A DNA stretch of 64,000 bases, taken from the UHGV virus genome UHGV-0179803; one strand, given 5' to 3'. How positions within the stretch are numbered: position 1 is the stretch's first letter; every line of letters starts with the position of its first letter. Shown piece by piece: positions 1-64,000 of the stretch. This stretch comes from a virus. The notes beneath the pieces were generated by a model. It was given only the letters and a program-made list of their open reading frames with translations. It did no database searches and had not been told where the DNA came from. Both the position numbers and the translations under genes were made by a program.

Positions 1-2
1 AA

Positions 3-2306
3 CACTTAACAGATAGTTTTGCAGTAGAAGGAAAATGCAATCGTGTTTCCCACTACCCATTAACAGATGACGGTATTCCACAACACGGTGGTTTTAAAGG
101 GGTAAACATCTCTTTCAGTGAAGGGAGAGCTAAAATACCCTCTGGCTCACCTACCTGGGGTGAGTATCTTGATATTGCAGTTATGGCTTACGATGGTGCT
201 TTAGGCCGTAATTCTATGAATTCTGATGTGTATGCAGGTACAGATGATGCCCCAAACTGGTATGCGTCTGGTACGAAGTATCCGGTTGATTGGTACATAG
301 CTTGGGATGGTAACCGTTACTGGGACAATGGTACTATCGCCGATACAGGACATGCTGCTTCTGAGTACGGCACTGTTCAGTTAGCCAGCACTTCGGTTAA
401 CGGCACACATAAATTAAACTATGCAGTACGTTTACCTGTTGCGCAGGGAGGTAAAGAGATTGAACGTTATGATCCGGTGATCACTTCTCCATGTAACGTG
501 ACAGCACCTGACCAGCCAAAGCCTGTTGACTCATTGGCGATGTGGTGTGATGCTTGCTATGCACTTTATTCAATCACTTATGAAAGCAAGTATTTTGAGG
601 CCTATAAGAAGGCCCACAGCGAGCTATTAGCGTACTGCAACCCAAATGCCTATGATATGATTTATAGACGCACCACGGCGATGAGAGCGCCTTTTACCGA
701 CGGTAATGTGACAATCACTGGCAACAGACCTACACTTACCCGCGATGCTGAAGGTTATATCAATGTTGGCATGGGTGCACGTAGACCGTGTGAAGTTATC
801 CAGCAAGGTCTGACTTACAAGGTTGACAGAGATTCTTCAACTGTGATTGAGTTCGGTGGTGAGAATGTTTTGTTCCAGCCGTATTTCACTATTGACGACG
901 GTTATGGTAAAAACATAGAGTACCGTGTCGGTGTCCCGTTTGGTGGGGCAGGTATGCAGGCTAATACTTTCGAGATCCGCGACTTTGTAAGGGTATCCCC
1001 AGAGTTTGGCGACCCCTACCTGCTGCCAAAAGAAGAGAGATTGACAGCCAGCGGTGGTGCTGTTCTGGGTATGGGCTACTCCAGCACTTTATTGGGCCAT
1101 AGTGATAACTACGCTTCACTGAACCTGTCAAGCGGTCAGGTTGTTTTTGATTTTGATGGTGTGAAAGCGCTACGTTCCATTACTTATCAATGCACAGCAG
1201 ATATTGTCAGGATTAATTTCCTTGATAAAGATGGCTGGTTATGGTATACTGATCTACATGGCACAGGTGCAAACTGGGTCACTGAAAATTTATCAATTGG
1301 TGATTTTCTGCTTGAATCTACGCAACCTAATCACTCCGCTGACGAAGTGAAACCCTTCTTTGCCAACCTGAAAGAAGTAACTCAAATTACTCTCAAACTG
1401 GCAACGACTAAGATTGGTGATGGCATTTTCAATCTATACTGTGTAAACAATTTACCAGAGTTCTTTAACTTTGTTGGTGACGTTTACATCGTAAGATTCT
1501 CAATGCATCTTTCATCCCGTGTGGCAGCAACTGCTAAACTCGGCGATTGCTATGTCACAAATTACAAATTTGACAGCTTGAACTATGCACCAGGGGCATG
1601 GCCTACAGGTAAGGTTGCCAATCCAGACAGATACCTGCTGGAAGAAAGACCTGCCTATCCGGTAGCTGGTGAACAGTACCCTGCTGTATTCTGTATGGGT
1701 GAAGAACCTACAGACCTTACAGAGCTTACGAACTGTGTTAAATTCTTGTTTGATGCTCAGCAGCAATACGCAGTCGTATTTGACACAGAAGGCCCTATCT
1801 ACACAGCCTACAACTGGCAGAAAGGTAGCCTGATTGGTGGGTTCATGATGTTGGACAATTCTAAAATGCAAAGCAGAGCATTTGTTGCTGGTTGCAGAGC
1901 ACTTTATGAATTGAAGAAAAATAGAAAACCTGTGGATGAACGTTTAGAGAAATATTGCCAGAAATGGATTGCTTTCCTGAATAGATTCCAGTCAGCGAAT
2001 AGTGGCAGATTACCCACAGATTTCAATACAACAGGTGGCTATTCCAATCAGGACAGAGGTGACAAACAATGGATCACTGCTGAATGGTTAGCTGGTTGTT
2101 GTTATGCAGGTCTTGCAGGTTACACATGGGCACAGATTGACCCGGTGATTGAAGCCTGTATGAATAACTTGCAGAAACATTATTTTGTTAACAGTACCAA
2201 TATTCTCAACGGTTGTTGGGCTAACTCGGATCCTGTAGGTTTCCACTCCGGTGAAATACTGAGAGGTCTGGGCCTTTACGCTCAATATCGCAACTTGTAT
2301 ATTTAA
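3..2306 (+). CDS. Virion structural protein, 5'-truncated at window edge (probable tail or baseplate component)
   Basis: Reading frame of the 183..2306 ORF stays open with no stop back to position 3, so the gene starts upstream of the window. Sits at the head of the structural operon. No recognisable catalytic motifs. Confidence 0.6.
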
Positions 2307-2341
2307 TCTGGAGGGCTTCGGCCCTCCTAACAGGAGAAACA

Positions 2342-5300
2342 ATGGCAGATGTGAAACTTGTCAGGATTGAGTCCTTGCCTGTAACCACAGAAGTCAACAA
2401 AGAAGAAGACTTTCTGATCGTTCAGCAACCAGACCTCACCCGCAGAACTTCAGTGAAAGATCTGATGGCAGGTGATCCGACTCTCTCCCACGTTGTTAAC
2501 TTCCATGACGGTGGCACCTTGAATGGTCCGATGGACTTCTGCTACTACGAGGAAGAAGATTTATACTTACGCTGGACAGGGGGATTCCCGCATACTGTAC
2601 CTTCATTATCAAGCCCATACGAAGATGGTGACATAACCGATGGTGCATGGGCAGTTTACACTGACCCGTCTTTACGTGACGAGTTAGGTTCCACAATCGG
2701 TGCTTCCCTGGTGTTGACTGAAGATGGTAGAACCATCCAGGATACTATGGATGAAGCTATTGATGCTGCTTTTGAAGCTGTACGTGTGCTGAATGGCCTG
2801 AGCTTTGAAAGAGTGACTGTTGTATCGGATGCTAACTACCTCGAAGGCTATGCAGGCCACATCGTAATGGATGAAAAAGCAACGGTTCATTTCCCTGACG
2901 TTGCAAGAGGTGAAGGCACCTTGAACGGTTTTGTATCGAAAGTTGTGGAAACAGACACTTCTAACGTGTACGAAGCTATTATGCAGGGTGGCACAACTGG
3001 GGCGATCTACACCATCCGTGTTTCTGAAGAAGAACACAAAGCGGTATGCCACAGACATGCATTGAAATCTGAATTGAGTCGTTATGACCAAACCAATCCG
3101 ACTCGCACAGTAATCAAAGCTGGCGATGATGCTAACGCATCCTACTTACAACTTGATGCAACTGGTCGTTGGGGTGTATGGAATCCTTCCATAACCAACT
3201 GGCAACCGTTAGCTATGGAACAAGGTGGTACAGGGGTTCGTGATGCTGCTACGTTCCGTCGTAACTTCGCAGTATTTCACAGATCTCATACTGCACTGGA
3301 AGCTGATTTCAATATCAATAACCTGAAAGGTAATGATGCTGGTGTTTACTATCAGCCTATGTCAGCTCTTGCTACTACTGCTAACGGTTATCCTTGCCAA
3401 CAGGCAGGTGTATTGATTGTATTACAGAACAATGCTAACGGAGGAGATGGTTGCCGTCAGGAATATCATCCGTTCAATACTGAGGATACCTACTATTCTC
3501 GCTGGTACAATGCGGGTGAAAAAACATGGCAAGCGTGGGTAACCTGGGCAAGACCCGTGAACACTAACAGCTTCCGTGAGCGGATAGGGATTGGTGCAGG
3601 TAACTCCCCTAGCTTTAGTAATCTGTATTTGAGAGCTGTAACAGACGACAAAGGTGCTTCTGGTATCCTGAATGGTACTAAATATAAAGCAGATGGTACG
3701 ACAGAAGAGCACGGTTTCCGTATTTACTCTGAAGTCCGCAAGGATAATAAAACTTGGTTAACCTTCCACCTGAAAACAGGTCCAGAAGGTAATCAACTTC
3801 ACAAATACCTCGGCTTAAGCGAAGATGGTAATTTTGAAGTTCCGAACAATATTGCTTGTAATACTTTCGCAGTACGTGATCTGAATACAACCCGTAATAC
3901 TTTACAGGTTAACAGATTTGTACAGGCAGGTTCTGAAACTGCCGTCAACAACCCAACAAACACTGCTAAACTGATCATCACAGAGGGTAAACTTTGGGGT
4001 GCTTACGATATTGCCAACAGTTCTTACATCCCGCTGGCAATAGGCCAGGGTGGTACAGGCGCAAGAGATGCAAATACAGCCTGGGCCAATCTAGGTGGTA
4101 AGGCTCTGGGTAAACTTGACAGCATTGCATTGACCGATAATAAGATCACTGGTGTGCTGCCTGTGTCTAAAGGTGGTACAGGTGCTACAAACGTTAACGG
4201 CATTAAGAGCAGCTTAGGTGTTAACCGTTTAGTCAACTCAAGTGCAGAACGCACCATTGTACAGTCTACGGATGTACAAGGTGACGGCTGCTATCTGCAA
4301 GTCGATAAAGGTGGTCAATGGGGCTGCTTCAACCCAGTAGCTGGTAACTGGCAGGCTTTATCTATTGCTCAAGGCGGTACTGGGGCCAAAGACGCAGCCA
4401 CTGCATGGACCAATTTAGGTGGTCGTGCACTAGGTAAAATGGATTCTATCGGCTTAACCGATGGTAAAATTACAGGTGTACTCCCAGTAAGCAAAGGTGG
4501 TACTGGTTGCGTATCTGATACGGAAGTTAAAGCATGGTTAGAACGCATAGGTATCTCCGGCGGCGGTGAAGGTGGTGGCAGTACAGGTACAGGCGGTTCT
4601 GCTGTAAACACGACACCTTTCGTAATTCAGAAACCTGATGGTGCGGAAGATGGTAAATATTACCCTGTCATTATTAATACATCTGAGGTAAACGCTTCAA
4701 TTGGTACAGACCTCCTTGTTAGTACCAGATCCTCGGTAGGCACTGATCCTATGAACTGTTCTACCTTGAGATGCTGGTATCGTACTGGCGGTTGGACAGA
4801 TAGAGGTGATTCTGCCTATGGTATGATCTCCTTCTACCAGAGTGAAGTGTCCATTTTAGGTTTGCTTGTTCCTACTCGTGGTCAGACAAACTATGCCGCT
4901 ATTTATGTGCATGAAAAAGCGTTCCCTATCTACGTTTATGCAAGTGCTGCGGTGACAGATGTTTGTGCCTATGCTGAAGACTTTGTAGCCAGTACTCCTA
5001 CAGATGGTCGAGATGGGGTTGTGTATAAAGCGGGTATTACAGATATCCACGAAGCAATTTTGGGTGATAATATAACCAACACTCGTCCACTTTTTGACTT
5101 TACTGGTGGTGTAAGCGGGTTCTACTGCAACCAATGGATGTACCGTGGCACCAAAGACAAATGGTTCTTGCAGAACAAAACAGAGATGGGTGAAACCGAA
5201 CTCTGGTATAATGGTCTGAAATACATCTGCCCAGGTAGCCAGACAGCCCGTAAAGCTCTGGAATCTAACGCAGGTTTCATGACGAAATCTGAGGGTACGG

Positions 5301-7012
5301 AAGATTTAATCAACGCCACGTTTACCTCTAAATGCGGTAACTTAGGTCAGGCTGAATTCCGTGCAACAAACAGTGCTGGTCAGATCATTGTTCGTGATAT
5401 GGCAGGTACTGCTCATAAATTCTGGAACTTTAATCCTGACGGCACTTTTAACTCACCTAGCGGTTTTGTTTGTCAGACAGGTGGTGACTGGAACAACCAG
5501 TTCGGGAACAATAACCCATGTAAAGTAATGGCTGGTAGCGCCAACGGGCCTGAAGGTTCGATGGTTGTCGGTGGGCTGTCTGTATCATTCTCTGGAAACT
5601 ATGCTTTCCAGATGGCTGGTCGCCTTGATCAGTTGTATACCAGATCCATTGAAGCTGGTAACCATAGAGCATGGAATAGGGTCTTAACTCACAAAGGTGT
5701 AGGACTTGACACTACAGACCTGGACGCTTATGATGGTACTCGTGAGGGTATTTACCACCAACAAAAAGATGCCGAATGTACATCTGGAAGGCATTACCCA
5801 GCACCATACGCTGGTACTCTAATTGTTTACCAGAACAATGCAAACAATACGAAAGGCTGCGTACAGGAGTACATCACACGTTTTGGTGACAGATATACTC
5901 GTGTTGGTAACATGGATAGAACTGGGTCCACTTTTATGTGGGAAGTTTGGCGGCATGATTCTGGTAAAGCTATCCAGCTACGCCCGAATCGTAATGTTGA
6001 TGAAACAGACAAAGAGTTGCTCATTCATGTTGGTGGTTCTGACAATCCCAGCAACAACACTAGCTTACCTGCTAATAACGCTAGACTGTTCTATTGGGGT
6101 AACGGTAATGATCGTAAGAACGTTCTGGAATTACAAATCGCAGGTACTGATGATGCCGAGCAGGGTATTTCTAATTGGGTATTCCATTGTGGTACTTTAG
6201 ATGATAACTTGCATAAATACTTCTCAGTAAACGGTAACATTAATGGTCAAACCATTACAGCAAGTAAGTTCATGACTACGGACGGTACTGACCTCGCTGC
6301 TGGAGCAGGTGTTCCAGTCGGTGTTCCGCTACCGTGGCCTACTGACACAGCACCTGACGGTTATGTTATCATGGCTGGGCAGGAATTTGATAAAGCTGCT
6401 TACCCCCAATTGGCTGCTGCGTATCCGAGTGGGGTTCTCCCTGACATGCGTGGTCAGACCATTAAAGGTAAACCAGCCACTGGTCGTACTGTTCTGTCAA
6501 CCGAAGCTGACGGTGTGAAATCCCACACCCACGGTGCAAGTTCCAACAGTGTGGATCTTGGTACTAAAACTACCTCTGGGTTTGACTATGGTAGTAAAGA
6601 CACCAGTGAGAGCGGTTGGCACGGTCACGGCCTCAGTGGTAGTGTTGCTTCTGGTGGTGCTCACCAACACGTAAGATCTGGTCCCCGCACGATAGGTAGT
6701 TTTGCTGACGATGTTTTTGCAGACGGGTATACTCTTGAAAGTGCAAACGCCTATGGTAAACTCACCCAGTATGGGTCAGGTACAGCTGCAACAAAAGTAG
6801 CCAAAACATCTAACGATGGTGCCCACAGTCACACCATGAGTGGTGCTTCTATCAGCGGAGCTGGGAATCACACCCACACAGTGGGTATTGGTTCACACAG
6901 CCATACGGTAGGTATTGGTGCTCACAGCCACACAATCACAGTTAATAGCACGGGTAACACGGAAAACACTGTTAAAAACGTGGCATTTAACTACATTGTG
7001 CGTTTAGCGTAA
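2342..7012 (+). CDS. Long tail fibre protein (1556 aa) with phage-fibre GGTG repeats and C-terminal His-x-His array
   Basis: RBS AGGAG upstream of ATG 2342. Repeated QGGTGA(R/K)DAxTAxxNLGG and KGGTG segments resemble the phage tail fibre repeat family. C-terminus carries [33 protein letters not shown], resembling the iron-coordinating HxH needle of T4 gp37-type fibres. Followed directly by a Tfa chaperone gene. Confidence 0.8.
4036..4520 (+). repeat. Internal tandem duplication within the long tail fibre gene (two ~55-aa units about 80% identical)
   Basis: Translated units [52 protein letters not shown] and [52 protein letters not shown]. Coordinates approximate. Confidence 0.6.
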
Positions 7013-7095
7013 CAGAAAGGAGAGGATTGCATGAGAACGTTAATCCTCTCTGCTGTTGCAGAGATTAACAAATGCTTCAATCATGAGGGTTAATT

Positions 7096-7551
7096 ATGGC
7101 TTTTGAAATGTCAGATGAAATGCAAGTTGTTCACGTTTACAATGTGACAAATGACACATTTGCCTTCGTGGACGAAGCAGATGTACAAATTCCACCACAC
7201 ACTGGGTTGCCTGCACTGTGCACAACAATTGCTCCACCAGATGTAATCCCTGAAGGCCAGATGGCAATCTTTGATTTTGAGTTGGAAGAGTGGACTCTGG
7301 TGGATTATTTTGATGAAGCAATGGAAGCTGCAATTATGCCTCTGTCTTTGGAAATGGAAGAACCGGAGATTGCAGAGCCAAGCGCAGAACAATTAATGAT
7401 TGCAGAGCAGGAAGCTAAGCTGATTGAAGCACAGAACAGGATTGCTGAGCTGGAAGAACAAGTGGCGAGTTTGCAACGTGTGAACGACCTTGAGAAAAAT
7501 CTTGAGGAGCTTACTCGTATGGTTGAAAAACTGCGTAACAAGGAAGAATAA
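7096..7551 (+). CDS. tfa: Tail fibre assembly chaperone (lambda Tfa family)
   Basis: N-terminus MAFEMSDEMQVVHVYNV..VQIPPHTGLPALCTTIAPPDVIPEG closely matches the conserved N-terminal domain of lambda Tfa (..YIPPHTGLPANSTDIAPPD..). C-terminal half is coiled-coil. Immediately downstream of the fibre gene. Confidence 0.8.
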   Translation: MAFEMSDEMQVVHVYNVTNDTFAFVDEADVQIPPHTGLPALCTTIAPPDVIPEGQMAIFDFELEEWTLVDYFDEAMEAAIMPLSLEMEEPEIAEPSAEQLMIAEQEAKLIEAQNRIAELEEQVASLQRVNDLEKNLEELTRMVEKLRNKEE

Positions 7552-7576
7552 AATTTAAGTTTCTCCTGATACATTA

Positions 7577-7598
7577 CCCCGCTTCGGCGGGGTTTTTT
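7577..7598 (+). terminator. Rho-independent terminator (CCCCGC-TTCG-GCGGGG hairpin + T6)
   Basis: GC hairpin with UUCG tetraloop followed by TTTTTT, directly after the tfa stop. Confidence 0.7.
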
Positions 7599-7608
7599 GT
7601 ATCTGTAA

Positions 7609-7637
7609 TTGACTATTTCGCTGTTTTTTGGTAAAAT
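7609..7637 (+). promoter_or_regulatory. Sigma70-type promoter (TTGACT, 17 bp spacer, TG-n-TAAAAT)
   Basis: -35 TTGACT at 7609-7614, -10 TAAAAT at 7632-7637 with TG at 7629-7630. Downstream gene starts at 7672. Confidence 0.6.
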
Positions 7638-7671
7638 AGGTCACAGAGGTTTCTCCCAACTGAGAGGAAAT

Positions 7672-9162
7672 ATGGCTAAATATGGTTTAACAGATGCTGG
7701 GTTTATATTGCCCACGCTCAACGACTTGATCGTTGAAACTAAGCAGAGCTTGATCAGGGCGTTTGGGGATGATTTCAACGTCCAGAGTAACTCGGTTGCT
7801 GACAAGCTCACCACAATTTTTAACGAACGTGAATACCAGTTAATCCTCATGATGGCTGCTGTATACGCCTCCCAGACACTGTATGGGGCAGAAGGCATCT
7901 ACCTTGATGAATTACTGGGCAGACAAGGTGTTTATCGTAGAGGGCGTACCAAGGCTTCTGGTCAGTGCCAGTTGACGATTAACAATACTGTCCCCTACAA
8001 CATGATTTACGACACAGAAACTTACAGCATTGATAGTGGTAACTTCAAACTTGCAAGTAATGTACAGGTAGCAGGCAACATAATTGCTCATAAGATAACA
8101 GCACCGGATCTCAGAATTGGTAAATACACATTCCAGATGACCAACCAGGTTGATGGCACTATCTTTACCAAAACCATGATTCTTACTGATAAGGCACTGG
8201 ATTCAACAGACCTTGTTAGTTTCTACGGCGAAATCAAGCAATTTATTGTTGACAACTCCACTCTTTTGAACGAAGATCTGATTCAGGTTGACATGACCAC
8301 AGGTACATTGTGGATCGGCTACGATGCTACCCTTGAGCGTGTGGGTCTGAACAGTAAAGTTGACTTTCGTGTATCTCCGATTGTGGGCGAACGCGCTGTA
8401 GTGATGGAAGTGATTGCTGCTGAAGCAGGTGCTCTGTCGCGTGAAGCAAATACGGTGACTACAATCTCCCCAACACCGAGTGGTTTCATCTCCCTCACTA
8501 ACAGAGAGATGTTTAACGAAGGTACTAATGTGGAGACTGATGCAGAGTATCGTCTAAGAGCTACAGGAACAAACGCTGTAACCTCTAAAGCTACTCGTCC
8601 GGCGATCCTGAGTGCAGTTCAAAATGTGGCAGGTGTAAGTAGGGTAAGGGTATTTGCCAACAATACAGACAAGACCAACAGCCTTGGCATCCCGCCCTAT
8701 AAATTCCAGGTGGTTGTATTTGGTGGTGCCACTGCTGACATTTGCCAGGCTCTGTATGATACGATTGCCTGTACGAACAGAACCTACGGCAACCTGTTCT
8801 ACGATATCAACACCTCAGATGGTCAGGTGGAGAGGATTTACTACTCCAAAGCAAGCACCTATCGTCTGGACATCAGGGTAACATATTCAGGGGCTGCACT
8901 TTCTGCTACTGAAAAAGAATCAATTATAAATGCCATGATGTCAGTTGTTAACGGTCTTGATATTGCAGACACTCTCTACAACATCCAGCTTGTAGGTGCT
9001 GCTTCTGCCGCTGTCAGTATTGGTCGTTTTAACAAACTGAACATTCATGTGAAACCGATTGGTGCTTCAGATGAGGCTTATACAGCTAATGACATTACAG
9101 CCGCTATGTCAGAGGTGTTTGACCTTGATGAAAACAACATCACATTCCAGCAAATCATTTAA
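7672..9162 (+). CDS. Baseplate J-like protein (P2 gpJ / T4 gp6 family)
   Basis: ATG 7672 preceded by GAGAGG. The ORF-track start at 7609 lies inside the promoter, so it was rejected. N-terminus MAKYGLTDAGFILPTLNDLIVE and internal DAEYRLRATG resemble P2 gpJ (..DYRLRI..). Confidence 0.6.
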   Translation: MAKYGLTDAGFILPTLNDLIVETKQSLIRAFGDDFNVQSNSVADKLTTIFNEREYQLILMMAAVYASQTLYGAEGIYLDELLGRQGVYRRGRTKASGQCQLTINNTVPYNMIYDTETYSIDSGNFKLASNVQVAGNIIAHKITAPDLRIGKYTFQMTNQVDGTIFTKTMILTDKALDSTDLVSFYGEIKQFIVDNSTLLNEDLIQVDMTTGTLWIGYDATLERVGLNSKVDFRVSPIVGERAVVMEVIAAEAGALSREANTVTTISPTPSGFISLTNREMFNEGTNVETDAEYRLRATGTNAVTSKATRPAILSAVQNVAGVSRVRVFANNTDKTNSLGIPPYKFQVVVFGGATADICQALYDTIACTNRTYGNLFYDINTSDGQVERIYYSKASTYRLDIRVTYSGAALSATEKESIINAMMSVVNGLDIADTLYNIQLVGAASAAVSIGRFNKLNIHVKPIGASDEAYTANDITAAMSEVFDLDENNITFQQII

Positions 9163-9171
9163 GGTGGAGTT

Positions 9172-9861
9172 ATGGCAGAGAAGAAAATAGATGTTAACCA
9201 CATTCACACTCTGCCAGATTTCGTTGAGGGGGGTCTTGATTACCTCCCCGGCGATTTTCTGAGAGAGAAAGAAGACCTGACAACATTCCTGTCTATCTAC
9301 CTTAAAAGGTTGCAGACTGTTGATGAGATGTTAGTTGCTCTTGCAGAAGGCCGTCTTCTTAACAATGCCAGCGGTAAATATCTTGATGAGATCGGTAATC
9401 AGCTTGGCATAAAAAGAAATGGCTTGCAAGATGCAGATTATCGTGCTACACTTATTATTCAGCAGGCATCTTTGTCCCGTGGTGGTACGCGTGAGGATGT
9501 AATTTCCACACTACAACAACTGTTGGGCAGAAACAATTTTGATACATGGGCTGGAGATAATTTCAGATTTGACATTAACGTCAGAAAAACCTGTTTCGAC
9601 ATTAGTCAGGCAATTGACCAGATCCTTGATATGCTACCACTGCCAACACATCTGAGATTGACAGAATCGCAGGGCAGGGCATTTGGTTTTGCCGGAGATG
9701 ATACTGCTGCGGGTTTCGGATCAATCTGGGACGATGCGCAGTTCGGAGTAGATGGTATTGCTACTCTGACTTATGTACCGGATGAACGACCTGATTGGGG
9801 TTCCACCACTGTTTGGTGTGAAAGTATTGTTGTTGACGCAACTATTGTTACGGAGGCTTAA
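9172..9861 (+). CDS. Baseplate/tail protein (P2 gpI-like position)
   Basis: Follows the baseplate J-like gene with tight spacing; RBS AAGGTGGAG. Function inferred from gene order only. Confidence 0.45.
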   Translation: MAEKKIDVNHIHTLPDFVEGGLDYLPGDFLREKEDLTTFLSIYLKRLQTVDEMLVALAEGRLLNNASGKYLDEIGNQLGIKRNGLQDADYRATLIIQQASLSRGGTREDVISTLQQLLGRNNFDTWAGDNFRFDINVRKTCFDISQAIDQILDMLPLPTHLRLTESQGRAFGFAGDDTAAGFGSIWDDAQFGVDGIATLTYVPDERPDWGSTTVWCESIVVDATIVTEA

Positions 9862-11939
9862 TGGCAACCGCTGTATTCAAAGCCTACAGGGATTACACCA
9901 CACTACAAGCAGAATTTATGTACAACACACTGGCAGATACAGCTGTGCCAGGGCGTGACTACACTCACGTCGAAGGTAAGGCGATCATTCCGGTGGATTC
10001 TGCCTCTATAGACATTCCTGTTGATATTGTGGATAAAAAACCTAACAGACTGCCTCGTAGCTTCTATATGCAGTTCCATACCCCCTCACAAGGGACGATG
10101 ATTGGGACCAAACAAGCAAAATGCACGATTACCTCCCAAGAAGATTTGAGCAGACTTGAATGGGGAACACAAGAAGAACGGATGTTCCACCCACGTTATT
10201 GGGTAACAAATTGCCAGCCGACTGAAAGTACGTCAATCAAGTCAGACAACTCCACTGTGATTGTCACGATGACTGCACGTACGATGGGGGGTATGTCTGG
10301 AGCAATCTGGGAAACAGTTGACACATACGACCACTTTGGTGTAGGATACGATGATCATTATGAAATGCGTAACACCAAACTGTGGTTCAGGGTCAAATTC
10401 ACCAATGCTCTTGACTTTACAACCCCAGGTCAGGCCACAATTACTGTCACACTTGTTGACGGTTCAATAATTTACGTCCGTATGTCAGACTATGCTTCTA
10501 ACATCTCGGATGATAAAACTACGGCAGATATTCATCTAAACTTTGAGGATTGTCTGGGTGTTGACCAGAATAACTATTTGATGGCAGTTGACCCCCGTCA
10601 GGTTCGTAAGATCCTGATCCCGTTAATGCCTAAGGACTATGTGGCTAACAGTACAGACGTTCGCACGACCAATGTTGACTGTGAACTTCGCATTGACATG
10701 TTGGAGCCGGACACTGGTTGGAAATATATGCAGCTTAATGATTTGACTGTTGAAGGTCACGATTTAAGAGCTTGCACTGCATATGATGATATGTGGAATG
10801 TTTCTCCGGCGCGTGTTCTTTATAACCTTCAGAAACTTGGCTACCGTGGTAGAATCAACCACTATTGCGGAATGAGCCATTATTATAATTACACATGGAG
10901 CAACGCAACCCATAAATGGGAGATCGATAAATCAGGGACTCTGAACAAAGCTGCCAAAGCGTGGCATGAGGATTTTGCTTATAATCTGACTCGCTACGGA
11001 TTCACAGATGCAATGTTCTCTATCAGCATGGAGCTTTACAGCGATGCCTGTCCTCTGGAATGGACCCAACGTGAATGGGACGATAGCTACGCTAAGACAG
11101 GGTATACACCTTGCAGCTACCTGTTATCACCTTGTATCGAAGAAGGTATGACATTCTTATTGAACGTCTTTAAAAACTTCGCTCAGATTTTAAAAACTCA
11201 AAGCCTGCCTGTTATTATGCAGATTGGCGAACCGTGGTGGTGGTACAATACAGACTCCCGCAGACCTTGTATCTATGACTACACCACAAAAGAGATGTTC
11301 TATGATGAAACAGGGGAGTATGCACTTGACATAGGCACTATCGACAACCCATTAACTGGTGGTGTTTATGACAGATACATCGCATTCTGTCGCGACAAAT
11401 TTGGTCAGAGAATTGCAACACTCGCTACTGGCATCAAGGCAGCATTCCCTGGTGCTCAAGTTACAGTTCTTGTCTTCTACCCCACCATTGTTGGTACACT
11501 GATGGAAGAACTTAACCTGCCAGACCAGTACAAGAAAGAGTCAGGAGTACTTGACTTCTTCTGTTCAGAATGCTATGATTGGGTTATGAATGGGGAAATA
11601 GAACATTCATTTGAAGCTATTGAGCACCCTCGCAAAACCTTAGGTTGGAACAGGAACGAAATCCATTACCTCGCAGGGTTTGTACCTGGTAAAGATTTAG
11701 CTCCAGTGTATGGCTATGACCCAGAGAAGAACTATCAGGAATTTTTGTGGAGAGTGATCTGCGGTAACATCTGTACTACTGAGTATCATTACCCAGAGGT
11801 ACAGCAGTACGTATGGGCTTATCCGCAACTTATGAATGATAGTATCACATTCAGTGCGAAAGAGTCAACTGTTGTTCACATGGGGCAGACAGCCCTTAAA
11901 AGCTACACAGAAGATGTGACACCACCAGACCTTTCATAA
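9861..11939 (+). CDS. Structural protein (692 aa), probable baseplate or fibre-proximal component
   Basis: Start overlaps the upstream stop (TAATG), indicating translational coupling within the structural operon. No diagnostic motifs. Confidence 0.55.
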   Translation: MATAVFKAYRDYTTLQAEFMYNTLADTAVPGRDYTHVEGKAIIPVDSASIDIPVDIVDKKPNRLPRSFYMQFHTPSQGTMIGTKQAKCTITSQEDLSRLEWGTQEERMFHPRYWVTNCQPTESTSIKSDNSTVIVTMTARTMGGMSGAIWETVDTYDHFGVGYDDHYEMRNTKLWFRVKFTNALDFTTPGQATITVTLVDGSIIYVRMSDYASNISDDKTTADIHLNFEDCLGVDQNNYLMAVDPRQVRKILIPLMPKDYVANSTDVRTTNVDCELRIDMLEPDTGWKYMQLNDLTVEGHDLRACTAYDDMWNVSPARVLYNLQKLGYRGRINHYCGMSHYYNYTWSNATHKWEIDKSGTLNKAAKAWHEDFAYNLTRYGFTDAMFSISMELYSDACPLEWTQREWDDSYAKTGYTPCSYLLSPCIEEGMTFLLNVFKNFAQILKTQSLPVIMQIGEPWWWYNTDSRRPCIYDYTTKEMFYDETGEYALDIGTIDNPLTGGVYDRYIAFCRDKFGQRIATLATGIKAAFPGAQVTVLVFYPTIVGTLMEELNLPDQYKKESGVLDFFCSECYDWVMNGEIEHSFEAIEHPRKTLGWNRNEIHYLAGFVPGKDLAPVYGYDPEKNYQEFLWRVICGNICTTEYHYPEVQQYVWAYPQLMNDSITFSAKESTVVHMGQTALKSYTEDVTPPDLS

Positions 11940-11952
11940 TCAGGAGAAATAA

Positions 11953-12993
11953 ATGGCTAAACCTAGTTTTCCTCTGGAGATATGGGCAGCGGAGGATCAA
12001 ATCCTCCCCAACTCCCATAAACAGAACAAGATGCGCCCCATTGACGACCTCTGGAGAAAAGGTTGGGATAAAGGGCAGAAACCATCGTGTGAAGAACTGA
12101 ACTATCTCCTGAACATGATGGCTACCTGGGCTAAATACATTTCTGAAGATCAGATCCCGTCTATGGAAGGACGTTATCTTATTAAGGACAACAACCTGAG
12201 TGATCTTCTGAATGTAGAGATTGCCCGTAAAAACCTTGGCATTGTTACCCAGGCTGAGACTGACGCTCGTTACGTTAAGATCACTGGTGACACAATGACA
12301 GGCCCTCTGGGGTTGCAACGTATTAATTTTGCGGCAGCGGAAACAGATGCGGCATGGATAGAAACCACAATCAGCCCAGATAAAACCTTGTTGGACTTCT
12401 GTCTGATGGATAACGTTGGTTCATTTGACGATGGTGGTACTTCCACAGTTGATGCTTTCCGTTGGAGATTCCAGCCTACACAACCAGATATCAACCCAGA
12501 GTTTACACTGATGCACCTGAATGCTATCTCTGTTAACCGTGCACTTCTCAAAGTCATCGGTAACATTGAAGCACAAGATAACGTGCGTTCCAACACAGTC
12601 ACCATCACTGGTACAGCTTCCTTCGGTAACGTCAGCGTATCGAGCCAGTTGACCACAGGTAGCTTCTATGCTAACGGTGGTTCCAACGTTGATAACATGA
12701 CAGTCCGTAGCCAGTATTGTGTGGTTGGTGGTCGCCATGTAGTTCGTTCAGTCAACGGTGTGAACGCAGATGGTAATGGTAACCTGACTATCAGTATCCC
12801 AGCTTCAGGCGTTCAGGATATTCGCTGCGGCGGTATGTTGATCGATGGGGTTTCTGATAACAGGGTACGTCCGGGTTATGTTATGAGAGGATGGGCTAAT
12901 GGTAATAAAAAAGAACTCCGTGGTGCAGGTTACTGGGCAGCTCCGCTACAGAAACTTGTTAACGGACAGTGGATTACCGTTCAGACATTATAA
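11953..12993 (+). CDS. Short tail fibre / receptor-binding protein, paralog A
   Basis: RBS AGGAG. N-terminus (MAKPSFPLEIWAAEDQ..) and C-terminus (..GGMLIDG..RGAGYWAAPLQKLVNGQWITVQTL) are nearly identical to the 14032..15096 paralog; the centre is divergent. Confidence 0.7.
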   Translation: MAKPSFPLEIWAAEDQILPNSHKQNKMRPIDDLWRKGWDKGQKPSCEELNYLLNMMATWAKYISEDQIPSMEGRYLIKDNNLSDLLNVEIARKNLGIVTQAETDARYVKITGDTMTGPLGLQRINFAAAETDAAWIETTISPDKTLLDFCLMDNVGSFDDGGTSTVDAFRWRFQPTQPDINPEFTLMHLNAISVNRALLKVIGNIEAQDNVRSNTVTITGTASFGNVSVSSQLTTGSFYANGGSNVDNMTVRSQYCVVGGRHVVRSVNGVNADGNGNLTISIPASGVQDIRCGGMLIDGVSDNRVRPGYVMRGWANGNKKELRGAGYWAAPLQKLVNGQWITVQTL

Positions 12994-13009
12994 TTGAGGG
13001 TTATAGATT

Positions 13010-13627
13010 ATGATTAAAATAGCTACAGGTTTTGAGTTGTATGATCCGCAAGAGCCTCGCCCAGAGGTGTTGGCTCTTGATGAAGATCAGCCACAAACCT
13101 TGGAATTAACAGAGCAGGAGATTGAAGATTACGCTCGCTATTCTGCTTACTTCCTTCGCAACGAGCACGGTGACTGGTATGCCCAGACCCGAGAATTACA
13201 GCAGATTGCCCAGGAATCTGGAGTAGAATACCTGTTTGCAGTCATAGAAGCTGATGGTTTACTGAAAATTGTAACCACGGACCCAACAGGTATTTTCCCC
13301 AGCAACGGTCTTCAAGTCCTGCATGGTAAACGAGAGGAGTTCCCGGAAGACATTGAAAACATGATCAATGCCTACCGCTGGAATGGTGAGAAATTTGTTG
13401 TTGATAACAAACCTTACATCGATGCTGCACAACAGGTTGTCGAAGAAGAGTTGCAATGGGCTACAGCAAGGCTTGGAGCTTTCAGCGACATGCTGGACTT
13501 GGATTATATACTCTCTCCTGCACAGGAGCAGTTTGTTAAGGAATTAAAACTTTACAGGATTCATCTACTGGAGATTGATATAAACAAAGCCCCCAACATA
13601 CATATCCCTGATCGCCCAGCCCTCTAA
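13010..13627 (+). CDS. Tail fibre assembly protein-like (Tfa C-terminal-domain-like)
   Basis: C-terminus ..VKELKLYRIHLLEIDINKAPNIHIPDRPAL resembles the conserved C-terminal Tfa motif (..W.KYR..LNRVDTSTAPDIEWP..). Lies right after fibre paralog A. Confidence 0.5.
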   Translation: MIKIATGFELYDPQEPRPEVLALDEDQPQTLELTEQEIEDYARYSAYFLRNEHGDWYAQTRELQQIAQESGVEYLFAVIEADGLLKIVTTDPTGIFPSNGLQVLHGKREEFPEDIENMINAYRWNGEKFVVDNKPYIDAAQQVVEEELQWATARLGAFSDMLDLDYILSPAQEQFVKELKLYRIHLLEIDINKAPNIHIPDRPAL

Positions 13628-13636
13628 GGAGGTAAT

Positions 13637-13951
13637 GTGGAACTGGACTTTGGTACGCTTTTTGAGATAATCATGAGCGCTATTGTCCCTATAGGTGTCT
13701 GGATTTTTGGTCAGTGGCACGTAAAATGGAAAGCCGTCTCTAAAAGATTGGATGATTTAGAGAAGGACCTTATTTTGGTGAAAAGCAATATGGTTACGAA
13801 AGACAGACTTGACGCGGTGCTAAATCAGCGTCTTAAAGATATTCAAGATAACCTTGACGAACTAAGGAAAGAGGTCAAAGGTGACGTTAATGGATTGCGT
13901 AGTGATATTCAACAAATTATCCAGATTCTTCTCAGTAACAAGGAGAAATAA
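13637..13951 (+). CDS. Small protein with N-terminal transmembrane helix and coiled-coil tail
   Basis: GTG start 5 nt after AGGAGG. Hydrophobic segment IIMSAIVPIGVWIFGQW followed by heptad-like charged repeats. Confidence 0.45.
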   Translation: MELDFGTLFEIIMSAIVPIGVWIFGQWHVKWKAVSKRLDDLEKDLILVKSNMVTKDRLDAVLNQRLKDIQDNLDELRKEVKGDVNGLRSDIQQIIQILLSNKEK

Positions 13952-14031
13952 CCTGCGGCAAGGAAGCCTCTGGTTGCATTTTGAGGAGTTTAGTGCTAAA
14001 ATAATGTCAAGAATTTTAGTCAGGAGAAAAC

Positions 14032-15096
14032 ATGCCAAAACCAACTTATCCGCTTGAGGTGTGGGCATATCAGGATGTGATGCTTGACACCACGCGAGAA
14101 TTAAATAAGGCCCAGCCTAGTAAGGAACAAAGGTTAGCTGGTTGGGACTTCAGTCAGAGAATCGCTGTTGAACATATGAATTTCGAGTTCAATATGATTA
14201 GTAACTGGCTGAAATACTTGAACGAAGAGGTTGTTCCTGGTTGGGATGATCGATTTTTAAAAGTTGCAAATAACCTAGCAGAAATACCGGATAAAGCTGC
14301 TGCAAGACAAAACTTAGGTTGCCTGACAATAGAGGAGATGGATGACCGTTATGTTCACCTAACAGGGGATACCTTGAAAGGTACTATGACTTTAGGGGTT
14401 ACAAGGATTAATTTTAAATCTGCTGATACAGACTCGTGTGCGATTTATTGTTCCACGATTGCAGATACCCCAGGGTATAAAGGTGGGGATAAAACCTATT
14501 TCGATTTTCGTATGGCAGACAACTACGGTACAGATGACATTGAGGCATCTTACTATACAGGCACAGAAGGATTCCGCTACAGATTCCACCCCGCAGGCGG
14601 TAGCTTGTTCACATTGATGAAATTGTGTGCTATCTCTCCAAACCGTGGGAGATTGTCCGTAGTAGGTGACATTATTGCTGCTGATAACTTACGTGCTGGT
14701 TCTATGAATGGTAACACTGTTGATATCTGGAGTACAGCTTCTGTATCAAGTCAGACACTGTGTGGTAACCTCTATACCAACAGTTTTAACTGCGATAGCC
14801 ACACAACCCGTAGTAATTACCATGTTGTAGGTGGAAGACATGTTTGCAGGTCAGTAAACGGTGCCACAGCGGATGGTAACGGCAACTTAACATTAACACT
14901 ACCTCAACCCGCTATCTCTGATGTTCGTTGTGGAGGTATGCTGATAGATGGCACAGGTGATAACCGCGTAAGGGCTGGCTACGTAATGCGTGGTTGGCAG
15001 AATGGTAATAAGAAACAATTGCGTGGCGCTGGCTATTGGGCAGCTCCACTCCAGAAACTGGTAAATGGTCAATGGATCACAGTACAGACATTGTAA
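14032..15096 (+). CDS. Short tail fibre / receptor-binding protein, paralog B
   Basis: RBS AGGAG. Shares conserved termini with paralog A (..RGAGYWAAPLQKLVNGQWITVQTL), with a divergent central region. Confidence 0.7.
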   Translation: MPKPTYPLEVWAYQDVMLDTTRELNKAQPSKEQRLAGWDFSQRIAVEHMNFEFNMISNWLKYLNEEVVPGWDDRFLKVANNLAEIPDKAAARQNLGCLTIEEMDDRYVHLTGDTLKGTMTLGVTRINFKSADTDSCAIYCSTIADTPGYKGGDKTYFDFRMADNYGTDDIEASYYTGTEGFRYRFHPAGGSLFTLMKLCAISPNRGRLSVVGDIIAADNLRAGSMNGNTVDIWSTASVSSQTLCGNLYTNSFNCDSHTTRSNYHVVGGRHVCRSVNGATADGNGNLTLTLPQPAISDVRCGGMLIDGTGDNRVRAGYVMRGWQNGNKKQLRGAGYWAAPLQKLVNGQWITVQTL

Positions 15097-15106
15097 AGAA
15101 GGGGTG

Positions 15107-15475
15107 ATGTTTAAGAAAACCAAAGCCTTTTTGTGGATGTTGGTCGCAGCACCAGACGATCCCGACAAGGTATCTCAGACCAAGTTGTGGTCCAATATAG
15201 GTATGCTAGCTATGACTATCGTTTTCCTGCACATGGGGTACACTAATACTTTGCAGGAATGGTATGCATGGATCTATGCTCCTTCAGTTGCTTGCCCACA
15301 ACTGATCAGCAAGTTTATTTCACTTCGTTGGGGCTGGAGAAGTCCTTCTTTTGGTGAACGCTACCCAGATGAGGAGTATCCTGGTAGCAGATACTCAGGA
15401 GATTGTAACTACAGGCATTCTGAATGTTCTGACTCCCCCATTGAACCAGAAGATTATAGAGATTCAAGGAGATAA
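15107..15475 (+). CDS. Small membrane protein (122 aa)
   Basis: ATG 15107 after AAGAAGGGG. Hydrophobic segment SNIGMLAMTIVFLHMGY. Ends 2 nt before the next gene. Confidence 0.4.
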   Translation: MFKKTKAFLWMLVAAPDDPDKVSQTKLWSNIGMLAMTIVFLHMGYTNTLQEWYAWIYAPSVACPQLISKFISLRWGWRSPSFGERYPDEEYPGSRYSGDCNYRHSECSDSPIEPEDYRDSRR

Positions 15476-15476
15476 C

Positions 15477-17231
15477 GTGGCTCAAGATATGACAAACTTT
15501 GAGGAGGCCGTGGATCAGGTCATAATTGATTCTGAGCGCCTCCATCTGGTTGTCAATGGTACTGCCGTGGATGAAGTTGTGGTAGAGGATGGGACAACCA
15601 TCCCTACCGTCCGTAAGGCACTACTTGATAACCTGTATTTTAAAACTCCACCAATCCCGTGGGTATATGGTTCTTCCACCACAGTATTTAACCAGATTTA
15701 TGAATACAAAGCGGATGGAAAAATCACATGGTGGTATGCTCCTGGAGCATCTAAATCCACACCAGTGCGCTTGCCAGCAGACCCTTTCACCTCTACCGCG
15801 TGGAGGTTGTATACTGATGCCAACGTGCTTGCTGAATTCTATGCTAAACTGAGTAGCCCACTCTTCCAGGGGGATCCGCGTGTTCCGACACCGCCGATGG
15901 ATGATAAATCTCTGTCCATTGCCAACACCACATTCGTTGTTGACTATGTAGACAGCATTTTTGAAGCTATGGCTGGTATGCAGGTCACAGTTGGTTCCCT
16001 AGTTGTTCGTGGCTTATCAGAATTAGCTAACACTATTATTGACGGTACTTTAACTGTACGTGGTCCTTTAAATGCTTCCGACTTTGCTGGGCGTTTCAAA
16101 GAGTTGACTTTAACAGGTAAAGATTCCGCTATCAATTTTAACTGGACAGACAGGAACCATCCTAACTGGACCTCCACAGCGCTGGATCCTTACAACATCG
16201 AGACTCACCTGTTGACCTCTGATGTGATCCACAATGGTGCTCCGGTAAGTGATAACACCACTGTTCACTTCGATGGTCGCGGTAACAACTTCTTTGACTA
16301 CGTTTATATTCGGGGGAATTCTCAGAAAGATGTTCAGGAACCCACCCTGACGGTTGACGGTGTAACTCAAGTCAAAGATCTGAAAGTAACAGGTAAAGTT
16401 GAAGGTATTGTTCACTCTGTAGATGGTCTGGATATTTACCCGAACTATCTGGAAACAACTAACGATGCCCGTGTCAACGGTGACTTGCAGGTTGGTGGAT
16501 CAGTGGTTATTCAGGGTAATGCAATGGTTCAGGATTTGTCTACCAACACATTCAGATCTAACCAGCAGGCTACTTTTGAGGGTAACGGTATTGTTGCCAA
16601 TAAAGCTGCGATTACGACTTTAACTGGTACAACTGCCACCATTGATACTGGTAACTTCACTAATTGTAATGTGAATCACAACTTGCAGGTAAATGGGGAT
16701 GTAAGCCTGAACGCAGAGGGTAATGGTACGACTTATGTTCATAACATCCAGGTCTCTGGCACACTGACAGGTTGGATGCCGGATTACACAGGTAAAACTC
16801 TCAACTGTGGCGGTGTGAACGCATCAGGTAACATCAGCATCAATGGCGACCTCAGCGTTGGTGGTAGCACTACAATTGGGAAGATCCGTACAACCAAACT
16901 GGAATTCGAATCTGAGGATATCGCTGGCGCTACGGGGACATGGACCCCATCAGGAAATGCTAACATGTACGTTGTTGAAGTTACTGGCGACCTGAACGTA
17001 GCAACATGGCCTGGCGTTACAGCAGCTTCAGAAGAGGATAAACCTTATCCGTTCTCAGTGGTGATTTATTTCCGTCAGGATGCTACAGGGCATCAGGTCA
17101 CATTCAGTGATAAGTATGCAATCTTGTCTGCAACTCCTGTAGTTAACAACAAAGCCAATAGCGTGACCCTTTGTCAACTAACCTACCCTGGCTTCGGCGA
17201 CATTGTGGACGTTATTATTGCACAACGTTAA
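15477..17231 (+). CDS. Structural protein (about 585 aa), probable tail spike or fibre-like
   Basis: GTG 15477 five nt after AGGAG. The ORF-track start at 15351 would overlap the preceding gene, so it was rejected. Thr/Asn/Gly-rich repetitive sequence typical of fibrous proteins. Confidence 0.55.
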   Translation: MAQDMTNFEEAVDQVIIDSERLHLVVNGTAVDEVVVEDGTTIPTVRKALLDNLYFKTPPIPWVYGSSTTVFNQIYEYKADGKITWWYAPGASKSTPVRLPADPFTSTAWRLYTDANVLAEFYAKLSSPLFQGDPRVPTPPMDDKSLSIANTTFVVDYVDSIFEAMAGMQVTVGSLVVRGLSELANTIIDGTLTVRGPLNASDFAGRFKELTLTGKDSAINFNWTDRNHPNWTSTALDPYNIETHLLTSDVIHNGAPVSDNTTVHFDGRGNNFFDYVYIRGNSQKDVQEPTLTVDGVTQVKDLKVTGKVEGIVHSVDGLDIYPNYLETTNDARVNGDLQVGGSVVIQGNAMVQDLSTNTFRSNQQATFEGNGIVANKAAITTLTGTTATIDTGNFTNCNVNHNLQVNGDVSLNAEGNGTTYVHNIQVSGTLTGWMPDYTGKTLNCGGVNASGNISINGDLSVGGSTTIGKIRTTKLEFESEDIAGATGTWTPSGNANMYVVEVTGDLNVATWPGVTAASEEDKPYPFSVVIYFRQDATGHQVTFSDKYAILSATPVVNNKANSVTLCQLTYPGFGDIVDVIIAQR

Positions 17232-17278
17232 TTAATTAGCCTCTCCTGCGGGAGAGGCTTTACTGTTTGGAGAACACA

Positions 17279-20200
17279 ATGCTTCCAATTCCTCTGTTAA
17301 AACTTGCTAATTTCCATCTGGACTCGAAGGATGGGATCAAGGAACTTGCTGTTCTGTCCTACCCAATAGATAAAAGTGATGGTACTAGCAGCACAGTATC
17401 TTATGTAAACAGTCTTGCAATTCTTTATGCAGATGGTTTGCTCGTTCTGACAGGCGCTAACAAGTATGGCGAATGTGGAACAGGTAATCGCAACGAATGC
17501 ATTTACCCGAACGAGTCGATCCGCAACATCGATCATGTCTGGAGAGCAGATCGTTCTTTCGTGGTTGAAACTTTTGATCATGAATTCTTTTACATCGGCT
17601 GCACAGCGGGTCTTATTGGCTCCACAGCGGCTGGTGGTAACGATGTTTGTGTAACCCAGTGGACTGCACTACCTTCACAAATTACGACCACTCTGGGGCT
17701 TGATAAGCACCCAGAACGCTTGCTTGAAGTTTGCGGTGGGATGAACAACACTTGCTGGGTAATTGGTGCACCTGAAGGTGAAGGTATCTGGGATATCTAC
17801 GGTTCAGGCAACAACACCTACGGTTCTTTGCATGTGGATAAAAACCAACATGCCAACCCTGTTAAAATTGCTGAAACTTCTCAGGATCCTGTAACAGGGC
17901 AGTGGAAAAACCCAGCACTAAATCTGGAGGTCCACGATAACTCTGTGATCTATGGTGGCCCAGATGGCTACTGGATTGCTGGTTACGATTTCCTGCGCAA
18001 TAATAGTGAGCTTAATCTGGTTTATCCACCAGAACACGGGACATGGGCAGCTTTGACAGGCAGCAGTGAAACCTACAAATGGTTCATGTGTGGTCCGAAT
18101 GGGGCTGTAGTTGCTACAGAGCGTAATCACACAGATGGTATACCTGTGTATGTATTCCGTGGACAGAATTCCTGGGGTGATAAAACCTGGCGCCCATTGA
18201 ACCTCACCTATACCCATGAAGTGATTATTGCACAAGGTCATGCTACTAACGGCATCTTCTTTAATAACGGTACAAAACAGTACAGAGGTTTCTCTCGTAA
18301 CCTGTGTAACGATATTGGCTGGTCGTCTGCTGAAGCCAACCCTCGTGCACAGTTCCAGCACAAGCAGGCAATTGCTACAGCTGCATACGTCGAACAACGT
18401 ACACCTGTTAGTTGGGCTGAGAACGTATACTTCCAGGGCATCAACCGGGAAGGTTACTTGGGCACACTAACTGTGGTAAACGGTAAACTTTGGTGGTCCG
18501 GTATTCCTCGTGGCAGCTTCCCAGGAAGCAACAACCTGTTTGGAGGCCAACTCAATTCTCAAGGTTTTACACAGGTAGACCCGAACTGGATTAAGAACGT
18601 TCCAGTATCCAGTTTTGAGGTTGAAGAAGTTATTAGAGTCAACGGTTGGGGGACTGAGCGCCCTGTCAGTAACATTTATATTGGGGATACTGTTCAGCTC
18701 AGAATTAAAGCTCTACCAAGAGGTGCTACATGGTTTGTAGACAAAGTTGAGATCACAAATGCAGCACAAACTGTTGTAAGCGATCCTCTGTATACTGCAA
18801 CCATTAACCACAACGTGTTTGGTGTATGGGATAGTATTGTTACCCAACAGAATAAAAACGTTGATCGTCGTGGACTGTACCATGTTAAAATCACCTACCA
18901 TGATAAAAATGGTACTCACACACATCTAACCAGAAACATCAACTGGAACACGATTGTACCTGTGATCCCTTCGGATAGTACATGGTACACTCAAGGTCTG
19001 AGCCGCTCTTTGTCTTTGGGCAGCACAACCTATTTGGGTCTGGATACTGCACAACCTGCAACTGAAAATGCTGACGCTTTTAAAATCAGATTACACAGGA
19101 AAGATGCAGGCTCTGTGACCTATGATGTGACACAAGAACTTTACAACCAACGCCGTGAAATGTATAACTTCCTGGTCACTCATCAGGCACTGTGGGAATA
19201 CAACCCGAACGGTGCTGGTGGTAAAATGTATCAGGCCAACGAACAGAACGGGACTTCTCTGAACATCCACTCAGATAAAAACCCGTGGGCTACGCCTGAA
19301 AGACCTCCTAGCTGGGCACGTACTCTGAAAGTTGTCAGCTACGACGCAGGTTTCTTTGGTTTGCGTTGGGAATCAACAATTGAATACTATGATGGTACTC
19401 ACCAGAACATCGGGTTAACCCTTGGTGGGGATTCTGCCAGCACTTCACGTAAGATTGTCCGTACGCCACGCGGTGTGGATATCTCTGTTGATCTTGTTAA
19501 GAACAGTTATGGGGATATTCAGGCGCATGTAACACCTGCTGAGGCTGCGAATAATATATCTTATAATATTGCGGCATTCAAAGAGGATCCTCGCGTTGTT
19601 GGTGCGCACGATGCCGACTGGTATTACACCATTACACCCACTGCTGATACTACCAACTTCATGTTAGGTATGAAACGTGACATGCAGAAAAAACTAGGTG
19701 TTACTGACCTGTGCTACGTTTGCATTAAAGATACCCGTGTTAAAGATACGGATCCTGAAGCAAAATGGTTTACCGTTGACCCGAATACCATACGTAGTGA
19801 TAAGTTTGTTAACGAATATATCCTGTGCGCTGGCGGTACTAACCTGAACTTGTTCTGGAGTGAAAACGCTGATAAATATTGTAGTTATGATTACTTACGT
19901 GATTATTGCTGTAACCAGTGGTTTACCAACGGCAACGGCTATGTGCCTCGCCAATGCCAGACACTGCCAGCCATCTTCACAGATAACCAGACATTTTTGC
20001 TGAAACAGGCTAATGAAGTTCAGGTTGATAAAAACGGGTATGATGGAACCAAATGGTTCTTTAACTGCTATGCTCAGTATTATTGGGGTCCTGGGGAGCT
20101 TCTCAGTGATGCAGGTTGCAATCTGATGGATAAAGAAATAGGCTCATGGACTCATATGAACCAAACCTGCAACTTTATTCCACAGAACGCAACATCTGAG

Positions 20201-23086
20201 GGGTCTTCAGTTCTGGATGCTTACATCAGGATTGAAAAAGTTCACGATCCACGCGGCGATCAACCTGCCACTACTATGGCAGTACCAATGACGGCGGGAT
20301 TCCAGCAAGTAAAACTGGTTGTTAGTTGTGATCAGATAGGTAAAAATGTACCTACAGGTAATGTTGAAGGCATCGCACCTTACGTTATTGATTGCTACTA
20401 CAATATTAATAGCTTGGGGTATAAAGAGGCTCAGAAAATCACCAGCACTGATACATCAAAATGCAGACGCATTCTGTTAGGTGCGGGTTGGTGGCTATAT
20501 GAGTTTGACTTCAGCACAGTTGCGGATTGGGCAACTGACAGTGGGAACACATTGAGCGGTATTCGTTTCGACTTTGGTCAAAATATGCTACCAGAGGCTA
20601 TTAACGGTGACTATGGTGACCCTGTTGTTCATGTCAAACAGGTAATGCTGGAGAAAACTGATCAATCAGAGGTTTATGGTAAGCAACTCCAATTGATCAA
20701 AGATTGGTATGAAGCTGAAACTTCCCGTATCTCTAAAACCCGAGGGGTAGTTCTGGATGCTGGCACAGAGGATATGTTGGTTAATACTGTGTGGCCTAAT
20801 CTGGATGATACTCCTCTTGAAAACGCTGCACGTTCTATTAACTGGTTCAACTTCCACAGAGCTATGTGGTCAGTTAACATCTTTATCTGGAAGCTGTTTA
20901 ATGACAGAACCGAATCCTTTGGTTCTGGTCTACGTGTGGCTCCGATCTGTTGGACCTCTTTGATGCGTTGCTATGACAACCAATGGGAGATTGGTGGTCG
21001 CGAGTGGCAGAATATGAGGACAAGGGTTTATTCTCAGTTTGCAGTTAAACCTGTAAACTCCTATAACTCTGGTACTTCTCGTATTCTGTTCCAGGAAGGT
21101 TCAGAGTCCTATAAAGTGGAAGGTTACAGTGGGTCAATGATTGAATGGGGTACTAAACTTCTTGCCCGTGAAACTCTTGCAAAAGAGATTTGTCAGGCAA
21201 TAGGCGGGGACCTTATTCAAAAACAGATTCCTCGTTGGTTCACCTTACCGTGCTGGAATAAAACCTCAGCTAACACGTATGTAAATACGAACGCAGATGG
21301 AGATTTGTTCCTGTACTTTGAAGATATGTCACAGTACACAAACTGGACACCTGGTAACATTCATTTACAGGTATGGAACAGCGAAGGTTCTCTGGTTTAC
21401 ACCACAACCAACACTGCAAATACCAACTTCTGTGCGATCCCGAAAGCAAGATTGGAACAATATTTCGGTACAGCACGCCCTGATCCGGTCACACTATCTA
21501 TGATGGTTTATGACCAAACTTCTGGTGCTTTTGGTCCAAGGGTTGCACAGGTATATCAGAACATTGAGTATATAAAACGGATCCAGCATATGGATGTTAG
21601 AACAGGATGTGAACTGTCTCCAGACAGTAATAAGAAATGGTGGGGTATGCCTAACACTAGTTGGATTGCGGATGAGTATATATTGATTTACCCGAAAAAA
21701 GCCCTGGATGGTGCAATAATTACTGCAAACTCTGCTTACAGCAACCTTGCTGAGTTTGTAGTAAGAAAAGACCTTGCATACACCTATCCGACACCGGGTG
21801 ATGGTACAATACCTGGCGCAGACGCTACACTTGGTGCATGGTGTGTCCCTGTCGAAGTTCACTGGACTGACGAGACAGGCCAGCAATCTGCGGGTACTGT
21901 CTTGACAGCTATAGTAGAGGCTTCTGATGAAACTGGTACTCTAAGAGATAACATGGTAGGCCCTTACACTAAAGGTGCCCTGGCAATATCCCCGAGGGTA
22001 ACGGCGAAAACAGGTGGCGTATCCATATATGGATTCAGCAACTCTGATAGTTGGGCTTTAATGGATAATAGACACACATGGGCCGCTGGTTCAAGCGTGA
22101 CCTATGAGTTCTTGCTGAAAGGCTTCTATTCACCGACGAATGCTTATCAGGAACGTGGTACTTATCCTTATACCCAGTCTGGTACGCAGAAAGGCTTCTA
22201 TGTTACGGACAACTATATACCTGGTGGTGCAGCAAGCCTGGATTTCGAGGTCACCTCAAGCGACCCGACAGTCTTCGTTGCTACGAAACTAACTGACCGT
22301 AAATTCGCTATCAATGCTGTGAAAAATGGTTCAGCGGTTATCACAATTACAGCTACAGTTTCTTACGGCGAAGGTTCTTATACCTTCAGTAAACTCTATA
22401 ACTGGAAATGCGGTTCCGGCACCGTGATTACAGGATTGAGCGATCTGCCTAACCCGTTCAATGGGATTGGTATCAAAGGCGGCGGTGGTGTTATGCGTAA
22501 ACCAACTCTGCAACCTAGCGGCGCAGTCCCTGCTTCAGAGTCCTGGTCAACGAATAACCCAGATGCCGTTACGATCACACCCGATACAGGTCAGGTTAAA
22601 TTTGTTGAGGTAGGTACAGCTGTTATCACATACTCCTGTACTGACATTTATGGTGCAGTCTTCACGAAGACGACCACAATTGCGGTTAAAGAGCTTCACC
22701 CGCAATACAGGGCATGGGTAGGTAACCCAACTGACGGAGCTTATCCACAACCTTATGGTACAAGCCTTATGGAGTCGTTCTCGACTCAACCGTGTAACTA
22801 TCAGACATTGGTAAGTTACCCTATGAGAGTTTTTGGTGGTATGTATATCCCAGAGCTTAAAGGTGTACCAGCAGGCCAGCTAACGATTTACACAGGTGAC
22901 CCAGCAAGATTAGCCAACTTCGGTTATTCTTCTCCTACGGTTGCATTGAGTGAGTCAGGTTGGTGTGGTTATGAACTCAATTGGGACCACATGGAAAACG
23001 GTAAAACTTATATGGAATTTGCTGTGGCTGTGCAGGGAATCTCCCAGAACGCTTGCCGTGCGGGATTTAATATCAGGGAAGCGTAA
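17279..23086 (+). CDS. Very large structural protein (about 1935 aa) with two C-terminal Big_2-type Ig-like domains
   Basis: ATG 17279 after GGAG. C-terminal segments ..VTSSDPTVFVATKLTDRKFAINAVKNGSAVITITATV.. and ..NNPDAVTITPDTGQVKFVEVGTAVITYSCTD.. fit the bacterial Ig-like group 2 pattern. Confidence 0.7.
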   Translation: MLPIPLLKLANFHLDSKDGIKELAVLSYPIDKSDGTSSTVSYVNSLAILYADGLLVLTGANKYGECGTGNRNECIYPNESIRNIDHVWRADRSFVVETFDHEFFYIGCTAGLIGSTAAGGNDVCVTQWTALPSQITTTLGLDKHPERLLEVCGGMNNTCWVIGAPEGEGIWDIYGSGNNTYGSLHVDKNQHANPVKIAETSQDPVTGQWKNPALNLEVHDNSVIYGGPDGYWIAGYDFLRNNSELNLVYPPEHGTWAALTGSSETYKWFMCGPNGAVVATERNHTDGIPVYVFRGQNSWGDKTWRPLNLTYTHEVIIAQGHATNGIFFNNGTKQYRGFSRNLCNDIGWSSAEANPRAQFQHKQAIATAAYVEQRTPVSWAENVYFQGINREGYLGTLTVVNGKLWWSGIPRGSFPGSNNLFGGQLNSQGFTQVDPNWIKNVPVSSFEVEEVIRVNGWGTERPVSNIYIGDTVQLRIKALPRGATWFVDKVEITNAAQTVVSDPLYTATINHNVFGVWDSIVTQQNKNVDRRGLYHVKITYHDKNGTHTHLTRNINWNTIVPVIPSDSTWYTQGLSRSLSLGSTTYLGLDTAQPATENADAFKIRLHRKDAGSVTYDVTQELYNQRREMYNFLVTHQALWEYNPNGAGGKMYQANEQNGTSLNIHSDKNPWATPERPPSWARTLKVVSYDAGFFGLRWESTIEYYDGTHQNIGLTLGGDSASTSRKIVRTPRGVDISVDLVKNSYGDIQAHVTPAEAANNISYNIAAFKEDPRVVGAHDADWYYTITPTADTTNFMLGMKRDMQKKLGVTDLCYVCIKDTRVKDTDPEAKWFTVDPNTIRSDKFVNEYILCAGGTNLNLFWSENADKYCSYDYLRDYCCNQWFTNGNGYVPRQCQTLPAIFTDNQTFLLKQANEVQVDKNGYDGTKWFFNCYAQYYWGPGELLSDAGCNLMDKEIGSWTHMNQTCNFIPQNATSEGSSVLDAYIRIEKVHDPRGDQPATTMAVPMTAGFQQVKLVVSCDQIGKNVPTGNVEGIAPYVIDCYYNINSLGYKEAQKITSTDTSKCRRILLGAGWWLYEFDFSTVADWATDSGNTLSGIRFDFGQNMLPEAINGDYGDPVVHVKQVMLEKTDQSEVYGKQLQLIKDWYEAETSRISKTRGVVLDAGTEDMLVNTVWPNLDDTPLENAARSINWFNFHRAMWSVNIFIWKLFNDRTESFGSGLRVAPICWTSLMRCYDNQWEIGGREWQNMRTRVYSQFAVKPVNSYNSGTSRILFQEGSESYKVEGYSGSMIEWGTKLLARETLAKEICQAIGGDLIQKQIPRWFTLPCWNKTSANTYVNTNADGDLFLYFEDMSQYTNWTPGNIHLQVWNSEGSLVYTTTNTANTNFCAIPKARLEQYFGTARPDPVTLSMMVYDQTSGAFGPRVAQVYQNIEYIKRIQHMDVRTGCELSPDSNKKWWGMPNTSWIADEYILIYPKKALDGAIITANSAYSNLAEFVVRKDLAYTYPTPGDGTIPGADATLGAWCVPVEVHWTDETGQQSAGTVLTAIVEASDETGTLRDNMVGPYTKGALAISPRVTAKTGGVSIYGFSNSDSWALMDNRHTWAAGSSVTYEFLLKGFYSPTNAYQERGTYPYTQSGTQKGFYVTDNYIPGGAASLDFEVTSSDPTVFVATKLTDRKFAINAVKNGSAVITITATVSYGEGSYTFSKLYNWKCGSGTVITGLSDLPNPFNGIGIKGGGGVMRKPTLQPSGAVPASESWSTNNPDAVTITPDTGQVKFVEVGTAVITYSCTDIYGAVFTKTTTIAVKELHPQYRAWVGNPTDGAYPQPYGTSLMESFSTQPCNYQTLVSYPMRVFGGMYIPELKGVPAGQLTIYTGDPARLANFGYSSPTVALSESGWCGYELNWDHMENGKTYMEFAVAVQGISQNACRAGFNIREA

Positions 23087-23111
23087 TAGCATAATAACAG
23101 AGGAAACAATT

Positions 23112-23140
23112 TGGGGGCCTTGGTGGCCCCCTTTTTTGTT
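23112..23140 (+). terminator. Rho-independent terminator (GGGGGCC-TTGGT-GGCCCCC + T-tract)
   Basis: Perfect 7-bp GC stem followed by TTTTTTGTTT, directly after the structural operon. Confidence 0.75.
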
Positions 23141-23164
23141 TGGGGAGAGGATTAAGAGGAAGGA

Positions 23165-23305
23165 TTATTTTTTACATGCATCCAGAATACCGTCAATCAC
23201 AACCACAATCATCAGCCAGAAAGCAAACCAGAGTGGTGGAGCATCCAGGAAGACCCCTGGGAGAAAACCTTGTAAAGCTAAGTCAGCCATGAAGTATAGG
23301 TCCAT
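23165..23305 (-). CDS. Small hydrophobic protein (46 aa)
   Basis: Hand-translated: MDLYFMADLALQGFLPGVFLDAPPLWFAFWLMIVVVIDGILDACKK. GAGG upstream. Below the ORF-track size cutoff. Confidence 0.3.
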   Translation of the reverse strand: MDLYFMADLALQGFLPGVFLDAPPLWFAFWLMIVVVIDGILDACKK

Positions 23306-23313
23306 ATTCAGCC

Positions 23314-23499
23314 TCAGTGTGTGATGTTGAAAATATCTGCCCGGAGCGTTATAATTTTAGCTTTTAACAGCTCCAGACACCCGATCTGCTGTTGAATGTC
23401 CAGATAGTCTGCTACAATTGCTGCAATGAGCACGAACATAACACACAGTGCAACAAGCGCGATGACATAAGGATCATCTGAAAGATAACGTTTACTCAT
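23314..23499 (-). CDS. Small membrane protein (61 aa)
   Basis: ATG with AGGAGAG RBS. Transmembrane segment VIALVALCVMFVLIAAIVA. Confidence 0.4.
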   Translation of the reverse strand: MSKRYLSDDPYVIALVALCVMFVLIAAIVADYLDIQQQIGCLELLKAKIITLRADIFNITH

Positions 23500-23686
23500 T
23501 TCTGCTCTCCTGTCTCTTTCTGATGGGTGTATTATACACAAAACAGGATTGCTGTCAATAACTTTTAATAAAGATTTTCATTGGTGGTTAAAACGCTCTA
23601 GGAAGCTCTCTGGAAGGATTTAGTACGAAGATGGGTGGTTGGAAGGGCTAGTAAGGTTTATCTTACTGTAGGCCACGTTTGTGGCC

Positions 23687-23953
23687 TTATTTTTGATTAT
23701 CTCTATTCTGCTCCACTTTAACCACTGTTGCATGGAGCCATTCACCAGGTTCTGTCAGCTGCATACTGTTTGCTTTGAAGCTGTTCATCTTTTCTGGAAT
23801 GCATTGCATGTTGTCGCCGACGTTAAGGCCAGAGACAATTTCACCATTGCGTGGCAGCATGTGATCAAGGTTCCACCGGATACCTGTTTCTCTCCTGCGG
23901 ATCCTGCACAAGCGTTTGATCTCTTTCTCTACAAACTTGTCCCACTCTGTCAT
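23687..23953 (-). CDS. Small HNH-type endonuclease-like protein
   Basis: RBS GAGGAGG before ATG (MTEWDKF..). Motif ..WNLDHMLPRNGEIVSG..NVGDNMQCIPEKMN fits the His-Me finger pattern (DH..P..G..N..C..N). Confidence 0.45.
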   Translation of the reverse strand: MTEWDKFVEKEIKRLCRIRRRETGIRWNLDHMLPRNGEIVSGLNVGDNMQCIPEKMNSFKANSMQLTEPGEWLHATVVKVEQNRDNQK

Positions 23954-23969
23954 GATGAACCTCCTCAGA

Positions 23970-23997
23970 TACAAGAAAGGCCACCCGAAGGTGGCCT
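23970..23997 (-). terminator. Terminator hairpin (GGCCACC-CGAA-GGTGGCC) with U-rich tail on the minus strand
   Basis: Lies just downstream of the 24013 stop of the minus-strand YadA-like gene. Confidence 0.5.
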
Positions 23998-24012
23998 GTG
24001 AGTTAGTCTGTC

Positions 24013-25584
24013 TTACCAGCCGATTGCAGCACCTGCACCCCAGACAACTTCTTCATTATTAGCAGCAACACTTGCTTTAACAGTTAAGTTGTCGTTGACA
24101 CGAGCACTTGCACCTACTGCGATAGCTTGCTGACCATCAAAACCACCAACACCAACACCTACACTGAAAGTTTGATGGCTGTTGACTTCAGGAATGTTAG
24201 CCATTGCAGCCACACCAGCGATACCCGCAGCAGCACGTTTGCGGTTAGCATCTACAGTGTTTTTCAGGTCACTGAAGTTTTTATTCAGTTTCTGAATTTC
24301 ATGGCTGTTACGGTTAATGGCCTGACGGTTAGCTTCGATGTTTTTACGGTTGTCGTAAATGCCAGCATATGCACCATCAATGCGTTCTTCGTTGCGTTGG
24401 ATGCGGATGCTGTTGTTAGCTACATCACGAGACACTACTTTCACATCGTTCTTAACATTGTTGACACCAGCTACTGCTTTATCTGCCGTGTTCTGTGCTT
24501 TATCAGCTTTAGCACTTGCAGTGTTTGCAGTATCCTGAGCATTCACCACAGCATTGTTTAGTGCGCCGTTTTGATTTTTCAGATCAGCAATGTCGTTTTT
24601 GTTTGTAGTGACTTGCTTGTTAGTATCTGCCAAATCTTCTTTCACAGCATCAATCTGGTTGCGATTTTCAATAGCTCCAGCTAATGCGCCATCTGCTTTG
24701 ATAGCCACATCTTCCAGAGCAGCTTTGTCAGCCTTATTTTCGTTCAGGTTGGTTAATTGTTCATCCTGTACAGCATTTTCACGTAGAGCTGTTTCTGCTG
24801 CGTTTAAAGCATTATTGGCTTTACTGTCAGTAACAGCAAGGTCAGTTTTATCTGCTTTTACCTGTTCTAACCGTCCAAGTTCTGCATCTTGTGCTACATT
24901 CTGGCTAAGAGCTTGATCTGCTTTTGCACCTGCATCAATGGCTAAATTTTTTGCCTGATCTGCATCTCGGATACCAGTTTCTGCTTTGCTGATGGCATCG
25001 TTAGCTTTTGCGTCAACAACTACTAAATCAGTTTTATCAGCCTTAGTGTTAACCAGTTGATCAACTTTAGCATTAGTTTTCTCAAGTTCTTCTTGCGTGT
25101 AGCTTACAGCCCCATGAAGAATTTGTTGTTCTACCTCGACCCTATTCAGGTGGTTACTGTTGTTGTTAATCTGATCCTGCATACCATCCATACGATCATT
25201 TTGTTTCTGTTGGTCTTTCAGGAAATCATTTTTGTCAACTTTATTGCCAACCCGATCTTTCAGTTCATCAACATCACGACCAATGTTGCTAACTTGCTGA
25301 TCTAGTCCGTTAATGTCAGCACTCAAATCGCCAATTTGTTGGTCATGCTTATTAAGGTGGTCATAGATACCAGAGGCATCAAAACTACTACCAGTCTGGA
25401 TTTGATCAATACGGTTATGCACATCAGAGAACTTGTCGTTCATATCGTGGCGCAGTTCATCCAACTGCCAGTTCTTTGTAGAAGCGTCAGGGTTCTCAGG
25501 ATTACCACTTGCAGCCAGGGCGGCACCAGAGAACAGAGCAGCGGCAATTGCAGTAGTGATGATAGCTTTATTCATATGTTTCAT
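24013..25584 (-). CDS. Trimeric autotransporter adhesin-like outer-membrane protein (signal peptide, long coiled-coil stalk, YadA-type C-terminal anchor)
   Basis: N-terminus MKHMNKAIITTAIAAALFSGAALAASG is a signal peptide. About 400 aa of Asn/Asp/Lys/Gln-rich heptad stalk. C-terminus ..AAAGIAGVAAMANIPEVNSHQTFSVGVGVGGFDGQQAIAVGASARVNDNLTVKASVAANNEEVVWGAGAAIGW matches the YadA anchor consensus, ending in Trp. Confidence 0.8.
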   Translation of the reverse strand: MKHMNKAIITTAIAAALFSGAALAASGNPENPDASTKNWQLDELRHDMNDKFSDVHNRIDQIQTGSSFDASGIYDHLNKHDQQIGDLSADINGLDQQVSNIGRDVDELKDRVGNKVDKNDFLKDQQKQNDRMDGMQDQINNNSNHLNRVEVEQQILHGAVSYTQEELEKTNAKVDQLVNTKADKTDLVVVDAKANDAISKAETGIRDADQAKNLAIDAGAKADQALSQNVAQDAELGRLEQVKADKTDLAVTDSKANNALNAAETALRENAVQDEQLTNLNENKADKAALEDVAIKADGALAGAIENRNQIDAVKEDLADTNKQVTTNKNDIADLKNQNGALNNAVVNAQDTANTASAKADKAQNTADKAVAGVNNVKNDVKVVSRDVANNSIRIQRNEERIDGAYAGIYDNRKNIEANRQAINRNSHEIQKLNKNFSDLKNTVDANRKRAAAGIAGVAAMANIPEVNSHQTFSVGVGVGGFDGQQAIAVGASARVNDNLTVKASVAANNEEVVWGAGAAIGW

Positions 25585-26079
25585 AGTTAAGCGCACCTCA
25601 GTCAGTTAATCTGCATCTCGTTTCGATGAAGTAAATATACCAAAATTGGAGCATCATGTCAACAACTATTTTATGGCGACATGCAAAAGACACCACAAAA
25701 TAGGGTGACACACACCACTATAGCCAGTATGACCAACCATACATCCAAAGGTTTCATAATCAGTAATCAGACCTCACTGGAAAGTTGAGATAATGCTTAA
25801 GAGCAGGATTAAGACACCACCGATCACAGTGTACAGGAAAAGCCCACCTGCGGCATCGACCAGTTCTTGTACAAAGTGGTTTTCAAATTGCTTATCACGC
25901 AACCGAAAGAACAAATCTATTAACTTTTTCATAGGCTTACATCAGAAATAAGAAAGTGTATAATAACATTTCCAACCCAGTGGCAGCATATACCATGAGC
26001 AATATAGCAATAGCTGCCATGAGAACATCATCTTTTGTCATAACAGGCATCCTCATTCTATGCACCTCTCTTGATAAAT

Positions 26080-26155
26080 TGGCGGCCCCTACTGGACTTG
26101 AACCAGCAACCAAGCGATTATGAGTCACCCGCTCTACCTGTTGAGCTAAAGGGCC
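26080..26155 (-). tRNA. tRNA with anticodon CAU (Met elongator/initiator, or Ile2 if lysidine-modified)
   Basis: Hand-folded cloverleaf: acceptor GGCCCUU/AGGGGCC, D-stem GCUC/GAGC, anticodon loop CUCAUAA, T-arm GGUUCAAGUCC, encoded CCA end. Confidence 0.7.
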
Positions 26156-26156
26156 G

Positions 26157-26232
26157 TGGTGCTGATGGAGGGACTCGAACCCACAACCTTTTGATTACAA
26201 ATCAATTGCACTACCGTTTGTGCTACATCAGC
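26157..26232 (-). tRNA. tRNA-Thr (anticodon UGU), tentative
   Basis: Acceptor GCUGAUG/CAUCAGC, discriminator A, encoded CCA, anticodon loop UUUGUAA, T-loop UUCGAGU. One mismatch each in the anticodon and T stems, so identity needs confirmation. Confidence 0.55.
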
Positions 26233-26248
26233 AAACTGCTTATGATAG

Positions 26249-26323
26249 TGGTATTCGGAGCGGGAGTCGAACCCGCATCTACAGCTTAGGAGGCCGCTAT
26301 TCTATCCGTTGAACTATCCGAAC
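26249..26323 (-). tRNA. tRNA-Arg (anticodon CCU, reads AGG)
   Basis: Acceptor GUUCGGA/UCCGAAU, anticodon loop CUCCUAA, perfect T-arm GCGGG-UUCGACU-CCCGC, encoded CCA. Confidence 0.65.
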
Positions 26324-26409
26324 GTTGTTCTCTTGTCTATGTGGTGTATTTTATACTCAAATTGACGTCCCTGTCAACAAAATTCTTACCTGTCTGATCT
26401 TTGTTTTTA

Positions 26410-26595
26410 TCAATGTAAGAAGTCTCTGTCTCCCAGGACGATTGCTTCGATATATTCATCATGGTGCTGAACAGAAGCCAGATGCAGATGGATATAAGCA
26501 TCGCCGTAGCCGAAGAAGCGACGATGAGCTTTAGCCCATGCACGTAAACCTTTCCACATCACGAAGTGGTAAAGTTGTCTGATTTTATTTTTCAT
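26410..26595 (-). CDS. Hypothetical small protein (61 aa)
   Basis: ATG preceded by GAGGAG with 7-nt spacing. Confidence 0.4.
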   Translation of the reverse strand: MKNKIRQLYHFVMWKGLRAWAKAHRRFFGYGDAYIHLHLASVQHHDEYIEAIVLGDRDFLH

Positions 26596-27076
26596 GTAAG
26601 TACTCCTCTGGTTCAGCTTCAGGTTCTGGATAGTCCTCTATAACGAGAGGCCAGTTATTCTCTTTCGCTTTACGTTTGTACATCACTTCATCCCTGGCGA
26701 ACTCCAGTTGATTCTTAGCCGGGATACCTGCTGGATTATCATCAATCCAGATATCTGGGAAGATGCCCATCGTAGCCATATAAGCTGCTTTCTGTATACC
26801 AGAAGTATAGAAGATATCCATACCCAGTTTTTCAGCCCACATCTGAATGTCACAGCTGTCCTGTTCAGGGAAACGGAATGTGACAAAGCAGCAATACCAA
26901 CCAGCCTTCTGCAATGCGCCCACAAAAGAGGCGAAGATAAAAGGCTCTGCATTGAACGTATTATCGAAGTCAAATGCAGCAACTTTCGTGCCATTACGTG
27001 TTTCAAACGGCAGAGAAGTGGTTAAGCTACTGTAATCAAAAATATCCCCACTAACGTCATCATAGCCTGAATCCAT
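26585..27076 (-). CDS. HAD-superfamily phosphatase (nucleotidase or polynucleotide 3'-phosphatase-like)
   Basis: RBS AAGGAG. HAD motif I VAAFDFDNTF (DxDxT) and motif IV WIDDNP. Confidence 0.6.
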   Translation of the reverse strand: MDSGYDDVSGDIFDYSSLTTSLPFETRNGTKVAAFDFDNTFNAEPFIFASFVGALQKAGWYCCFVTFRFPEQDSCDIQMWAEKLGMDIFYTSGIQKAAYMATMGIFPDIWIDDNPAGIPAKNQLEFARDEVMYKRKAKENNWPLVIEDYPEPEAEPEEYLHEK

Positions 27077-27086
27077 AGCCTACTCC

Positions 27087-27356
27087 TTATTTTTTCAAGA
27101 ATTTGTATGCAAAAGCATGTGTGTTTTCCGCAGCTTCAATGATACAACGAATCTTGCGATCCAGTTCTTCATTTTCTTTTACCAGCTGCGGGATCTCTTT
27201 GGCATGAACTGTGAACTCGGCAAAGTCCATATCCAAGATCTGGTTGATACGGGCATCATTAGCTTTGGCTTGCATATTCATACGATATGCAGCAGACAGA
27301 CCTTCCTGTACCATCGACAGGCCGTATTCAAGGTAGCGTAACTGTTCTTTAGTCAT
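27087..27356 (-). CDS. Hypothetical protein
   Basis: Start assigned to internal ATG (MTKEQLRYLEY..); the upstream region has no RBS. Confidence 0.4.
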   Translation of the reverse strand: MTKEQLRYLEYGLSMVQEGLSAAYRMNMQAKANDARINQILDMDFAEFTVHAKEIPQLVKENEELDRKIRCIIEAAENTHAFAYKFLKK

Positions 27357-27464
27357 CGTAGTGGTCCTTCGTTCTGTTGATGAGGTATTTATACCACAAC
27401 GTACGGGGTATGTCAACAGTTTTCTTTCAATAAATCAGTTGTGTAGGAAAAGACAAAAATAAAC

Positions 27465-27480
27465 CCCGCCGAAGCGGGGT
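27465..27480 (-). terminator. Terminator hairpin (CCCCGC-CGAA-GCGGGG) with U-tract on the minus strand
   Basis: Minus strand reads hairpin then TTTATTTTT. Lies downstream of the 27489 stop. Confidence 0.45.
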
Positions 27481-27488
27481 CTATGCGA

Positions 27489-27632
27489 TTAGAAGTTCAT
27501 CTGCATATATCCCATCGGATGTGCTCCTGCCATGCTTTCAGCTACTGCACCCCAATCCACGTCCATAGCATGAACCCCTAAAACTACCAAACCCATTGCA
27601 ACCAGTGCTAAAACTTCAATTCTCATTTTCAT
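27489..27632 (-). CDS. Small secreted or membrane protein (47 aa) with signal-peptide-like N-terminus
   Basis: MKMRIEVLALVAMGLVVLGVHA.. RBS GAGGGG. Confidence 0.35.
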   Translation of the reverse strand: MKMRIEVLALVAMGLVVLGVHAMDVDWGAVAESMAGAHPMGYMQMNF

Positions 27633-27642
27633 AACCCGCCCC

Positions 27643-27795
27643 TCATTTATCGAATGCACTAAGATTATCAATGCAGAAATCTTTTACTTCATTTTTGTCT
27701 GCACCTTGTACAAGGATTTCACCCGGACAAGCCTGATCCATAGAATCTGCAAAATCTTCTTTAAAGCAAGCTAAGTTGTCAATATCGTATTTCAT
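27643..27795 (-). CDS. Hypothetical small protein (50 aa)
   Basis: ATG (MKYDIDNLACF..) preceded by AAGGAG. Confidence 0.3.
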   Translation of the reverse strand: MKYDIDNLACFKEDFADSMDQACPGEILVQGADKNEVKDFCIDNLSAFDK

Positions 27796-27896
27796 GGCTG
27801 ACTCCTTATTTATCTGTTGTACTGTGCTTCTCTTCATTTGATGGAAGCATCTTAACACAACTGATCTTCCATGTCAAGAAATATTTCTACTTTCTT

Positions 27897-28509
27897 TTAG
27901 TCAAATTGTAATATCAGATCGACCAGTTTACTTGGTTCGTTGATATACTCATCTTTACCGTATGGCACAGGTCTCATTTCGTGGATAGGCTGTTCTTCTA
28001 CGTACGGTCTGATAAATTCTGCCAGCACCAGTTCCACAACCCCTGGCCCACAAGGTGATTCCAGCATTCTCCGGTGGAGTTTGGGATCTCTCAGTGCCAG
28101 AAGTGGACCGTAACCATCCATTCTGCCATACAATAGATACTCCGCAGAGTGGTGGATGAAAGCCTTCTCGTAGCGTCTGCGTTGGTTTAAGGTCGCTATG
28201 ATTATCTCTGCATAGGCATCCTGTAGAGCCTTCTTAGCGTGTTGGATGTTGTTATCCCCAGACTCCAGTAAGCCTTCCAGGATTCTTACACGACTCATGT
28301 GGACCTGATTCTCACTGACGTGGGCGATAATATTCCCTGTCTGATCGAAGTTTTCCATCAGCCTCCACACGATGTTGACACTGCCTGTCTGGGATAATGA
28401 CTTGGCGTACCAGCCTTGCTTGTGGAAGTACCAGTCAGCGTCCTCCATCAGGATTTTACTGAAGTCTGCTTTCAGTTGTTCTTTGCTGTGCGGATCATTC
28501 ATTGCCATC
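27897..28509 (-). CDS. Hypothetical protein
   Basis: Long ORF; start trimmed to MAMNDPH.. to avoid a large overlap with the upstream gene. Confidence 0.45.
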
Positions 28510-29088
28510 TCCCAACAATTGAAGCAGAAGGTTGATACCTTCGTTTGGGTCATCATCCTCACCGTAGTGTTTGGCAGACATTGCATAGCCTTCACCATCC
28601 ACATACTGTTTGATGTATTTGAACAGGCTCGAACGCAGCATATCCATCCCCATCGGATCTCGCAGTAAGCGATCCAACAGTTTTGGTGCACGTTTTTCCA
28701 TCACACAAGGGCCACCGTTATTGCCACAACCATTACGGTTAGTCAGGAGGTCAACTCCGAACTGTAGCAGCTCTTTCTTGTGCTTCTCGCGTTTTCTCCA
28801 GATCTTGACGTGCATTTCGCCATCAACATCGTGGACCATGTTGCGAAGATCACTTATGCTGGGGTGCTCATTGTTCTTCAAAGCCCTTATCATTACTTTA
28901 CACTTAGTAGTGTAAGTTTCTTCCCTGTAGTACCGTGGTACTGGGAAGATATACTTCTCGAATATCATCTTGAAGGCGTTGAAGCGAGAACTGGCAAAAT
29001 AATTATCCCAGTAGTCCTTCCACTCAAATTCAAGAAAAGTATCCAGATCCCTCTGGAGATTGTTAGTAAAAAATTCTACATTGCTCAT
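28495..29088 (-). CDS. Hypothetical protein (197 aa)
   Basis: ORF in the minus-strand operon. No diagnostic motifs. Confidence 0.5.
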   Translation of the reverse strand: MSNVEFFTNNLQRDLDTFLEFEWKDYWDNYFASSRFNAFKMIFEKYIFPVPRYYREETYTTKCKVMIRALKNNEHPSISDLRNMVHDVDGEMHVKIWRKREKHKKELLQFGVDLLTNRNGCGNNGGPCVMEKRAPKLLDRLLRDPMGMDMLRSSLFKYIKQYVDGEGYAMSAKHYGEDDDPNEGINLLLQLLGDGNE

Positions 29089-29327
29089 AGCTCTACCACC
29101 GTACCTTCCAGGTCTTCTTCAATCAGGTCATCCAGCTTAACCACCTTGATAAGGCCACGACGGATGTACAGATCCATCATCTCACGATAGTTTTTGAATG
29201 GATCGTCACTGTTACTGACTACAACAACTTTATGGTCTTGACGAGCTTCTTGCCATACCAGACGGCAACGCATCAGGTGCCCCAGTACATCTTTATCCAT
29301 TTCTGGCTTACGTGCAAACATTATCAA
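29085..29327 (-). CDS. Hypothetical protein (80 aa)
   Basis: Overlapping stop/start with neighbours (translational coupling). Confidence 0.45.
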   Translation of the reverse strand: MIMFARKPEMDKDVLGHLMRCRLVWQEARQDHKVVVVSNSDDPFKNYREMMDLYIRRGLIKVVKLDDLIEEDLEGTVVEL

Positions 29328-29758
29328 TCCCCCGTAAAATATTCTTTAAGTTTTTCTGTTAAAAAGTTTTGTAATTCCTGCTCGTCGAGCTTCTCGTCAA
29401 AGTCAGCAGCAGCTGCCTCAACACACATATGATAGATCGCAATTTCAAGGTCGTCAAGCCCCAACATCAATTCGACCATCATATTTTCATCATCTGTTGG
29501 GTGAGCCGGATCAGAGATCATATCCATTGGTACGATGACTTTCCAGTCTTCTTTAGTCCCCACAGGACCTTGAATTTTACGGCTAATCTCTATCAGATGC
29601 TTGGTGTAAAAGGCTTCGTACTGAACAATCTCGTAGTTATTACGGTAGTAAACGTAGTCGAGGTAAGTACCCAGCCGAAGCTGGCATACTTCAACCCCAA
29701 ACCACTCCTTCTTCCACTGTTTTTCGCCTGAAGATTGGCATTGGCGTTTAGTCAGCAT
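29324..29758 (-). CDS. Hypothetical protein (144 aa)
   Basis: ORF in operon. Confidence 0.5.
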   Translation of the reverse strand: MLTKRQCQSSGEKQWKKEWFGVEVCQLRLGTYLDYVYYRNNYEIVQYEAFYTKHLIEISRKIQGPVGTKEDWKVIVPMDMISDPAHPTDDENMMVELMLGLDDLEIAIYHMCVEAAAADFDEKLDEQELQNFLTEKLKEYFTGD

Positions 29759-29773
29759 GGCTGGGTTCTCCTG

Positions 29774-30052
29774 TTATTGACGAGCGTATCCGCAGAGGAC
29801 GATGGTTGCATTAATTTCTGTTGCAGATAAGTCCCCATCCATAATTTGTAAAGAGAAATCTTCCAGGTCTACAGTGTAGATGCCTCCGTCATAAGAGTTA
29901 TCCTCCATGATTAGCACGTTGCGTACTTCAGCAGCCACTATGATTTCTACAATCGTACCTGGTTTAAAATTTTTGAGAGGTTTGACTACAGGTTCAAGCT
30001 CTCTTAAAGATACAGATGTTGCCATAATGTGTCTCCTATTTAACGTTTTCAA
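29774..30052 (-). CDS. Hypothetical protein (about 85-92 aa)
   Basis: ORF in operon; start uncertain (MATSVSL.. is an alternative). Confidence 0.4.
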   Translation of the reverse strand: MKTLNRRHIMATSVSLRELEPVVKPLKNFKPGTIVEIIVAAEVRNVLIMEDNSYDGGIYTVDLEDFSLQIMDGDLSATEINATIVLCGYARQ

Positions 30053-31487
30053 TCAAATCTATAGTTCTGCCAAAAGATGGCGTATAGTCTTTGTTACCAC
30101 CTTCTGTCCTAATCCAGAGCGTATTATACTTATCCCAACCGTTGCTGTCAACCTCTTTTTCAAAACCTGATTCAAGAAACAGGTCAGTAAAGATAATAAC
30201 ATCCTGAACATCAGACAGATGTTTATCCAGATATTCAAACACACAACCTGCACGAGTACCGAACGTAGACTTGATCTGGTAGTCTGGCATCTGTGCAATA
30301 TTCTGGTGAGTGTATACCTGAACATCACCAACTTCTGTTGACCAACAGAACATCGTAACTTTAAACTCTTTATACAGGCTGCACAACCCGCTGATTTCTG
30401 AAGTGATACGTTTCAGAGTCCGTGGAGAGATAGAGCCTGATACGTCGAATGCCACCACTATATCAATCGTTTTCTCCTGGTTGCGACCTGGGAGAATAAC
30501 AGACTGGCGATTGTTGATAGCCCCTCTGCTACGCAATGTGTGAGTTAAAGCACCAGAGCGACGGGCCGGACGACGATAAGTCATATCAGCTTTCCGGTGT
30601 GACAACATACGTTGACGAATCACATCCAGATAGTTGATGATAGGCTTATTGCGATTCTTGATCCACTCACGCACCTGTGCCGGACCTTCACCACCTGCCG
30701 CTTTCATAGCAGCTTCCATCATGTCACCAGAGTCCTGCATTGCTGCATCTTTCTCTGCCTGAGTCATTGCTGGTTGGTTGCCTTTTTCGTAGCCCATAGC
30801 TTCACTGAGGTTGTCAGACTGGCCTTGTCCGTCCCCCATGTGAGTATCTGTGGCTCGTAGACCACCGCCACTAGCTTTACCTGGTTGTTGCTGTTGCTGT
30901 TGTTGTCTTTCCAGGTCTGCATAAACTTTTTCAGTTATCCACCCGTGGTATTTCTTATCACAATAACAATATTCAAGAAATGCAAACGGCTGGCCTTTTT
31001 TCAGCTGTGTGCGAATCCCGTGTGGGAACATTGCACATGGCGGTTCGGCTAAATCTACCATCAGACCAGTATTAATAACGTGGTCAGCGGCCTGATTAAA
31101 CAGGTTGTGATCAGAGAAGGCTTTACCACGGCTGAGGTGATCAGCAATGATGTGACCTATCTCATGGCACAGGAGAAAAGCAACCTCTTTAAGCGTTTTA
31201 GGTGCATAGAAAGCGTCCAGCTGTTCTTTCATCTTATCATCGCACTTAGGCAGAATGATAGCACGGCGTTCCTGGCAAACACCTATGATGAACTCTGGAT
31301 TGTAGTAAATCCGCTTATGGTCTGTGGCGATAGTGTCACACCATGTGTGGTTCTCAACAAATTGTAAGCCTGACAGGAGCACACCGTAGAAGCTCAATCT
31401 TTCCATGAGCCACATGCGAGCACCCTGAAGCATACGTAGAGCTTCTGGTTTCTGTGCTAAAATCAGTTCTGAACTTCTTGCGTCCAC
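30036..31487 (-). CDS. Two-domain protein: N-terminal HExxH zinc-metallopeptidase-like domain plus C-terminal von Willebrand factor A (VWA) domain
   Basis: GTG start 5 nt after GGAGGA. HEIGH motif (..FLLCHEIGHIIADHL..). VWA MIDAS motif DxSGS (..VVAFDVSGSISP..). Gln-rich linker (QQQQQQQ). Confidence 0.7.
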   Translation of the reverse strand: MDARSSELILAQKPEALRMLQGARMWLMERLSFYGVLLSGLQFVENHTWCDTIATDHKRIYYNPEFIIGVCQERRAIILPKCDDKMKEQLDAFYAPKTLKEVAFLLCHEIGHIIADHLSRGKAFSDHNLFNQAADHVINTGLMVDLAEPPCAMFPHGIRTQLKKGQPFAFLEYCYCDKKYHGWITEKVYADLERQQQQQQQPGKASGGGLRATDTHMGDGQGQSDNLSEAMGYEKGNQPAMTQAEKDAAMQDSGDMMEAAMKAAGGEGPAQVREWIKNRNKPIINYLDVIRQRMLSHRKADMTYRRPARRSGALTHTLRSRGAINNRQSVILPGRNQEKTIDIVVAFDVSGSISPRTLKRITSEISGLCSLYKEFKVTMFCWSTEVGDVQVYTHQNIAQMPDYQIKSTFGTRAGCVFEYLDKHLSDVQDVIIFTDLFLESGFEKEVDSNGWDKYNTLWIRTEGGNKDYTPSFGRTIDLIENVK

Positions 31488-31538
31488 TACGATCCTCCAA
31501 AGGGGGCAAAAGCCCCCTCGTTGTTATTTTCTGCTATC

Positions 31539-32573
31539 TTACACCTTTTTAAAGATGTTTGCAAGCTCTGCCATCGTCATGTTAGTCGTTTTCATGAGGT
31601 CAGTCATCGCCTTTTCCATCACAGGTGTAACTACCATGAAGTTGCCTTTGACAAAACCTTTATCGCGATCAGCCACCAGGATAGATTTAAGGCCGTCACC
31701 CAGACGTTCACCAGTCAGTGCACAACATTTTTTCTGGTACACTTGTTTGAACTGTCCGAATGTCAGATCTACTTTCATGCCTATATCATAGAAGACCTGA
31801 CAGTAGAAAGCGTAAGCCTGAGCAATAGCCACATCTGGTGGTAATGCCTGAGGTAGCGGTTTAGGCTCTTCAGGAGCGTCTGTACGGTCCTCAACAACTT
31901 CGGCTTGTACTTCTTCAACTTCAGCCGTTTCTTCAACCACAGGCTCACTCATGATGTTCCTGACATGTTTTTCAGCACGTTTGTCCATGAACTCACGTAA
32001 TTCCTGTGCAGGTGTCATAGGTTCTTCCTCCTTAGCTTCAATTTGTTGCAAAAGTGCTTCACCACCCAACAGGCCAAGTTCAGCTTTGTCATCTTCAGAG
32101 CCATATTGGCGCATGAAGTTTTCGAAAGAGTATTCTTCTTTCAAGGCCTCCATACTTTCTTCTGACAGGTGTAGCATCATCTGCTGAACAATTTTACGGT
32201 CAGTACGGTCTTTAATAAGGACCGCATTCTTCTTATCAACCAGCGAATCCTTGAGTTCATTACACCGTGTTCCGACCACACAGCAGTTATGCAGAGCATA
32301 CGCCCCGTCATCGTCGATACGCTCTAACGATGGGTAGAACGGGTTGCCTAAACCGTTCTCGTCAGTGTGCATATCAAAAGGAAGAAGAGTGTAGTCACAT
32401 ACACCGTCCCCAAGTAATTTCTTACCGAAGAACAGCCACTCTTCCCACGTCAACGTAAACATGATGCCCCTTTTCTTAGCATTACCTTGTTTACGTTTAT
32501 ACTTTTTATTCAGCTTCTCCAACTCCCACGGTTGATAGCAGCCCTCCAGATATTGAATGTGTGTCTTAGCCAT
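31539..32573 (-). CDS. Hypothetical protein (344 aa) with acidic central linker and duplicated terminal motif
   Basis: Segments ..KKRGIMFTLTWEEW..GKKLLGDGVCDYTLLPF.. and ..KKCCALTGERLGDGLKSILVADRDKGF..GNFMVVTP.. look like an internal repeat. Confidence 0.5.
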   Translation of the reverse strand: MAKTHIQYLEGCYQPWELEKLNKKYKRKQGNAKKRGIMFTLTWEEWLFFGKKLLGDGVCDYTLLPFDMHTDENGLGNPFYPSLERIDDDGAYALHNCCVVGTRCNELKDSLVDKKNAVLIKDRTDRKIVQQMMLHLSEESMEALKEEYSFENFMRQYGSEDDKAELGLLGGEALLQQIEAKEEEPMTPAQELREFMDKRAEKHVRNIMSEPVVEETAEVEEVQAEVVEDRTDAPEEPKPLPQALPPDVAIAQAYAFYCQVFYDIGMKVDLTFGQFKQVYQKKCCALTGERLGDGLKSILVADRDKGFVKGNFMVVTPVMEKAMTDLMKTTNMTMAELANIFKKV

Positions 32574-32710
32574 AGCAAATGTCCTTGCTTGTGTTTATGT
32601 AAGGCGAACATTAGCATGAAAATTAATTCTTGTCAACTGAAAAATGTTGTTGACTTTTGGTTCATCTTGATCTATTCTTCGCCAATAACAGAACGAGAGA
32701 GGAACCTTTC

Positions 32711-33607
32711 ATGTTTGAGCATCATATTACACCATTTGACCCTATGAGTCAAGCCCCAACAGATGTAGGAACAATACTTTCTTCTTTGTATGAGAGTATC
32801 CTGTACCGTCGCAGACTATTTACAGCTTGCCATCCATTCTACAACTTCATAGCAAACGCGATCAATACCACACTCAACAGTGCAGGCTTTGACGATTTCC
32901 ACTGGGTCTTCACTAAAGAAGACAAACCGGACAAGGTTTTTGTAGGCAGCTTCAGCATGGAGATCAATAAGGCTGTGTCATGGCAGCGTGCAGGTTGTGT
33001 CATGTTCCGTTTCCAACAAGGTTTTGCCTCTATAGCGGAGCATCCTTCTTTTATGAACGGCATTGAAGGTGGAGAGAAAGGTTTCTTCAAAATGCTTGCA
33101 AAAGTATTTGACATGCAGCCTTTTATGATATATGTTTATTATAGCCTGAATGGCAGGAGCGTATGCTACTCTTCAGATATCTCTATTGATCTGCTTGACT
33201 TGCCATACGTTTTCTGCTACGATGGAAAAATAACTAGCAGGATGACTGGTAATCAGAATGTAGCAGACTTCGCCCCGTTGCAGATTAAGTCACGGGAATA
33301 CACAGCTTTGGGTGGAGAACCTGTTATGTTGATCAACAAGTATCACACAACAGGGGAATTTCTGATGTTCCAGTACCGGAAGCGGGATAGCCGGATGGAG
33401 TATGCCCGTGTCAGCTCAGACACTCTGGAGTCATTTCAGGGTGAGGATGGTAGCTATACAGCTGAATCTCTTGAAGTTATGGAAGCGATGGGAATAAAAG
33501 ATCAATTATGGGTTGACAACCTGTTGGGTAATGAGTTAGAATTACTACGTCCTATGTTGAAGTGGGACGAAGAAACTAAAGCTAAATACGAAGGAGACTT
33601 CCAATGA
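32711..33607 (+). CDS. Hypothetical protein (298 aa), first gene of the plus-strand replication-region operon
   Basis: ATG 32711 after AGAGAGG. Divergent from the minus-strand operon. Confidence 0.5.
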   Translation: MFEHHITPFDPMSQAPTDVGTILSSLYESILYRRRLFTACHPFYNFIANAINTTLNSAGFDDFHWVFTKEDKPDKVFVGSFSMEINKAVSWQRAGCVMFRFQQGFASIAEHPSFMNGIEGGEKGFFKMLAKVFDMQPFMIYVYYSLNGRSVCYSSDISIDLLDLPYVFCYDGKITSRMTGNQNVADFAPLQIKSREYTALGGEPVMLINKYHTTGEFLMFQYRKRDSRMEYARVSSDTLESFQGEDGSYTAESLEVMEAMGIKDQLWVDNLLGNELELLRPMLKWDEETKAKYEGDFQ

Positions 33608-33882
33608 AAAAACACCAGATTTTTCACGTAGGTGAAGACGCACAGGCAGATGCTGTATGGTTCGCAATGCACCACACAACGGATGACGAACTGGCTATGG
33701 GCCATGCATTCGTTAACCCTGGTGATAAACTGCCGTATCCTGGTGATTATGTTGTGGCAGCAATGGACGGTTACACTTTGTGTTTGCGGGTAACTAAAAT
33801 CTTCCTGGATCCGCGCCACAATCATCGTCTGGTTCTGGCATTTGAAGAAGCTCCTGCATATGCTCTGGGGGATGGAGAATGA
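33604..33882 (+). CDS. Hypothetical protein (92 aa)
   Basis: Overlapping stop/start (ATGA). Confidence 0.45.
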   Translation: MKKHQIFHVGEDAQADAVWFAMHHTTDDELAMGHAFVNPGDKLPYPGDYVVAAMDGYTLCLRVTKIFLDPRHNHRLVLAFEEAPAYALGDGE

Positions 33883-34157
33883 AAGTAGTTGTATTACGCA
33901 ATCTTGAACCTGTGATGCTGGATCAAATTACACTTCTGAATAAAGGTGAGTGTTTAGCTGTCTGTATCCCTGAACAAGACATAGCCTACCTGATGGGATG
34001 CTTACCGGAGAATGTGGATAAAAAAATAGCTCATTTAAAGGAAAAAGGTATAGAAGATTTATTGAAGCACGGGTATGGTGATTCTATCTTTGCAGCCGAA
34101 GAGTTCATCAATCCGTCTGAATGTGTAGCAGAATTTGAAGTGGAGATCGAAGAATGA
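33879..34157 (+). CDS. Hypothetical protein (92 aa)
   Basis: Overlapping stop/start. Confidence 0.45.
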   Translation: MKVVVLRNLEPVMLDQITLLNKGECLAVCIPEQDIAYLMGCLPENVDKKIAHLKEKGIEDLLKHGYGDSIFAAEEFINPSECVAEFEVEIEE

Positions 34158-34420
34158 AAAAAGTTGTAAACGTTTATCTGAATGCAGAAGAAGTTAAAGT
34201 TGATGGTAGCCTTTTTGAAGTTGGCGATCTGATGATTATCCACTTCGTAAAAGAGGATAAAGGATACATCTCATTGAACCTGCTGGAGTATGTTCCTGAA
34301 GAGATGATGCCTACAGTGTGTCAGGCTTTGTATGCAGGTGGTGATTCTAAACCTCTGGCAGAGCTGAATATTGGCCCTAAAAATCTGGTCATCTCTACAA
34401 CAGTAGACGTGGGAGAATGA
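34154..34420 (+). CDS. Hypothetical protein (88 aa)
   Basis: Overlapping stop/start. Confidence 0.45.
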   Translation: MKKVVNVYLNAEEVKVDGSLFEVGDLMIIHFVKEDKGYISLNLLEYVPEEMMPTVCQALYAGGDSKPLAELNIGPKNLVISTTVDVGE

Positions 34421-34791
34421 CTATGGCACAGTGGAACAAGACGCTGGATTTATCTGACTGGTGGGCAGGACTACCACTTGGGGATGGTACAATCCAGGTA
34501 TGGACTGGCAATAATGTCCACAAGTTCGCCAAACGGATAGCCCGAAAAATAGCTGAACTCTACCCACGGCAATTAAACAAAGATTGCCCAGAGTATGATT
34601 GGGTTCTTGATGATGTGGTTGATCACTTCCTGGCAATTCTCCCACCAGAGGAGTTCAACAAACAGGTTCACGCCTACATCAACGAAGAAACTGATTTTCT
34701 GGTCACACCTATAGAAGATTTCAATTATGCTATGTCTGAGCTTTACGACTGGGCAGACAGGCACAATCTATGGGTGAAAACAACTTTCTAA
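34417..34791 (+). CDS. Hypothetical protein (124 aa)
   Basis: Overlapping stop/start. Confidence 0.45.
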   Translation: MTMAQWNKTLDLSDWWAGLPLGDGTIQVWTGNNVHKFAKRIARKIAELYPRQLNKDCPEYDWVLDDVVDHFLAILPPEEFNKQVHAYINEETDFLVTPIEDFNYAMSELYDWADRHNLWVKTTF

Positions 34792-34806
34792 CACGGAGGT
34801 TGATCT

Positions 34807-35058
34807 ATGTCAAACAAATACAGAGAATTAGACTTTGACAGGGACTACGAAAAGTATTATCATAGCGGCATGAGGGGTGGATCACGCAGGTGCACCCCTG
34901 CATACTTCTACGCTAATCGGGCAATTGACCCACAAGAAGTTGTAGCTTGCAGAATGGCTTATAATTTCGACATAGCGTATGGCATCCCTGTCTTCGATGT
35001 AATGACAGAACTTGAAAACTTTGAACATACTTACGAAGTAAGAGAGGAGCTTTACTAA
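34807..35058 (+). CDS. Hypothetical protein (83 aa)
   Basis: RBS GGAGG. Confidence 0.45.
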   Translation: MSNKYRELDFDRDYEKYYHSGMRGGSRRCTPAYFYANRAIDPQEVVACRMAYNFDIAYGIPVFDVMTELENFEHTYEVREELY

Positions 35059-36251
35059 TGTCAAGAAATATTTTCGAGAGTGGGCAGATTACGGTTCGTG
35101 AATTGCCCACTATGATCAAGTTTGCCAAGCGTCACGGCAAATCTTTATTTATACTGGGTTCTCCGGGCGTTGGTAAGAGCCAGGTCATCAAGCAAACTGC
35201 CGATAAACTGTTTGGAGAACGGGAAGATAACCTGATTGATATCCGTCTGTCGGATAAAGACCCAACAGACCTGTCTGGCCTGCCTGTTCCGGTGACAGAG
35301 GAAGATGGCACTACTCGCACTGTGTTTGCCACACCTAGCTTCTGGCCTACTGACCCAGACTGGGAAGGTATTATCCTGCTGGATGAAATGAACCATGCAG
35401 ATAATTTTCTCCAGAAAGTAGCCATGCAGATCATGTTGGACCACAAATGTGGTTGCTACAAATTCCCGAAAGGTGCGGTGTTTGTAGGTGCAGGTAACCG
35501 TTCTGGTGATGGTGCAGTGCTGTCTGTGTTGGAAGCACCTCTGGCAAACCGTTTAACGATTGTAGAAGTTATCCCAGATGCCAACGTCTTCCTGGAAGAC
35601 TATGCATTCTCACGAGGTGTACATTCTTCTGTGATCGGTTATCTGAAACGCCAGCCGTCATCGATTGAGAACTATGAAGCAATGGCAGACTGCAACTGTC
35701 CTGCATTCGCCACACCTCGTTCATGGGTGACTGCTTCGGATATTATGTGGGACCTTGATCGCCATCTGGTTTCAGAAGCTGAAGCCCGTGTCTTGTTACA
35801 AGGGACGATTGGTCACACGATGATGTTGGAGATTATGACTTACCACATGAAGAAACGCAATCTGCCGGAGATTGGGGATATCTTTGCTGGGGCTGTCAAA
35901 GAGTTCAAAGGTCAGAAATCTCCAGACCTCATCTGGATTCTGGGTTCAGAAGGTTGTATTGGTTTACGCAACATGATGGCTAACATTGAAGTTGATGATG
36001 ACGAAGTGGTTAGCAGTGCTGCAAACTTCCTGGACTACTTATGGAGTAACTTCCAGAACGACAACAGAGACTTCGTATTCTCTGTGTTCAAAGCAATGAT
36101 TAGCCCGAATGCACTTGGCAATGCTATTCTGGTGAACAAAGAGCATGGTCGTGAGAAAATCATGGCTAAACTGATTAAAGCGTACCCTAACCTGATGGCT
36201 ATCGTCAAACAGTTTGGGGAAGAGTTCCGTGACTTGTTAGCTAAGGCTTAA
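35058..36251 (+). CDS. AAA+ ATPase of the MoxR/CbbQ type (AAA_5-like)
   Basis: Walker A LGSPGVGKSQ, Walker B GIILLDEMNHA, and a single AAA core followed by a helical C-terminal region, as in MoxR-family chaperone ATPases. Confidence 0.75.
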   Translation: MSRNIFESGQITVRELPTMIKFAKRHGKSLFILGSPGVGKSQVIKQTADKLFGEREDNLIDIRLSDKDPTDLSGLPVPVTEEDGTTRTVFATPSFWPTDPDWEGIILLDEMNHADNFLQKVAMQIMLDHKCGCYKFPKGAVFVGAGNRSGDGAVLSVLEAPLANRLTIVEVIPDANVFLEDYAFSRGVHSSVIGYLKRQPSSIENYEAMADCNCPAFATPRSWVTASDIMWDLDRHLVSEAEARVLLQGTIGHTMMLEIMTYHMKKRNLPEIGDIFAGAVKEFKGQKSPDLIWILGSEGCIGLRNMMANIEVDDDEVVSSAANFLDYLWSNFQNDNRDFVFSVFKAMISPNALGNAILVNKEHGREKIMAKLIKAYPNLMAIVKQFGEEFRDLLAKA

Positions 36252-36261
36252 GGAGTGCACA

Positions 36262-36630
36262 ATGGCTGCATTAGGTAAGAAACGCCGTGGTAATTTCCTG
36301 GTGGTCTTGACAGACCATCCAGAGGAAGAGTATCATTGCAGATCAACACGGGTTATCCCAGTCCAGGATCGTGAAGGTGATGAAATCTGGGATGAATTAA
36401 TGTTGACTTGTTCTGACAGTGAATATTTCTTCATCTACGTTAAAGACAAAGCAGGTTTCTTTGAAAATGATGATCTGCTGCGTTATGATATTGCAGATAT
36501 GGTAAGAGCTTGCCACAAAGACAGTGCTGAACTCTTCGGTCTGCAACTTAAGGATAAAACTTTCTTCTATCAGGACGAATGCGTGGAGATTTACAGGGAA
36601 GTGGAAGATGAATTACTCCACGATAACTGA
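36262..36630 (+). CDS. Hypothetical protein (122 aa)
   Basis: RBS AGGAG. Confidence 0.45.
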   Translation: MAALGKKRRGNFLVVLTDHPEEEYHCRSTRVIPVQDREGDEIWDELMLTCSDSEYFFIYVKDKAGFFENDDLLRYDIADMVRACHKDSAELFGLQLKDKTFFYQDECVEIYREVEDELLHDN

Positions 36631-36689
36631 TACTAATCCACAACACTTTGCCCCTCTTACTGAGGGGCTAACTGCTATGGAGCTGACCA

Positions 36690-38705
36690 ATGATTATTAA
36701 AAGTGACCATAAAGAAGCAACCATTCTCGGTAAGAGTGAAGTTACCACAGGGACAATTGCGCTGAATGCTGAGACGTTTGGCCTGATTATCAAAGGTATT
36801 TACAAAGATCCTTTACTTGCTTCCTGCCGTGAGCCTATCTTTAATGCTGTGGATGCTCATGTTGAAGCGGGTCGTAAAGATGTGCCTATCAAGATCCATA
36901 CACCAACCGACCTTGAGCCTTACTTCTCTGTACAGGACGAAGGCCTCGGCATGTCTGAAGAGACTGTACGCACAATCTTTATGACATTGGGCGACTCCAC
37001 TAAGCGTCAGAGCAACGAATTGGTGGGTGCCAAAGGTATTGGTTCGAAAGCACCTCTGAGCAAGGTGGAAGCCTTTAACGTTATAAGCGTCTATAACGGC
37101 ACAAGAAGCGAATATCTTGTCTTTATGGACAAAGGTATACCGAAAGTCACTAAAACGCGTAGCGAGCCTTCTACGCAGCATAACGGCATCACAATCAGGT
37201 TCCCTGTGAACAAAAAAGATGTGTCTGCGTATCGCCATGCAATAGCTTCATGCCTGAACTATGCTAAGTTTCCGTTTGAGGTGTCGGATCCGATCACCAC
37301 ACGGATGCTGGAGCAATTTAAAAGCAACATTGACTACACATACAAAAAAGATGGGTGGACTCTGTACATCTACCACGGCAATACTTGCTCTCTGGAAAGT
37401 CGTGTTGTGATGGGGCACCAGCCTTATCGTTCAGAGTATCTTGAATCTATGATAGATTATCCGCGTCTGGTGGTAGAGATTCCGATTGGTGATTGCGATA
37501 TCAACCCTGGCCGTGAATGGACGATTGAAGGTGATGATGATGGTGGGTTCCTTGAACAACTGAAAGCCTTTGTGGACGAAGGTATCAGTAAACGTGGTGA
37601 AGAGATTGAAGTGCTGCTGAATAAAGCCACTTCTGCTATTGAAGCTCGCCGTATCATTAAAGAGTCTGGTGGCTTCTTCTCGCGTCTGGTAGGCTGGAAG
37701 TTTATGACTGCTAAATGGAAAGCCATAATGCAGGGGCATACTGTCCCAGTTATCAGTGAGTTGCCTGTGTTTGTAGGTGGTACTCGGATTGGCGCTAACT
37801 CTCTGAAACGAGATATGTACGGACCTTCTGAGTTTTCAGCAGGTCGTAAGCTGGTACTGAATGACGCAAATGGTAAATTCAACCGGATTAAATGTAACTA
37901 TCTGGCTAATGAGACTAGTCGCAACGTCTACTATGTAGAAGACCCATACCTGTCAGAAGAGTTGGCTAAGTATGTGGACGATCCATTCTACAGTGACGTG
38001 CTGTTCCTGTTGTCTGAGCTGCCTAAGCCACCAAAAGACCAACGTCAGGCGAGCAGTACGTATCAGCCGGGTTATTTTGTCAAAAAGCTGGATGAACACG
38101 GTTGGTTCTGCCGCGAACGCATAAGCAAGCAGGATTTTAAAGATATCAAGTATTGCATCCCGTATGATGGGGATATCCAAAGAGGCCGTAGTTGGTTGGG
38201 TGAGAACAATAACATCTACCAACAGGATCCGGTAGTCTTCCGTGAGGCCTTTGGTATCCCACAGGATGAAGATGTTTACATGGTTGCTGAAAGTCGCTTG
38301 ACATGGGTGGCAGAAGATTGTAAGATTATCACAGAGGTTGATGCAAAACCTGTTCTGGAACAGGACGCCTGGAACTGGCTCTTGATGAGAGCTGCAAACA
38401 CGACAGGTTACACAAAATACAAAATGCAACTGGGTAAACTGGGTGTGAAAATGTGCATTGACCCAGAAGTAAAAGAAAACGAGTATAAGGTTCGTATGTG
38501 GATGGGATGCTACTCGTGGAAGTACAGAGATCTGGCTGACAGAGCAGATCATCTTGTGAACCTTCATGTGAAGTGTGCTCGCCGCTACATGGATGGTGTA
38601 TACCAACGCTACCCGTTGCTGAAACGCATCCATGGGGATCACTGGGATAAACCGGAAGTTATTGAATATATTGAATTAATGAAAGCTAAGAAGGAGACTG
38701 AATAA
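36690..38705 (+). CDS. GHKL-type ATPase domain protein, rIIA-like
   Basis: Bergerat-fold motifs: N-box EPIFNAVDAH, G1 box QDEGLGMS, G2 box GAKGIGSKA, in the N-terminal third of a 671-aa protein. This is the layout of phage rIIA proteins. Confidence 0.5.
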   Translation: MIIKSDHKEATILGKSEVTTGTIALNAETFGLIIKGIYKDPLLASCREPIFNAVDAHVEAGRKDVPIKIHTPTDLEPYFSVQDEGLGMSEETVRTIFMTLGDSTKRQSNELVGAKGIGSKAPLSKVEAFNVISVYNGTRSEYLVFMDKGIPKVTKTRSEPSTQHNGITIRFPVNKKDVSAYRHAIASCLNYAKFPFEVSDPITTRMLEQFKSNIDYTYKKDGWTLYIYHGNTCSLESRVVMGHQPYRSEYLESMIDYPRLVVEIPIGDCDINPGREWTIEGDDDGGFLEQLKAFVDEGISKRGEEIEVLLNKATSAIEARRIIKESGGFFSRLVGWKFMTAKWKAIMQGHTVPVISELPVFVGGTRIGANSLKRDMYGPSEFSAGRKLVLNDANGKFNRIKCNYLANETSRNVYYVEDPYLSEELAKYVDDPFYSDVLFLLSELPKPPKDQRQASSTYQPGYFVKKLDEHGWFCRERISKQDFKDIKYCIPYDGDIQRGRSWLGENNNIYQQDPVVFREAFGIPQDEDVYMVAESRLTWVAEDCKIITEVDAKPVLEQDAWNWLLMRAANTTGYTKYKMQLGKLGVKMCIDPEVKENEYKVRMWMGCYSWKYRDLADRADHLVNLHVKCARRYMDGVYQRYPLLKRIHGDHWDKPEVIEYIELMKAKKETE

Positions 38706-39922
38706 TGTCAAACTGCTCAACCGTATCTGTATACGTGCGTACTTACAAAACTCGTAACGATGCTCGTGTAGCAAAAGCAAAATACGAAAGTCGCGGCTTT
38801 CCAGTAGGTAAACCATACCTTCTTGATGGTGAATGGTGGATAGACGTACATTCCCCAGTAAGTTGCGACATTGATAATGAATTTATGGAAGTGGAATACC
38901 ACTATGCAGAGTTCCCTTCTCGTGGGGAGGCTCGTAAGTTCAAAGAGAACTGCATGGAAGGTTCCACAATTATCGACCGTGGCCCTTATGCGACTGTACC
39001 GCGTTGGGTGGTCAAATACCCTGGCGATGTAGTAGGGGTATTACACTGGGAAAATGTAAGTCCTAAAACCCTTGTTTACACCCCAGCAGAAAACGCAGTG
39101 ACTTACGATGTTGGCACTTTGGTGCCAAATAATGACCCTGTGGTGGTTATCTTCGGTAGCATGATCCAGATTATCACTCGTGAAGATACCTACACTGTAG
39201 AGTCTGAGGACAACGAAGCACTCTACAAAGAGGTATTTGCAAGAGTTAGTGCTAACGACTTCGATAGTGCTATTCAACTCATTAAGGACGCTGAAAAAGA
39301 GAGTAGTGAAGGTTATGAAGTGCTGGATGAAGAGAATCATCTTATAATGCTTGATGGTGAACTCTTCTACTACGGTGTACATCTGACTTCTACTATCGCC
39401 AAACGTATTGAAAAGGATGCAGCAGAAGGTACTTTGGATGACCGCTATATTAAGTTCTTGGTCCGTCTGCTTCGTAACCCGTCTGCTAAGTCTGTAGAAA
39501 TGCTCTACGACTTTATGCAGGCAAATGATATTGACATTCTACCAGATGGTCGTATAGAATGTTTCCGTGGTGTCACCCAGCTACCTGACGGAAGTTGCGT
39601 AGACTACCATTCTGGTAAAGTCCCACAATACGAAGGTTGCTTTATCTCAATGCCTCGTAACTTTGTAGAGGATAACCCAGAGGTGGCTTGCTCTCACGGT
39701 CTGCACTGTGCAAGCGCTGAGTATGCCAAAGGTTATGGCGTGTTAACTAAAGTAGCTGTTGACCCAGCAGATGTGGTTAGCGTACCATATGACTACGATT
39801 TTGCTAAATGCCGTTGCTGCCGATTCGAAATACTCACGGCCCCTGCTAAACGTACAGAGGGTATCCCAGATGAGTATGTAGTTGACCGAGATGGCAACGT
39901 AATAGAAGAGATCTTCTTCTAA
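38705..39922 (+). CDS. Hypothetical protein (405 aa); rIIB-like by position only
   Basis: Translationally coupled (TAATG) to the rIIA-like gene. No motif evidence. Confidence 0.45.
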   Translation: MSNCSTVSVYVRTYKTRNDARVAKAKYESRGFPVGKPYLLDGEWWIDVHSPVSCDIDNEFMEVEYHYAEFPSRGEARKFKENCMEGSTIIDRGPYATVPRWVVKYPGDVVGVLHWENVSPKTLVYTPAENAVTYDVGTLVPNNDPVVVIFGSMIQIITREDTYTVESEDNEALYKEVFARVSANDFDSAIQLIKDAEKESSEGYEVLDEENHLIMLDGELFYYGVHLTSTIAKRIEKDAAEGTLDDRYIKFLVRLLRNPSAKSVEMLYDFMQANDIDILPDGRIECFRGVTQLPDGSCVDYHSGKVPQYEGCFISMPRNFVEDNPEVACSHGLHCASAEYAKGYGVLTKVAVDPADVVSVPYDYDFAKCRCCRFEILTAPAKRTEGIPDEYVVDRDGNVIEEIFF

Positions 39923-39931
39923 GGAGGAAGA

Positions 39932-41320
39932 GTGGGAGAACATACTTATGAGATTGGCACGGATGCCGCTCTCGCCGCTGTGTTATGTGGTGAAAACGTC
40001 TATATCAGCGGACCTGGCGGGACCGGGAAGACTCATCTTTTACAAGATATACAGTCTTTACTTGGCGAATCCTGTATGGTTGTTGCCCCAACAGGGGTAG
40101 CCGCGCTTAACGCGGGAGGTGTTACCGCACACAGAGCTTTTGACCTGTCAGCAGGTGTGACTGTCCCAGAAGACTTCACAGAGATTCGTTCTAAAACAGC
40201 AAAACCTCTCAAAAGTAAAGCGCTACGGACTTTAGTCATTGATGAAGTGTCTATGGTCCGTGCGGATAAGTTTGTGGAGATGGATAAGAAACTCCAGCAC
40301 CTCCGTAAAACCAGTGAACCTTTCGGAGGTTTACAGGTGATCATGTTTGGGGATTTCTACCAGGCACAACCTGTTATCTCTACGCAAGAAAGGGAGGACT
40401 ACTACAAATATTGGGATACTGACCTTTGTTTCTATACCCAATCGTGGAAAGATCTTAATCTGAAATGTGTTGCCCTTGTGGAGCAATTCAGGCAAGAGTC
40501 AATCCGGTTTGCCACAATGCTGAACTGCGTTCGTGAAGGTAGGAGAACAGGCGATGTGGTTAAAGAATTAAACTCTCGTTGTTACCACGGGGGGCAGGCC
40601 TCTGATGCTATCATCCTTTGCTCAACCAACAAAAGAGTGGAGGAGATAAACAGAGAGTTCTATGACCGTATTGATGGTGAGGAGAGGATGTATAAAGGGA
40701 CGCTGAAAGGTAAATTCCCTCCCAATCAGCTACCTGTGGAAGATTTGATGTGCCTTAAAGTGGGAATGAAAGTCATGATTGTTGCCAACGACCTTAATCC
40801 TAATCACAAAGTTCCTTGTTATGTTAACGGTTCTCGTGGCACAATATTAAAATTCTATGATGATAAGGTTGACATTGAACTAGATAATGGTACACTTGTG
40901 ACTGTACCTAAAAAGCTATGGGAAAGCTACGAATACAAACCGTCCCTGAAAATGGATTGGAAGGCTCGTAAACAGAAAAGAGTGATTGAGAGAATAACCA
41001 CAGGGTCATTTGAACAGTTGCCTTTGAAGTCTGGATACGCGTACACAATTCACAAAAGCCAGGGTCTTACGTTAGATGCCTATAACTTGGATCTTGGTAA
41101 GAGAGGCGCATTCGCAGCGGGAATGACTTATGTTGCTCTTAGTCGTGCTAAGAAAATTCAGAGCATTACCCTCTTGCGTCCTGTCAGAGAAAGTGATATT
41201 ATTGTAGACCCAAGAGTGGTACAGTTTTACGCTGATACGTTCCCGGGGTTGGATGAAAAAGTAAGAAAAGATCTTGAAGTCAAAGTTAAAAAGGAGGCCG
41301 AGAATGAGTCTACTGGCTAA
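39932..41320 (+). CDS. SF1B DNA helicase (Dda/RecD/Pif1-like)
   Basis: GTG start after AAGGAGG. Walker A ISGPGGTGKTH, Walker B LVIDEVSMV, C-terminal ..YAYTIHKSQGLTLD.. and ..VALSRAKK.. motifs. Confidence 0.8.
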   Translation: MGEHTYEIGTDAALAAVLCGENVYISGPGGTGKTHLLQDIQSLLGESCMVVAPTGVAALNAGGVTAHRAFDLSAGVTVPEDFTEIRSKTAKPLKSKALRTLVIDEVSMVRADKFVEMDKKLQHLRKTSEPFGGLQVIMFGDFYQAQPVISTQEREDYYKYWDTDLCFYTQSWKDLNLKCVALVEQFRQESIRFATMLNCVREGRRTGDVVKELNSRCYHGGQASDAIILCSTNKRVEEINREFYDRIDGEERMYKGTLKGKFPPNQLPVEDLMCLKVGMKVMIVANDLNPNHKVPCYVNGSRGTILKFYDDKVDIELDNGTLVTVPKKLWESYEYKPSLKMDWKARKQKRVIERITTGSFEQLPLKSGYAYTIHKSQGLTLDAYNLDLGKRGAFAAGMTYVALSRAKKIQSITLLRPVRESDIIVDPRVVQFYADTFPGLDEKVRKDLEVKVKKEAENESTG

Positions 41321-41627
41321 TGTGGTTAATTATGTCGCCGATATTGATACATCTGAACCACAAGATGTAACAGTGCACGACTTTACACAACGTCATAAAA
41401 ATCATGATCTTTTGTTGGTGGCAGACAGTGAGGATTATGATGTTTACCATGCTTTTGTGTTCTCTGATACTGTTTTTGAAGTAGGTCAATTCCTGACTGT
41501 TAACTTCGGAGAAGATACAGGTGTGGAAGATATTGTAACTTTCATTATCGAAGGTCTGGATTGTGTTGACGAAGACGGTACTGCGTTTGAATTGATTCTT
41601 CGTGTTGTAGAAGAGCTTGACATATAA
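41304..41627 (+). CDS. Small acidic protein
   Basis: ATG after AAAGGAGG. Highly Asp/Glu-rich. Confidence 0.45.
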   Translation: MSLLANVVNYVADIDTSEPQDVTVHDFTQRHKNHDLLLVADSEDYDVYHAFVFSDTVFEVGQFLTVNFGEDTGVEDIVTFIIEGLDCVDEDGTAFELILRVVEELDI

Positions 41628-41693
41628 TCCCAACTTTGGTAACATCAGAAGCATGAAGGGGAGTAGGTGCTCCCCACTACTAAGGAGACAGTC

Positions 41694-41984
41694 ATGGCTA
41701 ACAAATTACACAGTTTCTATCTAGATTTCACACACGAAGAGTATGTATGTGAATGCCTATGCCGAGTCCAATTGCCAGATTACAATGAACGGGCATCGGA
41801 CATTGATTACTACGGCTTCCGCGAAATCGCAGAGATTGAAGTCTACAAAGATGGTAACAAATTACCGTTCTTACCTAAAGGTTTACGTAATAAAATCAAC
41901 TTTGCAGCACACAAAGCTCTGGAAGAACACTTGCACTCTGCTGATGTGCTCTCTTCGTTTGCTGAAGAAACAGGTGGCTTTTGA
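41694..41984 (+). CDS. Hypothetical protein
   Basis: ATG after AAGGAG (MANKLHSFYLDF..). Confidence 0.45.
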   Translation: MANKLHSFYLDFTHEEYVCECLCRVQLPDYNERASDIDYYGFREIAEIEVYKDGNKLPFLPKGLRNKINFAAHKALEEHLHSADVLSSFAEETGGF

Positions 41985-42178
41985 TGGATGTTAAAATTCT
42001 GAGCTTCAACTTAAGTGTCAGTTATGAGTGTGCTGAACAACAGTTGGCTAGTTACCTAAGACTTGGCTACAAGATCAAAGGTCAATCTCATAACGACAAA
42101 TACCTTATTTATACTTTAGTTGAAGATTCTCCAACACTCGAAGATAAAGAACGAAAACAATGTATGGGAGGCTTCTGA
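41981..42178 (+). CDS. Hypothetical small protein (65 aa)
   Basis: Overlapping stop/start. Confidence 0.4.
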   Translation: MMDVKILSFNLSVSYECAEQQLASYLRLGYKIKGQSHNDKYLIYTLVEDSPTLEDKERKQCMGGF

Positions 42179-42459
42179 TGGCTGCTGATGTAAAAATTAT
42201 CGGGGTCCCGTGTATCGATAGTTGCCTTAATTCTCTGGAAGAGGATTTAAGCAAATATGTTGACGAAGGTTATGCTATCACAGGCCAATGCATAACACCT
42301 CAGGGCAATATCATCTATACACTGGTTAAAAACGTAGACGAAGCTAAGGTTGTTCCTACGCCAACACCAGTGCTTGAAGAGATCGATATTGATTTTGTTC
42401 TGGAAACACTGGAAGCAGACTGGATCAAAAACAAAAGTAGGAGGGTAGCTAAAAAATGA
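42178..42459 (+). CDS. Hypothetical small protein, paralogous to the preceding gene
   Basis: ATG after GGGAGG. Both proteins share the pattern ..KI(L/I)..(V/N)(S/D)..L...L..Y(L/V)..GY.I.GQ....(K/N)..IYTLV... Confidence 0.4.
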   Translation: MAADVKIIGVPCIDSCLNSLEEDLSKYVDEGYAITGQCITPQGNIIYTLVKNVDEAKVVPTPTPVLEEIDIDFVLETLEADWIKNKSRRVAKK

Positions 42460-42929
42460 TTTACGAAAGTGACTATATCTGGAAGATTGGCCCTGCTGCA
42501 CAAGATCTGATTGAAGTGCCACGGGAAACGCTACAAAAAGCTGCTTTTAAGTTCCGTGATCTTGCAGTGATTGGTAACAGGATCCTGAAATATCTTAAAA
42601 ACAAACGTTATGTTGAAGAGAAGTTCTTCGGATTGATCAAAAAAGAAACTACAGTATGGGAACACTACTTGAAAGAGTCTCAGAGCTTCTATGCTGGGCT
42701 GGGCGTAGCTCAGATGGTGATGCATGACGGTTACATCAACCCAACTGAAATGCGTTGCCTACGCTACGCTATAAGCGATTACCCTGGGTTCCTGAAGTAT
42801 CATTTAACTGGCACAGCCTCTGAAAAGATTTATCTGACAGAGGAACATTTCGAACAACTGAATAAAATTTTAAACATAGACTTGACATTAGTCTCAACAG
42901 AGTATACAATTGGGATTCGTGTCGAGTAA
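42456..42929 (+). CDS. Hypothetical protein (157 aa)
   Basis: ORF in operon. Confidence 0.5.
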   Translation: MIYESDYIWKIGPAAQDLIEVPRETLQKAAFKFRDLAVIGNRILKYLKNKRYVEEKFFGLIKKETTVWEHYLKESQSFYAGLGVAQMVMHDGYINPTEMRCLRYAISDYPGFLKYHLTGTASEKIYLTEEHFEQLNKILNIDLTLVSTEYTIGIRVE

Positions 42930-42934
42930 TAACA

Positions 42935-42965
42935 GCCCTGCCCGAAAGGGCGGGGTTTTTGTGTT
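42935..42965 (+). terminator. Rho-independent terminator (CCCTGCCC-GAAA-GGGCGGGG + T-tract)
   Basis: GNRA-loop hairpin followed by TTTTTGTGTTT. Confidence 0.65.
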
Positions 42966-42981
42966 TGGAGGGCTAAATAGT

Positions 42982-43716
42982 ATGAAGCAAGGTGTAGTGT
43001 GGGCTTTATTCAATGGCTCCGATATTGCTGTCAAACCCTGGGCTGATGCAGGGTATTTGTGCTTCTGCTTCAATGCAGAAGGGGCAGATCACGGGAGCTA
43101 TGCAGAGGTAGTAGAAGAACATCCCAACATTAAGTACATAGATTACTGGATTGACCCGTGGTTCCCACAAGAAACCTTGGGGATGTATCCTGCACCAGAT
43201 TTCATCCTGTCGTTTCCACCATGTACCCACTTAGCGGTATCTGGAGCAGCACATTTCAAGAAAAAATTACAAAAAGATCCGTTGATTCAGGTCAATGCTG
43301 TAAAAGATGCACGTATTGCAGAAACATTGGGTAACATGTATAATTGTCCGTGGCATGTGGAGAACCCTGTTGGGGTTATGTCTAATATGTGGCGTAAACC
43401 AGACTACAAGTTCCATCCGTCTGAGTATGGTGGCTATCTGCCGGAAGATGACCAGAACCCGTGGTTCCCTGACCTGATTAAGCCCAGAGATGCTTATCCG
43501 AAGCTAACCTGTGGATGGTTTGGGAATGGTTTTGTTGTCCCTGAGAAACGACCTGTGCCGCAGATTTGTGATGTAAATGGGTATTCTTTCCAACATACCA
43601 AACTGGGAGGAAAATCTCCTCGTACCAAAATGATCAGAAGCCTGACACCTCGTGGTTGGGCATTAGCCGTGTTTGAAGCCAACGAACCCGTTGTAAGGAG
43701 CAAACTCAATGGTTGA
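42982..43716 (+). CDS. Possible DNA (cytosine-5) methyltransferase-like protein; assignment tentative
   Basis: Ordered motif-like segments: LFNGSD (cf. motif I FxGxG), SFPPCTHLAVSG (cf. motif IV PC), WHVENPVG (cf. motif VI ENV). Short for a C5-MTase (244 aa). Confidence 0.3.
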   Translation: MKQGVVWALFNGSDIAVKPWADAGYLCFCFNAEGADHGSYAEVVEEHPNIKYIDYWIDPWFPQETLGMYPAPDFILSFPPCTHLAVSGAAHFKKKLQKDPLIQVNAVKDARIAETLGNMYNCPWHVENPVGVMSNMWRKPDYKFHPSEYGGYLPEDDQNPWFPDLIKPRDAYPKLTCGWFGNGFVVPEKRPVPQICDVNGYSFQHTKLGGKSPRTKMIRSLTPRGWALAVFEANEPVVRSKLNG

Positions 43717-44380
43717 CTGGAGCAAATATTTCACCTACAGTGACGGTAAACTGTTCTGGGCGTATACCGCAAAAGCCGGAAGAGGCAGGGTTATACATCA
43801 CGCAGGCGAGGAGGCCACAGGTACAGACACAGATGGCTATAGGGTGATAAGTGTGTCAGGTGTTGGACGTGTTAGTAGGCATAGAATAATTTGGGAGATG
43901 CATTACGGGGAGATACCTGAAGGCCTTGTTGTGCGGCACAAGAACGACATAGCAGGCGATGATAGGATAGAGAACTTAGTCCTAGGAACACAGGGAGATA
44001 ATGTACGAGACATGATCTACAGTGACAAATTGAACATTAACAATACCTCAGGGTGTCGAGGTGTATGCTACCATAGGGGTGTAAAAAGATGGATTGCATC
44101 TGCTGGAGACATATATTTAGGATGTTTTAAGACAAAAGAGGATGCAATTACATGCAGAAAGTTATGGGAGGAGGGAAAATTCGTCCCGCAAGAATTAGAT
44201 GTTAGAAATACCAGCGGTGTAACAGGGGTGTTCTATGTGCCAAGCTCTGGAAGGTGGAGAGTTAGAGTACAAAGTGGCAAAAAGAGAAAGAGCTATGGTA
44301 GTTACAACACTTTAGAAGAAGCAAGAGCTGTAAGGGACAGAGTGATGAAAGAGATTGAGGAGTCTAAAGATGGGGAATAA
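43709..44380 (+). CDS. Freestanding HNH homing endonuclease with AP2 DNA-binding repeats
   Basis: HNH_3-like core ..RHRIIWEMHYGEIPEGLVVRHKNDIAGDDRIENLVLGTQGDN.. plus AP2-like repeats ..SGCRGVCYHRGVKRWIASAGDIYLGCFKTKEDA.. and ..SGVTGVFYVPSSGRWRVRV..YGSYNTLEEA.. Confidence 0.7.
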   Translation: MVDWSKYFTYSDGKLFWAYTAKAGRGRVIHHAGEEATGTDTDGYRVISVSGVGRVSRHRIIWEMHYGEIPEGLVVRHKNDIAGDDRIENLVLGTQGDNVRDMIYSDKLNINNTSGCRGVCYHRGVKRWIASAGDIYLGCFKTKEDAITCRKLWEEGKFVPQELDVRNTSGVTGVFYVPSSGRWRVRVQSGKKRKSYGSYNTLEEARAVRDRVMKEIEESKDGE

Positions 44381-47300
44381 GTTTATACCCTCTGCGTATA
44401 GTCGTTATGGGGAACCGAACCCAGTTGCAACAAGATACAAAAGCGGAGGCAGTATGGCACGAGACTATCGTGATGAAAAAGAGGTTGAAACTGTAGAGAC
44501 TGTTTTAGAAAATACTAAAATTGTCCCTGTTCCACAACAAAATATCGGACTGACGGCTGCACAATATTTCGGTGTGCGATCAGCATTGTCCCAAGAAGAT
44601 GGTGTGACAGTCGTTGCAACATATTTCCCATATTACAACCGCTACGGCAATCTATCTGGCTTTAAAAAGCGTGATTGGTCTAAGCCAAAAGAGCAGAAAG
44701 GGCACTGGTCTGTAGTAGGCATTGTTAAGGCCAACAGCCAGTTCTTCGGTCAGAAAATGGTTGGTGAAGGCTCAGACCATCGTAAAATCATTGTCTGCGA
44801 AGGTGAAGGCGATGTTATTGCTGCGTGGCAGACTGAATGGATGATGGTCAGGAAAATAGCTACAGACCCGTCATCAAATAAGAAAGCTAAAGCGTGGGCA
44901 CAAAGCGTTCTTGACGGTATTAAAGCCGTGCAGGATGGTGGTTCTGCTAAAGGTTTTCCCACAATTAACGTGGTAGGGCTTAATTGTGGTTGTGCGAATG
45001 CCGTAGACGCTTTTGCCAACAACGAGAAGTTTATTCGTGGCTTTGATGAGATTGTCCTGGCCTTCGATAATGACGCTGCAAATGATGTTGAGAAGCTAAA
45101 ACATGTCACCAAAGGTGTTGAAGCCACTCACAATGTTGCAGCTTTCCTGATGGCTGACAACGTTTTCCATGTGCAGTATCCGAGCGAGGTAAATGATCCA
45201 GAGGGTTACAAAGATATCCGTGATTTGTTCCAGGCTAAAAAGTATGATCAAATTCACGATATGTTCAAAAACCCGATCAAATACGTGCCAGACGCTGTAG
45301 CAGGCCTGAATGATTTCTCAATTGAAGATTTACGTAAAAAATCCACCAATGGTGTTGACATTGGGGCAGAGTTCCCTAAACTCCAGAAAATGTTGAAAGG
45401 TTTGCATAAAGGCACACTGGTCATGTTGACTGGCCCTTCCGGCGGTGGTAAGACTACGGTAGCTAAGAAGATTGAGCACCAGATAGCTAAATACCTGATG
45501 GATCCTACGGTGGCTAAAGCTGATGACTACGACCCCGAAGACAGGTTGTGTATGATTCACCTGGAAGAGGACCCAGAAGAAGCCATCAACTCGCTGTATG
45601 CTAACCAGCTGGGGTATGATATCAAGAATTTCATGGAGGACCCAAGCAAGTATCTGACCGAGCAGGAACACTTTGAAATCCACAAAGCCTGGGTTGATGC
45701 TGATAAAATCAGAGTATTCCGGCACTTCGGTTCAATACCTGTAAACGACCTGATCACCAAGCTGAAACAGATGGTGTGCTTGTATCATTGTCGTTACATC
45801 GTACTGGATCATCTGTCAATGGTTATTTCTGGTTTGAATGTAAAAGATGAGCGTAAAGAGCTGGACCTTGCAATGACGCAGCTTGCAGCATTCTGTAAGC
45901 AATTCAATGTGTTCATTTTGGTGATTGCACACTTACGTCGTACAGAGATTATCCCACCGAAGGATAAAGAAGGTAGGGCTTTACCGTTCTGGTATCCTGT
46001 CCGTAAAGAAAACCTTCGTGGTTGTGTTTCTGCGGACACAGAGTTTTTAACCCCGCAGGGGTGGAAACGCATAGATAACTATGCAGAAGGGGATTTGGTT
46101 GCGCAGCACGATGAAAATGGCGTAATGACTTTCGTAACCCCGAAAGCCTACATCAATCTTCCTTGCGAAGAAATGTGGCATGTTTCCAACACTCACGTTG
46201 TAGACATGTTGTTGAGCGATGAACATCGTGTTGTATATGTGAATGACAGAACGCCAGATGTTTTCCGTACGAAAACCATGTTGGAAGTTGTCTATGACCA
46301 CAACAACAAGCCTTCAGGTATGCGTGGGAAAATACCTGCTACGTTCCTCACAGGGTGCAATGGGACGCTGGGGTTGACTGATGACCAATTACGCCTACAG
46401 GTTGCTGTAAATGCTGATGGGACAGTTCTTACTGAGTCAACAGGAAGAGTGGCTGTGAGAATCAAAAAAGATCGGAAAAAACAACGTCTCGAGATGCTGC
46501 TGGAGAAAACAAACACCACTTATAGGCGTCTTGATTTGCACGGGGTGCACGAAGGACGCACAGAGTACCAATTTAAAGCACCGTGTGGGTATAAAGGTGT
46601 GACTGGGGAATGGTTTAATCTCAAACAACACGAGTTGGAGATTATCTGTGATGAGGTTATGTATTGGGACGGAGATTCTGTGAACAAAAACAGGGTGTCC
46701 ACCATTAACAAACTTGAAGCGGACTTCTTACAGTTTGCCTACAGCGCCTGTGGACATAGAACATCTTTATCCATGAAGGAGAACAACAGTGGCTTTGGCG
46801 GTAGTTACAACTGTAAACCTTTGTACGAGGTAAATGTTTGCAATACTAAGTACATGCATATACGCAAAGGTAGTAATAACAAACCCTCTATTGAACGTGT
46901 ACCTTCCCCAGATGGACGTAAGTATTGCTTTACGTTACCGTCGGGTATGTGGGTGGCGCGCCGCAATGGGCATATTTTTATCACAGGAAATTCGGGGAGT
47001 ATGGAACAACTCAGTTGGGTTGTCATAGGGGTAGAAGCAGAAGAGATGCCTGACAGGTCCCGTGGGCGTGTCCGTTTAGTTAGCCTAAAAAACAGGCCAG
47101 CTAAAACCTTGGGTATCGCTGATGTGCTGATTATGAACCCTGAGACTGGTAAATTCTCCGATGCCAGTGACTGGGTGTGGGATAAAGAGACAGGTTTCTT
47201 CCTGAACAAAGATGGGGATATTGTCTGGAGGCCACAAGATATGTTCGACAATGAAGAACATGTTGTTGTGGAAACTCCTGAAGGTAAGGTTACCGCCGAT

Positions 47301-47411
47301 GTGAAACCTCAACCAAAATCTGTTGACGCAGAAGGGGAAGAAGATGATGGAGTGGATGATCAGAGTGTAATCCAACAGGAGTTCCCTGAGGATGAAGATT
47401 GTCCGTTCTGA
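44370..47411 (+). CDS. Bifunctional DNA primase (TOPRIM) / DnaB-family replicative helicase, intein-containing precursor
   Basis: ATG 44370 eight nt after GAGGAG. TOPRIM motifs IIVCEGEGD and LAFDNDAAND. Helicase Walker A LTGPSGGGKTT and Walker B YIVLDHLSM. Motif H4 is interrupted: ..ENLRG[intein]SGSMEQLSWVV.., cf. DnaB ..LRESGSIEQDADL.. Confidence 0.8.
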   Translation: MGNKFIPSAYSRYGEPNPVATRYKSGGSMARDYRDEKEVETVETVLENTKIVPVPQQNIGLTAAQYFGVRSALSQEDGVTVVATYFPYYNRYGNLSGFKKRDWSKPKEQKGHWSVVGIVKANSQFFGQKMVGEGSDHRKIIVCEGEGDVIAAWQTEWMMVRKIATDPSSNKKAKAWAQSVLDGIKAVQDGGSAKGFPTINVVGLNCGCANAVDAFANNEKFIRGFDEIVLAFDNDAANDVEKLKHVTKGVEATHNVAAFLMADNVFHVQYPSEVNDPEGYKDIRDLFQAKKYDQIHDMFKNPIKYVPDAVAGLNDFSIEDLRKKSTNGVDIGAEFPKLQKMLKGLHKGTLVMLTGPSGGGKTTVAKKIEHQIAKYLMDPTVAKADDYDPEDRLCMIHLEEDPEEAINSLYANQLGYDIKNFMEDPSKYLTEQEHFEIHKAWVDADKIRVFRHFGSIPVNDLITKLKQMVCLYHCRYIVLDHLSMVISGLNVKDERKELDLAMTQLAAFCKQFNVFILVIAHLRRTEIIPPKDKEGRALPFWYPVRKENLRGCVSADTEFLTPQGWKRIDNYAEGDLVAQHDENGVMTFVTPKAYINLPCEEMWHVSNTHVVDMLLSDEHRVVYVNDRTPDVFRTKTMLEVVYDHNNKPSGMRGKIPATFLTGCNGTLGLTDDQLRLQVAVNADGTVLTESTGRVAVRIKKDRKKQRLEMLLEKTNTTYRRLDLHGVHEGRTEYQFKAPCGYKGVTGEWFNLKQHELEIICDEVMYWDGDSVNKNRVSTINKLEADFLQFAYSACGHRTSLSMKENNSGFGGSYNCKPLYEVNVCNTKYMHIRKGSNNKPSIERVPSPDGRKYCFTLPSGMWVARRNGHIFITGNSGSMEQLSWVVIGVEAEEMPDRSRGRVRLVSLKNRPAKTLGIADVLIMNPETGKFSDASDWVWDKETGFFLNKDGDIVWRPQDMFDNEEHVVVETPEGKVTADVKPQPKSVDAEGEEDDGVDDQSVIQQEFPEDEDCPF
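46023..46991 (+). mobile_element. Intein (323 aa) inserted in helicase motif H4 of the primase-helicase
   Basis: In frame. Starts with Cys (CVSADTEF..), ends ..VARRNGHIFITGN followed by Ser. Removing it restores LRG-SGSMEQ, which matches the DnaB consensus. Size suggests an embedded endonuclease domain. Confidence 0.6.
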
Positions 47412-47475
47412 TGCTTAACTGAGAGTGGGGAGAGCAGTACAGCCAACTCCCCCTTACATGTAAGGTATTAATAAT

Positions 47476-50262
47476 ATGGCGCTTTTTTGTTATGACTTTG
47501 AGGCCTCAGGCTTGCTCGATGAGCCTGAACTGTACTACCATTGTGGACTGTTTAAACAGCACCACAAAAACAATTTCATGCTATTCCTGCCGCTAAACGA
47601 CAGGACCCATTACACAGAGGAAGATGTAGAAACAGCAAAACAATTTGCTCTCAATAAGCAGACAATTTACAAAAACTGTCAGGTGCGGGTTGCCGACTTC
47701 GGGTATCTGGAAGAGTGGTTGACAGGACATTCTGATTGGTCACCAACAGCTCTTGCCTGCCACAACTGCTTTGATTATGACCAGATTTTGATGGAAAAAC
47801 TGTCAGGCATTCATTTCGACCTGTTCGAAGATAAAGATTGCATGGGAACCATCAACGGTCACAGGGTTAACCTGTTCGATACTCTGCCGATGAGTCGTAT
47901 ACTGTGGCCTGATCGCCCGTTACCGAAGGGTTGCCCAGAATCAGTATTCAACCCGGTAACGAAGAAAAGTCAAGCTGTAGGTCCACACGGGTTGATGGCC
48001 TGGGGCTATGCACTTGGCAACCAGAAAGTTAAGATTGATGACTGGCGCAATCTTCCACTCTGGAAATACGTAGACCGTGTGTGGGAAGACGTTATCATCC
48101 AGGAATTGCTCTGGGACGAACTGATCGCCGAGTCCAAAGGGACATTCTACGGTAAATCTGACATGCAAAACTTTATGTATGATCCAGACAAAGAGAAACC
48201 TGGTGGATTCAAACAGATCACTTGGAAGTATGCTCTGCGTCGTGGGATGCTTCAGCACTTCCTGATGGGCTTACAGGCAAGACAAGGTGTTTATTTTGAT
48301 ATTGATGGGGCGATAGCTTTACGTCAGAAGTGTGACGACATGATGAAAGAGATCGCTGATCGTGTGGAACCGCAGCTGCCACTGAAAGAAATTTCAGAGG
48401 CCCAGAAGCCTAAGTTCCCACAGAAACCGTTTAATACGGATGGTAGTATCTCTTCTCACGGCTACAGCTGGTTGAAGAACAAACTGGGGTATCCAGTTAA
48501 TGAAGCAGCTTTCGACTTCAAACCTGCACCTAAACGGGCTTTCAACAAAGATGGTAGTGTTAGTGCCACAGGTGCTAAATGGTGTGTAGAAAGAGGTTGC
48601 ACCGATCCTGAAAAACAGGCAGACTTCCTGAGGGCAGCACGGTCAGAGGAAGCACCTAAACCTCTGCCGGATGACCTGATGCAACAGGCAATTAAGGATT
48701 TGCAGGATAAGAAAATGCCTGATTGCATGGTGCCTATGAGAATGAATAACCAGATGGATATCAAGCGTTATCTAATCTCTGTAGGCTGGCAACCAACAAT
48801 GTGGAGAACGAAAGATTTAACCCGTGATTACCACAAAAAACAGTTGCCGGATGCTGAAGTTGATGCTAAAGTAAGGGAGTATATGGATGAACTGGAAACA
48901 TCTGAGTATCGTGCCCTGATCATCCGTGAACTGAACAAGGATGCACGATTCAAAATTTCAGAAGCGAAGTTTCTGAGTCGTAAGAACTCCCCGAGGGTTG
49001 AGCAGGAGGTGTTCGCTAAGTTCCGGCGTAAAGCCAGAGGACTACCAACATCCCCGCAGCTGAAAGATAGCTTCGGGCATTTGTGTCCTAACCTGGCAAG
49101 ACTGCAAGGAGAGATGGCAAAAGATATTGTGTTCTGGCTGTCATTGCGTAACCGTAGGTCAGTACTTGACCCAATCAAGGAAGATAAAGTTGATACCGGA
49201 TTGTTGAATCATCCGAGATTGCAGATCGATCACCGCTTACCCGCAGAAAGCTCTGGTTTGACTGCTACCGGACGACAGAAGCATAAAATATGTGCCAACC
49301 AGCCTAAACCTTCACCAAAAGTTGTATTGGGTAAGGAGATGCGTAGCCTCTGGAAACCTGCTCCTGGTAAGTATCAGTTGGGGGTGGATGGTTCCAACCT
49401 TGAACAGCTGATAGGTGCATGGGGTGCTTACGATTTCGACAACGGGGCGTATTACAGGATTATAAGCGAAGGGGACGCACATGCTTTGAACGCCAAAGCC
49501 TACTCTAAAGTTGTGGGCAGGGAAGTTTCCCGTGGTGATGGTAAACCAATCACCTATGGTGTGATGTATGGCGCTCAAAAGGATAAAGTAGCGGATATGC
49601 TCGACGTTGTGCCGGAGGTTGGTCAGCAGGTAATTGATGCATTCTGGGATACCAACTTCGGCCTGAAAGGTCGTAAAGAGGCACTTGAGAAATTCTGGGA
49701 GGCAACAGGTAAGAAATTTATCTATGCTTTCGATGGTCATGCCATCTGGACACGCTCTAAACACTCCTTGCTGAATGCATATCAGCAGAATGGTGGCGCT
49801 TCATTGTGTGACTTGGTAGGCTTACTGGTTCATCGCAACCTAGTGACCTTGAAAATAGATAATAAAACTTGGTATGACCTAGGTGTCAGAAGAATAATTT
49901 ATTACCATGACGAATTTCAGTATGAAATTCCAGATAATGGCTTATTTAAAACAGTTTATGAGTTTGATACTCTGGAAGAACTGGAAAAATTCAAAGCAGA
50001 GGAGGAAGCAAAAGGTCGTATCTTTACTGGCAACAAATACAAAAAAGCCCGTAAAGATGAAAATGGTGAAGAAGTAGTTGACAGCAACGGTAAAACCGTG
50101 TATGATCCAATCATAAACGAAAACGGCAAATGCCAGTTGATTCATTGCAAGGTTGGTGAAATGGTTGTTAAATGCTTCCACCAGGCATCTCGCATCATGA
50201 AAGTACCTTTCCAGATCACAGGTGAAGGTCTTGTGGGATACTCGTGGGGCGAATGCCACTGA
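47476..50262 (+). CDS. Family A DNA polymerase with N-terminal 3'-5' exonuclease domain
   Basis: Exo I motif CYDFEASGL. Pol A motif A LGVDGSNLEQ, motif B ..RGDGKPITYGVMYGAQ.., motif C ..IYYHDEFQYE.. Confidence 0.85.
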   Translation: MALFCYDFEASGLLDEPELYYHCGLFKQHHKNNFMLFLPLNDRTHYTEEDVETAKQFALNKQTIYKNCQVRVADFGYLEEWLTGHSDWSPTALACHNCFDYDQILMEKLSGIHFDLFEDKDCMGTINGHRVNLFDTLPMSRILWPDRPLPKGCPESVFNPVTKKSQAVGPHGLMAWGYALGNQKVKIDDWRNLPLWKYVDRVWEDVIIQELLWDELIAESKGTFYGKSDMQNFMYDPDKEKPGGFKQITWKYALRRGMLQHFLMGLQARQGVYFDIDGAIALRQKCDDMMKEIADRVEPQLPLKEISEAQKPKFPQKPFNTDGSISSHGYSWLKNKLGYPVNEAAFDFKPAPKRAFNKDGSVSATGAKWCVERGCTDPEKQADFLRAARSEEAPKPLPDDLMQQAIKDLQDKKMPDCMVPMRMNNQMDIKRYLISVGWQPTMWRTKDLTRDYHKKQLPDAEVDAKVREYMDELETSEYRALIIRELNKDARFKISEAKFLSRKNSPRVEQEVFAKFRRKARGLPTSPQLKDSFGHLCPNLARLQGEMAKDIVFWLSLRNRRSVLDPIKEDKVDTGLLNHPRLQIDHRLPAESSGLTATGRQKHKICANQPKPSPKVVLGKEMRSLWKPAPGKYQLGVDGSNLEQLIGAWGAYDFDNGAYYRIISEGDAHALNAKAYSKVVGREVSRGDGKPITYGVMYGAQKDKVADMLDVVPEVGQQVIDAFWDTNFGLKGRKEALEKFWEATGKKFIYAFDGHAIWTRSKHSLLNAYQQNGGASLCDLVGLLVHRNLVTLKIDNKTWYDLGVRRIIYYHDEFQYEIPDNGLFKTVYEFDTLEELEKFKAEEEAKGRIFTGNKYKKARKDENGEEVVDSNGKTVYDPIINENGKCQLIHCKVGEMVVKCFHQASRIMKVPFQITGEGLVGYSWGECH

Positions 50263-50328
50263 TAAATCAATAACTTACGTAACATACTGGAGGGGAATAC
50301 TTCCCCTCCCCAATCAGGAGAGTTAGCC

Positions 50329-50580
50329 ATGACAGAACGTGAAGTAATCCCAGTAGTATGTGTTTACGCAGCAGGTGAAGATGACGGTTATCCACACCTG
50401 GAAGGTTTATTTGTTGAAGGCCATGAGTACGTACTCGTCCGGTCAGAGGAAGAAGACGAAGAAGGGATCTACCTGGTTAAAGACGAAAGAGTACCGTTTG
50501 AATGGTCAGCAATAGAACAGGAAGATGGTGTGTGGACTGTCGAAGGTCTGGAGCTGATTGCAGAATTCGAAGAACTTTAA
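50329..50580 (+). CDS. Small highly acidic protein (83 aa)
   Basis: RBS AGGAG. About 30% Asp+Glu. Confidence 0.5.
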   Translation: MTEREVIPVVCVYAAGEDDGYPHLEGLFVEGHEYVLVRSEEEDEEGIYLVKDERVPFEWSAIEQEDGVWTVEGLELIAEFEEL

Positions 50581-50591
50581 GGGGCACCACA

Positions 50592-50813
50592 ATGGAAGAC
50601 TGTATCTTAGTAAAAGCTAAATTCGTCAATCCTAGAGCATTTTGGTTTACAGAAGGTGGTACTTACGTACTCCAGAAGTCTCCTCAAATAGCTGGCAATT
50701 TAATAGTCATTGACGACGATGGTGAATCATGGTTCACAACTCCACAGTTTGACGGTACGTGGGAAGTAGTGGGCACTTACACTCACGCTGTATTCGAGGA
50801 GATAGAGGAATGA
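50592..50813 (+). CDS. Hypothetical small protein (73 aa)
   Basis: ATG 50592 after AAGGGG. Confidence 0.45.
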   Translation: MEDCILVKAKFVNPRAFWFTEGGTYVLQKSPQIAGNLIVIDDDGESWFTTPQFDGTWEVVGTYTHAVFEEIEE

Positions 50814-51187
50814 AAGTTAAAGGCACAGAACACATAGAACGCGCTGTGGAGGTTGAACTGGATGCCCGTGAAGTGGGCGAACTCATCGACAACACAGCAG
50901 AAGAAGTGCTCCTGCATTCGATTCAGTGCCGTGCAATGCAACGTTTCTATGAACGGGTTGCAGGTTTTGAAGGCTCTTTTTGTGTGCGGCAGCGGCAGGG
51001 AGATAATGGTATACTTGTGTACCAACTGTGGAAAATTGATGCTGACTGGGACTACCACAATGATGTTGGCATCGATGAAAAAATAAAAGACTTGACAACA
51101 GAGGAGGTTGTGGAGTATATTTACCTCCGTGGTTGGGTAGAGAACGCAATATTCCAGTTAAGAATTCCAGTTGGAGAAGCCAAATGA
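50810..51187 (+). CDS. Hypothetical protein (125 aa)
   Basis: ATG overlaps the upstream stop (ATGA); RBS GAGGAGATAGAGG. Confidence 0.45.
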   Translation: MKVKGTEHIERAVEVELDAREVGELIDNTAEEVLLHSIQCRAMQRFYERVAGFEGSFCVRQRQGDNGILVYQLWKIDADWDYHNDVGIDEKIKDLTTEEVVEYIYLRGWVENAIFQLRIPVGEAK

Positions 51188-51441
51188 AAATTATTATCAA
51201 AGAAGACAAACTGATTTCTGATGAAACTTTCCGTGATTGCACTGCTGGTGCAGTCTATGAAGCGAAAATGTGTGAAAATCCGCTAATTGCACTCTGCGAA
51301 CAACTCGGTATCCACCTTGACGAAGAAGATATTCGTTACGCCGAAGAAGGTCTGCAATGTCTCCTCTTCCACGACGATAAAGGAGAGGCTGTGTATTGCA
51401 CTTTCAAAGACGTGGTTATTGTAAAACCTGAACATTATTGA
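51184..51441 (+). CDS. Hypothetical small protein (85 aa)
   Basis: ATG overlaps the upstream stop; RBS GGAG. Confidence 0.45.
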   Translation: MKIIIKEDKLISDETFRDCTAGAVYEAKMCENPLIALCEQLGIHLDEEDIRYAEEGLQCLLFHDDKGEAVYCTFKDVVIVKPEHY

Positions 51442-51450
51442 TATTAACTA

Positions 51451-51479
51451 TTGACAAGCGTGGCGGGGTTATGTATAAT
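51451..51479 (+). promoter_or_regulatory. Consensus sigma70 promoter (TTGACA, 17 bp spacer, TATAAT)
   Basis: Exact -35 TTGACA (51451-51456) and -10 TATAAT (51474-51479); RBS AAGAGGAG and ATG at 51508 downstream. Confidence 0.7.
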
Positions 51480-51507
51480 AGCCCCGTTAACAAAGAGGAG
51501 AGCCAGA

Positions 51508-51765
51508 ATGAAAGCACAACGTGTCAAAGCTAAAGTAAAACGTTTCTGCCTTGAAGAAGACTGCGCATTTTGTGATTGTGAACTAGGTGTCATCTATGAT
51601 GCTATCATCAATCTGGATGACGAAGATGATCCTCAACTGGGCAAAGAATGTGTCCTGATCGACGGGCATGGTGATGATGTTTACTGCACAACAGCAGAGC
51701 TGGAAATCGTAGAAGAAGGTGAAGTCTACGAAACTACTTACACAGAACTTTTCCGTAGCTTTTAA
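51508..51765 (+). CDS. Small acidic Cys-containing protein (85 aa)
   Basis: RBS AAGAGGAG. Motif CLEEDCAFCDC and an acidic C-terminal half. Confidence 0.5.
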   Translation: MKAQRVKAKVKRFCLEEDCAFCDCELGVIYDAIINLDDEDDPQLGKECVLIDGHGDDVYCTTAELEIVEEGEVYETTYTELFRSF

Positions 51766-51777
51766 AGGTGCCACAAG

Positions 51778-52176
51778 ATGAAAAAACTTTGGGATTTAGA
51801 CCTCTTCGATCTTACTGGGTTTGACGATTCATTCGGTGTTATCACAGTCCGTGATGGTGTGGCTGTGCTTAACTTGAATGGTCAGCAATTCCTGCTTGAA
51901 GATATGGCTTTGGTACGTGCAGATGACAATCCAAAAGCTGATCTGTTTGACCGTTTACAGCCGTTCAATTTCCGTAAAGGTACAAAAGCAGACCTTGATT
52001 GTAAGGTCAACGTGATGGTCACACAACAAGGTCCGTACCTGGTAATCTGCGCAGTAAAGAAAATGTGCAGCCTGAATGATCACGACCCACGGGCTAAAAA
52101 CGATGTTATCATCCTCAAAGTGGGTGATGCGATGGAAGATTTGATGAATGCAACTGGAGGTACTGGTGAGGACTGA
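51778..52176 (+). CDS. Hypothetical protein (132 aa)
   Basis: RBS AAAGGTG. Confidence 0.45.
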   Translation: MKKLWDLDLFDLTGFDDSFGVITVRDGVAVLNLNGQQFLLEDMALVRADDNPKADLFDRLQPFNFRKGTKADLDCKVNVMVTQQGPYLVICAVKKMCSLNDHDPRAKNDVIILKVGDAMEDLMNATGGTGED

Positions 52177-52468
52177 TTACGAAAATATGGATCCTGAAGA
52201 CTTCCTGAAGATCTTACGCCGCGTAATGAACTCACAAAACGAGATCACTTTGGAAGATGAGTTACTTGCCTCTTACCTCGAAGAGGCTGGCGATGAGCTT
52301 CCAATCTATGCGGGTCCGGGGGGCATGTATGCTTTGTGGCGCAAGATAGACATTCTTGAAACAGGGAAAGATATGATTATCTGGCACCTGATCAACAATG
52401 TTGGGGTCCCTGCATTTGACAAAGCGGTTGCAGAATTTTATCAACTTGACGAAGGCTACCCAGTATGA
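52166..52468 (+). CDS. Hypothetical protein (start uncertain: GTG 52166 or ATG 52187)
   Basis: ORF in operon; GTG is 5 nt after GGAGG. Confidence 0.35.
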   Translation: MRTDYENMDPEDFLKILRRVMNSQNEITLEDELLASYLEEAGDELPIYAGPGGMYALWRKIDILETGKDMIIWHLINNVGVPAFDKAVAEFYQLDEGYPV

Positions 52469-52725
52469 AACGCTTAACAGACCATGTATTCAAAGAAGGT
52501 GACAAAATCGTATTCGATGAGTTAGGTCCTGGCGCTGAAGCATGTGAAAACCTGACAGTAGGTAAAGAGTATGAAGTTGTAACTCCTACTTACAAACACA
52601 CACAGCTGTTCGGTATTGATGCTGAAATCTTACTACCAGGTATGTTTGAAATCCGTGATGATGCAGGTGATCTGATCGTAGGCGTACTTGGTGACGGCCT
52701 GTGGGGTGTTGCACGCCCAGTGTGA
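52465..52725 (+). CDS. Hypothetical small protein (86 aa)
   Basis: Overlapping stop/start. Confidence 0.45.
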   Translation: MKRLTDHVFKEGDKIVFDELGPGAEACENLTVGKEYEVVTPTYKHTQLFGIDAEILLPGMFEIRDDAGDLIVGVLGDGLWGVARPV

Positions 52726-52745
52726 TACTGTATAAACAATCAGTA

Positions 52746-52774
52746 TTGTTATTCCTGTAGGGAAGTGCTATAAT
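52746..52774 (+). promoter_or_regulatory. Sigma70-like promoter (TTGTTA, 17 bp spacer, TATAAT), with -10 inside an inverted repeat
   Basis: The TATAAT sits in the loop of GGGAAGTGC-TATAATGG-TACTTCCC. Confidence 0.45.
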
Positions 52775-52821
52775 GGTACTTCCCTTTAATACGTTGTTCA
52801 ACTAATCGGAGATTTCCTATA

Positions 52822-53217
52822 ATGGAACAAATGAACGATCAAGAAACGGTGGCAATGAACGTGCCAAACGAAGAACAACCTCAAGAAGCTGTATTCTTAG
52901 GGTTATCACGAGATCAGGTAGCTTTGCTGGCTGTTCTCTCTTCCTTCTTCTCCAACCTTACCGAAGTCATGAAGCAACAAGATGCTGATCGACTCTTCCA
53001 GGCACTGGTTGAAGAACCAAATTACAGACGCTTAGATTATGCTTTAGGTTGGGTAGCTCGCAACCGGGATGATATCCTTGCTTTGGTGGGAACCTGCAAC
53101 TTTGCACTGGGCCTACTGGCTAAAGTACAGGATACCTTAATCAAAGTCGGCTTCCAGGCTGGTGATCAGCAACAAGAAGCAGAGCAACCACAACAAACTG
53201 AAGGAGACAAACAATGA
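52822..53217 (+). CDS. Hypothetical protein (131 aa), Gln/Glu-rich termini
   Basis: ORF downstream of the promoter. Confidence 0.45.
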   Translation: MEQMNDQETVAMNVPNEEQPQEAVFLGLSRDQVALLAVLSSFFSNLTEVMKQQDADRLFQALVEEPNYRRLDYALGWVARNRDDILALVGTCNFALGLLAKVQDTLIKVGFQAGDQQQEAEQPQQTEGDKQ

Positions 53218-54467
53218 GTGTTGTACAAGAATTCAAAAACCCAATGAATCCCCGTGAAACTATTCTCATGGCTCACGGTATCATCAAACGGGTAAGTATT
53301 AAACCTATCAAAGGGGCTGATCCTGAAACAGGCATCAAAACTACTGTGTGGCAAGGTAAGAAAATAGAATCCTCACACACTATTGCTCTTCTAATCGCTG
53401 AAGTGGATGAGAACGACAAACTGCTCCAGGGCGGTGAAGAGATGTGGGTTAGCATGGGCGATAAACTCCTGAAACCTGGTCATCAGGATTCTGTTAGCGT
53501 TAAGATTAATGACAAATGGGAAACTGTAGTACCTGGCTGGATTGTTAACATCCCGCTTAAATCCAACGAGTACAACGGTAAAACCTATTACAAAGGATCT
53601 CTGGCTAAAATTGTTGTGTTAGGGGCTGGTGAAGTACCTGCAAGTGCTCCTAAAGCGCAGCAGAAAGGCCAACAACAGCCTAAACATGGTCAGGGTAAGC
53701 AACCACAAGGCAACCAACAAAAACCTGCTCAGAAAGGGGCTAATGACGTTTTACGCATTTATGGTACTATCACCGCCATTGATGGTAAATCCGTAACCGT
53801 TGATGATCAGAAGATTGGTGTTGGTGTGATGGTTGTCAACAACCCAAATCAGTTGAAAGAGCTGGTTGTAGGTGGTCGTGTTGCAGCTGTATGCGATACA
53901 GCGGGTAATGTCCTGAGTGGTTTTAAAGCATATCCACCACTGGAAAACAAAACACCTCGTAAGTCAACCTACGACCCTATTGGTGTGAGCACTGGTCATG
54001 CTCTTAATGCAATGCAAATTCTTCTGGATCGTGGATTGAATCCGGGGAGTACGACAGATTTAGGTATCGCAATGCAACTCCACACCTTGACAATTGACCT
54101 TAAAATGGAGTATGCTAAGGCAACAGGGAATGAAGAGGATGCTGTTGGGGCAACTGTAGGTAATGCTGTACTTAATGCATGTCGCCGTGTTAACATCGAC
54201 AACCTACAGAATCTTGATTGTCTGTTCAAAGATATCAAAGCTGAAGCCAATAACGTTCTGGTAAATCTGGCTGAACCTTTGTATCAGTGGATCAAAACTG
54301 GCAGCACAACCGCTGTTTCTAAACAGGGAACCAAACAGGAACCTGTGCCGGAACAGAAGCCAGAACCGCAACCGGAGCCTCAGCAGAATACTGTAGATGC
54401 TCCACCAGTAGAAGAGGAGGAACCTGATCCTACAGAGTGGGCCTTTGATGAAGACATACCCTTCTGA
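53214..54467 (+). CDS. ssb: Single-stranded DNA-binding protein (SSB-like) with long Gln/Pro-rich linker and acidic tip
   Basis: C-terminus ..EWAFDEDIPF matches the conserved SSB tail (..DDDIPF). Low-complexity linker QQKGQQQPKHGQGKQPQGNQQKP. The N-terminal region is compatible with an OB fold but was not verified. Confidence 0.6.
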   Translation: MSVVQEFKNPMNPRETILMAHGIIKRVSIKPIKGADPETGIKTTVWQGKKIESSHTIALLIAEVDENDKLLQGGEEMWVSMGDKLLKPGHQDSVSVKINDKWETVVPGWIVNIPLKSNEYNGKTYYKGSLAKIVVLGAGEVPASAPKAQQKGQQQPKHGQGKQPQGNQQKPAQKGANDVLRIYGTITAIDGKSVTVDDQKIGVGVMVVNNPNQLKELVVGGRVAAVCDTAGNVLSGFKAYPPLENKTPRKSTYDPIGVSTGHALNAMQILLDRGLNPGSTTDLGIAMQLHTLTIDLKMEYAKATGNEEDAVGATVGNAVLNACRRVNIDNLQNLDCLFKDIKAEANNVLVNLAEPLYQWIKTGSTTAVSKQGTKQEPVPEQKPEPQPEPQQNTVDAPPVEEEEPDPTEWAFDEDIPF

Positions 54468-54531
54468 TAAGTCATTGATTTATAGAGGATTTTAGCCATG
54501 TTCAACGAAGAAAACTGGGATGTGTAACGAT

Positions 54532-54558
54532 AAGGCCACCTTCGGGTGGCCTTTTTTA
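54532..54558 (+). terminator. Rho-independent terminator (AAGGCCACC-TTCG-GGTGGCCTT + T6)
   Basis: Perfect stem with UUCG loop and TTTTTT, right after ssb. Confidence 0.75.
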
Positions 54559-54587
54559 TTGACAAGAGAAAAATTTTAGGCTATAAT
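54559..54587 (+). promoter_or_regulatory. Consensus sigma70 promoter (TTGACA, 17 bp spacer, TATAAT)
   Basis: Exact consensus hexamers, directly abutting the upstream terminator. Confidence 0.7.
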
Positions 54588-54889
54588 GCGACCACTAAGA
54601 GAAAGATAAGGACTACCACTAGGATTAAGCAAGACATTATCAAAGCACGCAAACAGTTGACAGCGGAAGAAGCTCTTGATCGGGGTTATCGTTTTGCACA
54701 GACTTATAAAGCTATTCGTGAAGCACTGACTGATATGGTCAATGGGCAGCGGGAAGTGATGAAAAACAATATCAGCATTAAAATTTCTGAGTACACAATT
54801 TGCAGGTTAGAAAGTTTAGGCATCACTGTTCGTGATTTTGCTTTCAAAGTCTTGTTCCGTTTGGAACGTTTGTGAGAGGGAGGTATTCC

Positions 54890-55528
54890 ATGAAAAAGTT
54901 TATTGGCAAGGTAGTGGCTGTAGATGTGGACCTTACTTTTGTTGATTCTGGTCGTGCATGGTTAGACTGGTGTCAGAAAAGGACTGGTCTACCTATTAAC
55001 GTTTTTCTGCCGCCACAGAATCCACAGATGCGTTTCTATTATGACCTGACAAAATACTTCCCTGAATGCTACAAGAAAGATTTGAGGCTTTTCTGGAAGT
55101 TGGGTGGCATCTATGACAACCTTGAGCCGTTGCCTGGTGCTGTTGACACTATCAAGTGGTTGCATGATGAAGGAGCCATCATCTGGTTTTTAACTGGGTC
55201 TTTAAGCCACAAACAACATGTTAATAAATTCGATTTCATTAACAAGTGGTGTCCTTTCCTGGAGATAAAATGGGGAGGCCACGGAAACAGGAACGAAAAC
55301 GAACTGATCCGTGTGAAAGATATGTACGAGAAGGTAAATTTCGAGTGGGACGTGCTCATAGATGATCGCATAGAGGCATTTCCTCCTCGGAAAGATTCTC
55401 ACGCCGGAAGCACGATTCTGATGGATACTCCTTACGATCAGAGTTGTACGGATTGGACACGTGTTGACGCTGTTGTTAACGGTTGGGGTGATAAAATGAA
55501 AGAGCACCTTGAATGGGCTTTAGCTTGA
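54890..55528 (+). CDS. HAD-superfamily hydrolase, probable 5'(3')-deoxyribonucleotidase
   Basis: RBS GAGGGAGG. HAD motif I VAVDVDLTF (DxDxT) and motif IV VLIDDRIE. Confidence 0.55.
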   Translation: MKKFIGKVVAVDVDLTFVDSGRAWLDWCQKRTGLPINVFLPPQNPQMRFYYDLTKYFPECYKKDLRLFWKLGGIYDNLEPLPGAVDTIKWLHDEGAIIWFLTGSLSHKQHVNKFDFINKWCPFLEIKWGGHGNRNENELIRVKDMYEKVNFEWDVLIDDRIEAFPPRKDSHAGSTILMDTPYDQSCTDWTRVDAVVNGWGDKMKEHLEWALA

Positions 55529-55557
55529 TGCCTTCCCACAAAGCAGAGGTACACCAC

Positions 55558-55986
55558 ATGTGCAAATGTAAATCTTACAATAAGAAAGTGAAGGGCGCTA
55601 AACACCCAAATGTTATTCTGGAAGTTCCTAAACGTCTTCGTACAAAACGGTTAGATGGGACGGAACAACGCACTATTGCAGTTGATAAATGCATGGCTAA
55701 ACGGCTGGTTAGTTTGTGGGCAGCAGGTTTGCAGACTATGAACTGTTGCTGTGGTCACAACAAGTTTATGCCTACAATAATCATTCCAGAAGATGCTTGT
55801 CTGGAAGATTATTTCAAGATTCTTGATCGCTATGAGCAAACTTGTGTTGCACAGTGGCGTAAGTTCAAAGGTGAGTTTAGTCTGTTCTACTACATTAAGG
55901 TGGGTTCAGCTATACTTTGTATCAGTGAGCCTCCAAAAGTTCATGGCCCAGATTTTTATATAGCCACCAAAGTGTTCAATCAATAA
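55558..55986 (+). CDS. Cys-rich hypothetical protein (142 aa)
   Basis: ATG after AGAGGT. MCKCKSYNKK.. and NCCCGHNKF.. Cys clusters suggest metal binding. Confidence 0.45.
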   Translation: MCKCKSYNKKVKGAKHPNVILEVPKRLRTKRLDGTEQRTIAVDKCMAKRLVSLWAAGLQTMNCCCGHNKFMPTIIIPEDACLEDYFKILDRYEQTCVAQWRKFKGEFSLFYYIKVGSAILCISEPPKVHGPDFYIATKVFNQ

Positions 55987-56003
55987 GTTAAGATATTAAG
56001 TTC

Positions 56004-56261
56004 ATGAAAAGAAAACTAATTAAGCGCAATAAGGCATTTTTAAGTAAGTGTATTAAGGACGCTAAGGGCTGGCCTCTATACCTCTTCCTTTATGACAGGT
56101 ATTCTAAAATGTCGGTTATGGAAATGCGGTACTACAAGAAGCTCAGAAAGGAATCATATACGAAACAGGGCCGCATTAACGGACTTTACCTGATGTGGTA
56201 CGGTAAAGAACCGTCCAGAATCTGTGTTGGGTTAAAGGGGCGTATACGGAACAAAAATTAA
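56004..56261 (+). CDS. Hypothetical basic protein (85 aa)
   Basis: Lys/Arg-rich ORF. Confidence 0.45.
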   Translation: MKRKLIKRNKAFLSKCIKDAKGWPLYLFLYDRYSKMSVMEMRYYKKLRKESYTKQGRINGLYLMWYGKEPSRICVGLKGRIRNKN

Positions 56262-56280
56262 TATTTTGCAACTTTACCTC

Positions 56281-56309
56281 TTGACAACACCAACAAAAAA
56301 GAGTACATT
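56281..56309 (+). promoter_or_regulatory. Sigma70-like promoter (TTGACA, 17 bp spacer, TACATT) overlapping a terminator hairpin
   Basis: -35 exact. The hairpin GGCCAACA-AAGAT-TGTTGGCC + T-tract at 56313-56343 begins right after the -10. Confidence 0.5.
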
Positions 56310-56357
56310 AAAGGCCAACAAAGATTGTTGGCCTTTTTATTTTCGGAGAGACATATC

Positions 56358-56861
56358 ATGGCACTTAGTCTGAAACACGAATTTGGCGGTCTTGTTAACA
56401 GAGAACTTTTCGGTATTGACTGGTGTGTAGAGAAGTTTACTGGTTATCAAGACAAGGAAGAGGCTTACGTTACGCTGTCTGTACAAATTTACACTACAAG
56501 AATCACTATCCACCAGGGTGATGGAAATGTAACTCTTGACGAAATGTATGCCAAATACGATCTTATCCGTGATATGATCGAGCGCTGGATGTTTGCTCTG
56601 GATAACAACATCAAATGTAGTGATCGTATCTGGTTAGACAACTCTCACGCCAAAGGGCACATGCACGGGAATTGCACTTTCGAGGTCTGTGTTGACGGCG
56701 ACAGTAGTGATGACACTTTCACTTTAGCTGATTGTCAAAAACGGCTGTATTTTTCTCCTTACCAAATAGACCAAGTAAAATTACTGCATAAAGAACTTTG
56801 CAACCTTCTTAAAGCAATCAAGTATTGCAAAACTCATGACGTTTATGGGGGTGCATTATGA
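56358..56861 (+). CDS. Hypothetical protein (167 aa)
   Basis: ATG after GGAGAG. Confidence 0.5.
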   Translation: MALSLKHEFGGLVNRELFGIDWCVEKFTGYQDKEEAYVTLSVQIYTTRITIHQGDGNVTLDEMYAKYDLIRDMIERWMFALDNNIKCSDRIWLDNSHAKGHMHGNCTFEVCVDGDSSDDTFTLADCQKRLYFSPYQIDQVKLLHKELCNLLKAIKYCKTHDVYGGAL

Positions 56862-57313
56862 TTTTTGGTAGTGACGGTGGCAAATGGTACGGTGATGACT
56901 ACTACGGAATCAGCTACCACATAGAACTGAACAAAAAGCTGCCTTGTGTGTTTGAACTGTGCATTAAAAAGGCAGAACGTGTTGTTCGCCTGCACAATGA
57001 TCATTTTGCAGACTTCCTGATAAAAATCGAAAGACTGCAAGACTGTTTGTGTGATTTTTTACAAGCAGTAGATAACGGTGAGAAAAGTTACGGCAGGGTT
57101 GATCTCGACAGCAGTGATGAATTTTTCAAAATGCTGGCGCGTTGTTGCTGGCATGTCGGGATGGAAGGGGCTTGCTATCCAGAGTTTTGTATCTCTGATT
57201 GCTACCGCATCAATCATTTTACTTCTATCGAGTTTTTAAAAGACCTCGAAAACGAGTTAAAGGTTGTGTTAGACTACCTGCACAAACACGCAGCAGAGTA
57301 CGGAGATCGTTAA
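56858..57313 (+). CDS. Hypothetical protein (151 aa)
   Basis: Overlapping stop/start. Confidence 0.45.
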   Translation: MIFGSDGGKWYGDDYYGISYHIELNKKLPCVFELCIKKAERVVRLHNDHFADFLIKIERLQDCLCDFLQAVDNGEKSYGRVDLDSSDEFFKMLARCCWHVGMEGACYPEFCISDCYRINHFTSIEFLKDLENELKVVLDYLHKHAAEYGDR

Positions 57314-57334
57314 GCTAAGTAGAAGAGGGGCACT

Positions 57335-57796
57335 ATGATTATCGGTACTGTAAATGGGGATTTAATCTCTATCTTTAAAAGCGGGGCTGGTCACCTGATC
57401 CACGGTTGCAACTGCTTCCACACAATGGGTGCAGGCATAGCAAGGCAGATTGCCAAAGAGTTTCCTCAAGCGTTGGAGACTGATAGGATGACTGCTTACG
57501 GTGATCCAGACAAGTTGGGCACGCTCTCTTGTTGGGAGCATTTTGCCAAGAACAGGATTGTATACGGGATTAACATGTATACTCAATTCCGACCAGGGCC
57601 TAATGCTGATTACTCTTCAATCATGAATGGTTTTGAGCAAGTCAATGAGGTATTCGAAGGTATGTCGTTACCGTTCTACATCCCTAAGATTGGGTGCGGT
57701 ATAGGAGGTCTTATGTGGGAGCATGTAGAGAATATCATCAACCTCACGACTCCTGATATAAAAGTGATCGTAGTGGAATACTGCAAAAAAGGTTGA
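57335..57796 (+). CDS. Macro-domain protein (ADP-ribose binding or hydrolase-like)
   Basis: RBS GAAGAGGGG. Segments ..GAGHLIHGCNCFHTMGAGIARQIAKEF.. and ..IPKIGCGIGGLMWE.. follow the macro-domain layout (N-x-N/A-N followed by a Gly-rich loop, later a second Gly-rich loop). Confidence 0.55.
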   Translation: MIIGTVNGDLISIFKSGAGHLIHGCNCFHTMGAGIARQIAKEFPQALETDRMTAYGDPDKLGTLSCWEHFAKNRIVYGINMYTQFRPGPNADYSSIMNGFEQVNEVFEGMSLPFYIPKIGCGIGGLMWEHVENIINLTTPDIKVIVVEYCKKG

Positions 57797-57820
57797 CACC
57801 GGAAAATTATGGTGTATAAT
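57793..57820 (+). promoter_or_regulatory. Sigma70 promoter (TTGACA, 16 bp spacer, TATAAT)
   Basis: Exact hexamers; -35 overlaps the stop codon of the macro-domain gene. Confidence 0.6.
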
Positions 57821-57853
57821 GCAAACACATAAACCAACAGAGAGCGACATGTT

Positions 57854-58045
57854 ATGGTAATTTTTAATCGAGATGGTATTATTGTCCAACAGCACCCGTT
57901 CCTCGAATACTATCAGGTTGAGCAATGGAGCTACGGTGATTGCAGCCACACTTACGGTCAAGGCTGGGGGTATCATGTAGTTTTTGAATCAACTGACCTT
58001 AATGAAGTAAAACAGAAAGTTTTAGAACTCCTTAACAGCAAGTAA
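57854..58045 (+). CDS. Hypothetical small protein (63 aa)
   Basis: ORF after the promoter. Confidence 0.4.
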   Translation: MVIFNRDGIIVQQHPFLEYYQVEQWSYGDCSHTYGQGWGYHVVFESTDLNEVKQKVLELLNSK

Positions 58046-58071
58046 GTATTACCGCACCAGTTAAAAATTGG

Positions 58072-58100
58072 TTGACAACAGGTGTGGAATCTGGTACAGT
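58072..58100 (+). promoter_or_regulatory. Sigma70 promoter (TTGACA, 17 bp spacer, TACAGT)
   Basis: Exact -35 and a reasonable -10; AAGGAG RBS and ATG at 58133 downstream. Confidence 0.55.
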
Positions 58101-58132
58101 ACATCCTATACAAAAGAGAAGGAGCACACACT

Positions 58133-58360
58133 ATGTTGTATCGAGTTAAAGTTGCAGCGGATGTTCAGGGTCCGTGGGCTGAGTGGGCAGGCTGGTATTT
58201 ACTTGCTCCAATGGAGGGTTGTACTGATATTAAGTACAATGCTTGCCTCTACAACGAAGAGGAACTTGAAGAGGAACTCTTCATTGCAGATGGTATAGAG
58301 CACGGCCTGTTTGAAGTAGAGCCAGCTTTCGACTCTATACCGGGTTATTATTCTTATTGA
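58133..58360 (+). CDS. Hypothetical small acidic protein (75 aa)
   Basis: ATG after AAGGAG. Confidence 0.45.
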   Translation: MLYRVKVAADVQGPWAEWAGWYLLAPMEGCTDIKYNACLYNEEELEEELFIADGIEHGLFEVEPAFDSIPGYYSY

Positions 58361-58371
58361 GGGGACGAAAA

Positions 58372-58590
58372 ATGAGCATTCAAGAACATGCAGCACATAT
58401 GTGCCATATGATCACAACTCAGTACCCTCAGCAAATGGCATCAGACTTACGTCTGATCGAGATCCATAGCCGCTTTGCCAATATTGTAGAGGATCCTGTT
58501 TATTACTCTGGTGTACACGGTGAACGTGCATTTGATGCCGCTTGCAACGATTTTGTAGACTGGGAAGATGCACTTTGCTACCAGAGTTAA
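58372..58590 (+). CDS. Hypothetical small protein (72 aa)
   Basis: ATG after GAGGGG. Confidence 0.45.
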   Translation: MSIQEHAAHMCHMITTQYPQQMASDLRLIEIHSRFANIVEDPVYYSGVHGERAFDAACNDFVDWEDALCYQS

Positions 58591-58611
58591 GATGGTTGAG
58601 GAGGTTCTCCG

Positions 58612-58770
58612 ATGGAAGTTTTAGGTTTATCAGTAATGCTCTGTGTTTTTGTGGTATTTTGTATTAGCTTTATGCCACTATCAACAGCTAACAAGGCGTT
58701 CTTCATCACGCTGATTCTGCTATTTATTATCGGCGGCACTATGTATGAAGCTGGAATTATCTTTCACTAG
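58612..58770 (+). CDS. Small two-helix membrane protein (52 aa)
   Basis: Hand-translated: MEVLGLSVMLCVFVVFCISFMPLSTANKAFFITLILLFIIGGTMYEAGIIFH. RBS GAGGAGG. Confidence 0.4.
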   Translation: MEVLGLSVMLCVFVVFCISFMPLSTANKAFFITLILLFIIGGTMYEAGIIFH

Positions 58771-58781
58771 GAGGACGTACA

Positions 58782-58976
58782 ATGGGTGATTTACAGAAAA
58801 TCTTATTTACTGTCCTGCTCCTTGTCGGTATGTTTGCGGCAGTAGGCTTTGTGGCTATTAGTGCTGCACACTACGCAGACTTTCCTGCATGGGTACGTGC
58901 TTCGTATTCAGCTATTATGTTGGGGGGTTTGTGCGGTTTCTTAAAATATATAGGACGTGAGGTGCCTGAAAAATGA
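58782..58976 (+). CDS. Small membrane protein (64 aa)
   Basis: RBS AGGAGG. Two hydrophobic segments (ILFTVLLLVGMFAAVGFVAI and AIMLGGLCGFL). Confidence 0.45.
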   Translation: MGDLQKILFTVLLLVGMFAAVGFVAISAAHYADFPAWVRASYSAIMLGGLCGFLKYIGREVPEK

Positions 58977-59401
58977 TCTACCCTGTACCTAAACTAATTC
59001 CGGTATATGACAACGATTCTCGCTTTCAGGTAATGATTGCAGGTATCCTTGTCACTGGTAAAATCGATAGCTATGTGTTCAATGGTGAACGTTTTAAAGA
59101 ATACTCTATTGAATGGGATGGCTATGACTATAACGTCTACTTCGATGAAAACGGGGAGATGTACTTCGAAGAAGTAGAAATGTTGTTAGGTGTTGCAGGT
59201 ATCATCAAACCTAAGGATGTAGAATTTGCTGAAGGGGAATGCGATGACTGCGGTGACTATTGCGTCTGCGATATCCACTTACCTTCAGGGGAAACTATCT
59301 ATTTTGAAACGCATTTCGGTGAAACGAACTTCCCTAATGATTGGGAAGAGTTTTTCGAGATTGTGGAAAAAGAAAGGGAAGTGTTAAGAAGCCGTCGATA
59401 A
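58973..59401 (+). CDS. Hypothetical acidic protein (142 aa)
   Basis: Overlapping stop/start. Confidence 0.45.
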   Translation: MIYPVPKLIPVYDNDSRFQVMIAGILVTGKIDSYVFNGERFKEYSIEWDGYDYNVYFDENGEMYFEEVEMLLGVAGIIKPKDVEFAEGECDDCGDYCVCDIHLPSGETIYFETHFGETNFPNDWEEFFEIVEKEREVLRSRR

Positions 59402-59432
59402 ACCCAGTGTAATAATTTTCACTTATTTGCTA

Positions 59433-59461
59433 TTGACAACTGTGTGGGAGAGTGTTATACT
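59433..59461 (+). promoter_or_regulatory. Sigma70 promoter (TTGACA, 17 bp spacer, TATACT)
   Basis: Exact -35, near-consensus -10; RBS AAGGAGAG and ATG at 59491 downstream. Confidence 0.6.
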
Positions 59462-59490
59462 CTCCCCATCTTAAAAAGAAGGAGAGAGTT

Positions 59491-59685
59491 ATGGCAACAG
59501 TACATCTTATGGCTATCAAACGTCACAATACTTTGTATGGCCCGATTTATGAAACTGTTCTCGGCAATCTGTATATCATCAATGGGACTAGCTTCAGCAA
59601 AATTGACATTCACCACATCGAAGCGTTTCGTGTAGCAGAGCCAGAGTTAGGTTGCTGGTTCCTTCCTGTAGAATGCAATTTATGA
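59491..59685 (+). CDS. Hypothetical small protein (64 aa)
   Basis: ATG after AAGGAGAG. Confidence 0.45.
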   Translation: MATVHLMAIKRHNTLYGPIYETVLGNLYIINGTSFSKIDIHHIEAFRVAEPELGCWFLPVECNL

Positions 59686-59693
59686 GGTGCAGC

Positions 59694-59906
59694 ATGGCTA
59701 CTGCAACATGTGTATCTACGCAGCATGACAAATGGGAACTCTTCGAAGAGTATGAGGTCATCGGTGAGCCAAATGAATTTACTATACTGGTAAAAGCCTG
59801 TGATGGTGAAACATGGTGGTTCCATAAGAGCTGTGATTACCCTGGTTACCATTTTGCACGTACTTCAACTGGCAAATACATTTACTTACTGGTGAACGAG
59901 GACTGA
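59694..59906 (+). CDS. Hypothetical small protein (70 aa)
   Basis: ATG after GAGGTG. Confidence 0.4.
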   Translation: MATATCVSTQHDKWELFEEYEVIGEPNEFTILVKACDGETWWFHKSCDYPGYHFARTSTGKYIYLLVNED

Positions 59907-59907
59907 T

Positions 59908-60252
59908 ATGAAAAACCGTACACATCCGCTCTATCTTCGAGAACGTAATAGTATTGCTATGGTACTGTGCGATATCTTCAATGTTTCAGATCCGTACGAT
60001 ACTCACAATATGTGGGAGACAGCACGCATCCTGTTCCCAACACCAGTGATTGTAGCCATCTCAAAGAATGGCTTGGTGAAAAGAGCATGGGATAAGTTTG
60101 GGCAGTCTTACGTCTGGGCTGATCAACTGGGGTGCTGGTTTGAAGAAAGAAACCCTGTTAGCCTGAACAATGAACGTATGCGGGGAATTGATATCATCAC
60201 GGGCAAAAACATTCGCCTGAAAGGCGAGATTGTTTTCTGGCTTCCACAATAA
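59908..60252 (+). CDS. Hypothetical protein (114 aa)
   Basis: ORF in operon. Confidence 0.45.
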   Translation: MKNRTHPLYLRERNSIAMVLCDIFNVSDPYDTHNMWETARILFPTPVIVAISKNGLVKRAWDKFGQSYVWADQLGCWFEERNPVSLNNERMRGIDIITGKNIRLKGEIVFWLPQ

Positions 60253-60264
60253 CAGGAGAGATCA

Positions 60265-60606
60265 ATGAAGAATCAAACAGTAACAATGCAATGGGTAGAT
60301 GTTGATGGCGTGGAGAACATGCCAATCGGTGTATATTTCGTATGTATGCGGGACTGTAATGGTCTGCAACAATATGGTGTATGCGAAGTTGTTATGGCTG
60401 GGCAGGGCAAATATGCACATAAAGTTGGCGTGATCAGTGGTCAATTTTATTTTGAATTCCCACCAATCGTAGCATACATGGTTATCCCAGACTATGTGCC
60501 GATTCAGGACGGAAAACGCCGTTGCCCACACTGTGGTAGCACTGATATCGGTATGGCGCGGGACGATTTATTCTGCTTCTGCTGCCGCCGTTTCCTGGTG
60601 GAATAA
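60265..60606 (+). CDS. Hypothetical protein with C-terminal zinc-ribbon-like Cys cluster
   Basis: ..RRCPHCGSTDIGMARDDLFCFCCRRF.. (CxxC ... CxxC). Confidence 0.45.
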   Translation: MKNQTVTMQWVDVDGVENMPIGVYFVCMRDCNGLQQYGVCEVVMAGQGKYAHKVGVISGQFYFEFPPIVAYMVIPDYVPIQDGKRRCPHCGSTDIGMARDDLFCFCCRRFLVE

Positions 60607-60616
60607 GGAGTGTACT

Positions 60617-60811
60617 ATGTTCGAGCTTAAATCTTGCACAATCGTAGCACCAGGGGATCGTATCCGTATCCCAGGCCGTCACGAAATCCTACAGGTTAAA
60701 AGCATCGAGTCTGTAGGTAACCGTGTTCTCCTGTTCAAATTTGAAAATGGACACCAGGTGTACATGAGAATGAGAAGCAAAGTGTACATTGACAGGGGTG
60801 CTAAAGAATGA
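60617..60811 (+). CDS. Hypothetical small protein (64 aa)
   Basis: ATG after AAGGAG. Confidence 0.45.
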   Translation: MFELKSCTIVAPGDRIRIPGRHEILQVKSIESVGNRVLLFKFENGHQVYMRMRSKVYIDRGAKE

Positions 60812-61134
60812 ATGAAGTATGGGAAATCTGTGTAGACGTAGCAGGAATCACGCTTATAGGTGCTCTGGTTATTGCTCTGGCGCTGGTAGGATACAAGATG
60901 GCACTTCTGCCTTTCCTGGAAGCATTCAGCCTGTGTCATTGCTGGCGTAGAGCATATGGACCACAACCTGTAAAAGACTGGTTCACTTTGTACCGTATTG
61001 CACTATCTTACACGTTTGATCATTCACGCTTAAACTGCATTGAAAGCTATCATGCTGATGGTTGGTGGTGGGTAGGATTATTCAGATGGGAGGTGACAGA
61101 GGTAACTCCGAAACGAATGCTTAAGAAAAATTGA
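60808..61134 (+). CDS. Small membrane protein (108 aa)
   Basis: Hydrophobic N-terminus VAGITLIGALVIALALVGY. Confidence 0.45.
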   Translation: MNEVWEICVDVAGITLIGALVIALALVGYKMALLPFLEAFSLCHCWRRAYGPQPVKDWFTLYRIALSYTFDHSRLNCIESYHADGWWWVGLFRWEVTEVTPKRMLKKN

Positions 61135-61715
61135 TTTTAGAATTATAAAAGTTTTAGATGACAAGGGGAAATCTGTAATAGATTTTCCCTTATTTATCAG
61201 ATATTTGCAGATATTTGAAAATCATTAGAAACTTAGGTAATTAGGAGCGTACGAAAATGGATTTTTTAAAAGCATAAGCAATCATTTAGCAAATTAGCCA
61301 AATAGATTTTAGCCTATTGCTATTGTGTATGCATGTATTTGCATATGCCTTGCACATATCCCCACACACCTCTTCCCACATTCCCACACAGTTCTCGGTT
61401 GACCCGCCAATCTCCCCTCCACAACTCTCCCAGTAATTTCCTTAAGTACTCGATCTGTTTTTCAAAATCGAAATCGGATTCTGAAAATCTCGACAGCTTT
61501 TCTCCTCGGTTCTCGATAGGTTTTTTATTTTCGATTTTGGATTCTGGATCTCGGTCTGGTTCTGGCTAGGCCTGCGCCTGAGGAACGAAAGCACTTTTTT
61601 ATTTTTGAAAGTGGATTTTGAATTTCTATATAGAAAAAATTTACCCCCTACCATTTTTGGTAGATAGTCACGGTACGTAATTAGCCTGCTAACTAAATTT
61701 TAGATAGTTTCATGA

Positions 61716-61908
61716 GTGATTATCACCGTTACTATAAATTGCCGTAACTATAAATCACCGTGCGTTACTATTTTAATTTCACCATGCAACTATAAATCAC
61801 GGGCCGTTATTATTTATATAGAAAACTATTACTAACCGTGCGTTATTACCTCAATTTGCTTAGGTTACTATTAATCACCGTAAGTAACTATTTTTTAAAT
61901 GATAATCA
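61716..61908. repeat. AT-rich iteron block: ACTATAAAT and TCACCGT(G/A)(C/A)GTTACTATT repeats, flanked by TGATTATCA ... TGATAATCA
   Basis: ACTATAAAT at 61731, 61747, 61789. TCACCGT at 61723, 61755, 61875. AACCGTGCGTTA at 61835. Mutually reverse-complementary 9-mers at 61716-61724 and 61900-61908. Confidence 0.6.
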
Positions 61909-61926
61909 TTCTCAAAATATATTGCG

Positions 61927-62215
61927 TGCATCCCCGGTGATTGTCTCCCGGCCCCTGGTGCCCCGGCTTGATTATATAATAACAGATCCGGCCCCCATGT
62001 CAACAGCTTTTTTAGAAAAATATTAGTTACAACATCCTGGCGCCACCTGGCAGGGCCATCATGACCATGATCCGGTCCGGCGCTTGCGCCCTGGTCCATC
62101 CTCCGCACATTAGTTACAGCATTCCAACGACCGATCCCCGATAGTCTGCAACCTGGCGGGGCCGCCTGGTCCACTGGACCGCCTCCCCTGGTCCGGTGGG
62201 GAGTCCGGCTTGCAA
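61927..62215. repeat. GC-rich island with clustered CCTGG-containing hairpin-like repeats
   Basis: CCTGG occurs about 7 times in one orientation within about 290 bp. Repeated ATTAGTTACA(A/G)CAT at about 62022 and 62110. Near-palindromes such as GGTCCACTGGACC. GC content far above the window average. Confidence 0.55.
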
Positions 62216-62351
62216 TTCAAAATGTGATCTGTGTCAACCTTTCACCATGTAGCTATTGATCAGGTTACGGCCTAGTGTATTCTATAGGTGAAGGGAAACA
62301 AAGGGGAAACGGAAAGCAAAACACCAGGCCGCAAGGCAGGAGGAAAATAAA

Positions 62352-62528
62352 ATGAAAGGCATGGTTAACAACAACAACGTAAAAGAGAGGGAAATTATTG
62401 TTAATGGTCGTGAGATTGACAATAAACGCCGGAAAGCTATGCGTGATGCCCTGGTCAACTGGTTGGATTATGAAAAAATGATGGTAATGGCAGCGGGTGC
62501 CGCAGCTGGTGAATTTAACCACAGATAA
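62352..62528 (+). CDS. Hypothetical small protein (58 aa)
   Basis: Hand-translated: MKGMVNNNNVKEREIIVNGREIDNKRRKAMRDALVNWLDYEKMMVMAAGAAAGEFNHR. RBS AGGAGG 7 nt upstream. Confidence 0.4.
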   Translation: MKGMVNNNNVKEREIIVNGREIDNKRRKAMRDALVNWLDYEKMMVMAAGAAAGEFNHR

Positions 62529-62747
62529 CCACAGGGGGGCAAAGGTGTTAGCTTATAATCTTCCAGGCCGTCGCCGTACGGTTGCCGACCAGGTAACGGC
62601 AAAGGCAGACGTAACAATCAACAACGGGCAGGGCCTTTACAAGTTTAAACGGGGGAACAGCTATACGATCCAGTTTCTTAACCGTTGTGCTTTAACACCT
62701 GGTCAGATCAACCATTGGTTTAAAGCTAAAAAATTTTAAAAAATTAG

Positions 62748-62776
62748 TTGACACCAGAAAGAAATAAAGTATTATA
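62748..62776 (+). promoter_or_regulatory. Sigma70-like promoter (TTGACA, 16-17 bp spacer, TATTAT/ATTATA)
   Basis: Exact -35, AT-rich -10; RBS AAGGAG and ATG at 62825 downstream. Confidence 0.45.
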
Positions 62777-62824
62777 GATAGTGAAAGCAGTACACAAGGT
62801 TAACAAAATATAAGGAGTAACATC

Positions 62825-63226
62825 ATGAGCGCTTTTAACACTGATTTCGATTTCTCTGGTCTGGAAGAAGTTCGCGATCTTCGTAACTGCCGCCGCGAAA
62901 ACGGTTTTTATAAATCTCTGGACCTGGTGGCACTGGACCACAAAATGGACCTGGAAGAAGTAGCAACGATTCGTTTCTACCAGTCACCGCGCGGTAACAC
63001 TGTTTACTGTGTAGTATGGGTACATGAAGCAGGGCACGAATTTTATGCCACTGCTGGCGGGAAAGCTGGTGGCTATGGTTACGATAAAGAGGAGGCCGCA
63101 TTACGGGAAGCTATCGAGGCGATGGGTGTAAAAGCTGGCGATTATGCTCACCCTGAAAAATTTTTAATCCAGCTTGCTCGCTACTTCGGATATGAAAAAG
63201 CTAAAGTGATTGAAGCACACGCATAA
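62825..63226 (+). CDS. Hypothetical protein (133 aa)
   Basis: RBS AAGGAG; ORF after the promoter. Confidence 0.5.
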   Translation: MSAFNTDFDFSGLEEVRDLRNCRRENGFYKSLDLVALDHKMDLEEVATIRFYQSPRGNTVYCVVWVHEAGHEFYATAGGKAGGYGYDKEEAALREAIEAMGVKAGDYAHPEKFLIQLARYFGYEKAKVIEAHA

Positions 63227-63303
63227 GCTGCCTTTTAGATGGCCCCCTGGTGGGGCCATTGATAAAGGTAACTTGGGGCAACAATAACCGAGAGAAAGAA
63301 AAT

Positions 63304-63738
63304 ATGAAACGTTTACCACGCTGGATCCGCTTTATTAATAAACTTGCCGCAGATGAAAAAATCCAGGCTATGCATAAAGATAACCGCGAACGCCGTGCTG
63401 CCTTACGAGATTATCGCCGCATGTTGGCAAAGTTAGCCAATAAAAATGGCGTTCTTAAACCGTTCCGCAAAGTGATCCACCTGGTCGCTATGGGAGCGCC
63501 TAAGGTGGCAAACGTTCCAAACGTCCATAAGATTGATGACCGCGACGTTGTAAGAGATATTGATAAAGATTTTTCTCCGAAGGCCATCAATCAGCGGATC
63601 AACAGCTGCAAAAATAAGAAAGATCTTGATAATTTGTTAGATAGCCTCGACGCTTTAGGGTGTGATTATGATTTCTTAGATGACAAGATTAATAAAAAAT
63701 ACCGCGAATTGGCTGGTTATCGCGTCAACCGGATTTAA
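63304..63738 (+). CDS. Hypothetical basic protein (144 aa)
   Basis: ATG 63304 after GAGAGAAAG. Lys/Arg-rich. Confidence 0.45.
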   Translation: MKRLPRWIRFINKLAADEKIQAMHKDNRERRAALRDYRRMLAKLANKNGVLKPFRKVIHLVAMGAPKVANVPNVHKIDDRDVVRDIDKDFSPKAINQRINSCKNKKDLDNLLDSLDALGCDYDFLDDKINKKYRELAGYRVNRI

Positions 63739-64000
63739 CATATCAGAATAGTTGGCCCTGGTGGATCCGATCCGTGCACGGTCCAGGGTATGCCCGAAAA
63801 CCTCCCCCATTACGCCGCTACGCCTGTTTTGAAGGTGTGGCGGTGTAGTTGCACCTCTTTGCAAAACACCTCGCCATAATACTTATTTGATGCCTTATTT
63901 TCGATACGCTCAAATAATGACCAATCAATCGCCCCCACCATGATTTTTTTCTTGCAATCCCCCAATGTATGAATACAATAACAATTGAAGGCAGTATTAA

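Follow-up and report, generated by a model that had tools for sequence, protein, structure and literature searches.

Promoters of the small-gene block

The window, a stretch of 64,000 nucleotides, derives from an rV5-like (Vequintavirinae-related) myovirus; it belongs to a lineage whose DNA polymerase is only about 74% identical to that of Vequintavirus. The DNA polymerase gene is directly followed by a hyperplastic block of small genes (50.3-63.3 kb) which, by analogy, is presumably early. The promoters and stem-loops of this block are listed in Table 1; start positions were predicted solely by the rule that transcription begins about 7 nt after the -10.

The initial annotation had described at least eight promoters with an exact TTGACA, two of them (51451 and 54559) with full consensus. 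All eight are present on the + strand, but the -35 at 52746 deviates as TTGTTA and three sites match at 12 of 12 positions, including 57793. The -10 elements at 56281 and 58072 match at just four of six positions. The sequence TTGACA-N15-19-TATAAT was observed five times in the whole window as compared to 0.08 expected, and six + strand sites between 50263 and 64000 match the consensus at 11 or more of 12 positions (0.16 expected; at most two in 200 dinucleotide shuffles). Furthermore, of the intergenic gaps longer than 50 nt in the interval 51442-62824, every one except a 1.2-kb non-coding region harbours a single one of the eight sites. These gaps are only 57-96 nt long, and the sites are oriented with the short gene units that they precede, in agreement with the initial annotation. 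The 20 nt upstream of the promoter are AT-rich at 51451 (85%; the preceding stop codon ends at 51441), 59433 (80%) and 62748 (95%). Two near-consensus sites inside coding sequence (50078 and 51092) and a leftward promoter at 62003-61976 had been overlooked. Because similar promoters were found elsewhere in the window, the array is not limited to 51-63 kb.

Table 1. Promoters, stem-loops and terminators located in the window.
Feature	Position	Strand	Elements	Remarks
P51092, probable internal promoter with stem	51092..51128	+	TTGACA-18-TATATT	within CDS 50810-51187; arms GGAGGT (51103-51108) / ACCTCC (51123-51128) flank the -10
P51451	51451..51479	+	TTGACA-17-TATAAT	12/12; predicted start G51486
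Stem-loop on -10 of P51451	51461..51489	+	GGGGTTAT (51465-51472) / ATAGCCCC (51478-51485)	loop GTATA; no U-tract
P52746	52746..52774	+	TTGTTA-17-TGcTATAAT	10/12; weak -35, TGn extended -10; predicted start ~52781
Stem-loop on -10 of P52746	52759..52785	+	12-bp stem; tail TTTAATAC	loop is -10 bases 3-5
Canonical intrinsic terminator	54532..54559	+	AAGGCCACC-UUCG-GGUGGCCUU and T-tract	9-bp stem (54532-54553), 5 nt before -35 of P54559; ends unit 52822-54467
P54559	54559..54587	+	TTGACA-17-TATAAT	12/12; abuts terminator; predicted start A54594
P56281	56281..56309	+	TTGACA-17-TACATT	10/12
Canonical intrinsic terminator	56310..56343	+	12-bp stem (56310-56336), loop AGA, T-tract	begins right after -10 of P56281
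P57793	57793..57820	+	TTGACA-16-TATAAT	12/12; predicted start 57827
P58072	58072..58100	+	TTGACA-17-TGgTACAGT	10/12; extended -10; predicted start 58107
P59433	59433..59461	+	TTGACA-17-TGtTATACT	11/12; extended -10; predicted start A59468
Stem-loop on -10 of P59433	59446..59466	+	GGGAGAGTG / TACTCTCCC	no U-tract
Terminator-like hairpin	61164..61196	+	GGGGAAATCT-gtaat-AGATTTTCCC and TTATTTAT	
P62748	62748..62775	+	TTGACA-16-TATTAT	11/12; no hairpin; predicted start 62782

The sites are not only enriched and correctly placed, they are also conserved. Two relatives (L002 and L003; 88-90% identical) and two Vequintavirus genomes (L001 and L004) were compared with the window. The hexamers of all eight promoters are kept in L002 and L003, at 56281 with indels upstream of the -35 and at 58072 beside a 40-nt indel. 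Conservation extends across genera for 57793, 51451 and 52746. At 57793, where the -35 and the stop codon of a Macro-domain gene overlap, the hexamers are invariant in 5/5 genomes including Vequintavirus; its spacer is variable and contains a repeat of just 4 bp (CACC/GGTG). P51451 is found in L002 and L003 as well as in L001 and L004. Counterparts of P52746 lie upstream of the orthologous gene in Vequintavirus (TTGTAA / TGcTAAAAT) and in Seunavirus and Mydovirus (TTGACA-17-TAACAT or TAAGAT). P51092 reaches 12/12 in L002 (TATAAT) and was not found in the Vequintavirus genomes compared.

Some or all of these sites might be used later by a phage-modified polymerase, or the weak ones (56281, 58072, 52746 and those in coding sequence) might be chance matches. 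The 10/12 class is only about fivefold enriched (10 vs. 2.06 expected, + strand, 50263-64000). Additionally, an Srd-like anti-sigma candidate encoded by rV5-like phages and a T4-late-like motif, TggTAaAAtA, have been reported (PMC3606486); the motif resembles the hairpin loop region of the P52746 type. However, each weak site stands alone in an otherwise promoter-less intergenic gap and is conserved in L002 and L003 beside indels, the TGn extended -10 of P52746 is kept across genera, and P56281 is immediately followed by a terminator which, in the absence of this promoter, would silence the genes downstream. We therefore consider it quite improbable that these sites are anything but early promoters for the host polymerase.

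Stem-loops straddling the -10 and terminators

A GC-rich stem-loop, overlooked in the initial annotation, straddles the -10 at 51451, 52746 and 59433, and probably also at 51092. At the first three, windows with the -10 at their centre fold with -16 to -18 kcal/mol; against a background of 11,600 windows, the 36-nt fold at 51451 (-17.9 kcal/mol) falls into the lowest 0.1%, that at 52746 (-17.0 kcal/mol) into the lowest 0.2% and that at 59433 (-15.9 kcal/mol) into the lowest 0.4%. In a metaplot of 627 promoter-like sites, strong hairpins peak sharply at the -10: dG is ≤-14 there in 4.6% of the sites, but in only about 0.5% when the window is offset by 10-15 nt to either side. Of the eight promoters, the three at 57793, 58072 and 62748 have no convincing stem-loop. 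A hairpin of this GGGG...CCCC style also occurs by itself, without a promoter, at 50289-50309.

Compensatory changes have preserved the hairpins. At P52746, the arm sequences are entirely different among three genus-level lineages; 92.9% of cells are paired as compared to 43-55% when slid, both sides have changed in 6 of 12 pairs, and none of 500 shuffles attained the score, the sample consisting of just three independent lineages. The stem at 51451 retains its pairing as T.G, C-G or T-A across the window, L002 and L003, and Vequintavirus carries GGGCC-N9-GGCCC. The L003 variants at 59433 and at 51092 (ATCTCC) still pair via G.U, and the stem at 59433 is longer in L002. Furthermore, the hairpins are specific for the sense strand: sense RNA folds better than antisense RNA at 35 of 45 hairpin sites (p = 2.5e-4), a set including related, non-independent sites.

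Several gene cassettes have been gained or lost in the relatives. L002 carries an additional ORF after its copy of P51451, L003 a DHFR-like ORF after its copy of P57793 and, behind this ORF, a second promoter copy that is degraded and has no -35. A 317-bp insertion maps to window position 55521/55553 and starts with a promoter in L003. Such indels coincide with promoters, as would be expected if the inverted repeats acted as DNA, either as supercoiling-sensitive cruciforms or non-template-strand hairpins, or as recombination targets or linkers in cassette shuffling, with no role at transcript ends. An AT-rich centre flanked by GC arms favours cruciform extrusion, and the -10 between its GC arms has this geometry; for the GGGG...CCCC stem, binding of a recombination protein has been speculated (Arbiol et al. 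2010). Nevertheless, action as DNA appears highly improbable. The G.T wobble pairs of the sense strand are A.C mismatches on the opposite strand, most sites fold better as sense, the sites share no protein-binding sequence because their arms differ from site to site, and the indel junctions fall into the segment from the -10 through the SD to the ATG, not into the stems.

Canonical terminators abut just two of the eight promoters, and both promoter/terminator fusions of the initial annotation (54532-54587 and 56281-56343) are present. The terminator at 54532 is conserved in L002 and L003; that at 56310 shows there a compensatory double change (C>T / G>A) from GGCCAAC/GTTGGCC to GGCTAAC/GTTAGCC. 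P56281 had been proposed to start inside the hairpin arm and to escape termination in this way. Its predicted start (56316-56318) indeed lies in the 5' arm, but escape hinges on the exact position: RNA starting 5 nt after the -10 keeps an 8-bp stem and the U-tract, RNA starting 7-9 nt after it at most 6 bp of the stem. The hairpin at 61164-61196, which was read directly off the sequence and was not reported by the terminator scan, closes the last + strand operon (59491-61134) ahead of the non-coding region.

With their GC-rich stems and U-tracts, one with a C(UUCG)G tetraloop, the elements at 54532-54559 and 56310-56343 are like the canonical rho-independent terminators beside phage early promoters. 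In contrast, the three or four hairpins straddling the -10, whose stems are followed by only 0-3 T within 8 nt, are not canonical E. coli intrinsic terminators. Their 3' arms end 5-15 nt after the -10, and the predicted start of P52746 falls inside the 3' arm.

Relation to PeSLs and other phage systems

The arrangement matches the promoter-early stem-loops (PeSLs) known from the T4-like myoviruses RB49/phi1, PST/T4 and nt-1/KVP40 (Arbiol et al. 2010, PMC2839356; Comeau et al. 2014, PMC4122927), and the same scan recovered textbook PeSLs in phage ECD7 of the RB49 group. In both, the layout combines an AT-rich stretch that includes the upstream stop codon, a sigma70 promoter close to consensus (TTGACA-N17-TATAAT in RB49/phi1), a GC-rich stem-loop, often Gn...Cn, an SD and an ATG. 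They also share classes of stem-loop position, including overlap with the -10 box, an occurrence among small, functionally uncharacterized genes, and gene-cassette indels and degraded half copies beside the elements in close relatives. The carrier here, however, is rV5-like and not T4-like, the elements are fewer and less uniform, three of eight promoters have no stem-loop, and the likeness is known at the level of sequence. A search of the accessible literature found no paper naming both PeSLs and rV5.

In reporter assays, a PeSL stem-loop lowered lacZ to an extent similar to that of rrnB T1, and about 13,000 Miller units were obtained with the promoter (PMC2839356; PMC4122927). By analogy with this one experiment from a different phage group, the hairpins on the -10 would terminate transcription although they have no U-tract. 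Alternatively, the promoters may be real while these hairpins serve RNA stability or processing in read-through transcripts. They could block 3' exonucleases once a 3' end has been formed by an endonuclease or by Rho, or they could be pause sites; that they overlap the -10 would in this case simply result from compaction of intergenic gaps of 60-100 nt. The missing U-tract, the shortness of the gaps and the lone hairpin at 50289-50309 speak for such a role, and sense-strand specificity suits any function at the RNA level. We regard it as unlikely, since a hairpin centred on the -10 occurs upstream of the same gene in three independent lineages, the metaplot peak at offset 0 is sharper than compaction alone would predict, and the PeSL stem-loop acted as a strong terminator (PMC2839356).

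A short DNA hairpin is also associated with the early promoters of the phage N4 virion RNA polymerase. N4 promoters are not known to have -35/-10 hexamers; the phage polymerase reads a stem of 5-7 bp with a loop of 3 nt. Here, in contrast, the complete sigma70 hexamers are kept in relatives, and it is as sense RNA that the hairpins specifically form.

Predicted sigma70 promoter arrays in the small-gene block of Vequintavirinae-related phages have already been published: 33 promoters and 20 terminators were predicted in rV5 (PMC3606486), and in the Certrevirus phages CB7, CR3, CR8 and CR9 promoters are concentrated in the short-ORF region (PMC7344957). The window agrees with them in phage group, in promoter consensus and in the genome block concerned, the small ORFs that follow the replication genes. 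The available parts of these papers list promoters and terminators separately and mention neither stem-loops across the -10 nor conservation of such elements; in the available literature no phage RNA polymerase is reported for the group.

Probable insulation of early transcription units

Taken together, we consider it likely that the region contains PeSL-like cassettes of promoter and stem-loop which insulate early units. The initial annotation had proposed insulated, very strong early units dependent on host RNA polymerase, as proposed for the T4-like PeSL cassettes and partly shown there with reporters (PMC2839356). Enrichment, placement, conservation, covariation and predicted start positions support this proposal; early timing and high promoter strength are suggested by the consensus match and by analogy.

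In each intergenic cassette, AT-rich sequence would surround the upstream stop codon, and host RNA polymerase would read a sigma70 -35/-10, which is often combined with a GC-rich stem-loop; an SD and a start codon would follow. The stem-loop may precede the -35 (54532), straddle the -10 (51461, 52759, 59446, probably 51103) or directly follow the -10 (56310). The predicted start would lie at or beyond most of the 3' arm, or within the 5' arm at 56310, and RNA from the cassette's own promoter therefore could not form the hairpin. RNA from the upstream unit would carry both arms, and the hairpin would terminate or attenuate incoming transcription. In this way, each unit of one to six genes may be insulated without harm to the unit downstream, and in this second phage lineage the cassettes coincide, as PeSLs do, with sites of gene-cassette gain and loss among close relatives.

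A conserved array of host-type promoters

The 928-aa ORF at 47476-50262 codes for a DNA polymerase of family A; its counterparts in Vequintavirus (the rV5 group) share about 74% identity with it. The block 3' of this ORF shows synteny with the small genes of phage Murica (L001) and includes a Macro-domain gene (57335-57796) and a conserved gene pair of unknown function (52822-54467). At the DNA level, the window matched any phage in the collection in short patches only. Two IMG/VR contigs, L002 and L003, are 88-90% identical to it across 48-64 kb; a Vequintavirus genome (L004) was also compared. Judged from polymerase identity, synteny and these comparisons, the region is part of an rV5-like myovirus of a lineage without an isolate representative in the collection. 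In the polymerase gene region, the two relatives carry insertions (L002 1564-1876, 312 bp; L003 885-1863, 978 bp; window counterpart 49485-49909); Vequintavirus polymerase genes are likewise interrupted by homing-endonuclease genes, as seen from tblastn hits.

All eight sigma70 promoters predicted in the initial annotation were found on the plus strand and are named here by the start of the -35 element (P51451, P52746, P54559, P56281, P57793, P58072, P59433 and P62748). Their spacers are 16-17 nt long, and the match to the consensus is 12/12 at three sites, 11/12 at two and 10/12 at three. The exact TTGACA ascribed to every site is absent from P52746, which has TTGTTA, though with a TGn extended -10; full consensus is present at three sites (51451, 54559 and 57793) and not at two as claimed. 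Weak -10 hexamers occur at 56281 (TACATT) and 58072 (TACAGT). The sequence TTGACA-N15-19-TATAAT was found five times versus 0.08 expected, and sites matching at least 11/12 positions were found six times on the plus strand of 50263-64000 versus 0.16 expected; no shuffle yielded more than two.

On a hand-curated gene map, all intergenic gaps longer than 50 nt in 51442-62824, except for a 1.2-kb non-coding region, hold exactly one of the eight, and each site is co-oriented with the genes. The short units of small genes postulated behind the promoters are present, consisting of 4, 2, 4, 3, 1, 5, 6 and at least 2 genes. Both hexamers are kept at all eight promoters in L002 and L003; those of P57793 are invariant in 5/5 genomes compared, two Vequintavirus included, with a variable spacer, and those of P56281 are kept beside an upstream indel. 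An array at 51-63 kb had been proposed; the sites there are real, but similar promoters also occur at 23-30 kb on the minus strand and inside genes at 33-51 kb on the coding strand, and the array is therefore not limited to this interval.

Six plus-strand 11/12 sites within replication-module CDSs, on the coding strand (33513, 34835, 36307, 39531, 42882 and 50078), may be internal promoters; eight 11/12 sites were counted on the plus strand of 1-50262 versus 0.6 expected. Additionally, a tRNA trio (Met-CAT, Thr-TGT, Arg-CCT) at 26080-26377 on the minus strand is directly preceded by a TTGACA-18-TAAAAT promoter (26377-26348). An Rfam search of the window returned three tRNAs only and no match in the promoter region. 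As for related phages, 33 predicted sigma70 promoters and 20 terminators have been published for rV5 (PMC3606486) and, for Certrevirus, predicted sigma70 promoter arrays concentrated in the short-ORF region (PMC7344957).

The surroundings of the promoters follow a common plan. At seven of the eight sites, 0-32 nt separate the stop codon of the upstream gene from the -35; at P54559, the distance is 92 nt to the stop of the preceding 417-aa gene and 31 nt to that of a micro-ORF. In the 20 nt 5' of the -35, the AT content is 70% or more at five sites (maximum 95%; window mean 56%); P54559, P57793 and P58072 are not AT-rich over this full length. A Shine-Dalgarno sequence (SD) and an ATG follow 20-50 nt past the -10 at most sites, with the exception of P54559, where the window has AGG versus ATG in the relatives. 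The first gene after P54559 reads ACTATGGTTAAA / ACTATGATTAAA at 54621-54626 versus ACTAGGATTAAG in L002 and L003 (ATG start); possible explanations are a start at the neighbouring ATT, a pseudogene or a sequencing error. The micro-ORF (54499-54528, nine codons, MFNEENWDV) has its own SD and is located just 5' of the terminator at 54532; the Vequintavirus version, MNEENWDV, is nearly identical in nucleotides within surroundings only about 70% identical. Altogether, the region holds thirty small genes. Eight of ten small-gene proteins tested had no match in Pfam, and PHROG matches were mostly to 'unknown function'.

The 1.2-kb non-coding region (61135-62351) contains iteron-like direct repeats, namely 4-5 copies of about 31 nt (GTWACTATWAATCACCGTRCGTTACTATTTT) at 61728-61894 with a spacing of 36-42 bp and another set of repeats at 61446-61620. 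A promoter directed leftward into the region (62003-61976, TTGACA-16-TGtTATTAT) is conserved, and directly downstream of it lies a GC-rich element of about 35 nt (61927-61965) that is nearly invariant across genera and shows a paired change in L003 (CCGG/CCGG to CCAG/CTGG). As a candidate origin of replication, the region would give rise to a primer or a non-coding transcript; a 'non-coding' box is annotated in rV5 (PMC3606486).

Stem-loops at the promoters

Three terminators or terminator-like hairpins were located in the region.

Terminators and terminator-like hairpins in the promoter region
Feature	Coordinates	Strand	Basis
Canonical intrinsic terminator	54532-54559	+	GC-rich stem-loop then U-tract
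Canonical intrinsic terminator	56310-56343	+	GC-rich stem-loop then U-tract
Terminator-like hairpin	61164-61196	+	Stem-loop and U-tract judged by eye

The stem at 56310-56336 shows a compensatory double change in L002 and L003 (GGCCAAC/GTTGGCC to GGCTAAC/GTTAGCC), and the terminator at 54532-54553, which has a C(UUCG)G loop, is conserved. Transcripts initiated at P56281 had been proposed to escape the hairpin that they partly overlap. This would hold for a start 7-9 nt past the -10, which leaves a stem of at most 6 bp; a start at 5 nt would leave an 8-bp stem and the U-tract.

A feature absent from the initial annotation is a GC-rich inverted repeat bracketing the -10 at P51451, P52746 and P59433. 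RNAfold applied to 36-nt windows centred on the -10 gave -17.9, -17.0 and -15.9 kcal/mol, respectively; among 11,600 windows drawn from both strands, these values fall into the bottom 0.1-0.4%. A perfect-stem finder tolerating at most one G.U was blind to two of the three, at 51451 and 52746, as the growing stem met extra wobble pairs, and RNAfold was used instead. P51092, a probable additional promoter that lies within a CDS and is 12/12 in L002, has a weaker straddling hairpin. Stem-loops are located upstream of the -35 (54532), over the -10 (51461, 52759, 59446 and 51103) or after the -10 (56310); they are present at five of the eight promoters, plus P51092, and three promoters are without a convincing one. 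A stand-alone 9-bp hairpin 3' of the DNA polymerase gene (50289-50309, GGAGGGGAA-tac-TTCCCCTCC) has the Gn...Cn style of the promoter stems without a recognisable -35 or U-tract.

The pairing of the straddling hairpins is preserved in L002 and L003 by T.G, C-G or T-A alternatives. Furthermore, a counterpart of the P52746 hairpin precedes the orthologous gene of Vequintavirus (AGAAGGGGATGCTA-AAA-TAGTGTCTCCTTCT) and also that of Seunavirus and Mydovirus (AAGGGGTA-ACA/AGA-TACCCCTT); the arms are entirely different between lineages, and the loop always consists of -10 bases 3-5. With the sequences aligned on the -10 without gaps, pairing was seen in 92.9% of cells as compared to 43-55% with the partner slid. 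Six of the 12 pairs had changed on both sides, and the covariation score was reached in 0/500 shuffles, in a test comprising only three independent lineages. A common operator for a dimeric repressor was rejected because the arms differ per site and lineage while pairing is kept.

A metaplot of 627 promoter-like sites from the window and all compared loci revealed a sharp peak at the -10: a dG of ≤ -14 was reached by 4.6% of windows at offset 0 and 4.0% at -5, as compared to about 0.5% at 10-15 nt on either side. Minor humps appeared near -50 (upstream terminators) and near +20 (5'-UTR hairpins). Many straddling examples came from T4-like contigs, typically as TTTACA-nn-GATAGGaCTATgtTATAATAGtCCTATC with compensatory variation between copies, others from phage ECD7 (L005). 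Matching the +20 hump, several promoters of Murica at 13043-17600 are followed by hairpins of a different class, which lie in the 5' leader between about +10 and +30 relative to the start (for example GGCGGGAAnnTTCCCGCC and GGGGCAAGACGTTTGCCCC); transcripts initiated at the promoter itself would contain them, and they are candidates for 5' stabilisers.

The sense RNA folded better than the antisense RNA at 35 of 45 distinct hairpin sites (binomial p = 2.5e-4), with sites chosen by either strand to avoid bias. This difference arises because the sense strand carries the wobble pairs as G.T; it favours a role at the RNA level and disfavours a DNA cruciform. An N4-like hairpin promoter, used by a virion RNA polymerase and devoid of sigma70 hexamers, was rejected: consensus -35 and -10 hexamers are present and conserved, and the hairpins favour the sense RNA strand.

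The stems end 5-15 nt past the -10, and the 8 nt following them at 51489, 52785, 59466 and homologues contain only 0-3 T. A transcript starting about 7 nt past the -10 would thus lack the hairpin; unlike canonical intrinsic terminators, the straddling hairpins have no U-tract after the stem. They may bring about termination or attenuation of transcription, or their role may be limited to RNA stability or processing. At P59433 (59458-59490), the 3' arm ACTCTCC can pair with the downstream SD region GGAGAGAGT in a longer read-through fold; as this pairing was found only there, a general anti-Shine-Dalgarno role of the 3' arm was discarded.

Relation to PeSLs and signs of gene-cassette exchange

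Promoter-early stem-loops (PeSLs; Arbiol et al.) are composite cassettes with a strong sigma70-like promoter, an AT-rich upstream stretch and a stem-loop, often polyG...polyC, which falls into five position classes, most commonly between the boxes or overlapping the -10 (PMC2839356). One PeSL promoter yielded about 13,000 Miller units, one PeSL stem-loop cut lacZ about as much as rrnB T1, and cassette indels were explained by recombination between PeSLs (PMC2839356, PMC4122927). Demonstrated promoter activity and terminator or attenuator activity are further hallmarks of PeSLs, as is the formation of mini-circles. The window cassettes share the strong promoter (-35, about 17 bp, -10), the AT-rich stretch with an upstream stop codon, a stable stem-loop, often Gn...Cn, in one of the five positions, the SD and start codon at the 3' end, the hyperplastic setting beside small ORFs of unknown function, and cassette insertions or deletions with degraded half elements in close relatives. 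In the two primary papers, PeSLs were described from T4-like myoviruses whereas the window is rV5-like, a difference of where they were described and not of structure. As a positive control, the scan found textbook PeSLs in ECD7, a phage of the RB49 group, the one used to define PeSLs. Within the library searched, no paper named both PeSLs and rV5, and searches on Vequintavirus transcriptomics, on promoter/terminator overlap in Cappable-seq phage studies and on inverted repeats in T4 early promoters retrieved nothing relevant.

The small-gene region is mosaic even against genomes 88-90% identical. L002 has an extra ORF of about 124 aa directly after its P51451 copy, with the SD-ATGAAAGCA segment repeated at the far junction. 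In L003, a DHFR-like ORF directly follows the P57793 copy and is itself followed by a P57793 remnant with no -35 and a degraded -10, a 'half' element of the kind described for PeSLs by Comeau et al. (PMC4122927). At 55521/55553, both relatives are longer than the window by 317 bp, and in L003 this insertion starts with a TTGTAA-16-TATAAT promoter. The idea that RB49-like and rV5-like phages exchanged the Macro-domain gene horizontally together with the promoter next to it was not supported, the Macro gene of ECD7 being without a comparable flanking element.

Significance of the composite cassettes

The conserved array of host-type promoters, mostly merged with RNA stem-loops, is real, and the feature is most fittingly described as a set of PeSL-like cassettes that occur in a phage of rV5-like type; otherwise, it is what a phage biologist would expect of an early region. 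Enrichment, co-oriented placement in gaps, hexamer conservation, hairpin covariation and predicted starts support the earlier proposal of insulated early units read by host polymerase. From the consensus match and by analogy, we infer that the promoters would be early and of high strength. New evidence comes from the covariation in three lineages, the sharp peak centred on the -10 and the better folding of the sense strand, which lead to the testable prediction that each hairpin acts only on RNA arriving from upstream.

It appears rather unlikely that the straddling hairpin is a dedicated, widely shared device and not a by-product of compaction, with a segment of about 30 bp serving as both a U-tract-independent stop or clearance signal for polymerase coming from upstream and a new start signal. 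Compensatory evolution may have kept the geometry of such a device in no fewer than two unrelated groups of myoviruses, T4-like and rV5-like; a factor of the host or the phage might be needed for its action, and phage lineages might exchange it as a portable unit of promoter and gene.

The cassettes are compact natural insulator parts, with terminator and strong promoter in about 60 nt, and could possibly be used in synthetic constructs. PeSL-type composite cassettes are hereby extended beyond the T4-like phages, suggesting that they serve large virulent coliphages in general to arrange numerous early genes with independent dosage, and to swap such genes with no disturbance to the neighbours.

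Follow-up and report, generated by a model that had tools for sequence, protein, structure and literature searches.

The stretch of DNA analysed here, which we call the window, comprises 64,000 nucleotides of the virus genome UHGV-0179803. Tail and structural genes occupy its first part (0-23 kb), a minus-strand block and then the replication genes (33-50 kb) make up its middle, and from 50.5 kb to the end of the window at 64 kb there runs a series of small plus-strand ORFs, in which lies the gene that concerns us, hereafter the macro gene. The features of its surroundings are as follows:

56281-56309, plus strand: promoter-like site, TTGACA-17-TACATT, with 10/12 consensus matches.
56310-56336, plus strand: terminator-like hairpin with a 12-bp stem and a T run, abutting the promoter-like site.
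56358-57313, plus strand: orf167 and orf151, two ORFan genes of 167 and 151 aa that immediately precede the macro gene and overlap each other at an ATGA stop/start.
57335-57796, plus strand: the macro gene, an ORF of 153 aa with an ATG start.
57793-57820, plus strand: perfect sigma-70 promoter, TTGACA-16-TATAAT.
57854-58045, plus strand: the next small gene, driven by the promoter at 57793.

When near-consensus sigma-70 promoters were defined by at least 11 matches out of 12, the plus strand of the window held 14, against about one expected from shuffles; seven of these 14 fell in the 50-64 kb part, where the sites at 51451, 54559, and 57793 are perfect, and the -35 hexamer of the last contains the TGA stop of the macro gene. 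The earlier note had set this gene among promoter-driven small early genes, a description that is borne out as regards the small genes and the promoters, while that they are early is something that we infer from the type of promoter. The segment at 56281-56336 probably marks where an upstream unit ends and where the one with the macro gene begins. After the hairpin, orf167 (56358-56861), orf151 (56858-57313), and the macro gene are tightly packed, and the three may constitute one early transcription unit, the pair being apparently co-transcribed with the macro gene. The surrounding region is broadly collinear with that of the rV5-like phage SophiaRose at 36-84% protein identity, but the block at 54.5-57.3 kb is replaced, and two genes located upstream of the macro gene in that phage are downstream in the window.

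A GAGGGG ribosome-binding site lies 5 nt before the start of the macro gene, and the start codon is supported because the homologues open with the identical Met-Ile-Ile. That the 153-aa product bears the hallmarks of a macro domain had been proposed from the letters of the sequence, and the profile search against the macro family sustained the proposal: Pfam PF01661 (Macro) matched along the entire profile (positions 1-118 of 118) with 25.4 bits and E 1.5e-5, the gathering cut-off being 22 bits, and PHROG 335 matched with E 1.7e-60. The structure prediction agreed with that result, the AlphaFold2 model—built on an alignment of 51 homologues, which alignment also underlies the family profile employed below—having a pLDDT of 94.6 and a pTM of 0.89, and a three-layer alpha/beta/alpha fold that gave TM values of 0.6-0.8 to many solved macrodomains. 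In the Foldseek comparison with the PDB the model matched TARG1, DarG (of both Taq and Mtb), Poa1p, BT1257, and SCO6735 at TM 0.7-0.8, and likewise Thermosipho DarTG, all with a probability of 1.00, and TARG1 furnished the top matches (E 3e-9, TM 0.75-0.82). The gene thus encodes an intact, stand-alone macrodomain.

By sequence similarity the protein belongs to the T4 Tk.4/AdfM family (PHROG 335). Its identity to T4 Tk.4 is 40% (E 1e-45, residues 1-149 versus 1-151) and to the Tk.4 of phage ime09 44%, the range for the T-even Tk.4 proteins being 40-44%. The closest named relatives belong to the rV5-like Vequintavirinae, namely SophiaRose (79%) and Bas59 EduardKellenberger (78%); the relative in the T4-like Krischvirus GEC-3S, at 67% identity, stands between those rV5-like proteins and the T-even Tk.4. 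Of 50,697 phage records searched with tblastn, 2,753 contain a relative, and the family occurs in about 5% of the GenBank phage genomes; the relatives are publicly labelled in various ways: hypothetical, 'phosphatase', 'macro domain protein', 'Poa1p-like', or 'O-acetyl-ADP-ribose deacetylase'. The exact 153-aa protein was absent from a collection of 5.8 billion sequences, in which the best match was 96% identical. At the nucleotide level, the window matched the GenBank phages in patches of about 80% identity, and the phage must therefore be an uncultivated relative of the rV5-like phages. The gene is accordingly an ordinary addition to a known and very widespread phage family, in many records of which the annotation macro or phosphatase already appears.

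With respect to the class of macrodomain, a single-sequence search of the PDB sequences returned Poa1p, BT1257, the Mtb DarG macrodomain, SCO6735, and TARG1, the best match being the yeast Poa1p (E 2.6e-6), in which the N-terminal motif is identical. This match would be compatible with an enzyme acting on small molecules—either a Poa1p-like ADP-ribose-1''-phosphate phosphatase or an O-acetyl-ADP-ribose deacetylase, with NAD-derived metabolites as substrates—and so would the labels 'phosphatase; A1pp motif' of T4 Tk.4, 'phosphatase' of PHROG 335, and 'O-acetyl-ADP-ribose deacetylase' of the JGI relatives. Those labels, however, were transferred by homology, 'phosphatase' deriving from the homology to Poa1p, and when the search was carried out with the 51-homologue profile, BT1257 (1.5e-16), SCO6735 (1.2e-15), and TARG1 (9e-14) ranked above Poa1p (1e-12), with Mtb DarG (5e-12) and Taq DarG (4e-10) in still lower positions and nsp3 at only 3e-3. 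In addition, no tRNA-splicing (Tpt1) or sirtuin context was identified in the window, and the sole genetic phenotype known for the family is sensitivity to DarTG2, a bacterial system that ADP-ribosylates phage DNA (10.1101/2025.11.20.689424). An enzyme of small molecules is, in our judgement, distinctly improbable. Because the profile-to-PDB E-values and Foldseek give the same order of relatives, we assign the protein to the ALC1/TARG1-like class of macrodomains, rather than to the MacroD, PARG, or viral nsP3 types.

The residues that would form the active site are encoded in three segments of the gene:

57401-57442, plus strand: codons 23-36, H-G-C-N-C-F-H-T-M-G-A-G-I-A, loop 1 plus the first Gly-rich ADP-ribose-binding loop.
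57572-57586, plus strand: codons 80-84, N-M-Y-T-Q, located through the profile-to-PDB alignments and the alignment with TARG1.
57683-57709, plus strand: codons 117-125, P-K-I-G-C-G-I-G-G, the second Gly-rich (diphosphate-binding) loop.

Both of the Gly-rich ADP-ribose-binding loops expected of a macro domain are thus present on alignment. The first, 31-MGAGIA-36, matches the MGAGIA of TARG1; in the same segment H23, G24, N26, C27, M31, G34, and A36 are invariant (51/51 homologues), and loop 1 aligns with H24/N27 of SCO6735, so placed that N26 would be the Asn responsible for positioning the catalytic residue. The second loop, 119-IGCGIGG-125, aligns with IGCGLDR of TARG1 and IGCGLAGG of SCO6735/BT1257, and P117, G120, G122, and G125 are invariant among the 51 homologues; G124, for its part, takes the place of the catalytic Asp125 of TARG1, and within the family residue 124 is only Gly or Ala and never Asp. 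Between the two loops, N80-x-Y82-T83-Q84 aligns with I-T83-K84 of TARG1 and N-M-I-G-Q85 of SCO6735, in such a way that Q84—present in 50 of the 51 family members, N80 and Y82 being so in all 51—occupies the position of the catalytic Lys84 in TARG1, Lys80 in DarG, and Gln85 in SCO6735. The TARG1 sequence used for the alignment agrees with residues 9-144 of the 4J5R chain, and the DarG equivalences were obtained from the alignments of TARG1, SCO6735, and BT1257 along with the structure-based equivalences of PMC9411070; DarG was absent from the matches when the PDB sequences were searched with the C-terminal half of the macro protein.

Thus Q84, N26, H23, and the Gly loops, which correspond to Gln85, Asn27, His24, and Gly126/128 of SCO6735, are 98-100% conserved among the 51 homologues, and the alignments indicate a Gln-type site devoid of the Lys/Asp dyad, which arrangement is that of SCO6735 and extends over the whole family. 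SCO6735 itself has neither the Lys84/Asp125 dyad of TARG1 nor the Lys80 of DarG (PMC9411070); the Q85A substitution abolishes its activity, N27S leaves hardly any, and G128E impairs it, and a proposed catalytic water is held by a backbone atom of Val25 (PMC9411070). On thymidine-linked ADPr-DNA that enzyme is an efficient hydrolase, and it gives cells protection against DarT; its longer, Lys-rich mobile loop has been linked to DNA processivity (PMC9411070). The Gln-type site is compatible with an anti-DarT2 function, and since Gln instead of the Lys of DarG and TARG1 is found across the Tk.4/AdfM(T4) family, the chemistry should follow that of SCO6735, which suggests an SCO6735-like rather than a DarG-like mechanism.

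In a preprint of November 2025, a T4 transposon library was passed over a DarTG2 host by HIDEN-SEQ, and tk.4 was the sole significant hit (10.1101/2025.11.20.689424); a clean T4 tk.4 knockout was sensitive to DarTG2, upon which the gene was named adfM, for anti-DarT factor Macrodomain (bioRxiv 10.1101/2025.11.20.689424). The evidence in that work is genetic, and the enzymatic removal of ADP-ribose from DNA is the inference of its authors (10.1101/2025.11.20.689424). The same name was given independently to gp104 of the chimallivirus PhiKZ (Cell Reports 2026; PMC13309987), whose product de-ADP-ribosylates T-ADPr oligonucleotides in vitro and rescues DarT2 toxicity, with knockout phenotypes reported as well (PMC13309987). 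Since PhiKZ gp104 is only remotely related, there are two separate lineages of phage macrodomains with the same presumed job, and the protein of the window falls, on sequence grounds, in that of T4 Tk.4 and not in that of PhiKZ gp104. In the literature examined we found no test of a Vequintavirinae macrodomain against DarTG2.

The earlier note had envisaged a counter-defence enzyme that either removes ADP-ribose marks or degrades ADP-ribose-derived signals. The former role is supported by the DarTG2 sensitisation upon knockout of the orthologous T4 tk.4/adfM (10.1101/2025.11.20.689424) and from the activity of PhiKZ AdfM in vitro (PMC13309987), while for the latter we found no support. That second kind of role can be stated more broadly: the protein might bind or degrade an ADP-ribose-derived immune signal such as the gcADPR or His-ADPR of Thoeris, or might be a non-catalytic binder of ADP-ribose. 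Macrodomains in general do bind ADP-ribose derivatives, and to that extent such a function would be in keeping with the fold. Nevertheless, the literature examined reports no macrodomain of the ALC1/TARG1 class that cleaves or sequesters signals of this sort, and the T4 phenotype is specific to DarTG2 (10.1101/2025.11.20.689424). The 98-100% conservation of the residues equivalent to the catalytic Gln and Asn of SCO6735 points, moreover, to an enzyme whose targets are linkages at the ribose C1'', so that we hold an involvement in signalling to be highly improbable.

The two genes upstream of the macro gene, orf167 and orf151, are paralogues (24-28% identity) for which Pfam, PHROG, PADLOC, and a tblastn search of the GenBank phages all returned nothing, their homologues being found only on metagenomic contigs of 128-147 kb. 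The AlphaFold2 model of orf167 (pLDDT 86.9) displays a four-strand-plus-helix topology that is repeated twice, from which the pair is predicted to have a PUR/Whirly-like fold, of the type that binds single-stranded nucleic acids, and not that of an ADP-ribosyltransferase (ART). We had entertained the idea that the pair acted as an ART for which the macro protein served as a self-antidote, which candidate we rejected on account of the absence of a domain match and of the PUR/Whirly-like predicted fold. Three related contigs (L005, L006, and L010) retain the trio of the pair plus the macro gene; in another related contig, of 128.8 kb (L008/L009), the pair is present without a macro gene after it, and the linkage is therefore not obligatory, which weakens the notion of an obligate pair-macro module.

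The nature of this pair also bears on whether the mark removed by the enzyme is located in protein or RNA rather than on DNA thymidine, either to reverse a host ART defence directed at proteins or mRNA or to trim the modifications that an ART of the phage's own would make. As examples of host defences of that kind we may cite CmdTAC-like adenine-ADPr and uracil or phosphate-end ADPr. T4, which bears an orthologue, has ARTs of its own, namely Alt, ModA, and ModB. TARG1 acts on phosphate-end ADPr in both RNA and DNA, and it has been suggested that counter-defences of the DarTG type extend to further nucleic-acid ARTs. The closest solved relatives, TARG1 and SCO6735, are indeed multi-substrate enzymes, both of which also hydrolyse protein-linked ADPr, specifically protein Glu-ADPr (PMC9411070). 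Against these considerations, a Pfam scan of 30 ORFs of the window, which covers 64 kb of a genome of roughly 130-150 kb, found no ART or NADAR domain, and the co-transcribed upstream genes are predicted to be PUR/Whirly-like and not ARTs. Furthermore, SCO6735 is reported to lack activity on both 5'-phosphate ADPr and 2'-OH RNA ADPr, and the sole phenotype reported for the T4 orthologue is the one with DarTG2 (10.1101/2025.11.20.689424). A protein or RNA substrate consequently seems to us unlikely, although it is the alternative that we take most seriously.

The explanation that we favour, and that we regard as probable, is that the macro gene encodes an ADP-ribosylglycohydrolase of the Tk.4/AdfM family, similar to an orphan antitoxin and made early, that strips from the single-stranded DNA of the phage the ADP-ribose added by DarT2; this we propose because of the homology to T4 Tk.4, the DarTG2 phenotype of T4, and the activity of PhiKZ gp104. 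According to this proposal, the host RNA polymerase would transcribe the macro gene early, within a short unit beginning near 56.3 kb in which this gene occupies the third place. A DarT2-type toxin of the host would ADP-ribosylate thymidines in the single-stranded phage DNA and thereby block replication; the enzyme would then bind the ADP-ribose through the Gly-rich loops MGAGIA 31-36 and IGCGIGG 119-125, and Gln84, held by Asn26, would position the distal ribose, whereupon the thymine-ribose bond would be hydrolysed with the release of free ADP-ribose and the restoration of the base. In effect, the enzyme would be an 'orphan antitoxin' akin to the macrodomain half of DarG, and since it has no DarT-binding domain, the neutralisation should be mainly catalytic. 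The substrate and the role would be carried over to the protein of the window by analogy with its relatives, and the early expression is presumed from the host-type promoters; we are far more confident of the protein's being a macrodomain ADP-ribose hydrolase than of the anti-DarT2 role.

In the weighing of that explanation, several points were counted on the opposite side: the broad substrate specificity of the ALC1/TARG1 class, which includes the action of Poa1p on Appr-1''-p; the change of Val25 of SCO6735 to Gly24, along with the absence here of the Lys-rich mobile loop; and the character of the T4 evidence, which is solely genetic, was published as a preprint, and relates to a protein of just 40% identity. 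A bolder view, which we put forward as speculative and rather improbable, is that the Tk.4-type proteins constitute a distinct, Gln-type branch of anti-DarT erasers, possibly with broader substrates and, in this uncultivated rV5-like clade, a partnership with the two PUR/Whirly-like proteins. Were that so, their chemistry would be the water- or substrate-assisted one of SCO6735, apart from that of the Lys-type DarG and PhiKZ AdfM; their substrates might span T-ADPr DNA, U-ADPr RNA, and protein Glu-ADPr; and the pair, presumed to bind single-stranded nucleic acids, could either shield the single-stranded DNA that is the substrate of DarT or recruit the eraser to it.

As for the significance of these results, the window enlarges by a further intact member, this one of an uncultivated rV5-like phage, a family of counter-defence proteins that only lately received a function through the work on T4. 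The new points are modest ones: that the active site is of the Gln type throughout the family, and that a PUR/Whirly-like gene pair lies next to the macro gene; on the practical side, labels such as 'phosphatase' or 'hypothetical protein' could be brought up to date in about 2,750 phage records. We see no long-standing question that the finding would open.

Among the known systems, DarG (Taq 5M31/5M3E, Mtb 5M3I) has in common with the macro protein the class of macrodomain, the fold (Foldseek E 1e-8, TM about 0.75), and the presumed substrate. The PADLOC DarG model PDLC02990 matched with E 2.7e-13, over the macro part only, and the NCBIfam DarG equivalog NF048014 with E 1.3e-12 and 47.6 bits, at positions 4-139 of 338 and below the curated cut-off of 250 bits; the DarG models being matched over only the first ~140 of ~330 positions, the C-terminal DarT-binding domain must be absent. 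Moreover, Pfam, PHROG, PADLOC, and the predicted fold of the upstream pair disclosed no darT among the neighbours, and where DarG has the catalytic Lys80 the macro protein has Gln84. In view of the score below that cut-off and of the want of a DarT-binding domain, an adjacent darT, and the catalytic Lys, an identity as DarG was rejected. An orphan-antitoxin architecture has been described for AdfN, the NADAR counterpart, and the macro gene is similar in that respect.

The human TARG1/OARD1 (4J5R/4J5S) shares the MGAGIA and IGCG loops, but its catalytic dyad Lys84/Asp125 is replaced here by Gln84/Gly124. In the yeast Poa1p (6LFQ-6LFU) the motif H23-x-C-N-C ... G-x-G-I-A is identical and H23 is conserved, S30 of Poa1p corresponding to Thr30; that protein, though, is a larger, eukaryotic Appr-1''-p phosphatase with insertions. 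The Gln-type site and the Gly loop IGCGxxGG are both found in SCO6735 (5E3B, Streptomyces coelicolor) and BT1257 (2FG1, Bacteroides), which are nonetheless cellular proteins with only about 22-24% identity to that of the window. Residue 25 of SCO6735 (Val/Ile25, described, like the extended Lys-rich loop, as specific to SCO6735) is replaced in the phage family by the invariant Gly24, and the mobile loop after the Gln, which in SCO6735/BT1257 carries Lys89 and Lys94, is 5-6 residues longer there than here.

PhiKZ AdfM (gp104) is likewise a stand-alone phage macrodomain that counters DarTG2 (PMC13309987), and it shares the fold class, yet its identity to the macro protein is 22% (pairwise E 1e-4, hhalign profile E 4.8e-10), and it is a late-expressed enzyme of the Lys type (N23/K78) that is taken into the phage nucleus (PMC13309987). 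T4 Tk.4, finally, belongs to a phage of the Straboviridae, as opposed to the rV5-like lineage here, and is only 40% identical; in the T-even phages its gene is found beside vs and tk, the order in T4 being vs / tk.4 / tk.3, whereas in the window the order is PUR-like pair / macro / small ORF. In both phages, however, the gene is situated amid small non-structural genes, and both products are stand-alone, single-domain proteins of nearly equal length (155 aa in T4 versus 153 aa here) that have the motifs HGCNCFHTMG(A/S)G(I/V)A, N-x-YTQ, and IG(C/A)GIG in common and match PHROG 335.

Protein-level comparisons suggest that the macro gene has been exchanged between unrelated phage lineages, since the macro proteins of the rV5-like phages share 67% identity with the one encoded by GEC-3S, a T4-like Krischvirus, whereas the GEC-3S-type proteins are only about 40% identical to T4 Tk.4. 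A related metagenomic contig of 128.8 kb (L008/L009; ENA ERZ28580259 scaffold_36) possesses the pair of PUR-like genes (encoding 167 and 136 aa), but at that position carries neither the macro gene nor the block of small genes that follows in the window; thus, as judged by gene content, the macro gene behaves as a member of a variable cassette.

Two putative transcriptional elements, along with two further genes of the window, were recognized from the sequence and the domain content:

56281-56336, + strand: promoter-like site (TTGACA-17-TACATT) and hairpin
57793-57820, + strand: perfect sigma-70 consensus promoter (TTGACA-16-TATAAT)
54872-55528, + strand: gene for a protein of 212-218 aa matching a Pfam family
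43709-44380, + strand: homing-endonuclease-like gene with HNH_3 and AP2 domains

The first element lies upstream of the macro gene, and its hairpin, with a 12-bp stem and a T run, directly follows the promoter-like site on the 3' side. Any transcript begun at that site would miss some of the hairpin's 5' arm, and for this reason the element could stop transcripts arriving from upstream while letting its own pass. At the 3' end of the macro gene, the TGA stop codon falls inside the -35 hexamer of the consensus promoter, and no terminator separates this gene from the one that follows.

The product of 54872-55528 matched Pfam NT5C (deoxy-pyrimidine 5'-nucleotidase), scoring 31 bits where the cut-off is 24.8, and its gene is kept at the equivalent position in the metagenomic contigs L005, L008, and L010. 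The homing-endonuclease-like gene, for its part, constitutes an insertion in the replication module, flanked by a methyltransferase on one side and the primase/helicase region on the other.

The window phage is absent from the GenBank phages, the closest of which align to it only in patches, with nucleotide identity of about 80%. Several unannotated records labeled 'Campylobacter phage' (C5, C15, C2, A12a, A13b, and others; MG065654-MG065677), each of about 135-141 kb except one of 75.6 kb, resemble the window in the same way as do the rV5-like phages of E. coli; by their sequences, those host labels look doubtful.

Compared with the rV5-like phage SophiaRose (MW748998), the early region at 51184-63226 is collinear, although protein identity is only 36-84%; two genes around the macro gene are locally transposed, and the block at 54.5-57.3 kb is replaced, SophiaRose carrying an endonuclease VII gene there.

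Follow-up and report, generated by a model that had tools for sequence, protein, structure and literature searches.

Genomic context and coding content

The window, i.e., the whole 64-kb stretch of DNA analyzed here, belonged to a divergent Vequintavirinae (rV5-like) myophage, which is an E. coli phage; rV5-like phages are among the coliphages with the broadest host ranges and are therapy candidates. Window positions 61135-62340 formed a 1.2-kb gene-free stretch separating two co-oriented early-gene blocks (operons), and the stretch free of ORFs of at least 100 aa was here 1690 nt, the longest in the 64 kb. An earlier note on this DNA had reported no convincing ORF, and this was borne out by that length, by the lack of 3-periodicity in substitutions relative to relatives across the region, and by indel lengths of 1, 2, and 7 nt; no conserved ORF was found in 61135-62340. 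The region is noncoding, and all sequence features that the note had listed were recovered in their places. They were resolved as follows:

61166..61198, plus strand: intrinsic terminator closing the early operon upstream (hairpin of 10 bp at 61166-61190, then TTATTTAT)
61198..61270, plus strand: CAGATATTTG x2 (TRF), then conserved block TTAGAAA...GAAAATGGATTTTTT (conserved columns in alignments A1 and A2)
61271..61436, plus strand: variable, C-rich spacer; its CCCACA-type repeats include TTCCCACA x2 (61373-61388)
61446-61508 (R1), 61509-61582 (R2), and 61583-61650 (R3), plus strand: three direct repeats of 63-74 nt (family D2)
61649..61725, plus strand: rest of the core, with palindrome TACCATTTTTGGTA (61649-61662), block GTCACGGTACGTAATTAGCCTGCTAACTAAATTT (61667-61701) and, at the right end, GATAGTTTCATGAGTGATTAT (61703-61723) and TGATTATCA (61717-61725)
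61722..61895, plus strand: iteron block of ~8 same-orientation GTWACTATWWWT units, 16-24 nt apart
61900..61914, no strand assigned: operator-like 15-bp palindrome TGATAATCATTCTCA (14/15 match to TGATAATnATTATCA, the Fur-box 7-1-7 consensus)
61932..61949, minus strand: conserved 18-nt leader motif GGGAGACAATCACCGGGG, spanning ~+20 to +37 in the predicted minus-strand RNA
61948..61966, no strand assigned: short CCGG...CCGG hairpin around CCCCTGGTGCC
61976..62003, minus strand: predicted sigma-70 promoter, -35 TTGACA (62003-61998), 16-nt spacer, TG-extended -10 TATTAT (61981-61976)
62019..62163, plus strand: duplicated 87-106-nt unit, ATTAGTTACARCAT...ACCTGGCRGGGCC (families D15 and D16), holding four of seven CCTGG
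62164..62216, plus strand: GC-rich hairpins (GGTCCACTGGACC at 62168-62180; CTCCCC...GGGGAG at 62183-62203), then GTCCGGCTTGCAAT
62217..62351, plus strand: stretch leading to the next early gene, with its RBS (AGGAGG); start codon ATG at 62352

The next early gene was ORF 62352-62528 (phrog_21957), and a consensus scan of 62217..62351 did not establish a promoter for it. The neighboring small proteins tested carried no Pfam domain or named function and fell into PHROGs of unknown function; the window likewise gave no homologue of an unannotated HTH ORF of FBKp34. The region held both the lowest-GC (26-30%) and the highest-GC (58-63%) segments of 200-300 nt in the 64 kb, and the lowest-GC 300-nt segment of all began at 61623, directly downstream of the minus-strand promoter. 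A tRNA/tmRNA scan of 61135-62340 found none, DnaA boxes were absent from the region, and GATC was not enriched. Host or plasmid origin of the sequence was rejected, E. coli matches being absent and the single 'plasmid' match being probably phage. That match was a 137.6-kb non-mobilizable record, equal in size to a Vequintavirus genome, that aligned where the phage matches also aligned, and it is probably a misfiled phage genome.

Conservation among relatives

The gap was homologous to that of rV5 and other Vequintavirus genomes, with 70-75% DNA identity, while the neighboring 133-aa protein was only ~48% identical. Within the window lineage, identity was 96.9% for the AT-rich core (61437-61725, including the three ~65-nt repeats; the best-conserved part), 96.2% for the promoter module (61899-62003), and 93.0% for the coding flank; core and promoter module are more constrained than the adjacent gene. 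The gaps of the window and rV5 shared the position between co-oriented early genes, the terminator, the three 65-nt repeats, the palindrome, the leader motif, and the minus-strand promoter, but they differed in three respects: (i) there was one promoter module in the window and two in rV5; (ii) the window had an additional 184-nt iteron block plus extra GC-rich duplications; and (iii) small ORFs 197-199, which were not conserved, are annotated there in the rV5 GenBank record. The 2013 rV5 genome paper (Kropinski et al.) marked a 'non-coding' box at this gap and gave no function for it (PMC3606486).

Terminator and C-rich spacer

Both the palindrome at 61166-61190 and the tandem CAGATATTTG x2 at 61198-61217 (TRF) were present. 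The hairpin arms GGGGAAATCT/AGATTTTCCC were kept in seven homologues, with 89.6% of cells paired and four compensatory pairs (both sides changed) versus 0-2 in slid controls; this covariation shows that the first palindrome, previously grouped with origin-like elements, is instead a conserved intrinsic terminator ending the upstream operon. The C-rich spacer 61271..61436 was the least conserved part (81% identity to close relatives), hard to align with rV5-type phages, and its GC skew fell to -0.41. Direct repeats of CCCACA and GGATTCTG types, also reported before, were there: TTCCCACA x2 in this spacer, and GGATTCTG at 61476 and 61540, within the three-copy D2 units (starts 61446, 61509, and 61583) of the core.

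AT-rich core and iteron block

Each of the R1-R3 units displayed a CTCGAT/CGAAAG box, a T-tract, and GGATTYTG, and all three units were conserved in Vequintavirus. The remainder of the core (61649..61725) did not vary among window-lineage relatives and was also conserved in rV5-type phages, and a 21-nt stretch of the core had a match (95%) inside the terminal-repeat region of KPP-1. T7-primase TGGTC sites occurred in the window repeats but, on inspection, were not conserved in relatives.

The iteron block, bracketed by the family I6 repeats TGATTATCA and TGATAATCA (61900-61908) just as the earlier note had it, had the consensus GTWACTAT in eight copies and could also be read as four units of 36-42 nt that were 71-84% alike. 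Within 61100-62360 lay eight of the nine GTWACTATWWWT matches (at most 1 mismatch) of the whole 64 kb, seven in the iteron block and one on the minus strand at 62019; WACTAT occurred eight times in 201 nt of the iteron region versus 0.6 in shuffles. The block was present in relatives L009, L026, and L044 and rearranged in L013, which had two direct iteron copies plus reverse-complement copies seen by eye; its length was fixed at 184-186 nt in the window, L009, and L044, and no copy-number variation of the units was seen. It was absent from rV5-type phages, so it cannot be a universal core; the iterons are lineage-specific, and a similar array adjoins the BME3 terminal repeat.

Operator-like palindrome

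TGATAATCA was part of the 15-bp palindrome, which occurred in one or two copies at the same place in all relatives; more copies were found in noncoding regions of FBKp34, KPP-1, and BME3. Fur boxes are described by the 7-1-7 motif TGATAATnATTATCA and by the 19-bp GATAATGATAATCATTATC. The BME3 copy, located inside the BME3 terminal repeat, was a perfect 15/15 match to the 7-1-7 motif; against the 19-mer, the window palindrome scored only 15/19 (no match at up to 3 mismatches), and rV5 module B scored 17/19. Two features set these sites apart from a Fur box: the commonest phage form was asymmetric (TGATAAT n ATTCTCA), and the window site lay at ~+55 to +70 downstream of the predicted minus-strand start, not over its -10/-35. 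The one promoter candidate it did overlap was weak and on the plus strand (TTTAAA-18-TATATT, 9/12). Its binder may be Fur or, equally possibly, a phage protein. Should they prove functional, the Fur-box-like operators would matter more widely, as they occur in several subfamilies and, in one case, within a mapped terminal repeat.

Minus-strand promoter and leader motif

The predicted minus-strand promoter (TTGACA-16-TGnTATTAT; 11 of 12 consensus matches plus TG) had a predicted start near 61968 and no ORF downstream. Its hexamers were invariant and its spacer diverged in L009, L013, L026, and L044, and equivalent minus-strand promoters were present in SYGMH1 and FBKp34. Since promoter-like matches in the region did not outnumber those in shuffles (9 versus 7.4), the case for this near-consensus sigma-70 promoter on the opposite strand is its conservation alone.

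The leader motif GGGAGACAATCACCGGGG occurred once in the window. Exact-pattern scans recovered identical copies in Vequintavirinae, FBKp34, and contigs of unrelated phages, each following a -10 element at a distance of 18-31 nt; a motif shared so would be of wider interest if functional. In FBKp34 and the unrelated contigs, the promoter-plus-leader cassette was in sense orientation upstream of ordinary genes, and in the unrelated contigs it was a multi-copy intergenic unit (terminator, -10-only promoter, and conserved leader). L011 (1782+) and L041 (1920-) had a terminator-like hairpin after the cassette, which would give an RNA of ~80-90 nt, and no terminator was found behind the leader motif in the window. 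The CCGG...CCGG hairpin had a weak 4-bp stem that was not picked by RNAalifold, with one compensatory change (CCAG...CTGG) noticed by eye in L013 module B. A conserved small peptide after the leader was rejected on inspection, reading frames differing between the window and rV5 modules.

Two known elements resembled parts of this arrangement. PeSL-type mobile regulatory cassettes of T4-type phages, taken here as a lead only, consist of a terminator stem-loop plus an early promoter; the leader-motif cassette of the unrelated contigs was similarly a multi-copy intergenic unit, but it differed in sequence and in that the transcribed leader was the conserved part, and the window cassette was single-copy and faced no gene. 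RNAfold placed GACAA of the leader motif in a pentaloop, as in P22 boxB (PDB 1A4T; bioRxiv 10.1101/2025.07.03.663028), but the pairing register of the 5' arm varied between leader copies and covariation was absent; neither a boxA nor an N-like protein was identified for the leader motif.

GC-rich island

The earlier note had counted about seven same-orientation CCTGG here, and there were exactly seven in 234 nt (61954, 62036, 62046, 62090, 62152, 62165, and 62187), the densest cluster in the window, which contained 77 overall (~1.2 per kb). Several copies lay within internal duplications (families D6, D8, and D15) and thus were not independent events, and 'same orientation' has no meaning for Dcm because CCWGG is palindromic. 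CCWGG as such was represented by seven CCTGG and one CCAGG in 61954-62324 (8 in ~370 nt) versus ~2 per kb in the window. CCCTGGTS was observed 13 times versus 3.75 expected; outside the region, it occurred in two hairpins just past stop codons (63245 and 63756) and once inside a gene, and it looks like a local hairpin style rather than a dedicated switch.

One copy of the 87-106-nt unit was missing in L013, and in rV5-type phages ACCTGGCGGGGCC was the spacer of the second minus-strand promoter. The hairpins of 62164..62216 were not conserved in L009 or L013. At the equivalent of 62164..62216, L013 had an inserted 229-aa HNH_2 ORF, L009 had the aligned start of this same ORF before its locus ended, and L026 had ~750 extra nt at the insertion point; no HNH remnant was detected at protein level in the GC island of the window. 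The island is largely the minus-strand promoter cassette plus duplicated segments. A sigma-54 promoter reading of CCTGGC was rejected on inspection, the spacing being unsuitable.

A putative transcription-activated origin or control region

The idea of a special noncoding region proved sound, in that the data support a functional, cis-acting region with repeat arrays; it is most likely a cis-acting control region and possibly a replication origin. As for the origin proposed in the earlier note, it stayed the best single guess, now in the form of a transcription-activated origin or control region (probability about 0.35), but the first palindrome, being a terminator, is not an element of it, and the iterons, being absent from rV5-type phages, cannot be its universal core.

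The mechanism proposed for such an origin is the one by which T7 and T4 origins are activated by transcription. The host RNA polymerase would start near 61968 on the minus strand and yield a leader that is G-rich because the plus strand there is C-rich (negative GC skew); it would then pass the operator-like palindrome and enter the 300 bp with the highest AT content in the 64 kb, comprising iterons and the three-repeat core. The transcript or the opened duplex would let the T7-type primase-helicase and the family-A polymerase of the phage begin replication, and the Fur-box-like palindrome and the repeat boxes would be protein-binding sites gating initiation. To the right of the promoter, the GC island would consist of promoter-cassette duplicates plus a homing-endonuclease landing site, with no separate device in it.

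The primary origin of T7 consists of tandem promoters plus an AT-rich segment, and oriF and oriG of T4 consist of a promoter plus an unwinding element. The window shared with them the order of a promoter (62003-61976) directly upstream of an AT-rich, easily opened segment (low-GC from 61623), the promoter being conserved among relatives; homologous regions of the window were annotated as DNA primase/helicase and family-A DNA polymerase, and the phage combines a T7-type primase-helicase and a family-A polymerase with the lack of a recognizable initiator protein. Unlike those origins, the window would rely on a promoter of the host sigma-70 type that opposes the genes around it; it also had additional repeat arrays and an operator-like palindrome, and initiation there is a prediction from sequence. 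In the rV5 paper, primase/helicase relatives were placed in podoviruses, and skew analysis gave no origin or inflection here (PMC3606486). The promoter-plus-leader cassette is not origin-specific, because its sense copies precede ordinary genes in FBKp34 and the unrelated contigs.

Iteron origins (lambda ori and plasmid oriV/oriR) offered a second comparison: such origins have three or more same-orientation repeats of ~17-22 bp by AT-rich DNA, and here ~8 same-orientation repeats lay 16-24 bp apart beside AT-rich DNA, but the array had no cognate initiator gene adjacent or overlapping, it was not conserved across related phages (sister genera and rV5-type phages lacking it), and DnaA boxes were missing. 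Literature searches on the rV5 origin, Vequintavirus transcriptomes, and Fur boxes in lytic phages returned nothing relevant. The candidate parts into which the gap is now resolved are the iteron block, a core of 290 nt, a single operator, and a single antisense promoter; phage engineering (minimal replicons, transducing particles, and safe deletions) would benefit once the origin or packaging signal is assigned to one of these parts.

Alternative explanations

A plain transcriptional boundary, made of a terminator, an opposing promoter blocking read-through, operators of an early/middle switch, and a restart promoter, with no role in replication or packaging, is doubtful. It would fit the covariation-supported terminator, the recurrence of the palindrome near early-region intergenic gaps in FBKp34 (with further positions in Av-05 and L013), and the same order of promoter, leader, palindromes, second promoter, and gene in FBKp34, there in sense orientation upstream of a gene; the rV5 early region is moreover rich in sigma-70 promoters and terminators throughout (PMC3606486). 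However, ~150 nt and not 1.2 kb would do for a boundary, and it would be left unexplained why the window and rV5 both retain the three 65-nt repeats, why there is an iteron array, and why conservation exceeds that of the flanking gene.

Noncoding RNA can be entertained only tentatively: transcription from the minus-strand cassette or cassettes would yield antisense RNA, as one or two species of small or large size, with the function residing in the conserved 5' leader GGGAGACAAUCACCGGGG, e.g., in regulation or anti-defense. The promoter is conserved with no ORF behind it, the leader is exactly conserved in unrelated phages, always 18-31 nt past a -10 element, the hairpins of L011 and L041 would end a short RNA, and there is a precedent in the rV5-like phage phiTE, which encodes an anti-ToxIN noncoding RNA (PMC3475682). 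Against this, the window had no terminator behind the leader; the fold energy of 61900-62260 was no better than that of shuffles (z-scores of +1.67 for the minus and +1.22 for the plus strand); RNAalifold on seven modules gave -8.2 kcal/mol with zero compensatory pairs and no covariation; Rfam (gathering and E-value thresholds; window and cassette-bearing loci) returned tRNAs only; and the best-conserved AT-rich core, 250-500 nt further on, would be left unexplained. The structured RNA once suggested for the GC island thus found no backing in folding, Rfam, or RNAalifold. Homology of the iterons to ToxI or to phiTE pseudo-ToxI, a type III antitoxin mimic (PMC3475682), was likewise rejected: both are ~36-42-nt tandem repeats in a noncoding locus of related phages, but the phiTE locus lies in another genomic neighborhood, the window units were 71-84% alike with fixed copy number, and an 8-mer, GGTGATTT, was all that they had in common with ToxI, with no Rfam match.

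It is unlikely that the cassette (extended -10 sigma-70 promoter, GGAGACAAWCACCG at ~+20, then CCTG...ATTCWG) is a previously undescribed cis-element, spread horizontally among unrelated phages, whose use in rV5-like phages is tied to a host signal. Its proposed spread would take in Vequintavirinae, Stephanstirmvirinae, ~45-kb low-GC phage contigs (5-6 copies each), and a 215-kb contig. If so, the cassette would have been turned against gene flow in rV5-like phages, sending noncoding transcription into the AT-rich repeat core, and the Fur-box-like operator would act as a gate tying replication or early-gene timing to a host signal, e.g., iron status.

A packaging site or genome end, i.e., a pac site or a short direct terminal repeat as in related subfamilies, is quite unlikely, and this part of the earlier proposal gained no support for the lineage; the hint in its favor was motif sharing with KPP-1 and BME3. 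Short terminal repeats have been reported in relatives (PMC9862379 and PMC12210895) and for Stephanstirmvirinae generally (PMC12695924). The terminal repeat of KPP-1 (Mydovirus), mapped at 514 bp, lies within a 1.8-kb noncoding region (PMC9862379); motifs found both there and in the window were the 21-nt block, members of the palindrome family, and a GTAACTAT pair. That of BME3 (Justusliebigvirus), 342 bp long, is in a noncoding region between co-oriented small genes, with a same-orientation WACTAT array (14 versus 3.4 expected) and four distinct palindrome sites. All three were large gene-free regions among small early genes and had in common TGAKAATnATTMTCA-family palindromes, motifs of the GTAACTAT/WACTAT type, and short identity blocks, but only such short motifs, with no alignable homology; the KPP-1 region lay between convergent genes, and its flanks had no synteny with those of the window at protein level. 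The mapped short terminal repeats of KPP-1 and BME3 also contrast with the circularly permuted genomes of Vequintavirus phages per PhageTerm (PMC8407724) and of phiTE as shown experimentally (PMC3475682). No terminase annotation was present among the homologous regions retrieved, and the phiTE terminase is in a different neighborhood. Contig ends were rejected as a proxy for genome ends, the positions of metagenome contigs showing no consistent end. In FBKp34, the module homologous to the rV5 region (L018 2664-3925) and the site that corresponds by synteny to the terminal-repeat region of BME3 were ~10 kb apart, and the two kinds of noncoding region may therefore be distinct. Pac sites are usually located in or beside terminase genes.

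Evolutionary debris without function (early genes in decay, copied cassettes, and a landing pad for a homing endonuclease) is very unlikely. In its favor, an HNH gene was inserted in relatives with flanking target duplication, the GC island had segmental duplications and deletions, and the left spacer was poorly conserved (81%), but core and promoter module were more conserved than the adjacent coding gene and were retained between genera whose neighboring proteins share only ~48% identity, and no protein remnant was detected.

Least probable is that the CCWGG cluster serves methylation-sensitive control, with Dcm or a phage methyltransferase acting as Dam does at P1 pac; in favor were found only the density of CCWGG and CCCTGGTS sites, the recurrence of ACCTGG motifs in rV5-type and FBKp34 regions (GC part), and a phage-encoded DNA methyltransferase at 42910-43716 (phrog_757, not recognized by Pfam; Vequintavirus homologue annotated as Dcm-like), whereas many CCWGG sites were internal-duplication copies, CCCTGGTS also occurred outside the region and inside a gene, and in rV5-type phages the motif was merely a promoter spacer.

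Phage identity and conservation of the region

By megablast and blastn, the phage was placed among the Vequintavirinae (rV5-like E. coli myophages) as a divergent lineage: alignments to that subfamily at ≥80% identity covered only 3–9% of 24 kb and corresponded to the annotated DNA primase/helicase and family-A DNA polymerase, and the 133-aa protein immediately right of the region (61135–62340) displayed ≤51% identity to any phage in the collection. Relatives at ~90% DNA identity were metagenome contigs only; IMG/VR was the source of L009 and L013, and other metagenome collections supplied L026 and the human-gut contig L044.

The palindrome, direct repeats, iterons and CCTGG-rich GC island described in the earlier note were all found in place. 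The CCTGG cluster (seven sites in 234 nt vs. 77 in 64 kb) was the densest in the window, eight of the nine window matches to iteron motif GTWACTATWWWT fell within 61100–62360 (seven of them in the block), and the lowest-GC and highest-GC 200–300-nt windows of the 64 kb both lay inside the region. The absence of a convincing ORF was likewise borne out, this being the window's longest stretch without an ORF of ≥100 aa; compared to close relatives, substitutions in the region lacked codon periodicity and indels were 1, 2, and 7 nt long, and thus the short ORFs listed there were not genes. Small ORFs annotated inside the homologous gap in some Vequintavirus records were not conserved.

A ~1-kb gap was present at the same place in Vequintavirus genomes SYGMH1, DrSchubert, Murica, and rV5, and its DNA shared 70–75% identity with window 61437–61984 despite only ~48% identity of the adjacent protein. 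The rV5 genome paper drew a "non-coding" box on its map, and its skew analysis did not find an origin (PMC3606486). The region is already half-known from this gap.

Features of the region (in brackets, identity to three close relatives of the window's own lineage)
61135–61436: left spacer (81%); between terminator and core it is variable, C-rich, and carries CCCACA repeats
61166–61198: terminator, hairpin plus T-run
61437–61725: AT-rich core (96.9%), with three repeats of 63–74 nt starting at 61446, 61509, and 61583
61722–61895: iteron block (91.3%), ~8 GTWACTAT units in the same orientation
61899–62003: palindrome, leader, and promoter (96.2%)
61900–61914: palindrome TGATAATCATTCTCA
61932–61949, minus strand: leader motif GGGAGACAATCACCGGGG
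62003–61976, minus strand: predicted sigma-70-type promoter, TTGACA, 16-nt spacer, TG-extended TATTAT, 11/12
GC island: duplicated unit of 87–106 nt (families D15 and D16), ending in ACCTGGCRGGGCC
62352: ATG of the next early gene, whose ribosome-binding site and upstream region form the right end
Flanking gene (93.0%)

Terminator, core, and iterons

The first palindrome is no origin element; it is the intrinsic terminator at which the upstream operon ends: 89.6% of cells were paired across seven homologues, and both-side changes occurred in four pairs vs. 0–2 in slid controls. Every core repeat contained a CTCGAT-type box, a T-tract, and GGATTYTG, and the three repeats were followed by TACCATTTTTGGTA and then block GTCACGGTACGTAATTAGCCTGCTAACTAAATTT, all of them conserved as far as rV5. 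The iteron block had a constant length (184–186 nt) in the window, L009, and L044, while L013 kept two direct copies together with reverse-complement copies recognized by eye; rV5-type phages lacked the block. Identity was higher in the core and promoter module than in the neighboring gene, and therefore these two non-coding blocks were more tightly constrained than the gene.

The region was a conserved non-coding cis-acting region combining a terminator with an AT-rich repeat core under constraint, lineage-specific iterons, a palindrome that resembles an operator, and an antisense promoter cassette that is likewise conserved. It may act like a T7/T4-type transcription-activated origin (probability roughly one in three): a predicted minus-strand transcript would start at ~61968 with a G-rich leader, and would then run across the palindrome, into the iterons, and finally into the core. 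A plain transcriptional boundary is a rival reading, less probable than the origin and on a par with an antisense RNA locus.

Antisense promoter and leader cassette

The −35/−10 hexamers were identical in the window, L009, L013, L026, and L044, with a variable spacer. The rV5-type phages contained two promoter modules, the second being TTGACA-17-(TG)CACAAT with spacer GGCCCCGCCAGGTGG, and thus ACCTGGCGGGGCC of the GC island was the opposite-strand reading of a promoter spacer. FBKp34 (Stephanstirmvirinae; locus L018) displayed the same order on its minus strand, TTGATC-16-(TG)TATTAT, GAGACAAACACCG, and three palindromes, and carried a second cassette in front of a gene, in the sense direction. 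An unannotated 100-aa ORF (L018 3433–3732, minus strand; MW394390.1), preceded by a good ribosome-binding site and containing a helix-turn-helix-like stretch, was observed in the FBKp34 "non-coding" gap upstream of the antisense cassette; it had no homologue in the window or other loci. No ORF lay behind the minus-strand promoter in the window.

Exact-pattern scans also found the leader 18-mer in unrelated phage contigs. The motif GGGAGACAAYCACCGGGG, with core GGAGACAAWCACCG, occurred at window 61932–61949 (minus), at L018 3195 and 12840, and in L010, L011, L029, L037, L041–L043, L051, L052, and L057. Six copies were counted within 13 kb of L057 and another six within 12 kb of the 215-kb contig L041, and the 46.8-kb contig L010/L011 had at least five. 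In low-GC contigs, the motif always followed a −10 element (in many cases TGnTATAAT) by 18–31 nt, mostly directly after the preceding gene's terminator; the usual order was terminator, −10-only promoter, conserved leader, and CCTG...ATTCWG, the second conserved block being CACCG(N2-4)CCTG(N4-9)ATTCWG. Matches in high-GC contigs appeared to lie within coding sequence and were consistent with chance. This recurrence marked the cassette as a generic, unexplained phage element; its lack of specificity to the region weakened the argument for the promoter as an origin mark. The generic cassette and the Fur-box-like operators (see below) were the most novel leads.

RNAfold placed GACAA of the leader in a pentaloop, the same loop as in P22 boxB, with a pairing register differing among copies. 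The structured ncRNA suggested for the GC island found no support and is unlikely: neither strand of 61900–62260 folded more stably than shuffled sequence (z = +1.67 and +1.22), Rfam gave no match in the region and no family for the leader motif, and RNAalifold of seven modules gave −8.2 kcal/mol with zero compensatory pairs. An L013 change (CCGG...CCGG to CCAG...CTGG) supported a 4-bp hairpin around CCCCTGGTGCC with a variable loop. An unstructured or protein-bound leader is compatible with these results. An antisense RNA locus, in which the minus-strand transcript itself would be the product, is a rival reading less probable than the origin.

Fur-box-like palindromes

The palindrome family consensus TGAKAATnATTMTCA differs from the Fur-box 7-1-7 motif by one common change. 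The window palindrome matched the 7-1-7 motif at 14/15, the rV5 module B palindrome matched the classical Fur 19-mer at 17/19, and BME3 had a perfect copy (15/15) within its mapped 342-bp terminal repeat. Copies at 13–15/15 were located at window 61900–61914 and 51185, L018 3100/3129/3158/9005/12906/12951, L017 4216–4961, and the BME3 junction (record ends L019/L020). Copies occurred at other positions of FBKp34 (several in or adjoining intergenic gaps), Av-05, and L013, and repeatedly in KPP-1 and BME3 non-coding regions. By its sequence, 61900–61914 would be an operator-like, Fur-box-like element, with host Fur or a phage protein as candidate binder; a literature search on binding by either returned nothing.

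Packaging and terminus reading

A packaging or terminus region is a rival reading less probable than the boundary or the antisense RNA locus. The mapped 514-bp terminal repeat of KPP-1 (PMC9862379) sits in a 1.8-kb gene-poor region; a 21-nt block (95%) and several palindromes are common to that region and the window, as is an inverted GTAACTAT pair. The 342-bp repeat of BME3 lies in a large non-coding region with co-oriented small genes on both sides, preceded by a same-orientation WACTAT array (14 vs. 3.4 expected), with palindromes upstream of and inside the repeat. However, Vequintavirus (PMC8407724) and phiTE (PMC3475682) were reported as circularly permuted, no gene of the window was noted as a terminase and the terminase of phiTE is in a different neighborhood, and in FBKp34 ~10 kb separated the rV5-like module from the site that is syntenic with the repeat region of BME3. 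The window, KPP-1, and BME3 have motif families in common, and their regions may or may not be equivalent.

In the deposited BME3 record (PP239276.1), a ~790-bp block apparently occurred twice and the 342-bp repeat three times across the ends, with N's in one copy; these duplications were probably an assembly or finishing artefact.

GC island and CCWGG sites

L013 lacked one copy of the duplicated unit. In the window, two non-conserved hairpins came after the unit, and then GTCCGGCTTGCAAT. A 229-aa HNH_2 homing endonuclease gene was inserted in the GC island of L013 (1390–2079; window equivalent after 62216) and flanked in relatives by duplicated TGGACCGCCGCGCCCTGG; L009 from ~3060 aligned with the start of the same ORF before the locus ended, and L026 had ~750 extra nt (2268–3022) at the insertion point. 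The window had no HNH_2 gene but retained target-like sequence.

CCWGG was enriched in the region, yet nothing tied the sites to the methylation-sensitive control once suggested, which is unlikely; evolutionary debris is also unlikely. CCCTGGTS was over-represented in the window (13 vs. 3.75 expected): six were plus-strand copies in 61953–63763, two of these in hairpins directly after stop codons (63245 and 63756) and one within a gene, while several others were copies from duplication. The GC-rich hairpins with CCCTGGTG at 63241–63258 and 63756–63797, directly 3′ of the 133-aa and 162-aa gene stops, had no T-run and thus were not classical terminators.

The window also encoded a DNA methyltransferase (phrog_757, 42910–43716) not recognized by Pfam, although its homologue in BASEL phages carries a Dcm-like annotation; the gene adjoined an HNH_3 plus AP2 homing endonuclease (43709–44380), directly upstream of the primase-helicase gene. 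A three-tRNA cluster (Met-CAT, Thr-TGT, and Arg-CCT) was located at 26080–26323 on the minus strand. A second gene-poor stretch (63739–64000) started after the 162-aa gene; its L013 equivalent was ~750 nt long, after which plus-strand genes resumed, and further L013 gaps (7996–9109 and 10475–10824) each contained one palindrome of the TGAKAATnATTMTCA family.
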